From contig CAZQEW010000002.1 of NCBI GenBank assembly GCA_964591495.1, forward strand, positions 37-64,036: a stretch of 64,000 bases of DNA, written 5' to 3'. This document shows positions 1 to 64,000 of this stretch, piece by piece. The translations under genes were made by a program, and so were the position numbers. Numbering within the stretch: position 1 is the stretch's first letter; every line of letters starts with the position of its first letter. This DNA comes from an uncultured Klebsiella sp. Lineage in GTDB: Bacteria > Verrucomicrobiota > Verrucomicrobiia > Limisphaerales > SXTU01. Below the pieces are notes generated by a model. The model was not told the DNA's origin, ran no database searches, and worked only from the letters and a program-made list of their open reading frames with translations.

Positions 1-2
1 AA

Positions 3-1628
3 CGCGACACCGCGCAACGGCTGTTGGTGGAGCGGCAGGACAAAGCGGCGGTGGAAGGGTTGAAGAAGCTCGTGCTTGAAGCGAAGGAGCCGAAGGTGCG
101 GGTGCAGGCGCTCTGCACGCTGGAAGGGCTAAACTCGATTGATGTCACAGCGCTCGCAAAGGCTCTTGACGATTCGCATCCAGCAGCCCGCGCACATTCT
201 GTGCGGGTGAGTGAGAGGCTATTCGCACAACCAAGCAAACAAACGAACGGAGAGCCGAACAATGCAGCACAATCCTTGGCAATAGTCCTCCAACTCCGCG
301 CGTTAGACGCCAAAGCTACGGTCCGGTTCCAAGTTGCTCTAAGTGCGGGCGAGTGGGGGTCACAAGCCGGCAGACTTGCAATGGAAGCTGCAAAGGCAGC
401 GTCTGGAACCGACACCGCCATTCAACTCGCTGCGTTGAGTTCCATCACAGGAAAGATTCCATCTGCTGTTCAATCATTGCTTCAGAACAGCGGAACCAGC
501 CTCCCACCGTTGGATTTGGCTGCTGGCTTGGTTCGTCAGGCCGTTGCCGAGAAGGACTTTGAATCGTTGAGTGAGCTTATCGAAGCCTCGAACAGCTCCC
601 ACAAGAGCGACAAGCAGGTCATCCTATCCGCTAGTGTGCTTGCTGCGCTCCATGGTGCGCTTGAGAAGGCGGGGCAAAGCTTGCCCCAGTTCCTAGCAAG
701 CGGACCGAGTCGACAACGCATTCGGCTTGAAGGCTCATGTCGCATGATTCACGAGCAGTCGCGTGCGTATGTGACTGAGCCAAATATTTTGCTGGAAGTC
801 CGGCAGCATTGCATCCGTGTTCTTGGAAGGGATGCAGTCACTCGAAAAGATGATTTGGCTCTCCTTGCTTCCCTGCTGACGCCTCGAATGCCGAGTTCGA
901 TGCAAATGGAGGCTGTTACCACCCTCGCCCAACTCGGCGGCTCCGACTCCGCCAGCGCCCTGCTCGCCGATTGGAAGGCCCACAGCCCCGCGCTCCGCGA
1001 GGCCGTCCTCAGCGCGCTGCTCTCGCGCCCGGCGTGGATTGACACCCTCCTCACCGCCATCGAGCGCGGACAGGTCGCCCCCACGCAAATCAGCCCCGCC
1101 CAGCGCCAGAAGCTCACCACCCACCCGCAGGCCGCGCTCCGCGACCGCGCCACGAAACTCTTCGCCGCCACCAGCGCCGACCGCGTCAAGGTCATCAAGG
1201 ACTACGCCGTCGTCGCCACGCTCACCGGCAGCGAAACGCGTGGGCGCGAGCTGTTCACGAAGCAGTGCGGCGTCTGCCACAAGCTCAAGGGCGAGGGCCG
1301 CGAGATCGGCCCCGACCTCGCCATGACCACCACGCGCGACACCGACTGGCTGCTCACCGCCATCCTCGACCCCAACGCCGCCGTCGAGGCCCGCTACCTC
1401 GGCTACACCGCCGAGACCAAGTCCGGCCGCGAGTTCACCGGCATCATCACCGCCGAGACCCCGAACAACCTCGTCATGCGCGGCGCCGACGGCACCGAGG
1501 AAACCATCCTCCGCACCGACTTGAAGCAACTCCTCGGTTCCGGCCTCTCACTAATGCCCGAGGGAATGGAGTCCGCCCTGAAACCCCAAGACATGGCGGA
1601 CCTGCTCGCCTTTATCCGCGCCAAGTAG
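3..1628 (+). CDS. HEAT-repeat protein with C-terminal c-type cytochrome domain (PVC-type heme-binding CxxCH family); 5' end probably outside the window
   Basis: The frame is open from the window edge, with no stop upstream of the GTG at 24. HEAT-like helical repeats are present. A CGVCH heme motif is encoded at nt 1266-1280, followed by the LMPEGM...DLLAFI tail typical of the Pirellula/Verrucomicrobium heme-binding domain. Confidence 0.8.
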   Translation, partial: RDTAQRLLVERQDKAAVEGLKKLVLEAKEPKVRVQALCTLEGLNSIDVTALAKALDDSHPAARAHSVRVSERLFAQPSKQTNGEPNNAAQSLAIVLQLRALDAKATVRFQVALSAGEWGSQAGRLAMEAAKAASGTDTAIQLAALSSITGKIPSAVQSLLQNSGTSLPPLDLAAGLVRQAVAEKDFESLSELIEASNSSHKSDKQVILSASVLAALHGALEKAGQSLPQFLASGPSRQRIRLEGSCRMIHEQSRAYVTEPNILLEVRQHCIRVLGRDAVTRKDDLALLASLLTPRMPSSMQMEAVTTLAQLGGSDSASALLADWKAHSPALREAVLSALLSRPAWIDTLLTAIERGQVAPTQISPAQRQKLTTHPQAALRDRATKLFAATSADRVKVIKDYAVVATLTGSETRGRELFTKQCGVCHKLKGEGREIGPDLAMTTTRDTDWLLTAILDPNAAVEARYLGYTAETKSGREFTGIITAETPNNLVMRGADGTEETILRTDLKQLLGSGLSLMPEGMESALKPQDMADLLAFIRAK

Positions 1629-1715
1629 CTCGACATTCCGATGGCGAGATCCAGCCGTGCCGACATTCACCAAACTCGACATCGGAAGGTCGAGCTACCT
1701 TCGCACCGCAGCCGT

Positions 1716-1842
1716 CCCCTCCCTCTCCCTTTGCGCAGCAAGGGGAGAGGGTGGGGTGAGGGGTTCGCTGCGTGGCGTTGGTGGCCGCACCCCTCATCCG
1801 GCCTTCGGCCACCTTCTCCCCTCGCTTCGCGAAGGGAGAAGG
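1716..1842. terminator. Two GC-rich imperfect hairpins between convergent genes (likely bidirectional terminator / REP-like element)
   Basis: ccctctccc (1721-1729) pairs with gggagaggg (1743-1751). ccttctccc (1812-1820) pairs with gggagaagg (1834-1842) around the palindrome cttcgcgaag. The element lies between the stop at 1628 and the convergent ggt stop at 1870. Confidence 0.4.
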
Positions 1843-1869
1843 CTCGCGGGTTGCCCGACTCTACCAATG

Positions 1870-3597
1870 TCAGAAGCCCGCCGCCTTGCCGTCGGTGACA
1901 CGCGGGTCATGCGAGCCGAGGAAGCTCTTGCCGTCCTTCGCGCGGCCCACGGCCTGGCAAACGCCCATCGAATTGAGTTCCTTGAGCTTGTGCCCGCGCC
2001 GTTCAAGCTCGCGGCGCACGGCGTCGGGGAAGGTGTTTTCGATGCGCAGCTCATCCGGGCTCCACTGCTGGTGGAAGCGCGGCTGGGCGAGCGCTTCCGC
2101 CGGATCGCGCCCGAAGTCCACGACGTGCAGGATGGCCAGCAAGGTCTGCGTGATGATGGTCGGGCCGCCGGCTGCTCCGACGCTGAGGATGGGCTGGCCG
2201 TCCTTCAGCACAATCGTCGGTGACATGCTGGAGAGCGGGCGCTTGCCGGGCGCGACGGCGTTGGCCTCCGCGCCGACGAGGCCGAAGAAGTTCGCCGTGC
2301 CGGGCTGCGCGGAGAAGTCGTCCATCTCGTTGTTGAGCACGACGCCGGTGCTGGGCACGACGACTTTCGAACCGTAACTGGTGTTGATGGTCGCGGTGCA
2401 GGCCACCCAGTTGCCTTCGGCGTCGGCGGCGGAGAAGTGCGTGGTGTGCTTGCCGAAGACATCGGTCGTCGAGTTCGGCGGCGTGTTGTGCTTGGGAACG
2501 AGCGCGGCCTTCTTGAGATCAATCTTCTTGGCGAGCTGCGCGGCGTAGCCCTTGTCCACGAGGCCGCGCGGCACGGGCGCGAAGTCGGGATCGCCGAGCC
2601 AATGAGCGCGGTCGGCAAAGGCAAGCTTCATAGCCTCGGCGACGACGTGGACGAAGTCCGGCGAGTCCGCGCCCATCGCCTTGAGGTCGAACTGTTCGAG
2701 GATGTTCAGTATTTGCGCCACATGGACGCCGCCGGAGCTGGGCGGCGGGAAGCCTATGATTTCGTGGCCGCGATAGGTCGTGCGGAGCGGCGGACGCGGC
2801 TTGGCGGCGTAGTTCGCGAAGTCGGCCTCGGTGAGCAGACCGCCGTTGGCACGCATCCAAGCCGCCGTGAGCTTCGCGAACGGGCCGCGATAAAACCAGT
2901 CCGGCCCCTGCACCGCCAGCGCGCGAAAGGTGCGGGAAAGCTCGGCCTGTCGCAGCGTGTCGCCGGCCTGCCAGGGCGAGCCATCGGGACGGAGGAAAAT
3001 CGCGCGGCTGGCGGGGAACTTGGCGAGGTCCTTCGCCACTCCGGCAAGCCGGCTGGCGTAGTTGCGGGTCACCGGGAAGCCCGCCTCGGCCACGCGCGCG
3101 GCGGCGAGGCAATGGTCCGCCCACGGGAGCTTCCCATATTTCGAGACCGCCTGATGAAACGCGGCGATCTCGCCCGGCACTCCCACCGCAAGCGCACCGG
3201 TCTGGCTGAGTTCGGCCACAGCCTTGCCGTCGCGCACGAACATGTCGCGTGTGGCCTTGGCCGGGGCCATCTCGCGCCCGTCAATCGCCACGACCTCGCC
3301 GTTCGCCCGCCGGATGACGAGGAAGCAGCCGCCGCCGATGCCGGAGTTGTGGCTGTCCACGACGCTGAGGACGAGGCCAGCGGTGACAATGGCGTCCACG
3401 GCGTTGCCCCCACGACGCATCGCATCCACGGCGGCTTCAGTCGCGAGCGGGTGGACCGTGGCGACCATGCCGCGCTCGGCTGCAAAAACGGTAGACGGGA
3501 AGATTAGCCGCGAAAGGACGCATAGTGCGCAAAGGGCGAACCAAGCGGGACTTGCTCTGCGCACTTTGCGTCCCTTCGCGGCTGAGTCGGTGTTCAT
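1870..3597 (-). CDS. ggt: gamma-glutamyltranspeptidase
   Basis: Contains MVATVHPLATEAAVDAMRRGGNAVDAIV, the autoprocessing site TTHFSAAD, and SGIGGGCF and NNEMDDF motifs. Start taken at MNTDS (3597) because it precedes a signal-like segment, WFALCALCVLSRLIF; the track ORF extends to 3765. Confidence 0.92.
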   Translation of the reverse strand: MNTDSAAKGRKVRRASPAWFALCALCVLSRLIFPSTVFAAERGMVATVHPLATEAAVDAMRRGGNAVDAIVTAGLVLSVVDSHNSGIGGGCFLVIRRANGEVVAIDGREMAPAKATRDMFVRDGKAVAELSQTGALAVGVPGEIAAFHQAVSKYGKLPWADHCLAAARVAEAGFPVTRNYASRLAGVAKDLAKFPASRAIFLRPDGSPWQAGDTLRQAELSRTFRALAVQGPDWFYRGPFAKLTAAWMRANGGLLTEADFANYAAKPRPPLRTTYRGHEIIGFPPPSSGGVHVAQILNILEQFDLKAMGADSPDFVHVVAEAMKLAFADRAHWLGDPDFAPVPRGLVDKGYAAQLAKKIDLKKAALVPKHNTPPNSTTDVFGKHTTHFSAADAEGNWVACTATINTSYGSKVVVPSTGVVLNNEMDDFSAQPGTANFFGLVGAEANAVAPGKRPLSSMSPTIVLKDGQPILSVGAAGGPTIITQTLLAILHVVDFGRDPAEALAQPRFHQQWSPDELRIENTFPDAVRRELERRGHKLKELNSMGVCQAVGRAKDGKSFLGSHDPRVTDGKAAGF

Positions 3598-3605
3598 AGG
3601 ACATT

Positions 3606-3935
3606 TCAAGCAACCGTCAGGGGCCCATCGAAAACAGTGAGACTCAAAACTTCGGTCTTCGCGAAGTGCGGCCCGTGACGTTCGCCCTTCGGAGCGTGGA
3701 AGAGCGTGCCGGGGCCGTAGGTCACTTCGGATTCCACCCACTCGCCGCTCAGTATGTAAGCCCACTCGTTGGCGGCGGGGTGCGTGTGCGCGGGCACTTG
3801 CGTGCCGGCGGCGAACTTGCGAAGGACAACGAGCCCGCCGGTGGCTTCGTGCTTGTGGAGGACTTTGAGTTCAACGCCAGCGTAAGGGCCGGGTTGCCAG
3901 GATTTGTCAGCGGCGTGCGCCAAGTATTGGAACAT
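3606..3935 (-). CDS. cupin-domain protein (ChrR-like cupin)
   Basis: Cupin metal motif VPAHTHPAANEWAYILSGEW ... GERHGPH. The start could be the ATG at 3935 or the GTG at 3962. Confidence 0.7.
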   Translation of the reverse strand: MFQYLAHAADKSWQPGPYAGVELKVLHKHEATGGLVVLRKFAAGTQVPAHTHPAANEWAYILSGEWVESEVTYGPGTLFHAPKGERHGPHFAKTEVLSLTVFDGPLTVA

Positions 3936-3996
3936 GGCGACATGGCATCGGGTCGCACGCACTTTGGCAAGCCCGGTGCGAACTGAAGCCGGCCCA

Positions 3997-5511
3997 TCAG
4001 CCCTGAACCGCCTTCACCAGCCCGTCGATCGTGTGCTGCTTTGCCTCCACGGTCGGCTTCAGGCCGAGCGCGACGAGCGCCTTCGTGGTCTCGGGGCCGA
4101 TGCTCGCGGTCTTGAGCGTGGGAAACTTCTTCAGCAGCTCCGGCAGGTTGAAGCGCGCGTGGAAATTCTCCACCGCCGAACTGCTCGCGAAGGTCAGCCA
4201 GTCCGCGCCGTCCTCCCGCAGGCGCGCGGCAGCACCGGTCAAATCCTCGGTCTCGGGCACGGTCTGATACACGGCCACGTCGTCCACGATGGCCCCCTGC
4301 TCTTCCAGGAGCTTCGGCAGCTCAGGATTCGCCACCTCGGCGCGCAGCAGGAGGATGCGCAGGTTCTCCAAGTCGTCCTTGGTCGCGATGGCCTTGGCAA
4401 TGTCCTTGGCGACATATTTGTCCGGCATCGCGTCCACGGAGAGGTGCAGTTCCTTCAGCTTGGCCGCCGTGGCCGGGCCGACCGCGGCGAGCCGCACGCA
4501 GCCGAGCCCGCGGATGTCGTCGAAGGCTTTGAAGTAATAGTCAAAGAAGCTGGTGACCCCATTCGGGCTGGTGAAGACGATCCATTGGTAAGTGCCCAAC
4601 CCACCCATCGCCTCGGCCAGCACCTCGCGTTTCGACGGCGCGGTGATCTTGATGGTGGGGATTTCCAGGACGTCCGCGCCGAGCTCCACCAGCTGGCGGG
4701 CCAGGTCGCTGGCCTGCTCCCGCGTGCGCGTGACGACGATGCGCTGGCGGAAGAGCGGACGCTTCTCGAACCAGTTCAGCTTCCCGCGCAGCTTCACCAC
4801 ACCGCCGATGATCGTCACGGCGGGTGCGGTGAACTTCGCCTTGTCCACCACGTCGGCAATCGTGGCCAGCGTGCCTTCGATGCTTTGCTGCCGGCCCGTC
4901 GTGCCCCACCGCACCAGCGCGACCGGCGTGTCCGCCGCCATGCCGTGCGCCACGAGCTGCTCCGCGATGCGCCGGATGCGCTCGACGCCCATGAGCACGA
5001 CCTTCGTGCCCGTGGACTTGGCCAGCTGCGCCCAGTCAATGCTGCTCTCGTCCTTGGTCGGGTCTTCATGCCCGGTGAGCACGGTGAAGCTGGAGCAATG
5101 GTCGCGGTGCGTGACGGGAATGCCCGCATAGTTCGGCCCCGCGATGAACGAAGAGACGCCCGGCACCACCTCGAACGGCACTTTCGCCGCCGCCAGTTCC
5201 TCGGCCTCCTCGCCGCCACGGCCGAAGATGTAGGGATCGCCGCCCTTGAGCCGCACGACACATTTGCCTTCCTTGGCCTTCGTCACGAGCAGCTGGTTCA
5301 GCTCCTCCTGCGGGATGGCATGGGCGGCGGCGCGCTTCCCGCCGTAGATGAACTCGGCGGACTTGGGCGCGAGGCGGAGCAGGTCAGCGTTGACCAGCGC
5401 GTCATAGACCACCACGTCCGCGCGCGCCAGGAGCTCCGCGCCGCGGCGCGTGAGCAGACCCGCATCGCCCGGTCCCGCGCCTACCAAATAAACTGTGCCC
5501 TTTGGCTTCAT
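3997..5511 (-). CDS. cobA: uroporphyrinogen-III C-methyltransferase fused to uroporphyrinogen-III synthase (CobA/HemD)
   Basis: N-terminal VYLVGAGPGDAGLLTRRGAELLARADVVVYDALV and GGDPYIFGRGGEE (SUMT). The C-terminal ~250 aa are HemD-like (IVVTRTREQASDLARQL...). Confidence 0.9.
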   Translation of the reverse strand: MKPKGTVYLVGAGPGDAGLLTRRGAELLARADVVVYDALVNADLLRLAPKSAEFIYGGKRAAAHAIPQEELNQLLVTKAKEGKCVVRLKGGDPYIFGRGGEEAEELAAAKVPFEVVPGVSSFIAGPNYAGIPVTHRDHCSSFTVLTGHEDPTKDESSIDWAQLAKSTGTKVVLMGVERIRRIAEQLVAHGMAADTPVALVRWGTTGRQQSIEGTLATIADVVDKAKFTAPAVTIIGGVVKLRGKLNWFEKRPLFRQRIVVTRTREQASDLARQLVELGADVLEIPTIKITAPSKREVLAEAMGGLGTYQWIVFTSPNGVTSFFDYYFKAFDDIRGLGCVRLAAVGPATAAKLKELHLSVDAMPDKYVAKDIAKAIATKDDLENLRILLLRAEVANPELPKLLEEQGAIVDDVAVYQTVPETEDLTGAAARLREDGADWLTFASSSAVENFHARFNLPELLKKFPTLKTASIGPETTKALVALGLKPTVEAKQHTIDGLVKAVQG

Positions 5512-5616
5512 GTGCGCGGGACTGTAAAAGCGGGCTGCGAAAGCTCAAAGGGCAAAAGCGGGCCGGACAAAGAACGGCATTGCCAGCGGCGGCGGCTTCC
5601 CGTTCCTTCTTTCCCC

Positions 5617-6423
5617 ATGAAATCCGCCCTCGCCATCTTCGCGCATCCGGACGACATCGAGTTCGTCGCCGCCGGCACCCTGCTCCTGCTCAAGCAGCGC
5701 GGCTGGGAAACCCACTACCTCAACCTCTCCACCGGCAACTGCGGCAGCGTCGAATTCAGCCCGGCCAAAACCCGGCGCGTGCGGCTGGCCGAGGCCAAGG
5801 CGGCGGCGAAGACTCTCGGCGCGCACTTCCACCCGCCCCTGTGCGACGATTTGGAAATCCTCTACGAGGTGAAGACCCTGCGCCGGCTCGCGGCCGTCAT
5901 CCGTGAGGCCCAGCCCAGCGTCATCCTCACGCACTCGCCGCAGGACTACATGGAGGACCACATGAACACCTGCCGGCTCACGGTGACCGCGGCGTTCACC
6001 CACGGAATGCCGAACTTCCACACCACCCCGCCGCGCCCCACCTACGCGCACGATGTGACCCTCTACCATGCCATGCCGCATGGCCTGTGCGACCCGCTGC
6101 GGCGGCGGATCATCCCCGGCGCATTCGTGAACACCACCGCCGTCCACGCCACCAAGCTCGCCGCGCTCGCCGCGCACCAGAGCCAGCAAGGCTGGTTGGA
6201 CGTGAGCCAGGGCATGAACTCCTACCTGCGCTCAATGGAGGAAATGTCCCGTGCCGTCGGCAAGCTCTCGAAGCGGTTCAAGTTCGCCGAAGGCTGGCGT
6301 CGCCATCTGCACCTTGGCTTCAGCGGAGCTGAGATTGACCCGCTGGCGGATGCGCTGGGGAAGGACTACCTGATCAACAAGACCTACGAGCGGGATTTGC
6401 TGTCGGGCAGCACCGGCCGTTAG
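5617..6423 (+). CDS. PIG-L/LmbE family deacetylase
   Basis: MKSALAIFAHPDDIEFVAAGTLLL (the AHPDD motif) and a later HxDH-type region (SPQDYMEDHMN). Only the last 268 codons of the 839-aa track ORF look like real protein. Confidence 0.8.
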   Translation: MKSALAIFAHPDDIEFVAAGTLLLLKQRGWETHYLNLSTGNCGSVEFSPAKTRRVRLAEAKAAAKTLGAHFHPPLCDDLEILYEVKTLRRLAAVIREAQPSVILTHSPQDYMEDHMNTCRLTVTAAFTHGMPNFHTTPPRPTYAHDVTLYHAMPHGLCDPLRRRIIPGAFVNTTAVHATKLAALAAHQSQQGWLDVSQGMNSYLRSMEEMSRAVGKLSKRFKFAEGWRRHLHLGFSGAEIDPLADALGKDYLINKTYERDLLSGSTGR

Positions 6424-6827
6424 TCCATGATGACAACTTGAAGGCGGTTGCGATCGAGGGCGAAGCGCTTGCCGGGCGGCGGCTTGGGCAGGGCGGGCAG
6501 ATATTTTTCCCGCACTAGCGTGGTGAAGTCAGCCGGCAGCTTTTGGTGGTCCATCTGATACAGGTGGATTGCGCCGGTGAGTTCCTGGTGCACCGGCAAA
6601 CGCAACGAGGCATCCGCTGGCGCGGTGGGCAAGAAGTCGGGCGCGGGAAGGGATGCCGGCCGCTGGGCCTGCGGGGCTGCCTTGCCTGCCGTTTGAGACG
6701 CCGCCGCGGCTTCAGTGGCGGCAACCGGCACTGATGCGGGGGCCGCGGGGGCCTCCCGCTTGCGTCGACACCCCGGGGCTGCCGATACGAACGCCACAAC
6801 CACGGCGACAAGGACGAGCGTCTTCAT
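6420..6827 (-). CDS. small lipoprotein, unknown function
   Basis: Signal peptide plus lipobox-like AAPGC, an Ala/Pro-rich linker, and a C-terminal globular part. It lies directly downstream of the DUF1559 gene on the same strand. Confidence 0.55.
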   Translation of the reverse strand: MKTLVLVAVVVAFVSAAPGCRRKREAPAAPASVPVAATEAAAASQTAGKAAPQAQRPASLPAPDFLPTAPADASLRLPVHQELTGAIHLYQMDHQKLPADFTTLVREKYLPALPKPPPGKRFALDRNRLQVVIMD

Positions 6828-6861
6828 CTTCGATTCCCGTGCGGCGTGAACCAGCCTGCCA

Positions 6862-7635
6862 TCAAAACGCGGCGGTGTAGCTGGCGGTAAAGGGTGCCGC
6901 CACAGTGTCCGTGTCTTGGCCGGCCGCGTTCAACAGCCCGAAATCGCCGCTGGTAAGCTTGGTGTGATGCCGCCATTCGACATGTCCATCCATGTGAATC
7001 AGGTTTCCGCCACCCTGATGATTCGATGAATACCATTCCCAGTAGGGGTAAGCCAGACCGGGATAAGTATTGGGATTACGGGTCAGGTGCCAGTTTGTGT
7101 AAGTGCGGGGCGTGCCAGTTCCAGAAGGGCGGAGCCACGCCACGTGCGTTCGCGCGGAACTCTCCTGCATGCTGATGATGCGGCTGGGGTTCGGCACATT
7201 CGCCACCCGCCGCACGAAGCTGTTGGCCCCCATCACCACCGCGTTGCCGATGTAAATGGTGTCGTTGTTTGCGTCGGCCGCGTTGGCCGCAGCCTGCCAC
7301 TCCAACCGTGAGGCGACGCAAGTGAAAGCCTTGCTGTTGGTGCCCAGGTTCGGCTGCAAAACGCCGAGAAAGTTCGGGGTGGTGGACGTGGCAAAGAAGT
7401 TAACGTTGCCCGCGTTCTGATAGGGCGTGCGATCATCCTGATCCGCCGCATACATCATGAAGGCGAGTGCAACCTGCTTTTGATTTGAAAGACACTGGGT
7501 GCGCTTGGCTTTTTCCTTAGCCTTGCTCAGGGCAGGCAGCAGCATCCCCGCGAGAATGGCGATGGTGGCAATGACGACCAGAAGTTCGATGAGGGTGAAA
7601 CCAGCGGCCCGAGCGGGATGGCGCGACGTGTTCAT
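6862..7635 (-). CDS. prepilin-type N-terminal cleavage/methylation domain protein, DUF1559 (H-X9-DG) family
   Basis: [25 protein letters not shown] prepilin motif. The C-terminal [14 protein letters not shown] fits H-X9-DG. Confidence 0.88.
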
Positions 7636-7733
7636 GGCCTTAAATGGGTCTGGGCGAATCTGCTAGCCGGGCGCACCCTTGGCAAGCGGAGTTTTTGCGC
7701 GACCGCCCCCAACTGCCCTACCGGACAAAGGCG

Positions 7734-8366
7734 TTACTTTGCGTCCAGCACGCGCCACAGATACCACGACGCGATGGAGCGGTAGGGCCGCCAGCGTTCG
7801 CCCTCGGCGAGGAGTTCCTTCGGCGTGGGCAGTTCCTTCCAACCGTAAGCCTTGGCGAAGCCGCAGCGCACGCCGTAGTCGCCCACGGGTAACACATCGC
7901 GGCGGCCAAGGGTGAAAATGAGGAACATCTCGACGGTCCAAGGCCCGACGCCGCGAATCTCCGTGAGGCGCGCGACCAGCTCCGCATCGCTCAATCGCGC
8001 GGCCGCGCGGCGCGTGGGGACATGGCCGGTGGTCGCTTTGTGGGCGATGTCCTTGATGGCCGCCGTCTTGGCCCGCGACAAACCGGCGCTGCGCAGACGC
8101 TCGTCCGGCGCGGCCAGCACCGCTTCGGGCGGCGGAAATTTCGCTCCGGGAAACAGGGCGATGAAGCGCTTGAGGATGGTCTGCGCCGCCGTGCCGTTGA
8201 GCTGCTGGTGCGTCACGGCCTGCACCAGGGACTGGTAGGGCGGGCAGTTCCGGCGCGGGCGCAATTTGCATGGCCCCACGTCGCGGATGACGCGCGCGAG
8301 CACGCGGTCGGCCTTGGACAGGTGGCGTTCAGCGTCCGCGTGCATCTGATGAAGTGAGGCGGACAC
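7734..8366 (-). CDS. alkA: DNA-3-methyladenine glycosylase II (HhH-GPD family)
   Basis: HhH-GPD hallmark EIRGVGPWTVEMFLIF...LPVGDYGVR. Confidence 0.85.
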   Translation of the reverse strand: MSASLHQMHADAERHLSKADRVLARVIRDVGPCKLRPRRNCPPYQSLVQAVTHQQLNGTAAQTILKRFIALFPGAKFPPPEAVLAAPDERLRSAGLSRAKTAAIKDIAHKATTGHVPTRRAAARLSDAELVARLTEIRGVGPWTVEMFLIFTLGRRDVLPVGDYGVRCGFAKAYGWKELPTPKELLAEGERWRPYRSIASWYLWRVLDAK

Positions 8367-8429
8367 TCTTGTCCGCTCTGGTTGATTTAGCCCGGCGGCG
8401 GGACAGGAGTGTCCCGCTCACGGCTGCGC

Positions 8430-9866
8430 TTACCACGCGCGCTCAATGCTCCGGCGCTTCCAGAGGAACTCGAACATGTTGCCCTCGTGCGGCTGGTCCC
8501 AGGAGATCTTCATCGTGGAGACCGGCCCGATGTTCAGGCGGTCGATCTCCGCGAAGTCCGTGACGGCCTCGATGAACTTGGCGTCCTTGGTGATGACGCT
8601 TGCGGCCAGAGTGTAGCCGATCTTGTGCAGCATTTCCGACTGCGGGCAGGTGACGACGCTGGCGTAGGGGCAGAGGAACTCCTTGTTGGCCAGCGGGTGC
8701 GCAAAGCTGTCGCACAGCACGATGGTCGGCCGCATGTAGGTGCCGCCCTCGAAGACCACCTTGCGCGGGCCGTTGCGATACTTGGCCGTCACATCCGTCG
8801 CGCCGGGGACTTTCAAGCCGTCCTCAATCTGCGCGTCGATGAAGTCGGCCATCTTGAGGTTGGCGAAGCCGGAGAGCCGGGCGTTCGGGTCCTCCGCACG
8901 CGCCGGGGCAAACGGCCCGATTTTCTGCGCCAGCGCCTCGGCGATTTCAGCGGCGTATTTCGGGACGACAACGGCGGAGGCGTTGATGCAGGAGCGCCCG
9001 CCATTGTCGGAGATGGCACCGGCGATCACGTCAATGTAGTCGCGCCAGTTCTCGATGCAGTCTTCGCCGATCAGGAACTTGCTCCAGCCCGGCCCGTGGA
9101 GCTGGATGGCGGGGTTGTTGGCGTATTGGGCCATGGTGTTCTTGTCGCCGAAGATCAGCGAACGCCCGGTGGACTTGAGGATCTCCCCTGCCCCCTCGTG
9201 GTCGGTCGGATAAAAACCAAAAGCCTCCGCCGGGACACCCGCGGCGATGAACGCCTGAATGAGGCGATACGGCGTCCAGGGCTCCTCGCGGCCCGGCTTG
9301 ATTACCACGGGCGTCTTGAGCGAGATGGCGGGAATCCACAGCGAGTTCACCGCCGGCGAATTGCTTGGCATCACCAACCCCAGCGCGTGGCACGTCGGGA
9401 AGTAGCTCAGCTTCGTGCCGAACTGCTCGCCGGTGCCGGCGTCGAGGATGCCCAGATCCAGCCCGCGCGAGAGGCCGTTGAGCACGAACTTCATGTTCGT
9501 CAGCGCGAAGTGAATCTTGTCCATGTTGCGCCGGACCATGTTCCACGGCAGGCCGCTGGTGCAGGATAGGGTCTCGATGTATTGCTGCGGCGACTGCGTG
9601 TGGCCCTGGTCGCCCAGCGGCAGGGTGCCGTTGAGGAAGAGGTCGCCCGCCTTGGCGGACAGTTCGATGAGCTGGGCACAGGTGAACTTTTTCAGGGCAG
9701 AGCGGGCGGAGCTGATCTTGCCCAGGTCGCGGCGGACGATGCCGGCGTTGACGTTGGAGACCAGGGCCTTGATCTCGCCGGTCTTGTGGTCCTTGACCTC
9801 AAATTTTTCCAGCGACTCATAGTTGCGACCGAGACGGAGAACGGGCAGGTGAGGAACAGTGCTCAT
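8430..9866 (-). CDS. divergent aldehyde dehydrogenase superfamily protein
   Basis: ALDH-like length and layout. Catalytic-Cys context GGRSCINASAVVV. The position of the usual ELGG general base reads LHGPG. Confidence 0.75.
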   Translation of the reverse strand: MSTVPHLPVLRLGRNYESLEKFEVKDHKTGEIKALVSNVNAGIVRRDLGKISSARSALKKFTCAQLIELSAKAGDLFLNGTLPLGDQGHTQSPQQYIETLSCTSGLPWNMVRRNMDKIHFALTNMKFVLNGLSRGLDLGILDAGTGEQFGTKLSYFPTCHALGLVMPSNSPAVNSLWIPAISLKTPVVIKPGREEPWTPYRLIQAFIAAGVPAEAFGFYPTDHEGAGEILKSTGRSLIFGDKNTMAQYANNPAIQLHGPGWSKFLIGEDCIENWRDYIDVIAGAISDNGGRSCINASAVVVPKYAAEIAEALAQKIGPFAPARAEDPNARLSGFANLKMADFIDAQIEDGLKVPGATDVTAKYRNGPRKVVFEGGTYMRPTIVLCDSFAHPLANKEFLCPYASVVTCPQSEMLHKIGYTLAASVITKDAKFIEAVTDFAEIDRLNIGPVSTMKISWDQPHEGNMFEFLWKRRSIERAW

Positions 9867-9889
9867 AAAATAATTATTACGTGTGCGGA

Positions 9890-11062
9890 CTATTTCAGGG
9901 AAACCGCCGGCGTGGCAAGCTCTGGTTTTGTCTCCGGCTCATCGGCGAAAACCACCTTGATGCTGGTGAAGCGGTCGCGCCGCCAGTGGTCCTCGCGCAG
10001 GAGCCAGTCGCGGACGAACTCACCCACGGTCTTGCGGCATTCCTCGCGAACGAGCGCGAGGCGACGGGGGTCGGCCGCGTGCCGGGCGAGGCGCGGCGTG
10101 AGGCTGCGTTCCAGTTCGGCCAACTGCTCCGCGGCGTCGAACCGCGCCCAGCCGGCCGCCGAGCGCTTCTGCATCCGGTCCGTGTGAATCGCCGGCGGAA
10201 GCGTGGGGCGGATGGCGGGCGCGCGCACGATACAGGTGCTCCCCGAGACTTCGAGCTTCCAGGCGTCACGCAGGTTCAAGTGGTAGCGGTAGGTCACGGG
10301 CACGGAGATTTCGGAAACGGTTTTCCCGAGATAAATCATGTCCCACGCAATGGTCTTCTCGTCCGTGCGGGTCAGGGTCTCGGTGGACGTGGCGGTGGCA
10401 AGTTCCAGCGTGCCGCCGGGCGTGCGTGCCAACGTCGGCAGCGCGGACAAAAAGGTCTCGGTGATGGTCTGTTGTCGGAACTTCGCGGCCAGACCGCCCA
10501 TGCGGTCGAGAACCATCTTCGTGGCCAGGAGGATCGTTCCGCACAGCAGCAGGACCAGGGCGACCTTGACCCACCACGGTTCGACCCGCGGCCTCCGGGA
10601 CAGGGACGACGAGGGGGTTTCAGTCGGCGTGGCGGCCACCACATGAAGCGAGTCACCGCTGGCGGCCGCCGGCGGGACAAGGGCGCGCAAGTCCCTGCCG
10701 CCGGGCAGCAAGCTGGAGGATCCCTTCGCCCGCAGGATGCCTGCCCAGGTCAGCAGCGCCAGCCCCACGGGCGTTCCCGTGATGGAGGTCGGCACGCCGG
10801 CCAGCACGCCGAGCAGCAGCCCCTTGCCCGCAGCTTTACCCCAGCTGTCCCGGTGCAGGAAGCGCTGGAACAAAACCGTGGTGAGGGAGACCGAGCCGAA
10901 GCTCAGGGGGATGGTGAGCCACCAGGTCACGGCGTTCCAATCCGCGAGCATCCAAAGATTGTCCACGAACACCAACGCGGCGGCCGCGACCGGATGGATG
11001 GGGACGTCGAAACGGCGGGCGGAAGCTGGAACCGGCGGCTCGACGGGCTGGCACATGCTCAC
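9890..11062 (-). CDS. membrane protein with C-terminal DUF4230-like domain
   Basis: N-terminal hydrophobic helices, an S/P-rich linker and a further TM segment (VALVLLLCGTILLA). The C-terminal region (TITETFLSALP...VPVTYRYHLNLRDAWKLE) resembles DUF4230. Confidence 0.6.
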   Translation of the reverse strand: MSMCQPVEPPVPASARRFDVPIHPVAAAALVFVDNLWMLADWNAVTWWLTIPLSFGSVSLTTVLFQRFLHRDSWGKAAGKGLLLGVLAGVPTSITGTPVGLALLTWAGILRAKGSSSLLPGGRDLRALVPPAAASGDSLHVVAATPTETPSSSLSRRPRVEPWWVKVALVLLLCGTILLATKMVLDRMGGLAAKFRQQTITETFLSALPTLARTPGGTLELATATSTETLTRTDEKTIAWDMIYLGKTVSEISVPVTYRYHLNLRDAWKLEVSGSTCIVRAPAIRPTLPPAIHTDRMQKRSAAGWARFDAAEQLAELERSLTPRLARHAADPRRLALVREECRKTVGEFVRDWLLREDHWRRDRFTSIKVVFADEPETKPELATPAVSLK

Positions 11063-11068
11063 CCCACC

Positions 11069-11407
11069 TTACTGTGCCGGTGCAACTGGCTCAACCATCG
11101 AAGCCGGGGCCGCGGCTTCCGAAGCGGGCGGAGCAGCCGGAGCCTCCGGCGCATCGAAGAGGTCCGGTTGAACCTCCTGCCGCGGCACGGTGGCGGTGAT
11201 GGCCGCGACATCGGCGAGATTGACGGCGAACACACCGACCGGCGCGTCGTGGTTCGCGCCATCCACGACCGCGTAGGCCTTGTGCGCCTTCACGCCGATG
11301 TCGAGATACTGCAGGTAATCCCGCATCAACTGGTCGTCAGCCAGCGCCGTGTCCACGTAGCCGCTGCCATTGTTGAGGTTCTTGAGATAGACGGTGAAAT
11401 ATACCAT
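11069..11407 (-). CDS. hypothetical protein (112 aa ORFan)
   Basis: ATG at 11407 (MVYFTVYLKNLNNGSGYVD...). The stop is 6 nt before the next gene on the same strand. Pro/Ala-rich tail. The track ORF extending to 12124 is a shadow of deoC. Confidence 0.5.
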   Translation of the reverse strand: MVYFTVYLKNLNNGSGYVDTALADDQLMRDYLQYLDIGVKAHKAYAVVDGANHDAPVGVFAVNLADVAAITATVPRQEVQPDLFDAPEAPAAPPASEAAAPASMVEPVAPAQ

Positions 11408-11549
11408 GGCATGTCGGGTGTTGGGCCGTGCGCGGATCATACGGGAGGCGAGCCCAATGTCACGCCTCACCCGGAACCGTTCGCGCCGGGCCCGGGTGGC
11501 CTGCGGTGCCGCCTCGACACCCGTAGCCCCCGACGCTACGTTCACCCCG

Positions 11550-12488
11550 ATGAAAGCCTTGGCTGCCGCGCCACTCCGCGTTCCGCATTCCTCCTTCCGG
11601 GTTCCCGTCGTTCCCACCGTGGACCAGATCATGGCTGACGAGCGCGCCGCCAGTTTTGCCAAGCGCAGCATCAAGGCCGACGCCAAGCTCGCCGGGCTCA
11701 AGCTCGCGGTGAGCATGATGGACCTCACGACGCTCGAAGGCAAAGACACGCCCGGCAAGGTCGCCTTCCTCTGCCGCAAGGCCCTCGCCCCCGCCGAACC
11801 GCGCTTCGCCGTGCCGCCCTGCGCCGCCGTCTGCGTGTATCCGAACATGGTCCGGCACGCGCGCCAGTTTCTCGGCGCGGACTCGCCGGTGCATGTCGCC
11901 GCCGTGGCGACGGGTTTTCCGAGCGGCCAGTATCCCTTGCCCACGAAGCTCGCCGAGGTGCGCCGCGCCGTGGCCGATGGCGCGGACGAAATTGACATGG
12001 TCATTGACCGCGGCGCGTTTCTCGCCGGTGAGCATGCGAAGGTGTCCGATGAAATCGCCGCGACGAAGGAAGCCTGCGGCCCCGCGCACCTGAAAGTCAT
12101 CTTCGAGACCGGCGAACTCGTCACCTACGACAACGTCCGCCTCGCCAGCCAGCTCGCGATGGACGCGGGCGCAGACTTCATCAAGACCAGCACCGGCAAG
12201 GTCACGCCCGCCGCCACCATGCCCGTCACGCTCGTCATGCTCGAAGCCATCCGCGACCACTTTTTCGCCACTGGCATCCGCATCGGCATGAAGCCCGCCG
12301 GCGGCATCCGCACCAGCAAGCAGGCGCTGGCCTACCTCGTCATGGTAAAGGAAACCCTCGGCGACGACTGGCTCACGCCCGATCTCTTCCGCTTCGGCGC
12401 CAGCACACTCGTCAACGACGTGCTCATGCAAATCGCCAAGCTCGCGGACGGTCGCTACCAGGGGCCGGACTACTTCGCGCTGCCGTGA
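11550..12488 (+). CDS. deoC: deoxyribose-phosphate aldolase (long, DERA-like form)
   Basis: MDLTTLEG, ...DMVIDRG..., and the Schiff-base Lys context FIKTSTGK. Start ambiguous between the ATG at 11550 and the ATG at 11631. Confidence 0.88.
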   Translation: MKALAAAPLRVPHSSFRVPVVPTVDQIMADERAASFAKRSIKADAKLAGLKLAVSMMDLTTLEGKDTPGKVAFLCRKALAPAEPRFAVPPCAAVCVYPNMVRHARQFLGADSPVHVAAVATGFPSGQYPLPTKLAEVRRAVADGADEIDMVIDRGAFLAGEHAKVSDEIAATKEACGPAHLKVIFETGELVTYDNVRLASQLAMDAGADFIKTSTGKVTPAATMPVTLVMLEAIRDHFFATGIRIGMKPAGGIRTSKQALAYLVMVKETLGDDWLTPDLFRFGASTLVNDVLMQIAKLADGRYQGPDYFALP

Positions 12489-12543
12489 GCTGCGGGACCA
12501 CCCGTTGACAGCCCGCCGCGCCGCCGACACTGTCCGCGCCGCC

Positions 12544-13041
12544 ATGGCGCACATCCATGAGAAGATAGATTTCACGGTGGCCATCTTCGTCGTCCACGAC
12601 GCGAAGGTGCTGCTCATCCTGCACCGCAAGCTCGGCAAGTGGCTGCCACTCGGCGGGCACATCGAGCTGGACGAAGACCCGGAAATCGCCGCGCTCCGCG
12701 AAGCCAAAGAGGAGAGCGGCCTGGACGTGGAACTCGTCGGCGAACGCCCGCCCACCACCGAACCCGGCACCCGCGCGCTCATCGCCCCGCGCTTCCTCGA
12801 CATCCACCGCATCAGCGACACGCACGAGCACATCGGCATGATCTACTGGGCGCGTCCCGTTGGCGGCGACGTGACCCTCGCCCCCGAGGAGCACCACGAC
12901 ATCCGCTGGTGCAGCGCGGCGGATCTTGACACGCTGCAACCGCCCATGACCAACGCCGTGAAGTGGTATTGCCGCCAAGCCCTCGCGGAAGTGCGCAACG
13001 GCGAAAGCGGAACGCGGAAACCTAGTTCGCCGCCCACCTGA
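12544..13041 (+). CDS. NUDIX hydrolase
   Basis: Nudix box GGHIELDEDPEIAALREAKEESGL. Confidence 0.85.
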   Translation: MAHIHEKIDFTVAIFVVHDAKVLLILHRKLGKWLPLGGHIELDEDPEIAALREAKEESGLDVELVGERPPTTEPGTRALIAPRFLDIHRISDTHEHIGMIYWARPVGGDVTLAPEEHHDIRWCSAADLDTLQPPMTNAVKWYCRQALAEVRNGESGTRKPSSPPT

Positions 13042-13082
13042 CCCGCGCGCCCCATTCCGAACTCCGCATTCCGCACTTCCCC

Positions 13083-14246
13083 ATGTCCCGCCGCAAAGCC
13101 ATCGGGTTTCTGCTCACCGGCCTGAACACCCTCGGCTGCGCCTACTTCGGCAACTACGTCTTCTTCCTGCTCCAGCAGCAGCACGCCTTCGGCGACCGCG
13201 AGAACCTGCTCGTCGGTGCGCTGCACGGGCTGATCTACGTGCCCGCCGCCTGGCTGGGCGGCCGCTTCGCCCAACGGCGCGGCCTGACCGCCTCCATGAA
13301 AGTCGGCTTCGCGGGCATGGCCTGCGCCATGACGGTCGGCGGCCTGCTGCCGACCCTGGCCGGCCTCTTTCTCAGCATGGCCCTCTGGACGGTCGCCATG
13401 TGCTTCACCTGGCCCGCGCTGGAAGCCCACGCCACCCACGGCGAATCCGACGCCGGCACCCAGCACATGGTCGGCATCTACAACCTCACCTGGTCCGGGT
13501 GCGCCGGGCTGATGTATTTCGCCGGCGGCACCCTGTTTGAAACGCTCGGCCCCCGCAGCCTGTTCTGGGTGCCCGCCGCCATCTACACCGCGCAGTTCAT
13601 CGGCGTGCTCCACCTGGAGGGCCTGCCCCACGACGCGCCCCCGCCCCCGGCCGCCGAACCGCACCACCCGGAAGCCGCCGCCCTTCAGCAGCCCGTCTCT
13701 CCCGTGACCTTCCTCAAAATGGCCTGGCTCGCCAACCCCTTCGCTTACATCGCCATCAACTCCCTGCTCGCCGTCATCCCCGGCCGCGCGGCCGAACTCG
13801 GCCTCACCGTCGCGCAAAGCGGCTGGTTCTGGGCCGTCTGGCAGGCGGCGCGCCTCGGCACCTTCGCCCTCCTCTGGCGCTGGGGCGGCTGGCACTACCG
13901 CTTCCGCTGGATGCTCGCGGCGTTCCTCGCGCTCATCACCGCCTACGTGGTGCTGCTACTGGGACGCTCCTTCGCCCTGCTGATCGCCGCGCAAGTCATC
14001 TTCGGCCTCGCCACCGGCCTGCTCTACTACGCCTCGCTCTTCTACTCGATGGACGTGGGCGAAACGCAGGGCGAACACGGCGGCATCCACGAAGCCGCCA
14101 TCGGCCTGGGCATCTGTCTCGGCCCGGCGGTGGGGGCTGGCGCGCTCTGGCTCGCCCCCGCCCAACCGCACGCCGGCGCATTCGGCGTCACGGGACTGCT
14201 GCTGATCGGACTGGCGGGATTGGTGGGTCTGCGCCTGCGGCGGTAA
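13083..14246 (+). CDS. MFS-type transporter
   Basis: About 12 hydrophobic segments. The WLGGRFAQRRG loop resembles the MFS G-x-x-x-D-R-x-G-R-R motif. Confidence 0.65.
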   Translation: MSRRKAIGFLLTGLNTLGCAYFGNYVFFLLQQQHAFGDRENLLVGALHGLIYVPAAWLGGRFAQRRGLTASMKVGFAGMACAMTVGGLLPTLAGLFLSMALWTVAMCFTWPALEAHATHGESDAGTQHMVGIYNLTWSGCAGLMYFAGGTLFETLGPRSLFWVPAAIYTAQFIGVLHLEGLPHDAPPPPAAEPHHPEAAALQQPVSPVTFLKMAWLANPFAYIAINSLLAVIPGRAAELGLTVAQSGWFWAVWQAARLGTFALLWRWGGWHYRFRWMLAAFLALITAYVVLLLGRSFALLIAAQVIFGLATGLLYYASLFYSMDVGETQGEHGGIHEAAIGLGICLGPAVGAGALWLAPAQPHAGAFGVTGLLLIGLAGLVGLRLRR

Positions 14247-14302
14247 GCGGTGAAAGTTGGGCGTTGAACGTTGGCCCTTTTTGCCGGCATGCTGGCCTCA
14301 CT

Positions 14303-15094
14303 ATGTCGTTACTCGCAGGCAAGATCGGACTCGTCTTCGGCGTCGCCAACAAGCGCTCCATCGCGTGGGCCATCGCGCAGGCCTGGCACAAGGCCGGGGC
14401 CACGCTGGCGTTCACCTATCAGGGGGAACGCCTCAAGGAGAACGTCGAGGAACTCGTCTCCACCTTCGGCCCGGACACGTTGCTGCTGCCCTGCGACGTG
14501 ACCAAGGATGAGGACATCAACGCGGTCTTTGCCGCCGTGCAGCAGAAGTTCGGCAAGCTGCACCTGCTGCTCCACGCCGTCGCCTTCGCCCCGAAGGAGG
14601 CGCTCGAGGGCCGCTTCGTGAACACCACGCGCGACGCCTTCAAGATCGCCCATGACGTGAGCGCTTATTCGCTCGTCGCACTGGCGCGCGGAGCCGCGCC
14701 GCTGATGACCGAGGGCGGGAGCATCGTGGCGATGAGCTACTACGGCGCGGAGAAGGTCATCCCGCACTACAACGTCATGGGCGTGGCCAAGGCCGCGCTC
14801 GAAGCCAGCACGCGTTACCTCGCCTACGACCTGGGCACGCAGAACATCCGCGTGAACTGCATTTCCGCCGGCCCGGTCAACACGCTGGCCGCGCGCGGCA
14901 TCGCCGGCTTCAGCGCCATGCTGAAGCACTACGAACAGCACGCGCCGCTCAAGCGCAACGTGCTCCCGGACGAACTCGGCGCGACCGGCACCTTCCTCGC
15001 CAGCGACGGCGCGGCGGCCATCACCGGCCAGGTGCTTTACGTGGACTGCGGCTATCAGGTCATGGGCATGACCGAGACGCCCAAGGCCGGTTAG
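14303..15094 (+). CDS. fabI: enoyl-[acyl-carrier-protein] reductase (NADH) FabI
   Basis: Collinear with E. coli FabI: LAGKIGLVFGVANKRSIAW, SYYGAEKVIPHYNVMGVAKAALEA, NCISAGPVNTLAA. Confidence 0.95.
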   Translation: MSLLAGKIGLVFGVANKRSIAWAIAQAWHKAGATLAFTYQGERLKENVEELVSTFGPDTLLLPCDVTKDEDINAVFAAVQQKFGKLHLLLHAVAFAPKEALEGRFVNTTRDAFKIAHDVSAYSLVALARGAAPLMTEGGSIVAMSYYGAEKVIPHYNVMGVAKAALEASTRYLAYDLGTQNIRVNCISAGPVNTLAARGIAGFSAMLKHYEQHAPLKRNVLPDELGATGTFLASDGAAAITGQVLYVDCGYQVMGMTETPKAG

Positions 15095-15106
15095 TCGCGA
15101 GACCCG

Positions 15107-15757
15107 TTACTTCAGTTCCCAAACGCGGACCTCGTCGAGGTGCACCTCGTCGGCGTCCTTGCCGCCGGTGCGGAAGACCACGCCCGGCTTCTTCACGTGG
15201 AAGTCCTTGCTGGTCGCGCGCAGCGGCTCCTTGCCATCGACCTGCGCGAGCACGTCGTCGCCCTTCACCTCGAGGAGCAGTTCATACCACTTGCCCGGTT
15301 CAAAGGCACCGGTGGCCTTGGCCAGCGCCTTGTTCGTGGACTTGGGGTCGGACTTGTCGTTGTGCTCCATGATGCTCCAGCCCGCCGGGGTGATGACGAC
15401 CGAAAACAGGTGGCCCTTCTTCTTCAGCTCGCCCGGCGCGGGGTCGAAGCCGAGGTGAAACATCTTCGCGCCGGCGAAGCGGAACTTCACGAGGATCGCC
15501 GCATCCTGCAACGGCAGCGGCCGGCGGAAGGCGGCGGCGTGCTGGTCGGCGGCGACCTCACTGGCCTTGAGCACGCCGTCGGTCACGACGAGCTTGCCGG
15601 TATTGCGGTTCCACAGCTTGGGCAGCTCCTGGCCGTCGAACTTCTCCTCCAGCAAGAGCGTGCCCGGCTTGCCGAGCTTCGGTTGCAGTTCGGCGGCGAA
15701 GGCGGGGGAAATGGCGAATGCAACGACGGAGGCGATCCAAACGGCGGACAGTTTCAT
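15107..15757 (-). CDS. secreted DUF1080-like (3-keto-disaccharide hydrolase / ConA-like fold) protein
   Basis: Signal peptide MKLSAVWIASVVAFAISPAFA. The W..N.GKLVV.DGVL pattern and the terminal VHLDEVRVWELK are typical of DUF1080. Confidence 0.55.
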   Translation of the reverse strand: MKLSAVWIASVVAFAISPAFAAELQPKLGKPGTLLLEEKFDGQELPKLWNRNTGKLVVTDGVLKASEVAADQHAAAFRRPLPLQDAAILVKFRFAGAKMFHLGFDPAPGELKKKGHLFSVVITPAGWSIMEHNDKSDPKSTNKALAKATGAFEPGKWYELLLEVKGDDVLAQVDGKEPLRATSKDFHVKKPGVVFRTGGKDADEVHLDEVRVWELK

Positions 15758-15826
15758 GCTGCGAAGGCGGACGAGAGCCGGTGCCGGCGGGTTACGCGCC
15801 GGCGGGCCCGGGCGCAAACCGCTTCA

Positions 15827-17248
15827 ATGGCCGGCCCGCACCGCGCGTCGAAACCCGCACTCATGCTCACCTTCCAAGACCGTCTGCATCGCCGCGGTTT
15901 CCTGCGCGTGGGCGGGCTGTCCCTCGGCGGGCTGACTTTGGCAGACTGGTTCGCCCTCAAGTCGCACGCCCGGACTCATCCGCATCTGCTCAAGGACAAA
16001 TCCGTCATTTTTCTCTTCCAGCACGGCGGGCCATCGCAGTTCGAAACCTTCGACCCGAAGATGGACGCACCGCGCGAGATCCGGTCGGCCACGGGCGAAA
16101 TCCCAACGCGGATTCCGGGCGTCACCTTTGGTGCCACGTTCGAGCGGCTCGCGAAGCTGAACGACAAATTCTCGATCGTCCGCTCCTTCCATACCGGCGA
16201 CGGCAACCATGACATCAAGCCCGTCGTTGGGCGCGACACCCTGCGCGCCAACATGGGCACCCTCTACGCCCGCGTGGCCGGCGCGCTGCGGCCCGACACG
16301 GCGATGCCCACCAACGTGGCGCTCTTCCCCCGCGCGGTGGATCCAGCCACCGGGCCAGCCATCACGCAGTTCGGCAACTTCGAGGCCACGGGCGAGTTCG
16401 GGGCGGCCTACGCGCCGTTCGTGCCGGGCGCAGGCGGAGGCCTGCAGGCGGACATGAAGCTCAACCTGTCTCCCGCGCGGCTCAACGACCGCCGCGAGCT
16501 GCTCGCCTCGCTCGACCAATGGAAGCGGCGCGTCGAGGCCGGTGGCACCTTTGCGGGGATGGACGCCTTTCAGCAGCAGGCGTTCGCGGCGCTGGAGCGC
16601 GGCATGTCCGATGCCTTCGACCTGTCGCGGGAAGACCCGCGGCTCGTGGCGCGCTATGACACCGCACCGCTGCTGCCCAAGGTCCGCATCAGTCCAGAGT
16701 GGAAGAACCGTGAGCATTACGCCGACAACGCCGCCACGCTCGGCCGGCTGCTGCTGCTGGCCCGCCGGCTGTGCGAACGCGGGGCAGGCTTCGTGACCGT
16801 CACCACCAGCTTCGTCTGGGACATGCACGCGGACATCAACAACGCGCCGATGACCGTAGGCATGGATTACGTGGGCCGGCCCTTCGACCACGCCGTTTCC
16901 GCGTTCATCGAGGACTGCGAAGCGCGCGGCCTGCGGGACAAGATTCTTCTGGTCTGCTGCGGGGAAATGGGCCGGACGCCCCGCATCAATGCGAAGGGCG
17001 GCCGTGATCACTGGGGCGGCCTCGCGCCGTTGCTGCTCTACGGCGGCGGCCTGCAGATGGGCAAAGTCATCGGTGCGTCCGCGCGTGATGGCGGAGCGCC
17101 CGCCGATAATCCGGTGACGATGCAAAACCTCCTCGCCACCGTCATGCACACCCTGCTTGATCTCGGCGAAGTCCGCGTGATGGACGGCCTGCCGAAATCG
17201 CTGCTGGACACCCTCACTGGAAGCGAGCCGATCAAGGGGTTGGTTTGA
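15827..17248 (+). CDS. DUF1501 domain protein (sulfatase-like fold, Tat signal)
   Basis: RRGFLRVGGLSLGG twin-arginine leader. Family-typical blocks FLFQHGGPSQFETFDPK, GEMGRTPRIN and GRDHWG. The start could be 15827 or 15863. Confidence 0.88.
   Translation: MAGPHRASKPALMLTFQDRLHRRGFLRVGGLSLGGLTLADWFALKSHARTHPHLLKDKSVIFLFQHGGPSQFETFDPKMDAPREIRSATGEIPTRIPGVTFGATFERLAKLNDKFSIVRSFHTGDGNHDIKPVVGRDTLRANMGTLYARVAGALRPDTAMPTNVALFPRAVDPATGPAITQFGNFEATGEFGAAYAPFVPGAGGGLQADMKLNLSPARLNDRRELLASLDQWKRRVEAGGTFAGMDAFQQQAFAALERGMSDAFDLSREDPRLVARYDTAPLLPKVRISPEWKNREHYADNAATLGRLLLLARRLCERGAGFVTVTTSFVWDMHADINNAPMTVGMDYVGRPFDHAVSAFIEDCEARGLRDKILLVCCGEMGRTPRINAKGGRDHWGGLAPLLLYGGGLQMGKVIGASARDGGAPADNPVTMQNLLATVMHTLLDLGEVRVMDGLPKSLLDTLTGSEPIKGLV
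17142..17248. repeat. direct repeat copy A (107 bp; last 35 codons plus stop of the DUF1501 gene)
   Basis: Identical base for base to 18907-19013 (tcatgcacaccctgcttgatctcggc...ggggttggtttga). Confidence 0.95.
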
Positions 17249-17325
17249 GCCACCTTCCGCTCAGCGCGGTGGCTTAAGCGCGGCGCCAAACCCTGCGAGC
17301 TGCGGCAAATCCCTGGAGTGGGCGG

Positions 17326-18042
17326 TCAGGAGGTTGATTCTGGTGCATCAACCGGAGAAGCGCTGCGAAGGCAGAACATCGCGGTCGCCAGAAGTGGGAG
17401 CGTGATGAGCCCATGATGAACCACCAAGTAAGGTGCCGTGAGCCGCTGTGTTGGGCTGAACGGCACATGCGTAACAACCAGTATGCGGTTGACGACTTCA
17501 CCCGCGGCGGTGCTGCACACCAGCAACACCCATCCAGCGATTATACGCTGTTTGTCTGCTAGCCCTAGGCCGAACAAAAGTGGAAGCGGTCCGGCCAGCG
17601 CTATTGCGACACCCTGCTGAAACAAGTTTCCACCAAAAATACCCATGCCAAGCACACCCAGACATGCCACCAGTTGCACACACAAAAAGAGCGTCATCGG
17701 TCGCAGTGTTTTTGGCAGGCCCAGTGCCACTTGGAACCACATGCCGCAGCTGATGCTCCACGCGGCGGCGAGCAACAGCCCGCCCACGTCTTCCCGCAGT
17801 AACAGGCGAAAACAGGCCAGCAGGACCACGGCGCACACGCCCGGCAACCGAACGGATGGAGATTCGCGGCGCAAAAGGAAGGCCGACACACATGCCAGAA
17901 CCGGCGTGATGACTAGCTCCCAAGGCAGGGTCAGGGCCGCTGGGAAAGCTCGCCACCCCCAAGGCAGAACACTCGCGAGCACCGCCAAAGCGAACAGCGG
18001 CCGCCCGCACAAAACTTTGAGGCCGGTTTCTTGGGCTGACAT
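17326..18042 (-). CDS. polytopic membrane protein, unknown family (paralog 1)
   Basis: About 6 hydrophobic segments. Shares W-x-ISCGMW...LRPM and HHGLITLPLLATAMFCL blocks with the neighbouring ORF. Start taken at MSAQETG (18042); the track ORF extends to 18222. Confidence 0.6.
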   Translation of the reverse strand: MSAQETGLKVLCGRPLFALAVLASVLPWGWRAFPAALTLPWELVITPVLACVSAFLLRRESPSVRLPGVCAVVLLACFRLLLREDVGGLLLAAAWSISCGMWFQVALGLPKTLRPMTLFLCVQLVACLGVLGMGIFGGNLFQQGVAIALAGPLPLLFGLGLADKQRIIAGWVLLVCSTAAGEVVNRILVVTHVPFSPTQRLTAPYLVVHHGLITLPLLATAMFCLRSASPVDAPESTS

Positions 18043-18094
18043 GCTGGGTAGCTGACGATCCCCCAAGCTCAGGTAGTCACTAACGGCGAGCCGA

Positions 18095-18790
18095 TCAAGG
18101 GCTTGGTGAAAGTGATTCCGCTTTCGGTCTGCGGGGGAGACAATACATCGCCGTGGCCAGCAACGGCAAAGTGACCGCCCCATGCCAGGCCAATGTATGC
18201 GGCAGGTCGCGCGGACTATCACCGAGATGCAGCACCCACCCGTGCAGGACGCTCCCGGCCACCACGCCGCTCAGCACCAGCCATGCAGCAGCGGCGGCTG
18301 GGCGCTTGGCCGCGATACGCCCGCCGACCAGCAGCGGAAGCACACTGGACACCGCCACCAGCATCGCGTTCCCCACAGCCGTTCCACCCCCCGCCCCCGC
18401 GAACAGTCCGACCGCGGCCCAGCCAGCGCACAACAGCAACAGTCCCCAGCCATAACGCATCATAGGCTTTAAGGACTCGGGCTTACCCATCGCCACCCAC
18501 ATCCACGCCCCGCAACTCACACCCCAGATCGCCTCTTCGAGCGGCCAGCTCCCCAGCAGCGCCACCGGAGTGAGCATCGCGGCCACTGTCACTGCTGCGG
18601 CTGTCCAAGCCGCCCGCAGTCCCCGCTCCCGCCACCACCACGTGGAGACACCCGCATACACGCCCGCCGCCAGCGCCGCCACACCGGCTGGGAAACCCCG
18701 CACGAACAACGGCAGCAACTCCACTATCACTCCCGAGACGAGCACCCAAATCCAATGCTTTGGCCAGGATGCTGGAGAAGGGAACGGCAT
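18095..18790 (-). CDS. polytopic membrane protein, unknown family (paralog 2)
   Basis: About 6 hydrophobic segments. WGVSCGAWMWVAMGKPESLKPM and WHGAVTLPLLATAMYCL match paralog 1. Confidence 0.6.
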   Translation of the reverse strand: MPFPSPASWPKHWIWVLVSGVIVELLPLFVRGFPAGVAALAAGVYAGVSTWWWRERGLRAAWTAAAVTVAAMLTPVALLGSWPLEEAIWGVSCGAWMWVAMGKPESLKPMMRYGWGLLLLCAGWAAVGLFAGAGGGTAVGNAMLVAVSSVLPLLVGGRIAAKRPAAAAAWLVLSGVVAGSVLHGWVLHLGDSPRDLPHTLAWHGAVTLPLLATAMYCLPRRPKAESLSPSP

Positions 18791-18906
18791 GCCTGCTCTC
18801 TAGTTCCACCGGAGACATCGTCAAGCCCATCGACAGGGTATCCAAAGCTGCTGACTGCGTGGGCAACGTCACCCCGGATGAATGGCGCGATTTCTTACAA
18901 CAACGA

Positions 18907-19013
18907 TCATGCACACCCTGCTTGATCTCGGCGAAGTCCGCGTGATGGACGGCCTGCCGAAATCGCTGCTGGACACCCTCACTGGAAGCGAGCCGATCAA
19001 GGGGTTGGTTTGA
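18907..19013. repeat. direct repeat copy B (107 bp, non-coding copy of the DUF1501 3' end)
   Basis: Identical to 17142-17248. It is out of any plausible reading-frame context and ends 21 nt before the uvrB stop. Confidence 0.95.
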
Positions 19014-19034
19014 TCGAGCCGACAGCGGCTGCCC

Positions 19035-21146
19035 TTACACTCTGGGCGTCCACTTCGGCATGCCATCCTTGCGGGACTTGGCTTTGCGGGGCTTGCCGTA
19101 GCTGAACGACTTGGCCGGTGCTTCGCCGCCGGCCATGCGCTTCAACTCGTTGATCTGGTCGCGGCACAGCGCGGCCTTCTCAAACTCCAGGTTGTTCGAC
19201 GCCTCGATCATTTGCGCTTCCAGCTCGCGGATGGTCTCGGTCACGTCGAAGTCGCCGGCGGCTTCGTTCAGCATCGCCTCGGCAGTGGCGCGCTCCTCCT
19301 TCTGCGAGCTGAGGCTTTCCTCGACGGCGCGGCTGACGCTGCGCGGCGTGATGCCGTGGGCAGCGTTGTAGGCGAGCTGCTTCTCGCGCCGATACTTCGA
19401 GACGGCGAGGAAGCGCCTCATGCTGTCGGTCTGCACGTCCGCGTAGAGAATGACTTCGCCGTGCAGGTGACGCGCGGCCCGGCCGGCGGTCTGGATCAGG
19501 CTGGTTTCGCTGCGGAGGAAACCTTCCTTGTCCGCATCAAGGATGGCGACGAGGGAAACTTCCGGCAGGTCGAGGCCCTCACGCAGGAGGTTGATGCCGA
19601 CGAGCACGTCGAACTGGCCTTTGCGCAGGGCGCGAATGATCTCGACGCGTTCGAGCGCATCCACCTCGCTGTGGAGGTAACGGACGTTGATGCCGATATC
19701 GCGGAGGTAATCGGTGAGTTCCTCGGCCGTGCGTTTGGTGAGCGTGGTGACCAGGACCCGCTCCTTTTTCTCGACGCGCTTGCGGCATTCTTCGATGAGG
19801 TCGTCAATCTGGCCCTTGAGCGGCTTGAGCGTGATGACGGGATCCACGAGGCCGGTGGGGCGGATGACGAGCTCGACGATGCCGTCGTATGGCCGGCCAG
19901 ACGATGGCCCATCGCTGACCCGGCGGATGGCCTTTGCACTGTCCCGTGCCCATTCCAGTTCACGCGGCGCGGGCGTGGCGCTCACATAAATGGTCTGCTG
20001 CTGGAGGGATTGGAATTCCTCGAAGTTCAGCGGCCGGTTGTCGAGCGCGCTGGGCAGGCGGAAACCGTGGTCCACCAGCACGGTCTTGCGGCTGCGGTCG
20101 CCGGCATACATGCCGCCAATCTGCGGCACGCTGACGTGCGACTCGTCCATCACCAGCAGAAAGTCGTCCGGCATGAAGTCGATGAGCGTCGTGGGCCGCG
20201 AGCCGGGCGGGCGCTGCGCGATGTGACGGGAGTAGTTCTCGATGCCAGGGCAGAAGCCGAGTTGCTCCAGCATTTCGAGGTCAAACTCGGTCCGCATCTT
20301 GATCCGCTGGGCTTCAAGCAGCTTGCCCTGCTTCTCAAACCACGCGATGCGATCGCCCAGTTCCTCGCGGATGGTGAGGATGGCGGCCTTGAGCTTTTCG
20401 TTGGTGGTCACGAACTGCTTCCCGGGATACACGACCACGGCCTCCAGTTCCTCCAAGACCTCGCCCGTGAGCGGCTCGAAGCGCGTGATGCGGTCTACTT
20501 CGTCGCCGAAAAACTCGAACCGCAATGCGTCCTCGGTGTAGCCGGGCCGCAGCTCGACGGTGTCGCCGCGCACGCGGAACTGCGCACGCTCGAAGGCGAC
20601 GTCATTGCGGGAATATTGGATGTCCACAAGGCGGGAGAGAAGCTGCTCCCGCGAGAGCGCCATGCCCTTGCGCACGGGGATGACCATGGCCTCGTAATCC
20701 TCTTTGCTGCCGATGCCGTAGATGCACGAAACGCTGGCGACCACCACCACGTCCCGGCGCGCAAAGAGCGAGCTCATCGTCGAGAGCCGCAGGCGCTCGA
20801 TCTCGTCGTTCCGGCTGGAATCCTTCTCAATGAACGTGTCGCTGCGCGGGATGTAAGCCTCGGGCTGGTAGTAATCGAAATAGCTGACGAAGTATTCGAC
20901 GGCGTTCCGCGGGAAGAAGGACTTGAACTCGGCGTAGAGCTGGGCGGCGAGGGTTTTGTTGTGCGAGATGACAAGGGTGGGCCGCTGGATCTGCTGGATG
21001 ACGTTCGCGACGGTGTAGGTTTTGCCCGAGCCGGTGACACCGAGGAGCACCTGATGCTTCGCGCCCGCCTGCAAGCCCGCGACGAGCTTCTCGATGGCCT
21101 GTGGCTGGTCGCCAGCGGGCGCGTAGGGAGCGGTCAGTTCAAACAT
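19035..21146 (-). CDS. uvrB: excinuclease ABC subunit B
   Basis: [14 protein letters not shown]...[14 protein letters not shown] box (VMDESHV), and C-terminal UVR domain ([17 protein letters not shown]). Start at MFELTAPY matches E. coli N-terminal spacing. Confidence 0.96.
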
Positions 21147-21372
21147 CACGCCGACGGTAGGAAGGAGCGGAAGCCGAGTCAAACGGCCGCAAGAAGGCGT
21201 GCAGCCTGGCCTGAACTAGGCGCCGCAGGCCCTCGACTCAGGCATGAAGCCGCCGCCGCCCGGCCGTGGCATGCTTGGACCACACACCCTGACAGCCGGC
21301 GGGCCCGCAATGATCGGTGATCTGATCGCTGATTCACACTCGCCCCACGGCTCGGCCTGTGCATAAATCCTC

Positions 21373-24210
21373 GTGCTCTACGTGAAGCGAGCCGTGTCAG
21401 CCAAATCAGATGCCCCCGCATGCTCCGGGGGGCCGGGAGTCCGCATTCGCTTGCGTGCCCCGCTGTCCCATCCCCCGCTCAGGCTCCTTCAGCTCGCCGT
21501 GTGGCATGCGTTAATCTCCACCTTCGCCACGGTCGCTGCACTGGCGGCCGAGCCGGCCGAGCTCCGCCGCAAGCTTTTGGCCGGTGAGCCCATCGTGTTT
21601 GCGGCTGACCAGGCTGAGACTGCGCGCACGCTTCCCGCAGCCTGGCTGGCTGAAGCAGCGCACAAGGGCATGGCCGTTAATGTCTCGCGGGCGGTGATCG
21701 TGGAGCCGCTCGACCTGCGCCACGCCGCGGTGACGAACAGATTCCGGCTGGCCCAATGCACCTTCAAAGCCGGAGCCAACTGCGCATTTGCCGTCTTTGA
21801 GCAGGGCTTTGACTTCACGGACAGCCACTTCGCAACCAATGCCAACTTCAATGGGGCGATCGCTCGGCGGGCAGCGCTGTTGCGCAGCACCAGTTTTTCG
21901 GGCGACGCGATCTTCACGGATGCGACGGCGGAAGACATTTTCCTCGCCGAGGGCGCGGCCTTCCTCGGTCCTCTCGTTCGTTTTGACCGGGCAAGCTTCC
22001 TGAAGTCCGCCTATTTTGGACCGAGCACTGGCTGGCCGGCCGCCTCGTTCGGCGGAAGCGTCTCCTTTGCCAACGCGCGATTCGCAGGGGCGGTGAATTT
22101 TGACCGCGTGCGTTTTGGGAGGCCGGACAGCTCGACGGATTTCCGGGAAGTCCGCTGTGAACGAACGGCCAGTTTCCGGGGCACGGAATTCCGCGGGCCG
22201 GCGCTGTTCAGCACGGCTACGTTCCTCGGCACGGTGATGTTCGGTCCGGAGGCTACCCAAACGAGGGCGGTGCCCGCTGCCCGGTTTGTTGGCCCCGCTG
22301 ATTTTGGCAGTGTGCAATTTGGCGGCGAAGCTGACTTCACCCAGGTGCAGTTCCTGACCAAGTCCCCCGTCAGCTTCGATGGCAGCTCGTTCAAGGATTA
22401 TGCGAAATTCGGTCAGGCGCACTTTGCAGGTGGGGCGCTGTTCTCCCAGGCCACCTTTGGCTCATTGGCCGAGTTTGATAAGGCGCGTTTTCTGGGCACA
22501 GATGAAGGGCCGGCCGTAAGTTTTCAGGACAGTTCGATCGGGGGGCGGGCGAACTTTGCATCCGCCCAGTTCGCTGGAGCGGCCGACTTCCGCAACACGC
22601 GATTTGCCGGTGAAAGCTTCTTTAACGGAGCGGTGTTTGCCGCAGAGGCGCTGTTCACCTATGCCCGCTTTGGCCACACCGTGTCGTTTAGCGCACTCCA
22701 GAACAGCGATGTGCCGGGAGCCACCTTCGCCGACATGGCTGTTTTTTCGGGCGTAAAGTTCGAACTGGACGCCTTTTTTGAGCGGGTAAGCTTCACGGCA
22801 ACCAATCGGCCGGTATCATTCTCGGGGGCCATCTTCGGGGCTGAGACGGCTTTCGATGGGGCACAGTTTTCAGGCGACGCGAACTTTGTCCGCGCCACCT
22901 TCACTTCAGCGGCAACGTTCACGGAGGCAAAGTTTCTGAACCCTGCCATGACGGCCCAGTTCAATTCGATCAAGGCAGGAAAAACGCTGAACTTCACCGG
23001 CGCACGATTCGCCGGACCATTCGACTTCGTCGCGGCCGAGGCCGTGGGCCCCGTGCAGTTCGCCAGTGTCGTGTTCGGCGGCGAAGCATCTTTCAACGCA
23101 ATGGCCGTAGAGCGGCACGCGGTGTTCGGCCCGCTCGGAACGAACCCGCCGACGCGTTTCCACAAATCGGCCGATTTCATCGCGTCACGCATCGGCGGGC
23201 AACTCGACTTGGCGGCCGCGCGCTTTGACGGCGAGGCGCTGTTCCGGGGAGCCAACTTTCAGCGCGGCTTGATTCTAAGCTGGCGCCCCGGAGGCACCGG
23301 CCCCGTGCAGGCGGCGGAGTTTCGGGCCAAGGTTGACTTTCGCAATGTGCAGGCGGCCGAGCGCGTGCAAATGGCCGGGGTCACCTTTCATGATCAGGTG
23401 GCTTTCGACTCGACGAAATGGGATGTGCCAATGGCCTTTGAGGAAGTGCGCTTCCGGAAAGGCGCGAGCTTGACCCGGGCAGCCTTCTCGCAGGGCGCCG
23501 ATTTCAGCACCGCACGGTATGAGGGAACCCTGGATCTGACGGATTCCAATTTTCGCACGCTCCGGCTGACCACACTGTCACAATGGACCGATGGTCCGAT
23601 TGAGCTGCGCGGGGCAACGTATGAGGAGTTCATCGGCAACGTGGGGGCGCTGCTGGAGGCCTTCACCCGGCCGGACCGTCCCGTGCTCACGCGGCTGGAG
23701 CGTTCCCTGAGGCAGGTAGGTCAGGACGATGAAGCCGACATTGTTTACCTGCAGAACCAGAATCGGGAGCGTCAGCAGTGCTGGGCCGAGAGCAAGTATG
23801 GCGAATGGTTTTTCCGGTCGCTCTACGGCGTCCTCGGCAACTATGGCGTGCGCCCCTACCGACTGCTCTTCTTTTCGATCGGGCTGGTGTGGCTGGGCGC
23901 GCTGGTCTTCCAGATTCCCGGTGCCGTAGCGCACAAGAACGCGCGCTCTGGTGGTGCCAGCTCGCCAGCGCGCATCACCCGGTTTGAAGCGGTCGCATTG
24001 AGCATCTGCTACTTCCTGCCGGTGGAGTTCCCCCTCGAGGAGGAATGGGTGGCCGCGACAGCCCCATTGAGTTACCGGGTTCCCTGGCTGAGTAGACCCA
24101 TCGTGCTGCGGCCCGCGGCGATAGCGAACTTTCTCCTGCGGCTTTCAGGCTGGGTGGTGGTTCCGCTGGCCTTGGCGGCAGTCACTGGCCTGCTGAAGAC
24201 CAACGGCTGA
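21373..24210 (+). CDS. very large pentapeptide-repeat protein with C-terminal transmembrane module
   Basis: Hundreds of residues have 5-residue periodicity (ANFNGAIARRAALLRSTSFSGDAIFTDATAEDIF...). The C-terminal part has hydrophobic helices (LLFFSIGLVWLGALVF, GWVVVPLALAAVTGLL). Start uncertain: GTG at 21373, and no ATG in the first ~98 codons. Confidence 0.75.
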   Translation: MLYVKRAVSAKSDAPACSGGPGVRIRLRAPLSHPPLRLLQLAVWHALISTFATVAALAAEPAELRRKLLAGEPIVFAADQAETARTLPAAWLAEAAHKGMAVNVSRAVIVEPLDLRHAAVTNRFRLAQCTFKAGANCAFAVFEQGFDFTDSHFATNANFNGAIARRAALLRSTSFSGDAIFTDATAEDIFLAEGAAFLGPLVRFDRASFLKSAYFGPSTGWPAASFGGSVSFANARFAGAVNFDRVRFGRPDSSTDFREVRCERTASFRGTEFRGPALFSTATFLGTVMFGPEATQTRAVPAARFVGPADFGSVQFGGEADFTQVQFLTKSPVSFDGSSFKDYAKFGQAHFAGGALFSQATFGSLAEFDKARFLGTDEGPAVSFQDSSIGGRANFASAQFAGAADFRNTRFAGESFFNGAVFAAEALFTYARFGHTVSFSALQNSDVPGATFADMAVFSGVKFELDAFFERVSFTATNRPVSFSGAIFGAETAFDGAQFSGDANFVRATFTSAATFTEAKFLNPAMTAQFNSIKAGKTLNFTGARFAGPFDFVAAEAVGPVQFASVVFGGEASFNAMAVERHAVFGPLGTNPPTRFHKSADFIASRIGGQLDLAAARFDGEALFRGANFQRGLILSWRPGGTGPVQAAEFRAKVDFRNVQAAERVQMAGVTFHDQVAFDSTKWDVPMAFEEVRFRKGASLTRAAFSQGADFSTARYEGTLDLTDSNFRTLRLTTLSQWTDGPIELRGATYEEFIGNVGALLEAFTRPDRPVLTRLERSLRQVGQDDEADIVYLQNQNRERQQCWAESKYGEWFFRSLYGVLGNYGVRPYRLLFFSIGLVWLGALVFQIPGAVAHKNARSGGASSPARITRFEAVALSICYFLPVEFPLEEEWVAATAPLSYRVPWLSRPIVLRPAAIANFLLRLSGWVVVPLALAAVTGLLKTNG

Positions 24211-24236
24211 CTCACCTCGGGCCGGCAGGAGCAGGA

Positions 24237-24659
24237 TTACTTTTGCCCAGCCTGTTTCGTGTAGGCCGTGACGGTCTTGATCCGGGCCGATTTCGCTGCG
24301 TCCATCACCTTCACGAGTTGGCCCACGGGGGCGTCCGTATCCGAACGGACCGCCAGAACGAGGTTCGGATTTGCCCGCACCTTGGCCGACAGCTCCTCCT
24401 GCAAGCGTCCCACGGTCATCGGTTTGCCGCCGAAATGGAGATGCGGTGGAGATTTGACTATGTCCACAAACACGGGCGGCAGTTTTTCGGCGACACCTTC
24501 CTTGGCCTGCGATGATTCCGGCAGGGTAAGCTTGACCGCCGGCTGCTGGCGGAAAGTCGTGCTCACCATCAGGAAGATCAGGACCACCATCAGCACGTCG
24601 ATCAACGACACGATGATGACGGCGGGCGGCGAACGGCGTTTACGGGAGGTGAACTGCAT
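24237..24659 (-). CDS. exbD: ExbD/TolR biopolymer transport protein
   Basis: 140 aa. N-terminal single TM, VIIVSLIDVLMVVLIFLMV, with periplasmic domain. Confidence 0.85.
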   Translation of the reverse strand: MQFTSRKRRSPPAVIIVSLIDVLMVVLIFLMVSTTFRQQPAVKLTLPESSQAKEGVAEKLPPVFVDIVKSPPHLHFGGKPMTVGRLQEELSAKVRANPNLVLAVRSDTDAPVGQLVKVMDAAKSARIKTVTAYTKQAGQK

Positions 24660-24665
24660 GGCCGG

Positions 24666-25265
24666 TCAGGCGCGGTTGGCAGCCCGGTATTGCCGCTGGA
24701 GAAACTCATCGCACAAGGTCTCCATTTCGACCGCCAGGTTCTCCACCTTCTTGCTAAAGTAACTCCACGCGACGAGAGAAGGGATGGCCACGAGCAATCC
24801 CATCAGGGTCGCGCGGAGGGCGAGGGCGATGCCGGCGGCAAACACGCTGTTGTCACCGGTCAAGGCCTGCTGCCCCAACCCTGTGAACAGGAGAATCAGC
24901 CCATATACCGTGCCGACCAGACCCAACAACGGGGCAATCCCCGTGACGATCTCCAGCACCACCAATCCCCGCTCCAGCTGGGCCATCTCATGCCGCGCCT
25001 TGGTTTGCAGCGCGTCCACGTTTTCGCCCTTGGGGCAGTCCAGATGGCTCGCAGCCACCAGCAGCAGCCGCCCCAGCGGAGACGGGTGCTGTTCGCACAG
25101 GCGCCGAAGCATGGGTAAATCGGACTCGGACTGACAGTTCTCTACGGCATCTGCAAGCACCGGCGGAATGACGCGCGCAGCCCGCAGTGCCAACGCCCGC
25201 TCAACTATGAAGGTCACGCTGACCACCGAGGTCAGCGTCAGCAAAATCATGATGGCCTGTTCCAT
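24666..25265 (-). CDS. exbB: MotA/TolQ/ExbB proton-channel protein
   Basis: 199 aa with three TM segments. The GIAPLLGLVGTVYGLI and ALRATLMGLLVAIP blocks are typical of ExbB/TolQ. It ends 6 nt upstream of exbD. Confidence 0.85.
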   Translation of the reverse strand: MEQAIMILLTLTSVVSVTFIVERALALRAARVIPPVLADAVENCQSESDLPMLRRLCEQHPSPLGRLLLVAASHLDCPKGENVDALQTKARHEMAQLERGLVVLEIVTGIAPLLGLVGTVYGLILLFTGLGQQALTGDNSVFAAGIALALRATLMGLLVAIPSLVAWSYFSKKVENLAVEMETLCDEFLQRQYRAANRA

Positions 25266-25337
25266 TTGTCAGGCGGGATTGAGGCCCTTCCGGGGCAACG
25301 GAGCAAGCGGAGAAGTTCAGCCCGCTTCCCATCTGAG

Positions 25338-26795
25338 CTAGGCCAGCACGGACTGGATGACCTGCCCATGCACGTCCGTGAGGCGACGTTCGATGCCGTT
25401 ATGGTAGAAGCTCAGGCGCTCGTGGTCCAAGCCGAGGAGGTGCAACACCGTCGCGTGCAGATCATAGATCGTGGTCACGTCCTGCACCGCGCGGTAGCCA
25501 AACTCGTCCGTCGCACCGTAGCTGAATCCACGTTTCACCCCGGCACCGGCCAGCCAGATGGTGAAGCCGCTGGGGTTGTGATCGCGGCCGCTAGCCCCTT
25601 TTTGGAAGGTAGGCATCCGGCCGAACTCGGTCACAAACATCACCAGTGTATCCGCCAGCAGCCCGCGCGACTTCAGGTCACGGAGAAGCGCGGCGCAGGG
25701 CTGATCAAGGATGTTCGCGTGACCGGGATATTGGTTGGCGATGGTTTTGTGCCCATCCCAGTTGCCGACGCCCTCCCCCATCGCGTAGGCACCGTTGAAG
25801 AGCTGAACAAAACGCACCCCGCGCTCCAGGAGACGGCGGGCGAGCAGACAGTTCTTGGCAAAGCCGGCCTTGTTTCTGTTCGGATCGTCAACGCCATACA
25901 ACGCAAGCGTCGCCGCGCTTTCGCCACGCGTGTCGCCGACTTCGGCGGCGGCCAGCTGCATCCGGGCGGCGAGTTCATAGCTGGCAATGCGCGCCGAAAG
26001 TTCGGTGCCACCGGGATGCTGCGCGAGATGACGGTCGTTGAGGAACTTAACTAGGTCCCGGGTCGCCACGTCCGCGCCTTCGCTGATGGAGGCCGGCCGC
26101 GCCAGGTTGGCAATGGGTTTGTCCGCGTTGAAGGGCGTGCCCTGATAGGCGGCGGGCAGGAACGCGGAAGCCCATTGGCGGGTGCTGATCTGCGGCACGC
26201 CGCGCGGGTCAGGAATCGCCACATAAGCGGGAAGATTTTGGCCCTCGCTGCCGAGGGCGTAGGTTACCCATGCGCCCATGCTGGGGAAACCATCCAAAAT
26301 GTAGCCGGTGCTCATCTGACTCTCGGCCGGACCATGGGTGTTCGACTTGCCAGTCATCGAATGGATGAAGCACAACTCATCCGCCAACTCCCCGAGGCAC
26401 GGAAGCAGCTCGCTGGTCATCTTGCCGCTCTGCCCACGGGGACGGAACTCCCACAGCGGCTTGATAAGGTTGCCGTTTTCGCCCTGAAACGTGACCAGCC
26501 TGTCCTGTCCCGGCATGGGCGTGTCGTGCCGCTTCAACAGCTCGGGCTTGTAGTCGAACGAATCCACATGGCTCAACGCGCCGGTGCAGAACACCATCAG
26601 CACGCGCCGGGCTCGCGGGACAAAGTGCGGCGGGCGGGCGGCATAAGGCCGCTCCGAATCAATTACCGGCCGGATGGGGGGGCGGTCGGACGCCAACAGA
26701 GACGTGAGGGCCAGACCGCCCAAACCCATGCCGCCCAGCCCAAGCAGTTCCCGTCTTGCAACGATGCGGTTACGAAAAATCGCCTGATGGTTCAT
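25338..26795 (-). CDS. DUF1501 domain protein (Tat signal)
   Basis: [17 protein letters not shown] leader. Family blocks ...[25 protein letters not shown] and GRDHNPSGF. Confidence 0.9.
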
Positions 26796-26829
26796 GTAAA
26801 CAAAATGGCTGAAAATTGGGCTTGCGGTG

Positions 26830-26851
26830 AGTATGGCATCGATGCCATACT
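26830..26851. promoter_or_regulatory. 22-bp perfect palindrome, candidate vapBC operator
   Basis: agtatggcatc|gatgccatact is self-complementary over all 22 nt and ends 6 nt before the vapB ATG. A possible -35 ttgcgg (26822) and -10 catact (26846) overlap it. Confidence 0.5.
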
Positions 26852-26857
26852 TACTCC

Positions 26858-27154
26858 ATGAAAATGACCATGCACATCGACGAAGGCATCCTCGAGAGAG
26901 TGATGAAATGGACCGGAGCCAGCAGCAAAACCGAAGCCGTAGACCTCGCGCTCAAGGAAATGGACCGGAAAGCCAGACTCGCCGAATTCGGAAAAGCTGG
27001 CCTCGGCCTGACCCGGGCGGAACTCATGGAAGCCGTGGATCCGAGCTATGACCTCATGTCCCTGCGTTTGGCGGAGTCCCCTGGAGCATTGCCTCCGCCG
27101 GCCGGACCGGTGGGTCCGGTCACTTACCGCAAGGCCGGGCGCTCCAAAAAATAA
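26858..27154 (+). CDS. vapB: type II antitoxin, VapB (DUF2191) family
   Basis: [31 protein letters not shown] matches the M-x-T-x-D-I-D...L...A....G..tK.eAV..AL.e pattern of PF09957-type antitoxins. It lies 12 nt upstream of a PIN gene. Confidence 0.8.
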
Positions 27155-27166
27155 CAGACACCTCCT

Positions 27167-27553
27167 GTGCTGCTCATCGATTCCTGCATTTACATCGAGC
27201 ATCTGCGAGCCGGCCGCGACCCGGCGCAAGTGTTTGCGCCCTACGCGCAACAACACGACCTCTCTACCTGCGGCATCATCCGGTGCGAAGTCCTGCGCGG
27301 CATGCGCACCGCCAAGGCGAGACGAGCGCTGGCAGATTACATGGGCTGCCTGCTCTACATCCCCACACTCAACAATGTTTGGGAGGCCGCCGAAGAAATC
27401 CTGTGGCAGACCGACCGTGCCGGCTTCCGAATCCCTGTCTCTGACGCGATAATCGCCGCGTGCGCCATCAAGACGAATGGTGCGGTGCTCACCCACGACC
27501 GGCACTTTCGCGCCATCTCCGGGCTGCGGGTGTTCGACGAGTTTCCTGGATGA
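27167..27553 (+). CDS. vapC: PIN-domain ribonuclease toxin VapC
   Basis: GTG start. Acidic quartet in the expected order: LLIDS (D5), CEVL (E), SDAIIAA (D), THDRHF (D). Confidence 0.8.
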   Translation: MLLIDSCIYIEHLRAGRDPAQVFAPYAQQHDLSTCGIIRCEVLRGMRTAKARRALADYMGCLLYIPTLNNVWEAAEEILWQTDRAGFRIPVSDAIIAACAIKTNGAVLTHDRHFRAISGLRVFDEFPG

Positions 27554-27571
27554 GTCAAAGCGCATCGAGGT

Positions 27572-30211
27572 TCAGAAAACGGTCAAAAACTCGTTCGCGT
27601 TGAACAGCGCGCGGCACAGCGAGGGCAGGCCGTGGGCCTCCACCAGTTTCACACTGGCAGCCAGCTCCGCCGCTGCAGGCTCGCGCATGATGGCCAGTCG
27701 GAATGCACGTCTCACCTGGGCGTCAACCGGCTGCCCAGCCTCGGTCATTACGCGATCCGCAAAATAGCCCGCCTGCTGCACGGCGAACGGACTGTTCAAC
27801 AAGTTCAACGCCTGCAACGGCGTGGTGCTGCTCGTGCGCTTGGGCGTGACCTGCCCCGCATCCGGGCAATCGAACGCGCCGAAGGTGCTGTCCAACTCGG
27901 TGCGGGGCTTGGCCTGATAGATCATGCGCCGGAACTCTGCCGGGCCAAAGTCCGCGCGCGAGTTGTAGACTTTCACGTAATTGCTGTTCGCCTCGAACAG
28001 ATCGAAGCCCGGCCCGCCCATGGTCCGGTCGAGCTTCCCACTGATGGCCAGCATCGCATCCCGCAAGGGCTCGGACTCCAACCGGCGCGCGGGATAGTGC
28101 CAGAGGAGCCGGTCGGAAGCATCGGTTGCAATGCCGCGCCTCAGGTAATCAGAACCCGGCGGCGCTGGTTCGGTGGCGCGACCGGGCGTGGAGCTCTTCC
28201 TCACCGGTGAAGGTTGATTGACCACCGCATACAGCCCACCCTGGCTAAACGCCGCACTGGTCAAGATCAGCCGGTGAAGGTGCTTAAGCCGCCACCCGCT
28301 GTTCACCAGCTCACTGGCGAGCCAGTCGAGCAACTCCGGATGCGACGGGCGCCCGCCGTTCAGGCCAAAATCGCTGGGCGTGTCCACCAGGCCGGTCCCG
28401 AAATGGTAGTGCCATAACCGGTTCACGATCACCCGCGCAGTCAGGGGATTCTCCGCGGAGCCCAGCCACTTCGCGAGGGCGAGCCGACGCTCGGAATCAG
28501 GCGCATCAGGCGGCAGGGCAAGCTTCGGAGCAAATGCCGCCAGCGCCCCGGGCGCAACCTTCTCACGCGGCTGCATGGGATCTCCGCGATGCATCAGGTG
28601 CGTGTCCCCGGGCTTCACAAACCTCCCGGCGTAAACCATCGGGAAAGTCGTGACCGCAGCAAGATCCGCCTCCAACTGCTTGCGCGTAGCCAGCAACTCC
28701 GCCAGCCGGGCTGCCTCGACCGGTCCCATGCCCTCTGCGGAGTAGGTGATGCCCCCCGGTGCCTTCCCGCCGAACGGCTGCCGATCATCAGATGTGGCCA
28801 CCGTCTGCCAAGTGCTGCCATCGCGCGAAACTTCCACCCGATATCGCGTGGCCAACCGGTCGTTGTAGCGCGGCACATTGTCACGGTCGCGGCTCCACTG
28901 CACACGATCGATCATCTCCTCTCGGGCGAATTCGATCTGCACCCAACCCTTGCCGCGCTCGTTGGAAATCCAGCTCCGCTCGTTGCCGTATTGACCGTCG
29001 TTGATGTGCTCCAGCTTGTGAAAGGGATTGCTGGGATAGGAACCCGATGCCGACGCCTTCGCGCCCGCGCTCGCGAGTGCGACATTGCGCCCCGTAGCGC
29101 CCGCACTGAAGGCCTCCAGCTCATCAATGCACGGCTCCAATTGGGTGGTCTCCGCGACGGTGAAGCGGATGAACCGAGCAGCGACCGGGGCGAAGCGCTC
29201 CACGTTCAGCCCGCGCGTGACAGGCGGGCGCAACTTGGCGCCTGCCCCCGTGCCCGCGTGGGCCACCGGCTCAAAGCGCTCCAACTGCTTCATGACGCCG
29301 GCCAACCGCTGCCGCAACGCATCCGCCTTGCCCTGCAATTCTGCGAAGTTGGCCGGCTTCACCGCGCGCTCGCCGTGCTGCACGCCCGCAAAGCACGCCA
29401 CCACCGCGTAATAATCCGTCATCGCGATGGGGTCGAACTTGTGGTTGTGGCACCGCGCGCAATGGAGGGTGAGGCCGAGAAACGCGCTCGCGGTCGTGGC
29501 GGCAAAGTCGTTCAAATCCTCCGCGCGCTGGTTCGCCGTGAGCACCGGGTCCGGGGATTTCACGATGTCAGTGGGCCCGCCCACGATGAACCCCGTCGCT
29601 TCATCCACGCCCAGCACATCGCCCGCGAGCTGTTCCGCGATGAACCGGTCGTAAGGCAGGTCCCGGTTGAAGGCCCGGATGACCCAGTCGCGGTAGGGCC
29701 ACGCGTTCTTGCGCGCACCGTTGGTCTCGTAGCCATTGCTCTCCGCGAACCGCACCACATCCAACCAGTGCCGCGCCCATCGCTCGCCGAAATGCGGCGA
29801 GGCGAGCAGTTTGTCCACGAGCGCGGCAACGGCTTGTTCTCGCTTTCTTTCATTCTCGCCCGCAGCCCCTCCCGCCGCAGACGGAGAGCATTCCCGCACA
29901 AACGCCTCAACCTCCTCGGGCGTCGGCGGCAGGCCGATCGTGGTAAAATGAAAACGGCGGATGAGGGTCCGCGGGTCCGCAGGCGGGGCAAAGGTCAGAT
30001 TTTTCTCCGTCAACCTGGCGAGAAGAAAGCGATCGACCGGGTTTTTGACCCCGTCGGCGGCGGGCACAGCCGGTCTCCGTAAGGGTTGCCAAGCCCAGTG
30101 CTGCGGGCTCGCCGGTGGCGGCTTATCGGCGGAGCGGGCGGTCAGCGGCCCAAAACACAGCCCCAAGATGCAGGCCAGGCCAGGGGAAAGTTTCAATGCA
30201 GACTTCATCAA
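27572..30211 (-). CDS. DUF1549/DUF1553 protein with embedded F5/8 type C (discoidin)-like domain
   Basis: Signal peptide. DUF1549 block HCARCHNHKFDPI. Central FIRFTV...IDELEAF...NDGQYGNERSWIS...GWVQIEF segment. DUF1553-type C terminus ending ALFNANEFLTVF. Confidence 0.88.
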   Translation of the reverse strand: MMKSALKLSPGLACILGLCFGPLTARSADKPPPASPQHWAWQPLRRPAVPAADGVKNPVDRFLLARLTEKNLTFAPPADPRTLIRRFHFTTIGLPPTPEEVEAFVRECSPSAAGGAAGENERKREQAVAALVDKLLASPHFGERWARHWLDVVRFAESNGYETNGARKNAWPYRDWVIRAFNRDLPYDRFIAEQLAGDVLGVDEATGFIVGGPTDIVKSPDPVLTANQRAEDLNDFAATTASAFLGLTLHCARCHNHKFDPIAMTDYYAVVACFAGVQHGERAVKPANFAELQGKADALRQRLAGVMKQLERFEPVAHAGTGAGAKLRPPVTRGLNVERFAPVAARFIRFTVAETTQLEPCIDELEAFSAGATGRNVALASAGAKASASGSYPSNPFHKLEHINDGQYGNERSWISNERGKGWVQIEFAREEMIDRVQWSRDRDNVPRYNDRLATRYRVEVSRDGSTWQTVATSDDRQPFGGKAPGGITYSAEGMGPVEAARLAELLATRKQLEADLAAVTTFPMVYAGRFVKPGDTHLMHRGDPMQPREKVAPGALAAFAPKLALPPDAPDSERRLALAKWLGSAENPLTARVIVNRLWHYHFGTGLVDTPSDFGLNGGRPSHPELLDWLASELVNSGWRLKHLHRLILTSAAFSQGGLYAVVNQPSPVRKSSTPGRATEPAPPGSDYLRRGIATDASDRLLWHYPARRLESEPLRDAMLAISGKLDRTMGGPGFDLFEANSNYVKVYNSRADFGPAEFRRMIYQAKPRTELDSTFGAFDCPDAGQVTPKRTSSTTPLQALNLLNSPFAVQQAGYFADRVMTEAGQPVDAQVRRAFRLAIMREPAAAELAASVKLVEAHGLPSLCRALFNANEFLTVF

Positions 30212-30307
30212 AGGCTGGTGTTTCGACGGAGCGTGCAGCCGCGGATTTCAGCCGGGAAGGAAAATTCGCGTTGGACGCTGCGCCGGCGCTTTCGCAAGCT
30301 GCGCCCG

Positions 30308-31261
30308 ATGTTTGCAACGCTCCGCAAGTGGGCTGAGTTCGTGAAGCTGTCGCACACGGTCTTCGCACTGCCGTTCGCCCTCGCCGCCATGGTCGTGGCG
30401 GCCCGTGACACCCGCGGGTGGCCGGGGTGGCGCACGTTCGGGCTGGTCCTGCTGGCGATGTTTTCCGCGCGGACCTGCGCCATGGCTTTCAACCGGATCG
30501 TGGACCGGAAGTTCGATGCGGCGAATCCGCGCACGGCGAACCGGCACCTGCCCGCCGGGCAGATCTCGCTGGTGAGTGCATGGACGCTCTGCGTGATCGC
30601 GGCGGCAGGACTGGTGGGCGCCGCGTGGCTGCTGAATCCGGTCTGCTTTTACCTTTCCCCCATCGCACTGTTCTTTGTCTGCTTTTATTCCCTGACCAAG
30701 CGGTTCACGGACTACACCCATGTCTGGTTGGGGATCGCGCTCGCGCTCGCGCCGGTGGGCGCTTGGCTGGCGGTGAAGGGCCAGCTCGGCTTCACGGCGG
30801 CGGAACCCTCCTTTGGCATGGGGCCGCTCGGCCGGGTAGTGGCGGAGCGCGGCCTGACGGGGCTGCTGCCGCTGGTGCTCGCGCTGGCGGTAGTGTTCTG
30901 GCTGATCGGATTCGACATCATCTATGCCATCCAGGACTTCGAGTTTGACCGTTCAAACGGGCTGCATTCGCTGGTGGTGGCCTGGGGGCCGAAGAATGCG
31001 CTCACCGCGTCGCTGCTGGCCCACGCCGTGATGTGGATCTTGCTGGGCCTGTTCGGGCTGATGGCCGGATTCCGACTGGCCTACTATGTCGGCTTGGGGC
31101 TGATCGCCGGCTGCTTGTTGTTCGAACACTTCCTCGCCCGCCGGCGCAGCCTGAACTGGGTGAACAATGCTTTCTTCCGCCTTAACGCCATGATCAGCGC
31201 CGTGTTTTTGGCGGTGATTGTGGTGGAGGTGGTGTTCCCTGGCTTCCGACTGCGGGAATAA
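30308..31261 (+). CDS. UbiA-family aromatic prenyltransferase (4-hydroxybenzoate polyprenyltransferase-related / MqnP-like)
   Basis: FVKLSHTVFALPFALAAM, Asp-rich motif context NRIVDRKFD, a second motif IYAIQDFEFD, and 8-9 TM segments. Confidence 0.85.
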   Translation: MFATLRKWAEFVKLSHTVFALPFALAAMVVAARDTRGWPGWRTFGLVLLAMFSARTCAMAFNRIVDRKFDAANPRTANRHLPAGQISLVSAWTLCVIAAAGLVGAAWLLNPVCFYLSPIALFFVCFYSLTKRFTDYTHVWLGIALALAPVGAWLAVKGQLGFTAAEPSFGMGPLGRVVAERGLTGLLPLVLALAVVFWLIGFDIIYAIQDFEFDRSNGLHSLVVAWGPKNALTASLLAHAVMWILLGLFGLMAGFRLAYYVGLGLIAGCLLFEHFLARRRSLNWVNNAFFRLNAMISAVFLAVIVVEVVFPGFRLRE

Positions 31262-31345
31262 ACGCGGCTGCCGCGGCTGGGCTAAAACTTCAATGAGCAT
31301 TTGCCTCGCCGAAGCGCCGCGGAACCCGACGGCTGAAGATCCCGC

Positions 31346-31819
31346 TCAGGCGCCTTCCTCGGCCTTTTCCCGCTCCAGGATCTTGTCGATCGTCTTGTCC
31401 AGCAGCGCCACATAACCCTGCACGTCGAGGCAGCGGGCTTCAGGCGTGCCGGTGGCGGCGTAGAGCCAGCCGTGGCCATGCGGGTCCTTGTTCACGGTGG
31501 TGATCTTGGTCTGAAGCAGCGGGTTAGCACCGAGGAATTCACCGTCCACGATGCAATAGACATCTGAAATGGCCTTGAAACCTTCCAGCCAGCCAATGGG
31601 TTGGCCGCACGCGATGACTGCCCTGGGCTCCACCTCCCAGCCGCACTCAACCATGTCGCCCAGCATCCGAGTGGCAAATTTCGTGATGCCCACCCGCCAG
31701 GTGCCATCGGCCTGCCGCGCTGCCCAAGCGTGGGAAGGGCTGTAAAGGGCGTCCATCGGCAACTGCGCGGAGAAGCGCGAGCGCTTGTAGGCCACAAACT
31801 TTGGCTGGGCTTGGCTCAT
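31346..31819 (-). CDS. glycine-cleavage H-protein-like lipoyl-domain protein
   Basis: YSPSHAWA...VGITKFATRMLGDMV...GWLEGFKAISDVYCIVDGEF parallels the GcvH consensus, including the lipoyl Lys (vEsvKaaSD). Confidence 0.75.
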   Translation of the reverse strand: MSQAQPKFVAYKRSRFSAQLPMDALYSPSHAWAARQADGTWRVGITKFATRMLGDMVECGWEVEPRAVIACGQPIGWLEGFKAISDVYCIVDGEFLGANPLLQTKITTVNKDPHGHGWLYAATGTPEARCLDVQGYVALLDKTIDKILEREKAEEGA

Positions 31820-32132
31820 ATTTCAGGTGATTGGGCCAGAACACTCAGAGAAATGAAAGGGGGTGTTGCGGCCATTTCCAGGCTCTACGCAAGAAATGTG
31901 TAAGCCCCGGTGCGGGTAGCACAGACCCACGGGGCTGACCTTTGACATGGGATTGATGAAGCATCCTGCTACGACACGGCTGGACTAAATGCGGGGACCC
32001 ATTCGATGTTGCGGGGCACATGGACAAGTGAACCGCCACGCGTGTCCATAACCGCCATGCAGGGAGTCGTCCTTTCCGTTGCGGAGAGTGTTTGGTAGGG
32101 TGACGCTCGTGAACAGGCTTTCACTGCGTGAG

Positions 32133-33176
32133 ATGCATTCGGAACTACATGGCAGCTTCATGACCATGAAGGAGGCGGAGGTGGTGGCGGATTATGGGGA
32201 TGCAACTGCCGAACACGCGGCGCTTCGCGGAGCCGTTGGCGTGCTGGACCTCTCCTGCCGGGGCCGTGTCTGCCTGACCGGTGCAGACCGCGTGAAGTTC
32301 CTGCATGGCCAGGTGACCAACGACGTGCAGCGCCTTCGCGTCGGCGCGGGATGTTATGCCGCGCTCGTGAACGCCAAGGGCCGGATGCAGGGCGACTTGA
32401 ACATCTACTGCCTGCCAGATGAACTGCTGCTCGACTTCGAGCCGGGTTACACCGCCGCCATTGTGGATCGACTGGAGAGATTCATCATCACCGATGAGGT
32501 TCAAGTGGTGGACGCCGCACCGCATTATGGCCTGCTGAGCGTTCAGGGGCCGCAGGCAACGGAAGCGATCAATCAACTCGGCCTCTCTTGGCCGCTGCCC
32601 AGCCAGGCCCTGAGCTACAGTGGGGTGCTGGACGCGACGTTGGGCCAGCTCTATCTCATGAACCACGCCCGCACAGGTTCGAAGGGTTACGATCTGTTCG
32701 TCCCGACCGCCGCGCTCGGCGCAGTGTTCGACAAGCTGGTGGCAGCCGCAAAATCCCTTGATGGTAGGGCCTGTGGCTGGCGGGCGCTGGAAGCTGCCCG
32801 CATTGAAGCGGGCATCCCACGCTTCGGCCAAGATATGGACGAAGGCACTCTCCCGCCCGAGGCGGGCCTGGAAAGCCGAGCCATCAGCTACAGCAAGGGC
32901 TGTTACATTGGCCAGGAGGTCATCGCCCGCATCCGCACATATGGACAGGTGGCGCGCGCGCTGCGTCGCCTGATCATCCCCGCTGACCTCAACCCACTCC
33001 CCGCGACCGGGGATAAATTGCTCGCCGACGGCAAGGAGGTCGGCCACCTCACCAGCGTGATTCCGGGCCTTGGCCTCGGCTACGTGCGCAAGGAGCATTA
33101 CGCACCCGCCACGCAACTAATACTGCAAACGGCTGCCCGCGAAGTAACGGTGGAGGTTGCGCTCCTGCCGAGATGA
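32133..33176 (+). CDS. folate-binding GcvT-fold protein (YgfZ/CAF17-like aminomethyltransferase family)
   Basis: VGVLDLSCRGRVCLTGADRVKFLHGQVTNDV and the C-terminal KGCYIGQEVIARI motif. Start uncertain: ATG at 32133, 32160 or 32166, or the GTG at 32181, which follows a strong aaggagg. Confidence 0.8.
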   Translation: MHSELHGSFMTMKEAEVVADYGDATAEHAALRGAVGVLDLSCRGRVCLTGADRVKFLHGQVTNDVQRLRVGAGCYAALVNAKGRMQGDLNIYCLPDELLLDFEPGYTAAIVDRLERFIITDEVQVVDAAPHYGLLSVQGPQATEAINQLGLSWPLPSQALSYSGVLDATLGQLYLMNHARTGSKGYDLFVPTAALGAVFDKLVAAAKSLDGRACGWRALEAARIEAGIPRFGQDMDEGTLPPEAGLESRAISYSKGCYIGQEVIARIRTYGQVARALRRLIIPADLNPLPATGDKLLADGKEVGHLTSVIPGLGLGYVRKEHYAPATQLILQTAAREVTVEVALLPR

Positions 33177-33243
33177 AGCGTGTGAAGCACCGGGCTTTTC
33201 CCGCGTGACTTTCCTGCGCCCTCATGGCATTTCCACCGCCGCT

Positions 33244-33852
33244 ATGCACAAGAAACTTTTGCTCCCGCTGCTCATGTTGGCCATCGCGTTTGGCGTCTCT
33301 TCCGCGCCTGCGCAGGACAAAAAGGAAGAGAAGAAGCCCGCCGCGAAGGAAGTCGCCGTGCTCAAGTTCAAAGACTTCGGGGACATCGTCGTGGAATTCT
33401 ACCCCGAGGTCGCGCCGGGCCACGTGGAGAACTTTAAGAAGCTCGCCAACCAAAAGTTTTACGATGGCACCCAGTCCCACCGGCTCATCCCCGGCTTCAT
33501 GATCCAGCTCGGCGACCCGCTCACGAAGGATCCGAGCAAGGAAGCCTTCTGGGGCACGGGCGATCCCGGCTACAAGATCAAGGCCGAGTTCAACGACCGC
33601 CCGCATGACAAGGGCGTGCTCTCGATGGCCCGCAGCGCCAGTCCAGATTCCGCCGGCAGCCAGTTCTTCATCTGCTTCAAACGCGTCGCCCACCTCGACC
33701 GCCAATACACGGTGTTTGGCAAGGTGCTCAAGGGCCTCGACGTGCTGGACAAGCTCGAAGCCGTCCCCGTCGGCGGCGCGCAGGGCAGCAAGCCGCAGCG
33801 CCCCGTCGTTCTCGAAAGCGTCAAGATCGCCCCCGCCGACTCAATCAAGTAA
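33244..33852 (+). CDS. peptidylprolyl isomerase, cyclophilin type, exported
   Basis: Signal peptide MHKKLLLPLLMLAIAFGVSSAPA, then FHRLIPGFMIQLGDP-type core and SMARS...DSAGSQFFI. Confidence 0.92.
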   Translation: MHKKLLLPLLMLAIAFGVSSAPAQDKKEEKKPAAKEVAVLKFKDFGDIVVEFYPEVAPGHVENFKKLANQKFYDGTQSHRLIPGFMIQLGDPLTKDPSKEAFWGTGDPGYKIKAEFNDRPHDKGVLSMARSASPDSAGSQFFICFKRVAHLDRQYTVFGKVLKGLDVLDKLEAVPVGGAQGSKPQRPVVLESVKIAPADSIK

Positions 33853-33874
33853 CCACCGCCGTCTTCCCCACCCC

Positions 33875-34402
33875 ATGAGCACCGTCAACGAAGTCGCCCT
33901 CATCAACACCTGTCACGGCCAGATGGTCGTCGAGTTCTGGTCGGACGTCGCCCCCGGGCACGTCGAGAACTTCAAGAAGCTCGCGCGCCAGGGCTTTTAT
34001 GACGGCACTGCTTTCCACCGCGTCGTGAAAGGCTTCATGATCCAGGGCGGCGATCCGCTCACGAAGGATCCGAATGAGGAAGGTCGCTGGGGGACTGGCA
34101 ATCCGGGCTACAAGATCAAGGCCGAGTTCAATGACCGGCCGCACGTCCGCGGCGTGCTCTCCATGGCCCGCTCGCAGGACCCTAACAGCGCCGGTTCGCA
34201 GTTCTTCATCTGTCTCGCGGACGCCCGGTTCCTTGACCGGCAATACACGGCTTTCGGCACGGTCATCGGAGGTGATGATGTGCTCGAGGCGATTGGCAGC
34301 GTGGAAACGACGTTTGCCGGCGGCCGCGAGAAAAGCCGCCCCACCCGCCGCATGAGCGTGGAGAGTGTGCAGATCGTCCCGCGCGATACGGTGAAGCTGT
34401 AG
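33875..34402 (+). CDS. peptidylprolyl isomerase, cyclophilin type, cytoplasmic
   Basis: FHRVVKGFMIQGGDP, SMARSQDPNSAGSQFFI, and no signal peptide. Tandem paralog of the previous gene. Confidence 0.92.
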   Translation: MSTVNEVALINTCHGQMVVEFWSDVAPGHVENFKKLARQGFYDGTAFHRVVKGFMIQGGDPLTKDPNEEGRWGTGNPGYKIKAEFNDRPHVRGVLSMARSQDPNSAGSQFFICLADARFLDRQYTAFGTVIGGDDVLEAIGSVETTFAGGREKSRPTRRMSVESVQIVPRDTVKL

Positions 34403-34435
34403 GACCGGAACCGTTGGGTTTTCCCTCCGGTTGCT

Positions 34436-35383
34436 TCAGTCTCCCGGGAGTTTCCATCGCCCCAGCAGGCGCACGTCGTCCAAGAGAAACTCCCGCGGGC
34501 TCTCGCCGCTGAGTTCGATGCTGAACCAGTCCGTGCCCACGGCCTGAAAGTTGGGGAATGAGCTGAAGGACAAGTCCACCTTGCGCCATTGGTCATCCAG
34601 CGTTGCTTCGATGGTGGAAACGGCGGTGACCGCGTTGGTCGTCCCGTAACCCGCGTGCATGGTGAAGCGCGCCCGCCCTGTCCCACCCGGCGCGCGCAGC
34701 CACACGCGCAATCCCGTGGCAAGCTGGTGTGAGTAATGCCACCCGCGCACCCGGGCCGTGCCCACGGTGACGGAGCGCTGGCCGGCAGGCAGCGTGATTG
34801 ACAACGCCGCTTTGCCATCGTGCGCGGCCGGGGAAAGCCTTGGCGGCGGTGCCCCCGTGCCCGCCGGTGAAAGCTCCCAACCTGACACCCCTTCCTCAAA
34901 ACCATCCAGGAAAGGCCAAAATACCCGCGACGGTTTCTCCATGCCTACCAGCCGCGGCGAGACCACCCGCATAGGCGAAAGGACTGCCGGCGCGGGCAAG
35001 CCGTCGCTAACGAAATACACAACCGGCACATCGAGATCGTCCACCGGCAGCGTGCCTTCCCAGACCGCACCGCGCTGCGCGAACGGAAGCACCCTCCAGT
35101 CGCGGGCGGGCCAATGCCCCGGCGCATCCGCACTGAAATGCAGCACGAGCCTCGCCGATGCGGGCGACACGGGCGGTTGCCAACGCACCCTGAGCTGCTC
35201 GGCCAGATGTTCCGCTGCCAACGAGCGAAAAGCCTCGCCGTTGACGGCGTTGGTTACCAACCCGCGCGGAAACTGCGCCGTCCCGACGACCCAAGTGTCA
35301 GCCGAAGGCTTGGTCTGGGCGTGGACCAGCAGCCCATTCACCACCAACACCGCCAAGAGGCCGATCCGGGCGTTTGCCTTCAC
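34436..35383 (-). CDS. secreted hypothetical protein
   Basis: GTG start at 35383 gives (M)KANARIGLLAVLVVNGLLVHAQT, a signal peptide. It overlaps the stop of the upstream gene by 4 nt (GTGA). The upstream part of the 403-aa track ORF is Arg/Gly-rich junk. Confidence 0.6.
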   Translation of the reverse strand: MKANARIGLLAVLVVNGLLVHAQTKPSADTWVVGTAQFPRGLVTNAVNGEAFRSLAAEHLAEQLRVRWQPPVSPASARLVLHFSADAPGHWPARDWRVLPFAQRGAVWEGTLPVDDLDVPVVYFVSDGLPAPAVLSPMRVVSPRLVGMEKPSRVFWPFLDGFEEGVSGWELSPAGTGAPPPRLSPAAHDGKAALSITLPAGQRSVTVGTARVRGWHYSHQLATGLRVWLRAPGGTGRARFTMHAGYGTTNAVTAVSTIEATLDDQWRKVDLSFSSFPNFQAVGTDWFSIELSGESPREFLLDDVRLLGRWKLPGD

Positions 35384-35622
35384 TTGCCGGACTTGCCTCC
35401 TCCGCCCCCGCCTTTGCCCCCGCCCGCGGTGAGCACCGTGCCCGTGACCACGCCCACGGCGAAGAAGGCGTAATACATCATCGCCGACGGCAGCGTGATT
35501 TTCTTGGGCAGCACCGGCGGGAGGGAGAAGTCCACGGTGCCGCGATTCTCGCGGCCCATGAGCACGAGGAAAAACAGGACCACCAGGAGAAAGACGGTTT
35601 TGAGGAGCAGCTTGGCATTCAT
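35380..35622 (-). CDS. small membrane protein, LapA/DUF1049-like, with Gly/Lys tail
   Basis: 80 aa with two hydrophobic helices (LLLKTVFLLVVLFFLVLM, MMYYAFFAVGVVTGTVL) and the tail GGGKGGGGGGKSGK. Start at MNAKLLL. Confidence 0.55.
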   Translation of the reverse strand: MNAKLLLKTVFLLVVLFFLVLMGRENRGTVDFSLPPVLPKKITLPSAMMYYAFFAVGVVTGTVLTAGGGKGGGGGGKSGK

Positions 35623-35717
35623 AGGCGCAGCAGACGGACCGTAGCAATGCCGCGCGACGTTGTCAGCAGTCACTTCGGCCGGCTTGCCCGCGACGCCGGC
35701 GCGCGTATTGTTGCGGC

Positions 35718-36269
35718 ATGAAATTCGGCTCCGACGGCATGCTGCTAGGCCTCGCGCTTGCCCTGCTTGCAGGCTGCTCGCCGAATGCTCCCCAACCAAC
35801 CCCGATGCCCTCCCCTGCCCCGCTTCCGACCAGCACGAACACCGCCGATACCGTGACCAAAACCGACGCGGAATGGCGCCAATTGCTCACGCCCGAGCAG
35901 TATCATGTCCTGCGTGAGGCAGGCACCGAACGGCCGCACGGCAAGGCTTATGAGGAGTTCAAGGCACAGGGCGCAGGCACTTATGTCTGCGGCGGCTGCG
36001 GCGCAGAACTGTTCTCCTCGGCACACAAGTTCGATTCGCACTGCGGCTGGCCGTCCTTCTACGACCCAGCGAACGCGAAGAACGTCCGCACGCGTGAGGA
36101 CCGGGCGTTTGGCATGACGCGCGTGGAAGTGCTGTGCGCCAAGTGCGGCGGGCACCTCGGCCACGTCTTCAAGGGTGAAGGTTTTCCCACGCCCACGGAT
36201 ACGCGCTACTGCATCAACGGCGTGGCGCTGAAGTTCGTGCCCAAGCCGGCGGCAGCCAAAGAGCCGTAA
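35718..36269 (+). CDS. msrB: peptide-methionine (R)-S-oxide reductase with lipoprotein signal
   Basis: Lipobox LLAGC. SelR core YVCGGCGAELFSS..KFDSHCGWPSF...VLCAKCGGHLGHVF...RYCIN. Confidence 0.92.
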   Translation: MKFGSDGMLLGLALALLAGCSPNAPQPTPMPSPAPLPTSTNTADTVTKTDAEWRQLLTPEQYHVLREAGTERPHGKAYEEFKAQGAGTYVCGGCGAELFSSAHKFDSHCGWPSFYDPANAKNVRTREDRAFGMTRVEVLCAKCGGHLGHVFKGEGFPTPTDTRYCINGVALKFVPKPAAAKEP

Positions 36270-36302
36270 CCGTCAGAAATGGGTGCGCGCCGGCCAGCAA
36301 GC

Positions 36303-37832
36303 CTACGGCGTGTATTTCTTTTTCGCGTCGTAGTTCTGGCCACCGACGGGCGGTGGCGGACTGGGCGGCGGGACGATGCCGTTGGCTAGCATTACCTTCT
36401 CCACGGCGGAAATGGTCTCGGCGATGGGCTTGAAATTGCCGGGGCGAAAACCTTGCGCGATGAGCAACGGCGTCCAGCCGGATTTGTTCTTCGCGTTCCA
36501 AACCGAAATCTTCGCGCCCTTCGCGGCGAGCAACTCCACCATCTTGGGCAGCCCCTTGTATGCTGCGCCGTGCATCGCCGTCTCGCCGTTGGCGTCCACG
36601 GTGTTCACATCTGCCCCGAGTTTGAGCAGATACTCGACAGCTTCGAGGCATTCGGGTTCGGTGCCGGCCTCTTCCGTCGGCGCATGGCAGCCGAGACCCG
36701 CAGCGGCCATCAGCGGCGTGGCTCCGTCCTTGTTTGGCAGAAGCGGGTCCGCGCCCAACTCGACGAGCAGCTTCATCAGCGGCAAGTCCGCCGTCTTCGA
36801 CGCGAACAGGAAGGGCGTCGCGCCGACGGAGCTGAGTTTGCCGCCGCCGGAAACGCGCCGTGCGAGTCGCGCGTTCACGTCCGCACCGTGCTTCACCAGC
36901 GCGCGGACGAACTGGTCCCACGTCACGTTGCCTGAGCCGTCGGGCGGCGGCTGGCCGTCATCGCCGTCGCCGCGATTCGGTTTGCGGACGTGTGTGAGCA
37001 GGTGCAATGGCGTAAGGCCGGAGCGCTGGTCGTTCGGGTTCGCGCCGGCTTTGAGCAACTCGACGGCGAGTTCGTAATGCGCGTTCTCGACCGCGAGCAA
37101 CAGCGCGCTCGTGCCGTTCGATGCCATCCGCCCGCCGCCCTTCTCGGTCTCGACGGGATGGTCCACAGCCACGCCCGCCTTGAGCAACGCGCGCACGGCG
37201 GCGATGCGCCCCTCGCGCGCGGCGAAGTGCAGCGGAGTGAGGCCGGACTTCACGCGCGCCAGCTTGTCCGCGCCGGCTTTGAGCAGCAGTTCGACTACCT
37301 CCGCGTAGCCCTCGGCGGCGGCCCACATGAGCGGCGTCTGGCCCTTGCGGTCGGCGGCGTCCACCTTCGCGCCGCGCGCGAGTAACGCCCGCACCGGCCC
37401 CGGCCGCCCTGTGCGCGCGGCGGTGTGCAGGACCGACTCGCCCCCGCGCAACGTCGTGTTCGCATCCGCCCCGGCCCCGAGCAGCGCGGTGACGATGACC
37501 TCGTCGCCGTTCACGCACGCCAGCGCGAGCGGCGGGACGCCGAAGTGATTCGTGGCCTTCGCATCCGCGCCCGCAGCGAGGAGAAGTTTTACAGTCGCCG
37601 CATCGTTGTGATGCGCGGCCCAATGCAGCGCCGTGGTGCCGTCGGCTTGGGGGGAACGCACGAGTGATTTGTCCACCAGCAGTCGTTGAACACGCGGCCA
37701 ATCAGCCTTTTCTGCGGCGTTGGCGAGCGGTGACAAAGCTGTTGAGGCCGCGTGCGCTGGCGAGAACAACCCGCCAAGCACAATGACTCCGAGTAGGAAA
37801 CAATGGACATTTCTGAGCAGCCTACCGCTCAT
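36303..37832 (-). CDS. secreted ankyrin-repeat protein
   Basis: Signal peptide MSGRLLRNVHCFLLGVIVLGGLFSPAHA. At least 10 ANK units (G.TALHWAA..N...VKLLLAAGAD...). The track ORF extends to the ATG at 37901. Confidence 0.85.
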   Translation of the reverse strand: MSGRLLRNVHCFLLGVIVLGGLFSPAHAASTALSPLANAAEKADWPRVQRLLVDKSLVRSPQADGTTALHWAAHHNDAATVKLLLAAGADAKATNHFGVPPLALACVNGDEVIVTALLGAGADANTTLRGGESVLHTAARTGRPGPVRALLARGAKVDAADRKGQTPLMWAAAEGYAEVVELLLKAGADKLARVKSGLTPLHFAAREGRIAAVRALLKAGVAVDHPVETEKGGGRMASNGTSALLLAVENAHYELAVELLKAGANPNDQRSGLTPLHLLTHVRKPNRGDGDDGQPPPDGSGNVTWDQFVRALVKHGADVNARLARRVSGGGKLSSVGATPFLFASKTADLPLMKLLVELGADPLLPNKDGATPLMAAAGLGCHAPTEEAGTEPECLEAVEYLLKLGADVNTVDANGETAMHGAAYKGLPKMVELLAAKGAKISVWNAKNKSGWTPLLIAQGFRPGNFKPIAETISAVEKVMLANGIVPPPSPPPPVGGQNYDAKKKYTP

Positions 37833-37897
37833 CGTAACCCTGAATCCACCGAGTTGGGGTGGAACACCGCAAGGCGCTCGCATTGAATCGCTAACGC

Positions 37898-38539
37898 TCA
37901 TGGTTCGAGTGGGATCTTGCGGCTTAGGTTCGGATCCGCAGTCGGCTTGAACACGTAGTGTTGAACCTTGTTATCTCGATCCTCCTTCATGTGCAGTAAG
38001 TAGAGGTTGGGATCGTTAACGAGCTTGATGGTGTGGCAGTTGAGAAGCCCGATAATCTTGTCACGCCAGCTCCTGATGTTGCGCTCGTAGTAGCCGTAAT
38101 CAACCTGCGATCCGTAGGGGTTTCCTGCGTGTATGATGGCTCCACACTTTTCGTAAAGCTTCAGAAACTCAACTCGAGTCAGAAACCCGTCCCGCTTTTC
38201 TGCCAACTCCGCTTGAACACGAGGCTTGCCAGCAGGCAGTTCCGCTATCGGGTGTGGGTAAAAGCCAGGGTTGATGCGTTCAATATCTCTCAAAAGATAG
38301 TGCGCGTTCCAGCACTTGGCGAAATCTGCATAAACCTTCGAGAATTCCCTTCTGTTAGCAACCAAAGACCCAAATGCGATTAGTTCGAGAATCTTCCGAA
38401 ACTGCAAATAAACACATTCAATGGTGGTCGCTCTGAATGGTGTCCCAGCTTTGTCAGAGCCAAAAGCACTTATGACAGCCGTCCGGTGCTTAATCTCCTG
38501 CATCAAGTTACAGTATTTGACGATGCCTGATTCTTCCAT
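37898..38539 (-). CDS. hypothetical protein, low-GC ORFan (213 aa)
   Basis: Uninterrupted ORF with an ATG start. No TM segment or signal peptide. Composition is markedly AT-richer than the neighbours. No family recognised. Confidence 0.6.
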   Translation of the reverse strand: MEESGIVKYCNLMQEIKHRTAVISAFGSDKAGTPFRATTIECVYLQFRKILELIAFGSLVANRREFSKVYADFAKCWNAHYLLRDIERINPGFYPHPIAELPAGKPRVQAELAEKRDGFLTRVEFLKLYEKCGAIIHAGNPYGSQVDYGYYERNIRSWRDKIIGLLNCHTIKLVNDPNLYLLHMKEDRDNKVQHYVFKPTADPNLSRKIPLEP

Positions 38540-38557
38540 AAATCGAGCGAGCGCTGG

Positions 38558-39907
38558 TCAAATCCCCAGCGGTCGGAACAGCCCGTCCAGCTTTCCGTCG
38601 CTGTCGGCGAACTTGTCGATGCGGACGCCGGCCTTGTCGAGAAGGGCGAGGTGGAGGTTCGCGAGCGGAGTCGGCTTTGCATGGCGGAAGTGGCGGCCGC
38701 CTTTCATCACGCCGCCCGCGCCGCCGGCGACGATGATGGGCAGGTTGATGTGGTCGTGCTGGTTCGGGTTGCCCATGCCGCTGCCGTAGAGGTAGAGCGA
38801 GTGGTCGAGCAGCGTGCCGTTGCCTTCCTTCGTCGCGGCGAGCTTGCCGAGGAACTCCGCGAAGAGGGAGACGTGGAACTGATTTATCTTCGCCATGCGC
38901 GCGACTTTCTCGGGGTCGTTGCCGTGGTGCGAAAGCGGGTGGTGCGGGTCGGAGACGCCGGTCTCGGGGTAAGTGCGGTTGCTGGTCTCGCGCGCGAGCT
39001 GGAAGGTGATGACGCGCGTGACATCGCCCTGCATCGCGAGCACCTGCAAATCAAACATCAGCCGCGCGTGGTCGGCGTAACTCGCGGGCACGCCAATGGG
39101 GCGGTCGAGGTCGCGCAAGGGATTCTCCGCGAAGCCGGCCTCGGCGCGCTGGATGCGGCGCTCCACCTCGCGGACGGTTTCAAGGTAGTGGCTGACCTTC
39201 GCACGGTCGGCGGGGCCAAGAGCGCGTTCGAGACGGGCGAGGTCGTCCTTCACGAAGTCCAGCAGGCTGGCGCGTTTGCGGAGCGCGGCGCGGCGCTCGG
39301 CCTTCGTGCCGCCTTCGCCGAAGAGCTGCTCGAAGACCATTCGCGGGTGCGCCTCGGCGGGCAGCGGCGTGGTGGGCGAGGACCACGAGAGGTTGTTCTG
39401 ATAGACGCAGGCGTAGCCGTTGTCGCACTGGCCGACGGTTTGCATCATGTCCATCGCCATTTCGAGCGAGGGCAGTTGCGTCTCGCGGCCGAGCTGCTGG
39501 GCGGCGAGCTGGTCGGCGGTGGTGCCGAGGTAATAGTCCGTGCTTTCCGTGTGCTTGGCCTTCGCGCAGCTCAGGAAAGAGGAGTTCGAGGTCGCGTGCG
39601 TGCCGGGATAGGCGTTTCGGATTTCGAGATTGGAGACGACGTTGATGTGCTGCTTCACCGGCGCGAGCGAGCTGAGAATGGGCGACAGCTCGTCGAGCTT
39701 CTCACCGCCCGGCGGCGTCCAGCGCGTGATGTCCGCACCCATCGGCATGAAGACGTAGCCGAGCCGGCGCACGGGTGTGGCGGCGGTCTTCGCGGCGGCG
39801 GTGGCGGCGGGGACCATCGCGTCGAGCAGCGGCAGGGCGAGCGTGGCGCCGACGCCGCGCAGGAAAGTGCGGCGCGGGAGGAAACGACGAGTGGTGAAGG
39901 TGCTCAT
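38558..39907 (-). CDS. DUF1552 domain protein (Tat signal)
   Basis: RRFLPRRTFLRGVGATLALPLLDAM leader and the HHPLSHHGN motif. 4-nt overlap with the upstream DUF1592 gene. Confidence 0.9.
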   Translation of the reverse strand: MSTFTTRRFLPRRTFLRGVGATLALPLLDAMVPAATAAAKTAATPVRRLGYVFMPMGADITRWTPPGGEKLDELSPILSSLAPVKQHINVVSNLEIRNAYPGTHATSNSSFLSCAKAKHTESTDYYLGTTADQLAAQQLGRETQLPSLEMAMDMMQTVGQCDNGYACVYQNNLSWSSPTTPLPAEAHPRMVFEQLFGEGGTKAERRAALRKRASLLDFVKDDLARLERALGPADRAKVSHYLETVREVERRIQRAEAGFAENPLRDLDRPIGVPASYADHARLMFDLQVLAMQGDVTRVITFQLARETSNRTYPETGVSDPHHPLSHHGNDPEKVARMAKINQFHVSLFAEFLGKLAATKEGNGTLLDHSLYLYGSGMGNPNQHDHINLPIIVAGGAGGVMKGGRHFRHAKPTPLANLHLALLDKAGVRIDKFADSDGKLDGLFRPLGI

Positions 39908-42237
39908 GGGGTTTGCCTCATGTTGAAGGGGGCGCTTTTGACGATGCCAAGGACGATAGCAGAGAAACGGTGGTTGTCAGCCTTCGCCTCGCGCACCACT
40001 TGCCGCACGGCTGGCGCATCGAACGGCTCCACGCCGCGACCCAGCGCGAAGGTCAGCAGCTTCTCGGTCAACGCGGTGGTGAACAGCTCGGGGTGGTTCA
40101 GCAACGCGCGCTCCAGCCCGGCGACGCCCGTGAACTGGCTGCCGTCGGGGAAGCCGCCGGTTGCGACCACGGCCCGGCCTTCCTCCAGTGTGCGCCAGCG
40201 GCCCACGGCGTCGAAGTTCTCCAGCGCGAAGCCGACCGGGTCCATCAGGTCGTGGCAGCTTGCGCACGCGGCGTTCGCGCGGTGCGCGGCGAGGCGCTCG
40301 CGGACGGGGAGATTTGCGGCGACTGAATTCTCATCGAGAGAGGGCACGTTCGGCGGCGGCGGTGGTGGCGGCGTGCCGAGCAACGTGCCCAGCACCCAGT
40401 TGCCCCGCAGCACCGGCGACGTGCGCGTGGCGTAGCTCGTGACCGTGAGCACGCTTGCGTGTCGCAGCAACCCGCCGCGCGGCGTCTCCGGCCCGAGTGC
40501 AACGCGCCGGAAGCGTTCGCCGAAGATGTGCGGGATGCCGTAGTGCTTCGCGAGCCGCTCGTTCAGGAACGTGTGGTCCGCGCGGAGCAGGTCGAGCACG
40601 CTGCGGTCTTCGCGCACGATTTCCTCGAAGAGCAGCTCCGTCTCGCGGCGCATCGCCTGGCGCAGGTTGTCATCAAAGTCAGGGAACAAACGGCCGTCCG
40701 GCGTGATGGAGTCGAGGTTGCGGAGGTGAAGCCACTGGCTGGCGAAGTTGCGAACGAGCGATTGTGCGCGCGGGTCGGCGAGCATCCGCCGCGTCTGTTG
40801 CGCGAGCACGCCGGGCTGGCTGAGTTGGCCGCGCGCCGCTGCGTCGAGCAACTCATCGTCGGGGATGCTGCTCCACAGGAAGAACGACAGGCGCGACGCG
40901 AGTTCCACGTCGCTCACGCGATACGCCGACTTCGCCACGAGGCCCGCCGGCTCCTGCTCGACGCGGAAGAGAAACTCCCGGCTGACCAGCACGGCGGTCA
41001 ACGCGGCTTCGATGCCCGCGTCAAAGCTGCTTTCCGCCCGCGCCTCGCGGAACACTTTCAGCAGCCGCGCGACATCCGCGTCGTTCACCGGCCGCCGATA
41101 CGCGCGGCGCATCAGCGTGGAAAGGATTTGCTTCGCGCACGCCTCCTCTTCACCCGGCGACTTCGGCTGCGCGACGAAAATTCGCCGCCGGCTCGGCGTG
41201 TCGCCCGGTCCCTTCGCCCCGAACGGCCCAGTGACGGACAACTGATACAGCGCGGGCGATTGGCGCGGGTGGCGGTGGAAGTTGAAGCTGACGTGGTAGG
41301 GCTGGCGTGCGGTTTCGAGCAGCGAGGAAGATTGCTTGAGGAAGGTTACGCCGACCTCGTGCGGGCCGGCCTTCACCGGGAGCCGGACGGAGAGGCCGGT
41401 GTCCACGTCGTTGTGGCCTTTGCCGGGCGGCGGCGGGCGCACGGTGAACGTGTGGGCCTGCACGCCGTCGAGCAGCACGAGAATCTGGTGCGGCTCGCGC
41501 AACCCCTCGACAAGGTCGTTGCGGTCGCGCGTGAGGCGGAGTTGGAATTCGTATTCGCCATCCTGCGGGAACGTGTGGCGAAACACCGCGCCGCCGCGCG
41601 TGCCGAACGGCAAGCCCTCGACGCGTTCTTCCTGCGTAATGTCGGGCTTCACGCGATACGTGTCGCCGCCGGGACGCTGCGCACCACCGACCGCGAGCCG
41701 AGCGATGCGCTGCGCCGCCGTGAGGTAGCGGTCCAGCAGCATGGGCGAGAGCGTGCCGACGGTGATGTTGTCGAAGCCGTGGCTCGCCTCGTCCGCCGGC
41801 AGCAGCGCCGCCGCGTCCACCTCGAGCGCGAGCAGGTCACGGATGGCGTTTTGATACTCGGTGCGGTTCAGCCGCCGCACGGTGTCGGTGCGCCCGGGAG
41901 TTGGCTTCGCCGCCGCCGCGCGGTCGAGCGGTTGCTCCAACGCGGCGATGACAACATCGAACGTCTTCTCGTCCGGGCGCGGCTTGCCGATGGGCGGCAT
42001 GTGGCGCGCGCGCAGCTTGCGGATGACTTTCTCCCAGTCACTGGAATGCTGGGTAACGTCCTGGAGCAGCATCGCTTCCAAGTTGAGCCCGCCCTTGGAC
42101 ACATCCGGGCCATGACAGTCGATGCAGTAACGGCTGACCAATGCCTGCGCTTGCGCGACTGGCTGCGCCCCAGCCCGACCGCCCCCCAGACACGGCAGGA
42201 CTGCTACAAGCCAGAGAGACAGGAGGCGCATGCCCAT
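39904..42237 (-). CDS. cytochrome-c-containing DUF1587/DUF1592/DUF1595/DUF1588/DUF1585 family protein
   Basis: N-terminal CIDCHGPD heme motif, later NERLAKHYGI and ACASCHDLMDPVGFALENFDAVGRWR blocks. The usual partner of DUF1552. Confidence 0.9.
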   Translation of the reverse strand: MGMRLLSLWLVAVLPCLGGGRAGAQPVAQAQALVSRYCIDCHGPDVSKGGLNLEAMLLQDVTQHSSDWEKVIRKLRARHMPPIGKPRPDEKTFDVVIAALEQPLDRAAAAKPTPGRTDTVRRLNRTEYQNAIRDLLALEVDAAALLPADEASHGFDNITVGTLSPMLLDRYLTAAQRIARLAVGGAQRPGGDTYRVKPDITQEERVEGLPFGTRGGAVFRHTFPQDGEYEFQLRLTRDRNDLVEGLREPHQILVLLDGVQAHTFTVRPPPPGKGHNDVDTGLSVRLPVKAGPHEVGVTFLKQSSSLLETARQPYHVSFNFHRHPRQSPALYQLSVTGPFGAKGPGDTPSRRRIFVAQPKSPGEEEACAKQILSTLMRRAYRRPVNDADVARLLKVFREARAESSFDAGIEAALTAVLVSREFLFRVEQEPAGLVAKSAYRVSDVELASRLSFFLWSSIPDDELLDAAARGQLSQPGVLAQQTRRMLADPRAQSLVRNFASQWLHLRNLDSITPDGRLFPDFDDNLRQAMRRETELLFEEIVREDRSVLDLLRADHTFLNERLAKHYGIPHIFGERFRRVALGPETPRGGLLRHASVLTVTSYATRTSPVLRGNWVLGTLLGTPPPPPPPNVPSLDENSVAANLPVRERLAAHRANAACASCHDLMDPVGFALENFDAVGRWRTLEEGRAVVATGGFPDGSQFTGVAGLERALLNHPELFTTALTEKLLTFALGRGVEPFDAPAVRQVVREAKADNHRFSAIVLGIVKSAPFNMRQTP

Positions 42238-42342
42238 TTGCTAGCAACTCGCCGAGCGTCTGGCAAACCGTCCGTCCAGATCGCCGCGTGGCGTGAAACT
42301 TTCTTGGGACTCTTTCCGTCCAGAGAGCGTCGCAAATCGAAT

Positions 42343-43086
42343 ATGATGCCCCCGCCAAGCTTTGACCTCGGGAAGCAACAGTGCCTGCTGTTGGCGGTGC
42401 TGTTGGTGACCGGCTTTCCCAGTCTCGGGGCTAGCAAGGTCCGATCGGAGAAGCCAACCAAGGTTGACGAGGGATTCAAACCGTTCGCCATCATCTCGGA
42501 GCGCAATGTGTTTAATGCAAACCGCCAGGGCGATGCGGCCGCGGCCCCCGTGGTCCCCACCCCCAAGCCCGCCCGCCCGCCCAAAGTCGAGGCGTTCGCC
42601 CTCCTTGGCACACTGATTTCCGAACGCGGTTCCGTCGCCTTCTTCGATGGCACCAGCACGGCTTACCGCCGCGCAGCCGAGCCGGGTGACCAGCTCGGCA
42701 GCCACACTGTCGCCGCCATCGAGCATGACCGCGTGACGCTCCGTGATGGCGAACGTGAGCTGTGCCTGCCGCTGAAGATGCAGTTCCGCCGCGAGGGAGA
42801 AGGCGAATGGCTACTCGCCGCGTTGCCCGATGATTTCCAGCCCACGGCCCCGCCGCCCGGCCAAGTCTTCGCGCACCGCAAGCCCGACCCGCGCTCCCTC
42901 ACACCCGCGCAGATCCGTGATTACGTGATGAACAAGAACGAGCGCAAACTGGCCCAACTCGCCGAAAACCCTGAAAAGGCTGAGAAACTGTTGCGCGCCC
43001 TGGACAAGGAAATTGAGGGCCGCGTCCGCAAGCTCGACAAGGATTTGACCAAGGCGGAGCGCAAGCTCCAACAGTCGGCACCGTAA
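42343..43086 (+). CDS. secreted hypothetical protein with GspC/PilP-like beta domain and coiled-coil tail
   Basis: Hydrophobic leader QQCLLLAVLLVTGFPSLGA. FALLGTLISERGSVAFFDG....GDQLGSHTVAAIEHDRVTLRDG resembles the GspC HR/PilP fold pattern. Lys/Glu-rich C terminus. Only the 3' 247 codons of the 875-aa track ORF are used. Confidence 0.5.
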   Translation: MMPPPSFDLGKQQCLLLAVLLVTGFPSLGASKVRSEKPTKVDEGFKPFAIISERNVFNANRQGDAAAAPVVPTPKPARPPKVEAFALLGTLISERGSVAFFDGTSTAYRRAAEPGDQLGSHTVAAIEHDRVTLRDGERELCLPLKMQFRREGEGEWLLAALPDDFQPTAPPPGQVFAHRKPDPRSLTPAQIRDYVMNKNERKLAQLAENPEKAEKLLRALDKEIEGRVRKLDKDLTKAERKLQQSAP

Positions 43087-43113
43087 GTCCGCGGAGGAGA
43101 ATCTTCTGCCCCT

Positions 43114-44919
43114 TCAAGGCTTCAAGGTTAGGGTGACCTGCCGCACATCCATCACGCTCGCGCCGGGGATTTCGAGTGCACGCAAGGTGAGTTGTCCCCT
43201 GCCCTTTTCCAGCTTCATGGTGCCGAGATTCAACGGGCGAAACTCCTTCATCTGCGATTCGGCCGGCGGGCGGGCGATGGTGTCCTGATTCGTGTAAAGC
43301 GGCGGGTTCCACACGGCGGGGACTTCGCCGGTGAGCTTGCTGGTATTGTGGCTCAACTCGACGGTCGCACCTGCGGCGGCGGCGGTGTGCTGGATGACGA
43401 CTTCGTAGTTCCCCGCCGTGGCGACTTCCACGTCCCAGGTGATTCTGTCGTCGGTCGTCTTCCAGTTCACGAAGTAGGAGCAGTTCGGCGCGTTGGCGCT
43501 GCGCTTGATGCCGCCGTGGGCGATGCCATCGCGAGCGGGGAGCGGCGTGATGGGGAACTTCGCTCCGCCTGCGCCGACGGGATACGGCCGGTCGTCGGGC
43601 GGGAGACCGCCGCCCTTGCCTTTGCCCTTCGCGTTGGGTGCGGGCGCGTCGGTTCGGCCCAGCACGTCGCGCCGCCAATCGGTCACGGCCTTGGCGAACT
43701 GCGCGGCGACTTCTGGTTTCTCGGCGGCAATGTTTTTCGTCTGGCCGGGGTCCGCGACCATGTCGAACAGTTCGCCGGCGTTGCTGAAGCGGTATTGCTG
43801 CGAACGGGCGCTGACATTACCGTTCTGGTGCGAGAAGAGGGTGCGGTCGGGCCACTGCACTTTGGCGCCGCGCAAAATCGGTGAGAGATCCAAGCCATCA
43901 AGCGGCTTGTCGCCGACTCGTTTCACGCCCGCTAGCCCCGTGAGCGTGGGCAGCAGGTCAATCGCGCCGGCGATTTGCGTGTCCGTGGTGCCCGCCTTGA
44001 TTTGGCCGGGCCAGCGGATAAAGAACGTCGAGCGCACGCCGCCCTCGTCGGTTGAGCCTTTGCGGCCTTTCATGCCGCCGTTCCAGCGGAAGCTGTTCGG
44101 GCCGTTGTCGGAGAAGTAGAGCACGATGGTGTTGTCCGCGAGCTTGAGTTCATCGAGGCGTTTCAGCACGCGGCCCACGTTCCAGTCGAGGTTCTCCATC
44201 ATCGCGAGCGCGCAGCGGGTGTGGTCGAGCTCCTCCGGGTCGCCGGGCTTGGCCTTCATGCCGATGGGTTGGTCTTTGAAGCGCTGCCAATACTCCTGCG
44301 GCACGGCCCACGGCGAGTGCGGCGTGTTGTAAGGCACGTAGCAGAAGAACGGCTTCGCCTGGTTCTTCTCGATGAACTCGATGGCGTGGCTGGTCAGGTC
44401 GTCGGCAATGAAGCCCTTGGCGCGAACCGTCTTTCCGTTGTGCTCCAGCGGCGGGTCGAAGTATTCGCCCCAGTGGCCGGAGGTGAACCCGTAGTATTCG
44501 TCGAAGCCGCGCGCGTTCGGGTGATACGGCCATTGCGAGCCGTTGTGCCATTTGCCGAACGCGCCGGTCGCGTAGCCGGCGGCCTTGAAGGCATCGGCGA
44601 TGGTGCGCTCGTCCACGTTCAAGCGCTCCTGTCCGGTCGAGACACCGCGCACGCCGCCGCGTGGATGGTAGCGGCCGGTAAGCATCTCGGCGCGCGTGGG
44701 CGCGCAGACGGAGCAGACGTAAAATCGGTCGAGCGTGGCCCCAGCGCGCGCGAGCGAGTCAATGTTCGGCGTGCGCAGGTTGGTGTTGCCGTTGACGGAG
44801 TAATCGCCCCAACCGGAATCGTCCGCGAGGAAGATTAGGATGTTCGGATGGGGTGCGGCGGCAGAGCGTGCCACGATGCTGAGCAACAGTCCGAGAGCCA
44901 AGGCGCAGATTTGTTTCAT
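43114..44919 (-). CDS. arylsulfatase-family sulfatase with C-terminal beta-sandwich domain
   Basis: Signal peptide; NILIFLADDSGWGD; formylglycine motif CAPTRAEMLTGR. Confidence 0.92.
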   Translation of the reverse strand: MKQICALALGLLLSIVARSAAAPHPNILIFLADDSGWGDYSVNGNTNLRTPNIDSLARAGATLDRFYVCSVCAPTRAEMLTGRYHPRGGVRGVSTGQERLNVDERTIADAFKAAGYATGAFGKWHNGSQWPYHPNARGFDEYYGFTSGHWGEYFDPPLEHNGKTVRAKGFIADDLTSHAIEFIEKNQAKPFFCYVPYNTPHSPWAVPQEYWQRFKDQPIGMKAKPGDPEELDHTRCALAMMENLDWNVGRVLKRLDELKLADNTIVLYFSDNGPNSFRWNGGMKGRKGSTDEGGVRSTFFIRWPGQIKAGTTDTQIAGAIDLLPTLTGLAGVKRVGDKPLDGLDLSPILRGAKVQWPDRTLFSHQNGNVSARSQQYRFSNAGELFDMVADPGQTKNIAAEKPEVAAQFAKAVTDWRRDVLGRTDAPAPNAKGKGKGGGLPPDDRPYPVGAGGAKFPITPLPARDGIAHGGIKRSANAPNCSYFVNWKTTDDRITWDVEVATAGNYEVVIQHTAAAAGATVELSHNTSKLTGEVPAVWNPPLYTNQDTIARPPAESQMKEFRPLNLGTMKLEKGRGQLTLRALEIPGASVMDVRQVTLTLKP

Positions 44920-44930
44920 GGGATTGGAAT

Positions 44931-46898
44931 TCAGGGCTTATCGAAGTCCCACCGCTGGGGTTTGCCGTTAGCGGGTTTGAGTTCGACCCAGTCGAGAGCA
45001 ACGGGGCCCGCTTGCACGGGGAGATAAAGGCGCATCACGCCAAGTGGGCCGGTGGTTGGCACGCTCACGGAGAGTTCGCGCCAATCACCCGACGGGAGAT
45101 TGAAGGCGGCGGATTGCGCATTCGCCGTGTCGCCTGCGCCGCCGGGGAGCCACTCGACTTTGCCCGCGCCGCCCGTTGCGGAACGCGCGCGGAACTTCAG
45201 CGTGGCCGGACCGGTGAGCTTGCCCATGCCGTGGCCGAGGAACGCGCCTGCCTTGCCGGTCACGGTCAAGACGCCGTCTTTCACCACGGCTTCACACTGG
45301 CGCGCTTTCCAGCCGTCGAGCGGGTCGGCGGCGTTGGCGTTGGCGGGCGCAGGCGCGGCGGCGGCGACTTTGTAAGCGAGATTCGGGCGCGGGTAGAGCG
45401 CGCCGGTGTCCTTGAGGAAGCCATCAATGAGCACGTCGAGTTCTTTCACCTTCGCGGGCTGGGCGTCGGCGAGGTTTTTCGTTTCGCCCAAGTCGTCCTT
45501 CAGATTGAACAGCTCGCGGGGCGTGCCCGGCTCGAACCAGCGAATCAGCTTCCAATCCCCCGCGCGCACCCAGACGCCACCGCCGTTGCGGGCGTGCGGG
45601 AAGTAGTTGAAGAACGCGGCGCGGTCGAGCCGGCCCTCGCCGCGCAGCACGCGGGCGTAACTCACGCCATCGAACTTCTGCTCGGCCGGACGCGGGACGC
45701 CGGTGAGATCGAGCACGGTGGGATACAAATCAATGTGACCGACCACATCGCTGGCTACGCCGGGCTTGATGCGGTCGGCCCACACCCACATGAGCGGGAC
45801 GCGCGTGCCGCCTTCGTAGAGCGTGCCCTTGCCGTCGCGGAGCGGGTCGTTGTTCGTGGGCGGGAGGTCGCCGGCCCATTTGCGCCAGTCGGCGAGCATG
45901 GGGGATTGGGACTTCTCAGCCTTCGCAGTCTTCCCAGTGTCGGGGACGTTGCTGTGCGTGTTGCCGCCGTTGTCGGAGTTGAAGATGACGATGGTGTCGT
46001 CGGCGAGTTTGAGGCGGTCGAGCGCGTCGAGGATGCGGCCGAAGCTCTCGTCCACGCTGCGGAGCATGGAGGCCATGATGGGGTTGCCCTGCTTGCCGCG
46101 CGGGTCGGTCTTGCTGACGAACTGCTGCGTGTAGTTGGTCTTGTGACCCCACGGACCGTGGACGCCATATTGCCAAAGGTTGAGGAAGAATGGGCGGTCG
46201 CGGTTCGCCTCGATGAATTTCACGGCCTCATCCGCGAGGCGGTCCACGATGTATTCGCCGGGCGGGCCGTCGGTGATGGTGCCGACTTTCGATTGGCCGC
46301 GCGGTTCGCCGTCGCGCGCCACGCCGTAGGGTGAAAAGTAGTTGCCCGGCGGTCCGGGGTCGGGATGGCAGTGGAAGGCCACGTCGAAGCCCTGCTGTTC
46401 CGGCCAGTGCGGGCGCGTGAGGCCGAGGTGCCACTTGCCGATGTGCGCGGTGCGGTAGCCCGCCGCGCGCAACGCCTCGGCCAGCGTGAACTCCGACAGC
46501 TCTAGGTAGTTCTTGCTCTCCGGCGACAGCAGTGGGCGGTTCGCCGGCGCGGAGTCGGGCAGGAACTTAAACCCCGCCGGCTGCGGTGGCTGATGGCCCG
46601 TGGCGCTCGTGATGCCGTGCCTTGCGGAATACTTCCCCGTCAACAACGACGCGCGCGTGGGCGAGCAGAGCGGCTGCGCGTAGGCATCCGTGAACCGCAG
46701 CGCCCGCGCAGCGAAGCGGTCGATGTTCGGCGTGGCGTAAAACTTCGAGCCGTAAGCGCCGCAGTCCATCCAGCCCATGTCGTCCACGAGGAAGAAAATG
46801 ACGTTCGGCCGGCGTGCGGCGGCGGAGGCAGTGTTCAGTAAGCAGTTTTCAGTGTTCAGTGCGAACACGGCGAGCAGGGCGGCGAGCAGGTGCTTCAT
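44931..46898 (-). CDS. arylsulfatase-family sulfatase with C-terminal beta-sandwich domain
   Basis: Signal peptide; NVIFFLVDDMGWMD; CSPTRASLLTGK. Confidence 0.92.
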   Translation of the reverse strand: MKHLLAALLAVFALNTENCLLNTASAAARRPNVIFFLVDDMGWMDCGAYGSKFYATPNIDRFAARALRFTDAYAQPLCSPTRASLLTGKYSARHGITSATGHQPPQPAGFKFLPDSAPANRPLLSPESKNYLELSEFTLAEALRAAGYRTAHIGKWHLGLTRPHWPEQQGFDVAFHCHPDPGPPGNYFSPYGVARDGEPRGQSKVGTITDGPPGEYIVDRLADEAVKFIEANRDRPFFLNLWQYGVHGPWGHKTNYTQQFVSKTDPRGKQGNPIMASMLRSVDESFGRILDALDRLKLADDTIVIFNSDNGGNTHSNVPDTGKTAKAEKSQSPMLADWRKWAGDLPPTNNDPLRDGKGTLYEGGTRVPLMWVWADRIKPGVASDVVGHIDLYPTVLDLTGVPRPAEQKFDGVSYARVLRGEGRLDRAAFFNYFPHARNGGGVWVRAGDWKLIRWFEPGTPRELFNLKDDLGETKNLADAQPAKVKELDVLIDGFLKDTGALYPRPNLAYKVAAAAPAPANANAADPLDGWKARQCEAVVKDGVLTVTGKAGAFLGHGMGKLTGPATLKFRARSATGGAGKVEWLPGGAGDTANAQSAAFNLPSGDWRELSVSVPTTGPLGVMRLYLPVQAGPVALDWVELKPANGKPQRWDFDKP

Positions 46899-47055
46899 GC
46901 GGAGGCGCGAATCGTTTCATGCAGGGACGGATTTGCCAGCCCGGAGGTTGCCGACTGGAGCACGCGCGGATTTTTACTCGTAAGCCTTTGCATCTGGCGC
47001 AATAAATCGTCCTGCCGCACGTCAACTGCTGACTCGTAAGGCTAACTGTCATCGC

Positions 47056-49755
47056 ATGAAACTGAAGTCCCTCCTCGCTGCCGGCGCATTGCTCGCAGCC
47101 TCGCTCACGCATCTGCTCGCCGCCGTCGAGCTCAAGCCCGGTGAAAACGTCGCCGTCATTGGCAACGGCCTCGCCGACCGCATGCAGCACCACGGCTGGC
47201 TCGAAACGCTCGTCCACGCCAAGTTCCCCAAGCACAACCTCGTCTTCCGCAACCTCGCCGCCGCCGGTGACGAGGTCGCCGGTTTCACTGAGAAGCCGGA
47301 TGCGAAGTTCCGCATGCGCTCCGAGAACTTCGGCACGTCCGACGACTGGCTCAAGCGCGTGCAGGCCGATGTGGTCTGGGCGTTCTTCGGCTACAACGAG
47401 TCGTTCGCCGGCGACGCCGGCCTCGCGCAGTTCAAGACCGACCTCGAACGCGTCATCAAGCACACCACCAGCCAGAACTACAGCGGCAAGGGCAACGCGC
47501 GCCTCGTGCTGTTCTCGCCCATCGCCGCCGAGCCGAGCAGCGATCCGAATCGCCCGCCCGCGGCGCCACTCAATGCGAACCTGCAGAAATACACCGCCGC
47601 CATGGCCGAGGTGGCGAAGGAGCACAAGGTGCCGTTCATTGACCTTTTCGCGCCGTCCACCGAGCTGTTCGCCGCCGCCGCGAAGGCGAAGCAGTCGCTG
47701 ACCTTCAACACGATTCATCTCACCGAGGCCGGCGACAAAGCGCTCGCGCCGCAGGCGTTCCGCGCGCTGTTCGGCGAGACCGCGCCGGACGTGGCGAAGC
47801 TCGGCAAGCTCCGCGACGCCGTGCTGGACAAGAACCTCGAGTATCACCGCCGCTACCGCACCGTGGATGGCTACAATGTCTATGGCGGCCGTTCCGGGCT
47901 GGTCTTCGAGGCGGGCAAGGGCGGCTTCAAGCAGAACAACAAGGAACCCGAAGCGCCCGCGCTCTCGAATTACCAGACCATGCAGGACGAGATGAAGCAG
48001 CGCGACACGAAGACCGCCAACCGCGACAAGCGCATCTGGGCCGTCGCCAAGGGCGGCGACGAGAAGGTCACCGACGACAACCTCCCGCCGGTGCGCCTGC
48101 TCGCGTCGTCGAACAAGCCCGACATCAAGCCGTTCCTCAGCGGCGAGGAATCCATCAAGCACATGACCGCTGCGAAGGGCACGAAGATCACGCTCTTCGC
48201 TGATGAGAAGCAGTTCCCCGAGCTGGCCAGCCCGGTGCAGATGGCCTTCGACACGAAGGGCCGGCTGTGGGTCGCCGCGTGGCCGAGCTATCCCGAGCTG
48301 CGCCCGACGGACAAGGTCTTCGACAAGCTGCTCGTCTTCGAGGACACGAACGGCGACGGCAAGGCCGACAAATGCACCACCTTCCTCGACGGGCTGAACT
48401 GCCCGACTGGGTTCCAGTTCTACAAGGACGGCGTCATCGTCGTGCAGGCTCCGGACGTGTGGTTCGTGCGCGACACCAACGGCGACGGCAAGGCTGACTG
48501 GAAAGAGCGCGTCATCATGGGCCTTGATTCCGCTGACTCGCACCACACGGCGAACGCGATGAACTGGTCGCCCGGCGGCGAGAACTTCCTCAGCGACGGC
48601 GTCTTTCACCGCACGCAGATGGAGACGCCCTACGGCCCGCCCGTCCGCAACAACGACGGCTGCATCTACCGTTGGGAGCCGCTCACGCACAAGCTGGAGC
48701 GCTACATCCCCTACGGCTTCGCGAATCCGCACGGCAAAGTCTGGGACCGCTGGGGCAACGACATCATCACCGACGCGACGGGCAACGCGAATTACTTCGG
48801 CCCGGCCTTCAGCGGCATGATTGACGCGCCTGCCAAGCACGGGAACCTGAAGCAATTCTGGAACCGCCCTTCGCGCCCGTGCCCCGGCACCGGGATGATT
48901 TCCAGCCGCCATTTCCCCGAGGATTGGCAGGGCAATTTCCTCAACGCGAACGTCATCGGCTTCCAAGGCATCTTCCGCGTGAAAGTCAGCGAGGACGGCG
49001 CGGGCTTGAAGGGCGAGACGCTCGAAGACCTCGTGAAAGGCAACAACGACACCATCCCGAACTTCCGCCCCGCCGCCATGGACATCGCGCCCGACGGCTC
49101 GCTCTACTTCGTGGACTGGGCCAAGGAACTCATCGGCCACATGCAGCACCACATCCGCGACCCGCATCGCGACAAGACCCACGGTCGCATCTACCGCATG
49201 ACCTACGAAGGCCGCGAGTTGCTCAAGCCGGTGAAGATTCATGGCGAATCCATCGAGAAGCTGCTCGCCGCCCTCCAGACGCCCGAGGATGGCGTCCGCA
49301 CGCGCGCCAAGATTGAATTGAGCAAGCACGACTCCGCCAAGGTCATCGCCGCCACGAAGAAGTGGCTGGCCGGCTTGAGCAAGACCGACAAGGAATATGA
49401 GCACCACCGCCTCGAAGGGCTGTGGGTTCACCAGTGGCACAACGTCGTGGACGAAGCCCTGCTCAAGGACGTGCTCAAGTCCCCCGACCACCGCGCCCGT
49501 GCCGCGGCCACTCGCGTCCTTTGCTACTGGCGCGACCGCGTGAAAGACCCGCTCAAGCTCCTCGAAGTGCAGGCCAAGGACGCCCACCCGCGCGTGCGCC
49601 TCGAAGCCATCCGCGCGTGCAGCTTCTTCACCACCAGCGCCGCCGCCGAGGTCGCGCTCGGCGCGTTGGAGAAGGAAGCCGACCCGAACAAGCCGGATTA
49701 TTACATCAAGTATTGCCTCGACGAGACCTTGAAGCAGCTCGGCAAGTTCAAGTGA
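47056..49755 (+). CDS. SGNH-hydrolase / membrane-bound-dehydrogenase beta-propeller / HEAT-repeat protein (no heme motif)
   Basis: Signal peptide. VAVIGNGLADRM SGNH-like N terminus. ITLFADEKQFPELASPVQMAFDTKGRLWVA (TIGR02604-like dehydrogenase domain). C-terminal HEAT repeats (HPRVRLEAIRAC). No CxxCH anywhere in the 899 aa. Confidence 0.85.
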   Translation: MKLKSLLAAGALLAASLTHLLAAVELKPGENVAVIGNGLADRMQHHGWLETLVHAKFPKHNLVFRNLAAAGDEVAGFTEKPDAKFRMRSENFGTSDDWLKRVQADVVWAFFGYNESFAGDAGLAQFKTDLERVIKHTTSQNYSGKGNARLVLFSPIAAEPSSDPNRPPAAPLNANLQKYTAAMAEVAKEHKVPFIDLFAPSTELFAAAAKAKQSLTFNTIHLTEAGDKALAPQAFRALFGETAPDVAKLGKLRDAVLDKNLEYHRRYRTVDGYNVYGGRSGLVFEAGKGGFKQNNKEPEAPALSNYQTMQDEMKQRDTKTANRDKRIWAVAKGGDEKVTDDNLPPVRLLASSNKPDIKPFLSGEESIKHMTAAKGTKITLFADEKQFPELASPVQMAFDTKGRLWVAAWPSYPELRPTDKVFDKLLVFEDTNGDGKADKCTTFLDGLNCPTGFQFYKDGVIVVQAPDVWFVRDTNGDGKADWKERVIMGLDSADSHHTANAMNWSPGGENFLSDGVFHRTQMETPYGPPVRNNDGCIYRWEPLTHKLERYIPYGFANPHGKVWDRWGNDIITDATGNANYFGPAFSGMIDAPAKHGNLKQFWNRPSRPCPGTGMISSRHFPEDWQGNFLNANVIGFQGIFRVKVSEDGAGLKGETLEDLVKGNNDTIPNFRPAAMDIAPDGSLYFVDWAKELIGHMQHHIRDPHRDKTHGRIYRMTYEGRELLKPVKIHGESIEKLLAALQTPEDGVRTRAKIELSKHDSAKVIAATKKWLAGLSKTDKEYEHHRLEGLWVHQWHNVVDEALLKDVLKSPDHRARAAATRVLCYWRDRVKDPLKLLEVQAKDAHPRVRLEAIRACSFFTTSAAAEVALGALEKEADPNKPDYYIKYCLDETLKQLGKFK

Positions 49756-49778
49756 GCTGAGGCACAAACTCACACGCG

Positions 49779-49812
49779 CAGGCCGGCAGGCAACCGCCGG
49801 CCTGTATGCTTT
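49779..49812 (+). terminator. rho-independent terminator candidate
   Basis: 9-bp stem: caggccggc (49779-49787) pairs with gccggcctg (49796-49804). 8-nt loop, followed by tatgcttt. It lies 24 nt after the stop at 49755. Confidence 0.55.
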
Positions 49813-49886
49813 AAAGCCAGCACGTTAAGGCCGCTTGATTCTGCCCCCCAGCAGCTTCAGCCCAACTAAAACCAGCTAGATGGCAC

Positions 49887-49916
49887 TTGCCAATGCCCCG
49901 TCCCCCCCGCATAAAT
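49887..49916 (+). promoter_or_regulatory. sigma-70-like promoter candidate for the ferredoxin gene
   Basis: ttgcca (49887-49892), an 18-nt spacer, then ataaat (49911-49916). It lies 26 nt upstream of the ATG at 49942. Confidence 0.3.
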
Positions 49917-49941
49917 CTTGGGTCTCAAACAACGACACTTT

Positions 49942-50172
49942 ATGGCAGACATCGCTAACAAATACGAAAACAACGTCGGCGGAAAATACTACGTGGACAA
50001 CCAGTGCATTGACTGTGACCTGTGCCGCGAAACCGCCCCAGAAAACTTCACCCGCTTCGACGATGGCGGCTATTCCTACGTAAAGAAGCAGCCCGAGACG
50101 CCTGAAGAAGAAGCGCAATGCAAGGAAGCCAAGGAAGGCTGCCCGGTGGAAGCAATCGGCGACAACGGCTGA
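49942..50172 (+). CDS. small single-cluster ferredoxin
   Basis: 76 aa. CIDCDLC ... CP (C-x2-C-x2-C ... CP) iron-sulfur ligand pattern. Confidence 0.85.
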   Translation: MADIANKYENNVGGKYYVDNQCIDCDLCRETAPENFTRFDDGGYSYVKKQPETPEEEAQCKEAKEGCPVEAIGDNG

Positions 50173-50202
50173 TTCCCATTCCGATCAACCCATTACCACA
50201 AG

Positions 50203-50236
50203 AACCCGCCTGCGTAAGCCGGCGGGTTTTTAGTTT
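50203..50236 (+). terminator. rho-independent terminator
   Basis: aacccgcc (50203-50210) pairs with ggcgggtt (50221-50228) and runs into a tttttagtttt tract. It lies 30 nt after the ferredoxin stop. Confidence 0.7.
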
Positions 50237-50342
50237 TAGTGGCCCTGCCTCGGAACTGCGGAAAAACAAGCGGTCATCACGCCGACTGAAAGCAGGACTG
50301 AGGTAATTCCGGTAGGCTGGCCGCGACTTGGCTTGTCACCTT

Positions 50343-50819
50343 TTAGATCTTGCCCTTGGCCGCCGCCGCCTGGACCTCGCGATATGTGTGCAGGAACAAG
50401 TCGTTGTCACTGACAGTCTTTTGAATGATCGAACCGAGGCTCCCAAGGTCCGCCTTATTCACCACGGCATGGACGCTTTGCTGGAAGGCATGCATGGGAT
50501 TCAGCGTTTGGTGGCGCTCGCTGATGAGGATGACGACGGAGTGCCGACGACGGGCCATGGGCATCCACTGGAGGGAACGCAGCGTTGTGTTCTCCTCCGG
50601 AGCGCCGGCAGCGAAGAGCTCCTCAACCACGACGAGCTGGTAGTTCAGCGCGCCAAAGCGGCGACCGAAGTCTTCATGGTTACTGGCCACGTGAATTTTA
50701 TAGCCGCATTCCAGCACGACGGTTTGAACGTTTGCCAGAACCTCCAGGCTGCTTAACGCAAGCAACGCTGGTTTGTCCGACGGGCTGATAAACTCGTATT
50801 CAGCAAATGATTGGCTCAT
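50343..50819 (-). CDS. receiver-like (pseudo-receiver) single-domain protein
   Basis: The alternating beta/alpha pattern resembles the CheY fold. The acidic pocket positions read LLALSS (instead of DD) and VVVEE (instead of the phospho-acceptor D). Confidence 0.5.
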   Translation of the reverse strand: MSQSFAEYEFISPSDKPALLALSSLEVLANVQTVVLECGYKIHVASNHEDFGRRFGALNYQLVVVEELFAAGAPEENTTLRSLQWMPMARRRHSVVILISERHQTLNPMHAFQQSVHAVVNKADLGSLGSIIQKTVSDNDLFLHTYREVQAAAAKGKI

Positions 50820-50921
50820 GGGTTGGGGAGGTGGAAAGGAGTGCGGCTCGCTGAAGAAATTAGTCGCCGAATGAGACTCCCACCCGGCCTTTTGTGGTGA
50901 TACTCAAACAGAATTGCATGG

Positions 50922-52130
50922 TTACTTTAGTTTGAGCGTGAGCGCGGGCGGGGCGGCAGCGGGCGCGCCATGGGGGGCGGCATCTTTCTTCATGCCCAGG
51001 CTGGCCACGTTCGAAGTCACCTCGCCGCGCTTCTTCTTGATGTTGTCGATGCCGCGCGAGGTCGGACCGCGCTTGCTGCAATACTGGAGCGCCACTTCTT
51101 CGGTGATGAGGTTGTGCTCAAACGCCTCCATGCAGGCCTGATCGAAGGTCTTCCAACCAAAGGTGTAGCTGGCTTCAATGATCTCGTAGAAGGTCTTCCC
51201 CTCGCTTTCGCCCTGAAGGATGGACTCCTTGGTGCGAACGTTGTTGCCCATGATTTCGAGCAAGGCCTGACGGCCACCGCCAACCTTGGGGGCCAGCCGC
51301 TGGCTCACCACCCAGCGCAAAGTGTCCGCCAGACGCTCGCGGATCTGGTCCTGTTCGCTCAAATCAAAGAGACCAAGGATGCGGTTGATGGTCTGACCGC
51401 AATCAATCGTGTGCAGCGTGCTGACGACCAAGTGGCCCGTCTCGGCGGCGGAGAGGCCCAGCTCGATGGTTTCCAGATCCCGCATTTCGCCGACGAGAAT
51501 CACCTTGGGCGCCTGGCGCAGCGCGGCGCGCAGGCCGCTAGAAAACTTGTCGAAGTCCGTGCCCATCTCGCGCTGGTTGAACGTGGCCTTCTTCTGCGGA
51601 TGCACGAACTCGACGGGGTCCTCCAGCGTGACAATGTGGATAGACTTGTTCTCGTTGAAGTCGTTGAGGAGCGCTGCGAGCGTCGTGGACTTGCCGGAGC
51701 CGGTCGCGCCGGTGACGAGGACCAAGCCCGTCTTTTCTTTCGCGATCTCCTTGAAGACAGGCGGCAGTTTGAGCTGCTCCAGGGTGGGAATCTGGGTGTT
51801 CAGCTTACGGAGCACGCAGGAGTAGTTGCCGCGCTGGGAAAAGATGTTCACGCGGAAGCGCGCCTTCTGGCCGAGACCGTAGGAAGAGTCACACGAGCCG
51901 GTGCGGATCAAGTCCTCCGTGAGGCGGCGGCTGCCACCGATTAGGTTAAGGGCGATCTGCTCGGTCTGGAAGGGCGTGAGCCGGTCCACCGGCGGGTTTA
52001 TGGGCACGCCCACGAGCTGGCCGGAGGATTCAACCTGGAGCGGCTTATCCACCGTGATGTTGAGGTCGGACACGTCCTTGTTGGAGTCCAACATCGTGGT
52101 GAGAATATAATCGAGTTCGTTGGCGCGCAT
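50922..52130 (-). CDS. type IV pilus retraction ATPase, PilT/PilU family
   Basis: Walker A GATGSGKSTTLAAL, IVTLEDPVEFVH, Walker B/Asp box ILVGEMRD, and His box TLHT. It has a basic/Pro-rich C-terminal extension. Confidence 0.9.
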   Translation of the reverse strand: MRANELDYILTTMLDSNKDVSDLNITVDKPLQVESSGQLVGVPINPPVDRLTPFQTEQIALNLIGGSRRLTEDLIRTGSCDSSYGLGQKARFRVNIFSQRGNYSCVLRKLNTQIPTLEQLKLPPVFKEIAKEKTGLVLVTGATGSGKSTTLAALLNDFNENKSIHIVTLEDPVEFVHPQKKATFNQREMGTDFDKFSSGLRAALRQAPKVILVGEMRDLETIELGLSAAETGHLVVSTLHTIDCGQTINRILGLFDLSEQDQIRERLADTLRWVVSQRLAPKVGGGRQALLEIMGNNVRTKESILQGESEGKTFYEIIEASYTFGWKTFDQACMEAFEHNLITEEVALQYCSKRGPTSRGIDNIKKKRGEVTSNVASLGMKKDAAPHGAPAAAPPALTLKLK

Positions 52131-52146
52131 AAAAATAGAAGGTTAA

Positions 52147-52353
52147 TCAGCCGCTACGTTCCCGGAGAATTCCAGCAACCAGTCCCGCGACGAACATGGC
52201 AGCGACCAGAAAGGTGCGCAGCCCGCCGGCGGGCAGAAAGTAGTATAAAGCGAAAGCCACCGCGCCCGCCAACAGCATGGTCAACGCGAACCGCCAATGC
52301 TCGACCACGTTGACTAAGTCGATCAAGTCCAGCAGCCATTCCCAGAGGTGCAT
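52147..52353 (-). CDS. small two-helix membrane protein
   Basis: 68 aa with two hydrophobic helices. It is packed between the two pilT-family genes (gaps 16 and 21 nt). Confidence 0.45.
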   Translation of the reverse strand: MHLWEWLLDLIDLVNVVEHWRFALTMLLAGAVAFALYYFLPAGGLRTFLVAAMFVAGLVAGILRERSG

Positions 52354-52374
52354 GGTGAGAAAGGCGGACCATGG

Positions 52375-53487
52375 TTAATCCGCGTCGCCGTTGGACCGTG
52401 CCTCCTCCTGCTCTGCCGGAGTCAGGAAACCGAAGAACTTTTTCTTGTCGAGCGACTTGTCAAAAGCGTCCTTGGGACTGATGCGCTTCATGCGCAGGTG
52501 TTCCATGATGGAGTCGTCGAGCGGGCAGTTGCCGAGCTTCTTGCCGACCTGAATCATGCCGGGAATCTGGTGGGTTTTGCCTTCGCGCACCATGTTCGCA
52601 ACGGCGGTGGTGAAGACCAAGATCTCCAGCGCGGCCACGCGGCCGGGCTTGTCAATGCGCTTGAAGAGGTTCTGCGCCACCACGCCCTTGAGCGCTTCGG
52701 ACAGTGTTGCCCGAATCTTGTTCTGCTGGTCCGCCGGAAACACGTCGATGATGCGATCCACGGTCTTGGCTGCGCTGGGGGTGTGCAGCGTCCCAAAGAC
52801 CAAGTGGCCGGTGCTGGCTGCCGTAAGCGCAAGCTCAATGGTCTCCAAGTCGCGCATTTCGCCGACCAGAATGATGTCCGGGTCCTCGCGCAGGGCGCCC
52901 TTCAGCGCCGAGGCGAAGGACTTGGTGTGCATGCCCACCTCGCGGTGATTTACGAGGCAGCCTTTGCTTTCGTGGACGAATTCGATGGGGTCCTCAACGG
53001 TAAGGATATGGTCGTGGCGATTCTTGTTCGCGTAGTCAATCATGGCCGCCAGCGTGGTCGACTTGCCCGAGCCAGTGGGACCGGTAACCAGCACCAAGCC
53101 CTTGTGCATCATCGGAAATTTGCGCAGCACGGCGGGCAGCGGGGCGTCAAATTTCTCAAAGTCCTCGAAGGATAGCACCTTGCTGGGAATCTGGCGGAAC
53201 ACGGCGGAGCAGCCGTATTTTTGGTTGAAGAAGTTTGCACGGAAGCGGGCCTGCCCGGGGATTTCGTAGCCAAAGTCGACGTCCCCGGTTTCTTCGAACT
53301 GCTTCACTTTGATTTCCGGCGCGATCTCGTAGAGCATCGCCTTGAGCGCATCGCTTTCCAACGGCGGGTAATCAACGCGGCGCAACTCGCCGCTGATGCG
53401 CAAAATGGGAGGACTGCCCGAGGCCATGTGCAGGTCGGAGGCCTTTTGCTGCATCATCAGGTTGAAGAAGGCGTCGATCTTGGCCAT
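52375..53487 (-). CDS. pilT: twitching motility ATPase PilT
   Basis: Collinear with P. aeruginosa PilT: ASDLHM..G.PP..R, LVLVTGPTGSGKSTTLAAMIDY, ILTVEDPIEFVHESK, DPDIILVGEMRDLETI, GHLVFGTLHT. Confidence 0.95.
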   Translation of the reverse strand: MAKIDAFFNLMMQQKASDLHMASGSPPILRISGELRRVDYPPLESDALKAMLYEIAPEIKVKQFEETGDVDFGYEIPGQARFRANFFNQKYGCSAVFRQIPSKVLSFEDFEKFDAPLPAVLRKFPMMHKGLVLVTGPTGSGKSTTLAAMIDYANKNRHDHILTVEDPIEFVHESKGCLVNHREVGMHTKSFASALKGALREDPDIILVGEMRDLETIELALTAASTGHLVFGTLHTPSAAKTVDRIIDVFPADQQNKIRATLSEALKGVVAQNLFKRIDKPGRVAALEILVFTTAVANMVREGKTHQIPGMIQVGKKLGNCPLDDSIMEHLRMKRISPKDAFDKSLDKKKFFGFLTPAEQEEARSNGDAD

Positions 53488-53570
53488 AAGTGGGGTTCCT
53501 GTTTGTGTTTCGACGTGTCATAGCCAATCCGCCCGGCGACTGCAAGAATTCGCCAACACTCCATGCGATT

Positions 53571-54701
53571 TTGCGCGAGGAAATCGAGCGCGCGGGTCCG
53601 ATTTCCTGCGCGCGCTTCATGGAAGTGGCGCTTTACCACCCAGACTTGGGCTACTACGAGCGTGACCGCACCGCGGTGGGCCGCCGCGGCGATTTCTACA
53701 CCAGCGTGAGCGTGGGCACACTCTTCGGACAGTTGCTCGCGTTTCAGTTTGCCGAGTGGTTGGATGCATTCGGGGCGGAAAGCCAGCCTCATGAAAAATA
53801 TCAAATCCTCGAAGCCGGAGCGCACGATGGCCAACTCGCAGAGGACGTCCTGCTTTGGCTGCAAGCGCATCGGCCTGATTTGGTGAGTCGGACCGAGTAT
53901 TGGATTCTGGATCCGTCGGCACGCCGGCAAGAGTGGCAGCGGAGCCGCTTGAGCATGTTCGCCCCACGCGTGCGGTGGTTCGCCAACTGGGGCGAAGTCC
54001 AGGCCGCTGGCGGCGTGACTGGCATCATTTTTGCCAACGAACTGCTCGACTCCTTTCCCATCCACCGGCTGGCCTGGAGCGCAGCGGACCAGCAGTGGTT
54101 TGAGTGGGGCGTTCGGCATGCCGCCGAGCGCTTTGTCTGGACACGGCTGCCCGAGTTGACCGCCGCGGTTGCCGAGTTAAAGCGGCCCTCCGCTGCGCTG
54201 TCGACTCTCCCGGCGTCGTTGCGCGACAGCGGATGGGCAAATCTCGCAGCCGTGCTGCCGGATGGCTTCGTCCTTGAATGCAGCCCGTTTGGCCAACGCT
54301 GGTGGGAAATCGGCGCACACACCTTGCGTCGTGGAAAAATGCTCACCCTTGACTACGGCCACACTTCGGCCGAGGCCATCAATCCCACCAAGCCAGCTGG
54401 AACTCTTCGGGGCTATCGCGATCACCAAGTCGTGGACGACATTTTGGCAACACCGGGCGAAACGGACATCACCGCCCATGTGAACTTTGCAACCATCAAA
54501 CAGGCGGGCGAGCGGGCTGGGCTGACTACGGTGGAACTCACGGAGCAATCACGGTTCCTCTCGCGCATTGCACAGCGCACGATGCAGGAAACCGCCCGTT
54601 TCGGCGAATGGAATCACGAGCGCGCACGACAATTTCAAACGCTGGCCCATCCCGAGCACCTCGGACAGAGTTTTGCCGTTTTGCTTCAGACGCGCGATTG
54701 A
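53571..54701 (+). CDS. SAM-dependent methyltransferase, MidA/NDUFAF7 (DUF185) family
   Basis: FMEVALYHPDLGYY, GDFYTSVSVGTLFGQLLA and ILEAGAHDGQLA. The frame is open from 53490, but that is only 3 nt from the divergent pilT start. The TTG at 53571 is a guess for the start. Confidence 0.8.
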   Translation: MREEIERAGPISCARFMEVALYHPDLGYYERDRTAVGRRGDFYTSVSVGTLFGQLLAFQFAEWLDAFGAESQPHEKYQILEAGAHDGQLAEDVLLWLQAHRPDLVSRTEYWILDPSARRQEWQRSRLSMFAPRVRWFANWGEVQAAGGVTGIIFANELLDSFPIHRLAWSAADQQWFEWGVRHAAERFVWTRLPELTAAVAELKRPSAALSTLPASLRDSGWANLAAVLPDGFVLECSPFGQRWWEIGAHTLRRGKMLTLDYGHTSAEAINPTKPAGTLRGYRDHQVVDDILATPGETDITAHVNFATIKQAGERAGLTTVELTEQSRFLSRIAQRTMQETARFGEWNHERARQFQTLAHPEHLGQSFAVLLQTRD

Positions 54702-54793
54702 CTCGCTGAGCGATTTGTCTGCCCTAAAACGCTGTAAGACTTGCCCCCGCACTGGCGGTTTGCAATTCTTGCGCTAAGTTCAGCCTGATTCTG

Positions 54794-57265
54794 ATGTCTC
54801 GCGCCTTCGGCCAAAGGCTTCAGCAACTGCCAGTATTCTTCGGGATGCTGCTGGCAGGATGGACGCTTGTCCTGTCTGCCCCCGCATTTGACGGCGGTTA
54901 TCAAAATGCTCCCGCGCCCATTTCCGATCTGTTGTCCAGCCCCGCGCCGGCCTCCGTTTACTTCAGTCCTCAGCGCGACGCGATGCTGACCTACCGCGTG
55001 GAGCGTCATCCGCCCGTGGCGGACCTGGCCGAGCCGGTGTTGCGGTTGGCGGGGCTGAGGATTAATCCCGCCAACAACGGCCCTCACCGCACGGCCCGTT
55101 GTGTCGAACTCACCTTGCATCCCCTGCCCGAGGGCAAGACGAGGCCCATCACCCTGCCCGCAAATTCACGGATCTCGATTCCAACGTGGTCCCCGGATGG
55201 CAAGCAGTTCGCCTTCCTTCGCTTTGGCTCGCGCGAAATTGAACTGTGGGTGGGCGAAAGCAAACGCGGCTCCGTGCGCCGATTGCGCGGCGGCATCAGC
55301 GCGGTAACCGGTGAATCAATCCACTGGATGCCGGACAGCCACGGCATTGTCTGCCAGATCGTCCCCGCCAACCGCCCAAAACCGCCTGGGGAAGCGCGTG
55401 TGCCCCGCGGCCCCGTGGTGCAGGAGAGCACGGGTAAAGTCGCCCCGGCCCGCACCTTTCAGGACCTGCTCGAATCGCCCCACGACGAGGCCTTGTTTGA
55501 ATACTACGCCACCGCCCAACTGGCACATGTCAACACCCGCACTGGCGATTCAAAACTCATCGGAGCGCCGGCCATTTTCTCCAGCACGGAGGTTGCGCCG
55601 GACGGACGGCATATTCTCGTATCGCGAATTCAACGGCCCTACTCGTATCAACTCCCCGCCAGTATGTTCCCGCGGATCGTGGAGGTCTGGAGCTTGGATA
55701 GTCCTGCGGTTTATCCTTTGACCAATCTGCCATTGGCCGAAGAAATCCCCATCGGTGGCGTGCGCACCGGGCCCCGCAATTACCAATGGCGCGCCACCCA
55801 TCCGGCAACGCTGGTCTGGGTGGAAGCGCTTGATGGCGGCGATCCACGCAGAAAAGTCCCGCACCGGGACCGCGTTTTAATGCTGGAGGCCCCCTTTGCC
55901 GCCAACCCCACTGAGCTGGCTCGGACCGAACATCGCTTCCAAACTCTCACGTGGAGTGAACGGCCAGACGTGGCGCTGCTGCGCGAGCATCAATCCAGCC
56001 GACGCTGGAACCGCACCTGGCTGATCAACCCCAATGCGCCATCTGAATCCCCGCGCCTCCTTTGGGATGTCTCCTCCCAGGACCGTTACAGCGATCCTGG
56101 CCAACCATTGCTGCGCCCGCTGACCAACGGCTTCCGCGCCGCACGCGTGCATGAAGGCAACCTGTTCCTTGTGGGAAACGGCGCCTCACCAGAGGGTGAG
56201 CGGCCATTTCTTGACAGTTTCAACCTGGTTTCGCAGCGCACGGAACGCCTGTTCCAGAGTGACGAAACGGCGCATGAATCAGTTATCGCCCTGCTCAAGC
56301 CGGACGCCTCCCAGTTCATCACGCGCCGCGAATCCCCCACTCGGCCAGCCAATTACTTCATCCGCTCGCTGGCGGAAAACACGCGGCTGGCCATTACTGA
56401 TTTCCCCGACCCCACGCCGCAGTTGCGGGGCATCCGTAAACAGCTGGTGACCTACCAGCGGCCCGACGGCGTTCCACTTTCCTTCACCCTCTACCTGCCC
56501 GCCGACTACCAACCCGGCCAACGACTTCCCACCCTGCTTTGGGCCTATCCGCGCGAGTTCAACGATGCCGACACCGCCGGACAAGTCACGGCCTCGGCCA
56601 ACCGATACACAAGCTTTACGGGGGCCAGCCATCTGTTTTTGGCAACCCAAGGCTACGCCGTGCTCGACAATGCCACGATGCCCGTGATCGGCGACCCCAA
56701 GAAAGCCAACGACACGTTCCTGGAACAGATCATCTCCAGTGCCAAAGCCGCCGTGGACAAGGCGGTTGAAATGGGCATAACCGACCCGAACCGTGTGGCC
56801 GTCGGTGGTCACAGCTACGGCGCGTTCATGGTGGCAAATCTCATGGCGCACACGGATATCTTCAAGGCCGGCGTGGCCCGCAGCGGCGCTTACAATCGCA
56901 CCCTGACGCCCTTCGGCTTCCAGAATGAGCGCCGGACACTGTGGGAAGCGCCCGAAATTTACACCCGGGTATCCCCTTTCATGTTCGCTCATCGCATCAA
57001 GGAACCGCTCCTGCTCATCCACGGAGAGGCAGACAATAACCCCGGGACCTTTCCCATACAGAGCGAGCGCCTCTATCAGGCGGTCAAAGGCAACGGCGGA
57101 ATTACGCGTCTGGTCCTCCTGCCCCACGAAAGCCACGGCTACGAGGCGCGGGAGAGCGTGGAGCACGTGCTCTGGGAGACCATTCAATGGCTCGACAAAC
57201 ACGTGAAGCGAGCTCCCGAGCCCAGTGTCAGCACGTTTACCCCGAGCGATCTGCCGCCACCTTGA
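54794..57265 (+). CDS. S9 family serine peptidase (prolyl oligopeptidase/dipeptidyl peptidase-like) with N-terminal beta-propeller
   Basis: Signal peptide; nucleophile elbow GGHSYGAF; later HGEADNN (Asp) and ESHGY (His). Confidence 0.88.
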   Translation: MSRAFGQRLQQLPVFFGMLLAGWTLVLSAPAFDGGYQNAPAPISDLLSSPAPASVYFSPQRDAMLTYRVERHPPVADLAEPVLRLAGLRINPANNGPHRTARCVELTLHPLPEGKTRPITLPANSRISIPTWSPDGKQFAFLRFGSREIELWVGESKRGSVRRLRGGISAVTGESIHWMPDSHGIVCQIVPANRPKPPGEARVPRGPVVQESTGKVAPARTFQDLLESPHDEALFEYYATAQLAHVNTRTGDSKLIGAPAIFSSTEVAPDGRHILVSRIQRPYSYQLPASMFPRIVEVWSLDSPAVYPLTNLPLAEEIPIGGVRTGPRNYQWRATHPATLVWVEALDGGDPRRKVPHRDRVLMLEAPFAANPTELARTEHRFQTLTWSERPDVALLREHQSSRRWNRTWLINPNAPSESPRLLWDVSSQDRYSDPGQPLLRPLTNGFRAARVHEGNLFLVGNGASPEGERPFLDSFNLVSQRTERLFQSDETAHESVIALLKPDASQFITRRESPTRPANYFIRSLAENTRLAITDFPDPTPQLRGIRKQLVTYQRPDGVPLSFTLYLPADYQPGQRLPTLLWAYPREFNDADTAGQVTASANRYTSFTGASHLFLATQGYAVLDNATMPVIGDPKKANDTFLEQIISSAKAAVDKAVEMGITDPNRVAVGGHSYGAFMVANLMAHTDIFKAGVARSGAYNRTLTPFGFQNERRTLWEAPEIYTRVSPFMFAHRIKEPLLLIHGEADNNPGTFPIQSERLYQAVKGNGGITRLVLLPHESHGYEARESVEHVLWETIQWLDKHVKRAPEPSVSTFTPSDLPPP

Positions 57266-57315
57266 GCGCTTACGCGGAAGGTGCACCGCGGCGAACTTTG
57301 GTCGGCGGAGGCTTG

Positions 57316-57341
57316 GCTTGGCGAAAAAGTTACCGCCAAGC
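57316..57341 (+). terminator. hairpin downstream of the peptidase gene (weak terminator candidate)
   Basis: gcttggcg (57316-57323) pairs with cgccaagc (57334-57341). No U-tract follows. Confidence 0.3.
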
Positions 57342-57518
57342 AGTTGGTTCCAATATCGGGTGGTTAAATTCTCCCCGCAAACCTCGGATAACCTCTGCTG
57401 GAGCGGATTTTGACAGCTGATGGTCAGACTCTGGGCAATGGATCAAAACCATGCGGGATACTCCTGCCGGCCACTGATTCCAATGGCTTTTTACGGGACT
57501 CGTTACTAGCCTACCGCC

Positions 57519-58916
57519 ATGCCAGAGAAGAGTGCGAGCGATGTTTCACGCGCGATCCGGGAGCAATACGAGAAGGGCGTCGCAGCCATTGATAGAAACA
57601 ATTTGGACTACGCCATCGAACTGCTTCTGGCTGCGGTAAAGGCGGAGCCGGGGTTCATCGTGGCCCGGGACGCTTTGCGGCGCGCCGCCAACAAGAAGGC
57701 TGGCCAGAGCACCGGGCTCTTCAAAAAACTGGTGTCCAGCGCGAGCAGCAGCCCCGCGCTGGCCAAAGCGAGGCTCATTACGGAAAGCCAGCCGCTGGAG
57801 GCGATGTTCGTGGCGGAGCAAGTTCTCGCCGGTGATCCGCGCAGCGGGCTGGCGCATGACATTTTCGCGAAGGCTGCGGTGGCCGCCGATTTTCATCGCA
57901 GCGCGATTCTTTCGCTGGAGGTCTTGCGGCAGGAAAATCCGGCCGACAAGGAAGTGTCCATCCGCTTGGCCGGAGCTTACACCGCCATCGGAAACAGCCA
58001 AAAGGCAGAGGCTGTCTTTGCCGCGCTCCTGAAACACCACCCCCATGATCCAGCGCTCAACGAGATGGCCAAAAACATCTCGGCGAGCCGAACCCTGAGC
58101 CAGGGCGGCTACGAGAATCTGGCCGATGGCACGGGCAGCTTCCGGCAGGCCCTGCGCAACAAGGAAGAGGCTGTCCAACTGGAGCAGGAGTCGCGCATCA
58201 ACAAGGACTCCACGCAGGCGCAAAGCCTGATTACCGAGTATCTCAGCCGGCTGGAGGCCGATCCGGCCAACGTCAAGCTTCTGCGCAACATCGCGGAGCT
58301 CTACGCCCAGCAAAAGGACTACTACAGGGCGATTGAGTTCTACCAGAAGATCGAGGCCATTCCCGGAGCCATGGACTCTGCGCTCGAACAGGCGCGGAAC
58401 GAGATGGTCGTCAAGCGCTTCAACCAGGTCATCGAGCAACTCGACCCGGCGCAGGAAGATTACGAGCAGCAGAAAGCTACGCTCGCGGCACAACGCGACC
58501 AGTTCCTGCTGGATGACTGCAAAGCTCGCGTGGACAAATATCCCACCGACCTCGCCATTCGCTTTGATCTGGGGCTGCTGCTCTTCAATCATGGCCGCAT
58601 CAGCGAGGCCATCCCCGAATTCCAGAAGGCGGAGAACAATCCCCACAAGCGCCTTCAGGCGATGCTCCACAGCGCCCGCTGCTTTGCCGCGCGCAACATG
58701 AACGACATGGCCGCGCGCAAGCTCCAGACGGCCCTGAAGGAAAAGGCGGCGTTTGACGAGGAGCGCAAGGAACTGCTCTACACGCTTGGTTGCGTGCTGG
58801 AGAAGATGGGTAAGGCCGAGGAGGCCATGGATCAATTCAAGCAGATTTACGAGGTGGACGTTGGTTTCCGGGATGTGGCCAAGCGCGTGGATGACTACTA
58901 CGCCGGACAAGGGTGA
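57519..58916 (+). CDS. tetratricopeptide-repeat protein
   Basis: Repeated 34-residue A/L/Y-patterned helices (e.g. AELYAQQKDYYRAIEFYQKIEAI, LGCVLEKMGKAEEAMDQFKQIYEVD). Confidence 0.85.
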   Translation: MPEKSASDVSRAIREQYEKGVAAIDRNNLDYAIELLLAAVKAEPGFIVARDALRRAANKKAGQSTGLFKKLVSSASSSPALAKARLITESQPLEAMFVAEQVLAGDPRSGLAHDIFAKAAVAADFHRSAILSLEVLRQENPADKEVSIRLAGAYTAIGNSQKAEAVFAALLKHHPHDPALNEMAKNISASRTLSQGGYENLADGTGSFRQALRNKEEAVQLEQESRINKDSTQAQSLITEYLSRLEADPANVKLLRNIAELYAQQKDYYRAIEFYQKIEAIPGAMDSALEQARNEMVVKRFNQVIEQLDPAQEDYEQQKATLAAQRDQFLLDDCKARVDKYPTDLAIRFDLGLLLFNHGRISEAIPEFQKAENNPHKRLQAMLHSARCFAARNMNDMAARKLQTALKEKAAFDEERKELLYTLGCVLEKMGKAEEAMDQFKQIYEVDVGFRDVAKRVDDYYAGQG

Positions 58917-58923
58917 GGCACCA

Positions 58924-59370
58924 TTGACTACGCGGAAAAAACTAACCGCTTGGCTGCCGCTGGGCCTGTGGATGGCCCTGTTGTTCGGAATCTCCACCGA
59001 AATAGGAGCGCCCCGTCGCACCTCACGCATCTTGGTTCCACTGCTCCGCTGGCTCGTGCCGGACATTTCACCTGCCGCACTGGATCGCACGCACTTCTTA
59101 GTGCGAAAGGCAGGACATGCGCTCGGCTACGCCGTGCTCGCTGCCCTGCTGTGGCGCGCCCGCCGGCTCAGCCGGCCAGAGGGCGAGACCGTGAGCTGGC
59201 CCAGGGATGCCGCCATTGTCCTCGGGATGGCAGTCCTATTTGCGGCCAGCGATGAGTGGCACCAAACCTTTTCGCCTTCGCGGCAAGGGTCTTTGTCCGA
59301 CGTTTTGCTCGATGCTGCCGGAGCCGGCAGCGCTCTCCTCGCCATCGGATTGCGCAGGAGATGGCAGTAA
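58924..59370 (+). CDS. VanZ-family membrane protein
   Basis: VRKAGHALGYAVLAALLW and SDEWHQTFSPSRQGSLSDVLLDAAGA. A TTG start is inferred 8 nt after the TPR stop. Confidence 0.75.
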   Translation: MTTRKKLTAWLPLGLWMALLFGISTEIGAPRRTSRILVPLLRWLVPDISPAALDRTHFLVRKAGHALGYAVLAALLWRARRLSRPEGETVSWPRDAAIVLGMAVLFAASDEWHQTFSPSRQGSLSDVLLDAAGAGSALLAIGLRRRWQ

Positions 59371-59515
59371 GGTCAGCGGCTCCCATTCCTGGCGGAAGGG
59401 AGCCCCTCATCGGCGATGGTTGCGCCCGCGTTTGCGGAATTGCGCGAGCCAGCCAGACTAATTGTTGAACTCAGTTGAGTCACAACCAAGCCCGCCACCA
59501 CCAACAACCCCGGGG

Positions 59516-61972
59516 ATGTTTACGGCGCTGGCCCGCAAACACCCGCTTGCGCCGGTGGCAGTCGCGTATGTCACCGGCGTGCTTGCCGGCTGGTGGATGC
59601 CTTTGCCGCTGGGCTGGTTATTTTGCATCTCGGGAACCCTTGCCCTTGCAGCTGCCCTGTGGCCGATGAGGTTGGGATGGCTGCTGTGGCCGCTATTGAT
59701 GGGACTGGGCTGGACAAACATGGCCCTGCACACGGCGGTGCTGTCCCCGGTGGACCTGCGCGTGCTCGCCAAGGATGCGCCGGAGTTGGTCATGATTCGC
59801 GCCCGGCTGGTAGAGACCCCCACCTTGCGGATCTTCGAGGGCGACGAGCAGGCCACTTGGCGGACCCATGCGCTGGTGGAAGTTACCGGTCTCCGCCGGA
59901 GCCATGAGTGGATGCCCGCAGCCGGCCGGCTGGCCGTGACCACACCGGGCGTGCTGGGGGCCAATTTTTTTGCCGGACGAGCCGTGGAACTCACCGGGAT
60001 TCTCCGCGAGCCTCGCGGTGCCCTCGCTCCCGGGCTGTTCGACTACCGGGCGTTCCTCGCGTGGCAGGGCATTTGGCATCAACTCCAATGCGCGGACACC
60101 AACGACTGGCGGCTGGCGGTGGACGTCCCCCAACCCGCCGCCCCACCGATCGCAGATCAGTTCCGCGAATGGGCGCAGCGAACCCTTGCTCGCGGTCTGC
60201 CCATGCAGGACCAGGAACTTCGGCTCTTGTGGGCGATGACCCTCGGCTGGCGCACCGCGCTGACCGACGAGGTGGCGGAACCATTCATGCGCTCAGGCAC
60301 CATGCACATTTTTGCCATCAGCGGGCTTCACATCGCGCTGATCGCCGGAATCCTCGTGGCCGTGCTGCGGGCGGCCCAGCTGCCCCGCGGTGCGTGCGGA
60401 GTGGTCATCGTGCCGCTCATCTGGTTTTACACGGCGGCCACGGGTTGGCAGCCCTCGGCCATCCGCTCGACGATCATGATGACGCTGATCATTGCGGGCT
60501 GGGCGCTGCGTCGGCCGGGTAACCTGCTCAATTCACTGGCTGCCTCCGGCTGCATCATTCTCCTGTGGCAGCCAACGCAGCTTTTCCAGGCCAGCTTCCA
60601 ACTTTCCTTCTTCGTCGTGCTCGCCATCGCATTGCTGCTGCCACCCTTTGAGAACCTCCGCCAGCGACTGCTCCAAGCCGACCCGCTGCTACCCGACGAA
60701 CTGCGCCCGCGCTGGCAGCGCTGGCTCGACTGGCCGGTGCGTTTCATCACCACGAGCTTCGCGACGTCCCTGGCCGCATGGCTGGGCTCGCTGCCTCTGA
60801 TCGCTTACTACTTTCACCTCGTCACACCTGCCAGTTTGCTGGCGAACCTGGTGGTAGTGCCCCTGAGCGGCCTGGCGCTCATGGCCAACTTGGGGGCGCT
60901 GGTGACCGGCGATTGGCTGCCGTGGCTTACGGACCTCTTTAATCACTCCGGCTGGCTCTTCATGCATGGCATGATCTGGTTCAGCGGGTGGACGACAAAC
61001 TTGCCTTGGGCTTACTTCCATGTCCGCGCACCAACGGCGTTCGAGTTCTTTGCGTTCTACCTGATCGTGTTCCTGCTGGTCACCGGTTGCCTTTGGACCG
61101 ATGGCCGGCGGCGGTGGGCGTGGGCCTTCATCCTCGCAGTGGCCGTGCTCTGGCTGGCGGGGGAATTTCGCACCCGCGATGTAACGCGGCTGACGGTGCT
61201 GGGACACGGGGCGCATGCGATATTCTGCGACGCCCCGGGCCGCAACCACGACGTGCTGGTGGACTGCGGCAACGAGAACACCGCCGCGCAATTCGTGAAG
61301 CCATTTCTCCATGCGCACGGCTTCGGCACGCTCCCGCACCTGGTGCTGACCCACGGGGACCGGCGTCACATCGGTGGTTTTCAGGAGATTATCCAAGAAT
61401 TCATGCCCCGGTTCATTTACACCAGCCCGGCGCGCTCGCGTTCGCCGGCCTATCGCGACGCACGCAAATGGCTGGAGGCGAATCCAACTCGCGCGAAGAT
61501 CTCCTCCGCAGGCGACCGCATCGGCGACTGGGAGGTGTTGCATCCGGCAGCCGGCGACAAGTTCGAGCGGGCCGACGACAACGCGCTGGTGCTCAGCCTC
61601 CGGCTGCCTAGCCTGCGCGTGCTGTTGCTGTCAGAACTGGGGGCCTCCGGGCAGCGCGCCCTGCTCGCCCGCGGCGGCGACCTCCACGCGGACGTGGTGA
61701 TTGCCGGCTTGCCCGAGCAAGGCGAGCCGCTCGAAGCCGACCTGCTGGCAGCCATCCAACCTCGGATCGTGCTGTTGACCGACGCGGAGTTTCCGGTGAC
61801 GAAGCGAGCCAAACCCGAGTTGCGAAACCGGCTTAGCGCTGGAGGCGCAGCGCTTTTGTCGCTGCGGGAGGCCGGAACCCTCTGCATCAGCGCGACGGCG
61901 GAGGGGGCAACAATCCGGTCAGTTGACGGGCGGCTGTGGACAGAGCTGTCGGGCAAATTGTCGGCCCGTTAG
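59516..61972 (+). CDS. comEC: ComEC/Rec2 DNA internalization channel with C-terminal metallo-beta-lactamase domain
   Basis: Competence domain MHIFAISGLHIALIAGIL, many TM helices, and an MBL region VLTHGDRRHIGG. Confidence 0.9.
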   Translation: MFTALARKHPLAPVAVAYVTGVLAGWWMPLPLGWLFCISGTLALAAALWPMRLGWLLWPLLMGLGWTNMALHTAVLSPVDLRVLAKDAPELVMIRARLVETPTLRIFEGDEQATWRTHALVEVTGLRRSHEWMPAAGRLAVTTPGVLGANFFAGRAVELTGILREPRGALAPGLFDYRAFLAWQGIWHQLQCADTNDWRLAVDVPQPAAPPIADQFREWAQRTLARGLPMQDQELRLLWAMTLGWRTALTDEVAEPFMRSGTMHIFAISGLHIALIAGILVAVLRAAQLPRGACGVVIVPLIWFYTAATGWQPSAIRSTIMMTLIIAGWALRRPGNLLNSLAASGCIILLWQPTQLFQASFQLSFFVVLAIALLLPPFENLRQRLLQADPLLPDELRPRWQRWLDWPVRFITTSFATSLAAWLGSLPLIAYYFHLVTPASLLANLVVVPLSGLALMANLGALVTGDWLPWLTDLFNHSGWLFMHGMIWFSGWTTNLPWAYFHVRAPTAFEFFAFYLIVFLLVTGCLWTDGRRRWAWAFILAVAVLWLAGEFRTRDVTRLTVLGHGAHAIFCDAPGRNHDVLVDCGNENTAAQFVKPFLHAHGFGTLPHLVLTHGDRRHIGGFQEIIQEFMPRFIYTSPARSRSPAYRDARKWLEANPTRAKISSAGDRIGDWEVLHPAAGDKFERADDNALVLSLRLPSLRVLLLSELGASGQRALLARGGDLHADVVIAGLPEQGEPLEADLLAAIQPRIVLLTDAEFPVTKRAKPELRNRLSAGGAALLSLREAGTLCISATAEGATIRSVDGRLWTELSGKLSAR

Positions 61973-62049
61973 CCATCCGAATCCACTCTTGCGCTTTGGA
62001 GCTTCAATCCTACACTCGCCCTCCCGCTGCCCACCAGCCAGCGATCGCA

Positions 62050-63252
62050 ATGAGCCAGCGCCGGATTTTCTACTTCGATAACAACGCCACGACGCGGGTT
62101 GCCCCCGAGGTCGTCGAGGCAATGACCCCCTTCTTCACCGAACGGTGGGGTAACGCATCGAGCGCCTACGGCTTCGGCAACCAGGTCGTGAAAGACATGG
62201 ACCTCGCCCGCGAACAGGTCGCCGCGCTCATCGGTGCGGACCCACGGGAAATTGTGTTCACCAGTTGCGGCACGGAGGCCAACAACACCGCCCTGCACAG
62301 CGCGTTGATCACGCAGCCGGGGAAACGTCATGTGCTCACCACGGCGGTCGAGCATTCCGCCAACATCAAGTATTGCGAATACCTCCGGCGACGCGGCTAC
62401 GAAGTGACGTTTCTCCCCGTAGAGTCGGATGGCTCCCTGGACCTTCATCTCCTTGAGAAATCCATCCGGCCGGACACTGCGATCGTGTCCGTGATGTGGG
62501 CCAACAACGAGACCGGGGTGCTCTTCCCGCTGGAAGAAATCGCCGCCATCTGCCGGAGCAAGGGCGTGCTTTATCACACCGACGCGGTGCAGGTGCCGGG
62601 CAAACTCAAGGTGGATGTGGACTCGCTGGGCGTGGACTTCCTCTCGCTCTCCGCCCACAAGCTGCACGCGCCCAAGGGTGTCGGCCTGCTCTACTGCCGC
62701 TACACGGCCCCGTTCCATTCCTATCTGATCGGCGGCGGTCAGGAGAAGGGCCGCCGGGGCGGGACTGAGAACGTGCCTTACATCGTCGGCTTCGGGCGTG
62801 CGGCGGAGCTGGCGATGAGCTCCATTGAGGACGAGAACACCCGCATCCGTGCGCTCCGTGACCGGCTCGAACAATCGATTCTGGCCACCATTCCGGACAC
62901 CAGCCGCAATGGCGGCCGGGACAACCGGCTGCCCAACACCAGCAACATCGCCTTCAACGGCTGCGAGGCCGAGGCCATCCTGCTGCTGCTGGACCGCGAG
63001 GGCATTTGTGTTTCCAGTGGTTCAGCCTGCACGACTGGCTCGCTCACACCCAGCCACGTGCTTACGGCGATGGGGCTTTCTTCGGCCCGCGCCAAGGCGT
63101 CCATCCGCTTCAGCCTTGGCATCTATAACACCGCCGAGGAGGTGGATCATCTGCTGGCGAGACTCCCCGGCGTCATCGCGACCGCACGCGGCACGGTCAC
63201 GCCCTCCATCACTCGCAGCTCCAGCGGCGCACCGGCGCTGGTGTCCGCCTGA
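62050..63252 (+). CDS. cysteine desulfurase (class I, NifS/IscS type)
   Basis: IFYFDNNATT, TSCGTEANN, PLP Lys context SLSAHKLHAPKGVG, and active-site loop SSGSACTTGSLTPSHVL. Confidence 0.93.
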   Translation: MSQRRIFYFDNNATTRVAPEVVEAMTPFFTERWGNASSAYGFGNQVVKDMDLAREQVAALIGADPREIVFTSCGTEANNTALHSALITQPGKRHVLTTAVEHSANIKYCEYLRRRGYEVTFLPVESDGSLDLHLLEKSIRPDTAIVSVMWANNETGVLFPLEEIAAICRSKGVLYHTDAVQVPGKLKVDVDSLGVDFLSLSAHKLHAPKGVGLLYCRYTAPFHSYLIGGGQEKGRRGGTENVPYIVGFGRAAELAMSSIEDENTRIRALRDRLEQSILATIPDTSRNGGRDNRLPNTSNIAFNGCEAEAILLLLDREGICVSSGSACTTGSLTPSHVLTAMGLSSARAKASIRFSLGIYNTAEEVDHLLARLPGVIATARGTVTPSITRSSSGAPALVSA

Positions 63253-63287
63253 GAAACTGTCCGCCTCAGGGTCGCCGCTAAGTGCTT

Positions 63288-63314
63288 GCCGCTCCCGGGC
63301 AGGCGGCTTATTTT
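63288..63314 (+). terminator. weak rho-independent terminator candidate
   Basis: gccgc (63288-63292) pairs with gcggc (63303-63307), followed by ttatttt. It lies 36 nt after the desulfurase stop. Confidence 0.35.
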
Positions 63315-63394
63315 GAAGGCGTCGCCTCCCCACGGCCCACGCGGTGAGCAATGAGCAGTCCCAGTGGTTTGGGCTTAGGCTGGCAGACACTCAA

Positions 63395-64000
63395 ATGCGC
63401 GTCATTTACAGCTACCAAGGTCGGGAGGAAATCCGCACTTTCGAGCGCAATGAGGTTCTCATCGGTCGGCTCAGCCCCTTGAGCGCGCCGGACCTTGACT
63501 TTGGGGTTGACCCAACGGTTTCCCGCAAGCACTGCCGCATTAAAATCAACAACGGAGAGGTGTGGATCGAAGATCTACAGAGCACCAACGGGACTGTCGT
63601 AGACGGCGAGTATGTGGAAAGCGCTCCCGTGACCCCACAAAGCGTCATCCGCGCGGGGGAAACCACCGTGCGCATCGAATTCACTGCGCCGGCCGCGCCC
63701 AAACCCGTCGCAGCCAAACCCAAGGCCACCCCGGCTGCGGATGGGTTGCTCATTCCCTCGGTTAACGTCATGGCCCCCTCTGCGGGCCAAACCGCCGCTG
63801 CACCTGGACCCGTTGGCATTCTTCCGCCCAAACCGGGTGTGACTCCGGTGCCGGTATTGCCCAAGCCAGCAATCGCCCCGACGCCCGCGGCGAGCAGTGA
63901 AGCGCCCAAAGTTTCTGTGGTGGTCAGGCCCGCAGCCACCCCGGCCGGGCCCGCGCCATCGGCCACTCCGGTTCCGGTTTCGGCCCCGCCGGAGCCCGCC
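63395..64000 (+). CDS. FHA-domain protein with Pro/Ala-rich extension, 3' end outside the window
   Basis: My own translation, since this ORF is not in the track (no stop in the window): MRVIYSYQGREEIRTFERNEVLIGR...VSRKHCRIKINNGEVWIEDLQSTNGTVVDG, the FHA G-R...S-R-x-H...NGT pattern. A Pro-rich tail then runs to nt 64000 in frame. Confidence 0.75.
   Translation, partial: MRVIYSYQGREEIRTFERNEVLIGRLSPLSAPDLDFGVDPTVSRKHCRIKINNGEVWIEDLQSTNGTVVDGEYVESAPVTPQSVIRAGETTVRIEFTAPAAPKPVAAKPKATPAADGLLIPSVNVMAPSAGQTAAAPGPVGILPPKPGVTPVPVLPKPAIAPTPAASSEAPKVSVVVRPAATPAGPAPSATPVPVSAPPEPA

Follow-up and report, generated by a model that had tools for sequence, protein, structure and literature searches.

A strain-variable islet of two membrane-protein genes bracketed by copies of a DUF1501 gene end in an uncultured freshwater species of Limisphaerales

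Results

The stretch of DNA analyzed here, referred to as the window, is 64,000 nt (64 kb) long and comes from an uncultured freshwater species of Limisphaerales (Verrucomicrobiota). In it, two genes, A and B, lie between a DUF1501 gene and uvrB, and the features of this islet are collected in Table 1. A Tat-like signal, RRGFLRVGG, is found near the N-terminus of the DUF1501 protein and its C-terminal 34 aa are strongly conserved among orthologs. JGI gene calls give 473 aa for DUF1501 (on L007, a contig from another metagenome) and 703 aa for uvrB. ComEC and PilT-like genes are also present.

Table 1. Positions in the window of the islet, the repeated DUF1501 tips and the flanking genes.
Feature	Positions	Strand	Description
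DUF1501 gene	15827-17248	+	473 aa; Pfam PF07394, E=1.4e-59; target gene, 3′ end duplicated
R1	17142-17248	+	left 107-nt copy; functional 3′ end of DUF1501; same as the single R of empty allele L093
Block missing from empty alleles, 1765 bp	17249-19013		equivalent to 17142-18906 because of repeat ambiguity
3′ flank of gene A, 77 nt	17249-17325		not related to the native DUF1501-uvrB spacer
Gene A	17326-18042	-	238 aa; predicted polytopic membrane protein, AB ORFan family
Upstream region of A, 34 nt	18043-18076		stops at the junction with R2
R2	18077-18107	+	R positions 73-103; 26/31 identical (84%); stop lost; orphaned, decayed DUF1501 tip between A and B
Gene B	18095-18790	-	231 aa; predicted polytopic membrane protein, AB ORFan family
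Spacer upstream of B, 116 nt	18791-18906		3 mismatches with L001; 1 with L173
R3	18907-19013	+	right 107-nt copy; orphaned native DUF1501 tip
Native spacer, DUF1501 stop to uvrB stop, 21 nt	19014-19034		same after the single R of L093, 1 mismatch (19034)
uvrB	19035-21146	-	convergent with DUF1501; conserved right neighbour; Pfam UvrB_inter, Helicase_C, UvrB, UVR

R1 and R3 are identical at 107/107 nt with a start-to-start spacing of 1765, they are the sole perfect long repeat of the window, and their identity ends precisely where homology to the DUF1501 gene ends. This bears out an earlier reading made from the letters of the window alone (the sequence-only reading), which had reported a perfect 107-bp direct repeat whose right copy ends 21 nt ahead of the convergent uvrB stop, here placed at 19035. 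That reading described the repeat as 35 codons plus TGA, which should be corrected to 34 sense codons and TGA preceded by 2 nt of a Val codon. It also saw only two same-strand genes in the 1658 nt between the copies; A and B are indeed both on the minus strand, but a third, partial copy, R2, had been overlooked. R2 sets the tips 863 and 902 nt apart and, in antisense, provides the last 4 codons and the stop of B, while R3 lies inside a 43-aa ORF (18882-19013) called as a gene by the JGI annotation. A 12-bp stem at 17243-17279 takes in the TGA of DUF1501, and its folding is no better than that of shuffled sequences (z=-0.56). The flank at 17249-17325 has no homology to the flanks of R2 or R3. 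Upstream of A, about 30 nt of 18043-18076 resemble by eye the region upstream of an A-like gene in L004, the resemblance ending near 18073-18076.

The two insert proteins are homologous, as had been proposed, with 37% identity over 140 aa (E=5e-14; 35-37% across comparisons) and saturated dS, and are ancient paralogs. A is 59% identical in aa to its L004 homolog with a dN/dS of 0.29. B and its allele in L001 (B′) have a dN/dS of 0.24 at a dS of about 0.21, with omega at least 1 in the other two frames, and B is 37% identical in aa to P0005, a distant homolog from another lineage. A and B are the only insert ORFs with a coding signal and are real genes under purifying selection (dN/dS 0.24-0.29). 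About 8 helices, rather than the roughly six hydrophobic segments first counted, are suggested by hydropathy and a low-confidence AlphaFold2 model (8 helices for B, pLDDT 60), and the products are predicted to be polytopic accessory proteins of the inner membrane in which certain Cys, His and Lys positions are conserved. The earlier failure to place them in any family was repeated here: there was no significant match in Pfam, NCBIfam, PADLOC, PHROGs or PDB sequences, the single weak profile match was of P0005 to NF051875 (E=5.4), and Foldseek against PDB, with a query model of pLDDT 60, gave a best, nonsignificant E-value of 1.2. About 15 billion proteins contained five clusters of the AB family, which was not found in plasmid, phage and viral collections. 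A slightly lowered G+C had been suggested for the insert; this holds for the A half (60.9%) but not for the B half (64.9%), compared with 64.0% for the window. GC3 tells more about the foreign look of the two genes, at 0.64 for A and 0.74 for B versus 0.85-0.90 for DUF1501, uvrB and fabI.

Five assemblies from other metagenomes contain both repeat copies with unique flanks, and four of these (L002, L007, L008, L009; 99.85-99.95% identity) cover both copies and both outer junctions. L007 is a JGI contig of 9074 nt reaching from the pentapeptide gene to beyond fabI, and L002 is an ENA MEGAHIT record whose k141 name implies a k longer than the 107-nt repeat. An insert or second repeat copy mis-joined in assembly might be suspected from the Logan short-read de Bruijn unitigs (k=31), which break within R, but given independent assemblies from various samples and pipelines that cover the outer junctions, the probability of an artefact is practically negligible.

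A search for synteny in which DUF1501 is followed by convergent uvrB with no insert was successful in the conspecific L093 and in the more distant L174 and L095, all with a single R and 21 nt between the two genes. R of L093 is 107/107 identical, with its left flank like that of R1 and its right flank like that of R3 (98.3% and 96.5%); L093 359-3433 corresponds to window 14174-17248 and L093 3327-9430 to window 18907-25021, with one R in common. The DUF1501 protein is 93% identical in L174 and 90% in L095, the latter at 81-86% nt identity. These empty sites indicate that the 1765-bp block is a derived, strain-variable insertion, and the ancestral state is the empty one, in which 21 nt separate DUF1501 from uvrB. 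Neither an AB gene nor a duplicated tip was present at about 158 further loci with DUF1501 orthologs. The DUF1501 tip is unchanged in filled and empty alleles, P0022 being the same as the window protein and P0025 differing only outside the tip.

Further haplotypes (L001, L173) and the loci of more distant AB homologs (L003, L004) are on contigs of about 1 kb or less. In L001 a tip, B′ and the spacer are present together with the beginning of R, but A is missing. At the position homologous to R2 it has a long R tip with an in-frame TAG, differing from R2 at 7/36 positions by eye, which is close to the dS of B versus B′. R2 is a genuine tip remnant, homologous to the in-frame DUF1501 end adjoining B′, and the tip beside B′ could in principle be an internal tip and not a live gene end. 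The spacer upstream of B is far more conserved between haplotypes than the body of B, with 0 mismatches to L001 over 18830-18936 and 8.7% in the B body. In L173, R3 is altered at 2 positions; one alteration replaces Met by Thr in the DUF1501 frame, and this fits a copy free of coding constraint. L173, which is filled, includes 402 nt of uvrB, over which it, the window and the empty L093 are about equally far from one another (11-13 differences each). Presence or absence of the block does not follow the similarity of the flanks. In L003, from a distant relative, the P0005 stop is 5 nt from a DUF1501 TGA, indicating that the linkage of AB genes to the DUF1501 tip is older than this insertion.

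Integrase, transposase and tRNA genes were absent from the window, with recombinase domains sought in 40 neighbouring ORFs plus DUF1501, uvrB, A and B. The insert is not bordered by terminal inverted repeats either. Both negatives agree with the sequence-only reading. The insert contains no integrase or recombinase gene of a prophage, ICE or IME. An IS element or transposon was rejected on the lack of terminal inverted repeats and transposase and on a duplication of 107 nt, and an integron gene cassette on the lack of inverted-repeat structure at the cassette ends and of an integrase, with boundaries that are coding-sequence fragments.

Discussion

The present analysis points to an islet that was probably built from two AB cassettes, stacked by recombination anchored at the DUF1501 3′ end, through either Campbell-type integration or 3′-end displacement. 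Donors would be genomes in which an AB gene is already convergent to a DUF1501 3′ end, so that incoming DNA would bear a copy of that end; the older linkage indicated by L003 explains such an anchor. By one route a circularised fragment would enter through a single crossover (Campbell-type insertion-duplication), and by the other a homologous crossover on the DUF1501 side would be paired with an illegitimate join on the other side. Either event would restore an intact DUF1501 and shift the previous 3′ tip downstream as an orphan, with R3 as the native tip beside uvrB and R2 as the tip that accompanied or preceded B. We infer the route of recombination, the arrival of B before A, and entry by transformation. 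The islet would then have spread or been lost among conspecific strains via ordinary homologous recombination, and a RecA-type crossover between R1 and R3 would excise it exactly, leaving the empty allele again. The expectation of RecA-mediated loss seems reasonable, 107 bp being a plausible substrate. Most likely the islet was gained by ordinary recombination and can be lost the same way.

Several claims of the sequence-only reading are altered by these data. It assumed a single insert, but the third tip implies two stacked cassettes rather than one unit, L001 has B without A, and A is about as far from B as B is from P0005. Its proposal of Campbell-type integration stands as regards the duplicated target end, the empty site and the lack of a nearby recombinase, but this is not told apart from 3′-end displacement; short unitigs (L001, L005) fit a circular or a chromosomal form alike. 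It took the perfect repeat as a sign of a recent event. However, we estimate about 1.7 expected differences between R1 and R3 and a probability of none of about 0.2, so their identity needs no special recency, and against recency the spacer-R3 junction is common to haplotypes (L173, L001) about 2.5-3% apart in flanking DNA and the B alleles are already well diverged in dS. Some points count against stacking at the DUF1501 end. Neither a circular form nor a donor genome was seen, stacking does not account for the first origin of a native DUF1501 tip, up to its TGA, beside A, and the roughly 31 nt of homology at the R2 junction are short for RecA-driven Campbell integration. In addition, since R1 is identical to native R, a conspecific donor or later gene conversion is required.

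Similarities to known systems are partial. As in Campbell-type integration, two identical direct copies bracket the insert and are single-copy in the empty allele (L093), the target gene is intact, no element-encoded recombinase is needed, and the empty site returns when the two copies recombine. Different are the lack of a known circle or vector-like donor, the short homology (107 nt at R3, only about 31 nt at R2) with two successive events at one gene end, and the occurrence as a natural population polymorphism in an uncultured Verrucomicrobium. Strains of Neisseria differ in the cassettes they carry, or have none, between the same two conserved genes, and these minimal mobile elements are exchanged by transformation and homologous recombination in the flanks. 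They are not known to be defined by long duplication of a flanking gene end or by stacked orphan tips, unlike the islet. Arrays produced by C-terminal (3′-end) displacement are described from rhs, vgrG and T6SS effector loci (Jackson et al. 2009; Kirchberger et al. 2017, PMC5361080; PMC8125069), where homologous recombination at one end, coupled with illegitimate joining at the opposite end, leaves 3′ ends behind as orphans, in arrays that lengthen by successive events and differ among strains (PMC5361080; PMC8125069). The islet is alike in that an intact DUF1501 is followed by orphaned 3′ ends in the same orientation (R2, 31 nt at 84%; R3, 107 nt at 100%) interleaved with cargo. It differs in that its tips repeat the one conserved C-terminus shared by all orthologs instead of encoding alternative toxin domains, and leave the DUF1501 protein unchanged; DUF1501 is a sulfatase-like exported protein and not a polymorphic toxin, and the cargo is on the opposite strand and does not consist of known immunity genes (no PADLOC, Pfam or NCBIfam match).

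An alternative explanation could be site-specific accretion, with A and B as integrase-less hitchhikers comparable to CIMEs or integron cassettes, a recombinase encoded elsewhere acting on a core near GAGCCGATCAAGGG, and R1 and R3 representing attL and attR, and R2 an internal att, of a tandem accretion. CIMEs form a known class in which attL and attR persist after loss of the integrase, and tandem accretion occurs at att sites in gene 3′ ends (ICEberg 2.0, PMC6323972); the islet likewise lacks an integrase, has direct repeats containing a gene 3′ end and has a third site between its two modules. The modules are single-gene cassettes bounded by same-orientation tips, all three of which retain the 14-mer GAGCCGATCAAGGG and the 10-mer CCGATCAAGG (E-P-I-K-G codons) intact. 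The 10-mer is nearly confined to DUF1501 tips (11 of its 12 exact matches in 1.39 Mb), yet in L003 three copies spaced 22 nt apart form an array upstream of the distant AB homolog, on a contig where the association of an AB gene with a DUF1501 tip is seen again. This conservation and the L003 array could reflect the action of a recombinase or regulator with sequence specificity and not plain homology. Still, we regard site-specific accretion as unlikely. No cognate ICE, integrase or other recombinase was seen in the 64 kb and no att core is defined for these modules of about 0.85 kb; the left boundaries of the tips are unequal (R position 1 versus 73), as expected of illegitimate joins and not of a fixed att; and identity extends over the full 107 nt to where gene homology stops. 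The L003 copies are inverted relative to its DUF1501 tip and all read like decayed S-D-G-P-I-K tips, the AB family is missing from the mobile-element collections searched, and no other DUF1501 ortholog locus has an insertion at its tip. Quite unlikely, too, is the more specific proposal that AB genes are a new kind of single-gene mobile cassette targeting the 3′ coding tip of one DUF1501 orthologue group, with CCGATCAAGG as core, integron-like stacking by a recombinase acting in trans, and the L003 array as putative binding sites.

The block A-R2-B-R3 could instead be old in the clade, with L093, L174 and L095 each having lost it by recombination of R1 with R3. The repeat would ease precise deletion, the B alleles are old (dS 0.21), and conspecific filled and empty haplotypes are about equally diverged in uvrB, so that L093 at least could be a secondary loss. 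But three independent precise losses would be needed, including in lineages with only 90-93% DUF1501 identity, GC3 of A and B looks foreign, no AB gene is beside any of the ~158 orthologs in other species, and R3 retains full or 98% identity with R, which is hard to maintain over the divergence of L095 without constant gene conversion. This makes an ancestral block rather improbable. A single resident AB gene doubled in situ together with its tip by unequal crossing-over, and diverging thereafter, would account for the paralogy of A and B and for three tips spaced like a tandem array, but is very improbable. The distances argue for stacking rather than in-situ duplication, since A stands as far from B (35% in aa, dS saturated) as B does from P0005 (37%), and A is closer to the L004 homolog (59%). 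Moreover, R2 has decayed while R1 equals R3, the junctions are at unlike positions of R, the cassette flanks have no mutual homology, and the ancestral empty site lacks any AB gene.

The practical value of the locus is modest: it offers a marker for tracking strains and, for metagenomic work, a natural case in which to test gain and loss through recombination. The short core flagged here could be a site of recombination or regulation, or neither. The A and B proteins represent a new, extremely rare family of predicted polytopic membrane proteins whose genes, in uncultured freshwater Verrucomicrobia, are linked to the end of a DUF1501 gene more than once. The islet shows that arrays of orphaned gene ends also occur outside the polymorphic-toxin loci from which they were described, and they could be read elsewhere as the footprint of stepwise acquisition. 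The filled, half-filled and empty alleles suggest that accessory genes can enter and leave the chromosome without mobile-element machinery, with the conserved end of a resident gene serving as a portable homology anchor.

Results

The sequence-only reading had claimed a perfect 107-bp repeat of the 3′ end of a DUF1501 gene. Sequence comparison showed this repeat (R; left copy R1, right copy R3) to be exact, and the window contained no other perfect long repeat. R1 begins with 2 nt of a Val codon, followed by 34 codons and TGA, while R3 ends 21 nt from the stop of the convergent uvrB. Between the two membrane-protein genes A and B lies a partial third copy, R2, which was overlooked by that reading and which in antisense forms the last four codons and stop of B. 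The left boundaries of these tips (copies of the DUF1501 3′ end) are unequal, R position 1 as against R position 73. There was no significant homology past the repeat boundaries or between the cassette flanks (best p ~0.05 before multiple-test correction), and there were no terminal inverted repeats at the insert. The locus gave no Rfam match and no promoter on scanning; its terminator-like matches were all inside coding sequence, and hairpins adjoining the tips were no better than shuffles. Genes in the 64-kb window include housekeeping ones and ones typical of PVC bacteria, and neither an integrase, a transposase nor a tRNA was found in it, in agreement with the earlier claim that a recombinase is absent.

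Features of the locus, of the rest of the window and of related contigs (window coordinates unless a contig is named)
Feature	Position	Strand	Remarks
DUF1501 gene	15827-17248		Pfam PF07394; 473-aa JGI gene call; R1 is its end
R1	17142-17248		
Block of the filled allele	17249-19013		1765 bp
Gene A	17326-18042	minus	between R1 and R3
R2	18077-18107		between A and B; R positions 73-103, 84% identity
Gene B	18095-18790	minus	between R1 and R3
43-aa "hypothetical protein" (JGI annotation)	18882-19013		orphaned tip R3 plus 9 upstream codons
R3	18907-19013		
Pentapeptide-repeat protein	21373-24210		945 aa; PF13576; hydrophobic C-terminal region; low GC3, 0.74
Second DUF1501 gene, near PSCyt2/PSD1 (DUF1549/DUF1553) gene	25338-30211		usual PVC arrangement
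Two tandem cyclophilin-type peptidyl-prolyl isomerase paralogs	33157-34402		256-nt direct repeat, 77% identity
ComEC competence-channel gene and two tandem PilT/PilB-type ATPase paralogs	59462-61972 and 50922-53487		PilT/PilB-type paralogs share 117-nt repeat at 74%
Core repeat array	L003 1-80		Logan SRR22387988
End of A-like gene and tRNA 5′ part	L004 584-664		
Unrelated DNA joined to gene B	L012 1-118		ENA ERZ28615284 scaffold_412305
Hydrophobic ORF	L017 4761-5300		Limisphaerales MAG WRPG01000025; 179 aa

An assembly artefact was ruled out because contigs built by other assemblers from other metagenomes show the same architecture, with 99.85-99.95% identity. These include an ENA contig with k141, longer than the repeat, in its record name (L002) and the JGI contigs L007 (9074 nt, with pentapeptide gene, uvrB, insert, DUF1501 and fabI), L008 and L009. 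Three Logan contigs (L005, L006, L010) break off after 30 nt of a copy of R, as expected with k=31; in L006 this holds for one end only.

The decisive loci, which are empty (without the block; filled loci have it), came from a JGI metagenome scan and cluster-member look-up. Contig L093 (Ga0172367_10004893, 16.4 kb) is from the same species as the window, with 98.3% identity over 3075 nt of left flank and 96.5% over 6115 nt of right flank, and carries, in order, fabI, the gene of a 236-aa protein, DUF1501, uvrB in convergent orientation and the pentapeptide-protein gene. Its only R is identical to that of the window at 107/107 positions, with a left flank like that of R1 and a right flank like that of R3, and SNP density between the two sequences is even right up to the junctions. 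DUF1501 is also directly beside uvrB, with nothing in between, in L174 (DUF1501 93% aa identity) and in L095 (90%; a 39.6-kb contig at 81-86% nt identity). These three empty sites argue that the empty state is ancestral, and on this comparison the block is a derived, strain-variable insertion. The insertion with a duplicated target end claimed previously is thus upheld by single-R alleles, and the uninterrupted DUF1501-uvrB arrangement that the sequence-only reading had proposed to look for does exist. Farther along, at ~21100-22100, divergence between the window and L093 rises to 21, 15, 6 and 16 mismatches per 200 nt, compared with ~4 elsewhere in uvrB.

The nearest DUF1501 orthologs in GTDB genomes, all in Limisphaerales or Verrucomicrobiota MAGs, have 85-88% aa identity; uvrB, A, B or a duplicated tip was nearby in 0/79 of these loci, and no duplicated tips occurred among ~158 ortholog loci. 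The downstream neighbor of the ortholog changes between species, being different in every one examined, and synteny seems to break in the 3′ flank. In L017 the DUF1501 ortholog faces a convergent hydrophobic ORF that ends 10 nt past the DUF1501 stop; considered as a relative of the AB family (A, B and homologs), this ORF proved unrelated. The second DUF1501 paralog of the window has a tip without the R core, and the DUF1501 gene at the insertion site is without a PSCyt2/PSD1 partner.

Several haplotypes carry parts of the block. One contig (L011, 98.9% identity) has A, R2 and part of B, and another (L173, 97.6%) has the spacer, R3 and uvrB; R3 in the latter has two substitutions, one changing a conserved Met of the DUF1501 frame to Thr, as expected of a copy that is no longer coding. 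The order in L001 is a long R tip (R positions 29-103 with one mismatch, ending GTG TAG), a B allele (B′) whose 3′ end overlaps the tip, spacer, and the opening 30 nt of R, with the junction of acaacaacgatc and ATGCAC the same as in the window and no gene A in the contig. The insert is therefore not the single unit that had been supposed, since a third tip separates A from B and the L001 contig has B′ without A. Between B and B′ dS is 0.21; dN/dS is 0.24 and omega is at least 1 in the other frames, indicating that B is a genuine gene whose alleles are old. Across the body of B mismatches are even (8.7%), but only 4 occur in 18736-18936, and 18830-18936 has none. R2 and the L001 tip differ at 7/36 positions, approximately the synonymous divergence of B, and this fits R2 being the same tip, freed of coding constraint once A was placed in front. 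The part of uvrB present in L173 is 402 nt long, and over it any two of the window, L093 (empty) and L173 (filled) have 11-13 differences. Presence or absence of the block does not track flank similarity, a pattern suggesting that strains have exchanged the block or lost it by way of the repeat. In L012, 118 nt of unrelated, lower-GC DNA are joined within gene B at window position 18366, and the remaining 408 nt of the contig match the window without a difference; either the allele is disrupted or the scaffold is chimeric.

Proteins A and B align with 37% identity over 140 aa (E=5e-14). Amino acid identities of 35% for A/B, 37% for B and P0005, and 59% for A and P0003 (dN/dS 0.29) argue that A and B are ancient paralogs, not duplicated in place. 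Their GC3 is 0.64 and 0.74, respectively, versus 0.85-0.90 in neighboring genes. Among 5.8 billion clusters and 1.84 billion representatives searched, the family comprises only five clusters: A, B, an A-like fragment (P0003, from L004), a distant full-length homolog (P0005, from L003) and near-identical variants. Queries with A, B and the five-sequence alignment returned only near-identical sequences and P0003, and a full HMMER scan of the 1.84 billion cluster representatives added P0003 and P0005 alone. Back-translated scans found no relatives in GTDB genomes, JGI metagenomes or IMG/VR, tblastn of B had no match in PLSDB plasmids or INPHARED phages, and neither protein significantly matched Pfam, NCBIfam, PADLOC, PHROGs or PDB sequences. 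About eight helices are indicated by hydropathy and by an AlphaFold2 model of low confidence (pLDDT 60) built from the five-sequence alignment; with that model Foldseek found nothing in PDB below E=1.

In L003 only 5 nt separate the stop of P0005 from the TGA that closes a DUF1501 end with the last residues DTLTGGEPIKSLV; the convergent linkage of AB genes with DUF1501 tips is therefore older than the insertion in the window. The A-like gene of L004 has a genomic context other than a DUF1501 tip: it is cut off after ~137 residues, and 24 nt beyond lies a tRNA gene, represented by its 5′ portion (Rfam RF00005, 33.5 bits).

Discussion

The block reads as intact gene, cargo, decayed orphan tip, more cargo, orphan native tip and unchanged neighbor gene. 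Such a layout is what one recombination event after another, anchored in the conserved 3′ end of DUF1501, would leave behind, and this is the favored explanation. Each incoming fragment would bring a DUF1501 tip, since in donor genomes AB genes adjoin such tips. The observed product would be given by a circularised fragment through a single crossover (Campbell), and also by a homologous crossover combined with an illegitimate join, the model proposed for orphaned 3′ ends at rhs and T6SS loci (PMC5361080; PMC8125069); the present data fit both alike. Identity would stop exactly at the TGA because homology between donor and resident ends there. The perfect identity of R1 and R3 does not require a very recent event: only ~1.7 differences are expected from the 2.4% haplotype divergence, and with B alleles that are old (dS 0.21) the earlier description of the event as recent is not supported. 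The ComEC and PilT/PilB-type genes of the window are compatible with DNA uptake, yet such genes are widespread.

An alternative explanation, which we consider unlikely, is site-specific: the DUF1501 gene end would contain a core that is the target of a recombinase supplied in trans, as for CIMEs (PMC6323972). What keeps this reading alive is that GAGCCGATCAAGGG is intact in all three tips and that a core array is found in L003. Background loci totalling 1.39 Mb contain the 10-mer CCGATCAAGG 12 times, 11 of them at DUF1501 tips; L003 contains it three times (once with a mismatch) at exact 22-nt spacing, in units of TCGGACGG[C/A]CCGATCAAGG. These copies lie 220-265 nt upstream of P0005 on its strand, and thus run opposite to the DUF1501 tip that adjoins the far end of the gene. 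They may be putative binding sites for a recombinase or regulator, or they may be decayed tips, as each reads S-D-G-P-I-K. The unequal left boundaries of the tips in the window, rather than marking a fixed att site, look like illegitimate or fragment-end junctions.

Insertion-duplication and 3′-end displacement are known kinds of event; the present case involves a non-toxin gene and ORFan cargo on the opposite strand. There is a small chance that the block hides a new cassette system, and, if built by recombination in the DUF1501 end, it would be a clean natural example of insertion-duplication or 3′-end displacement.
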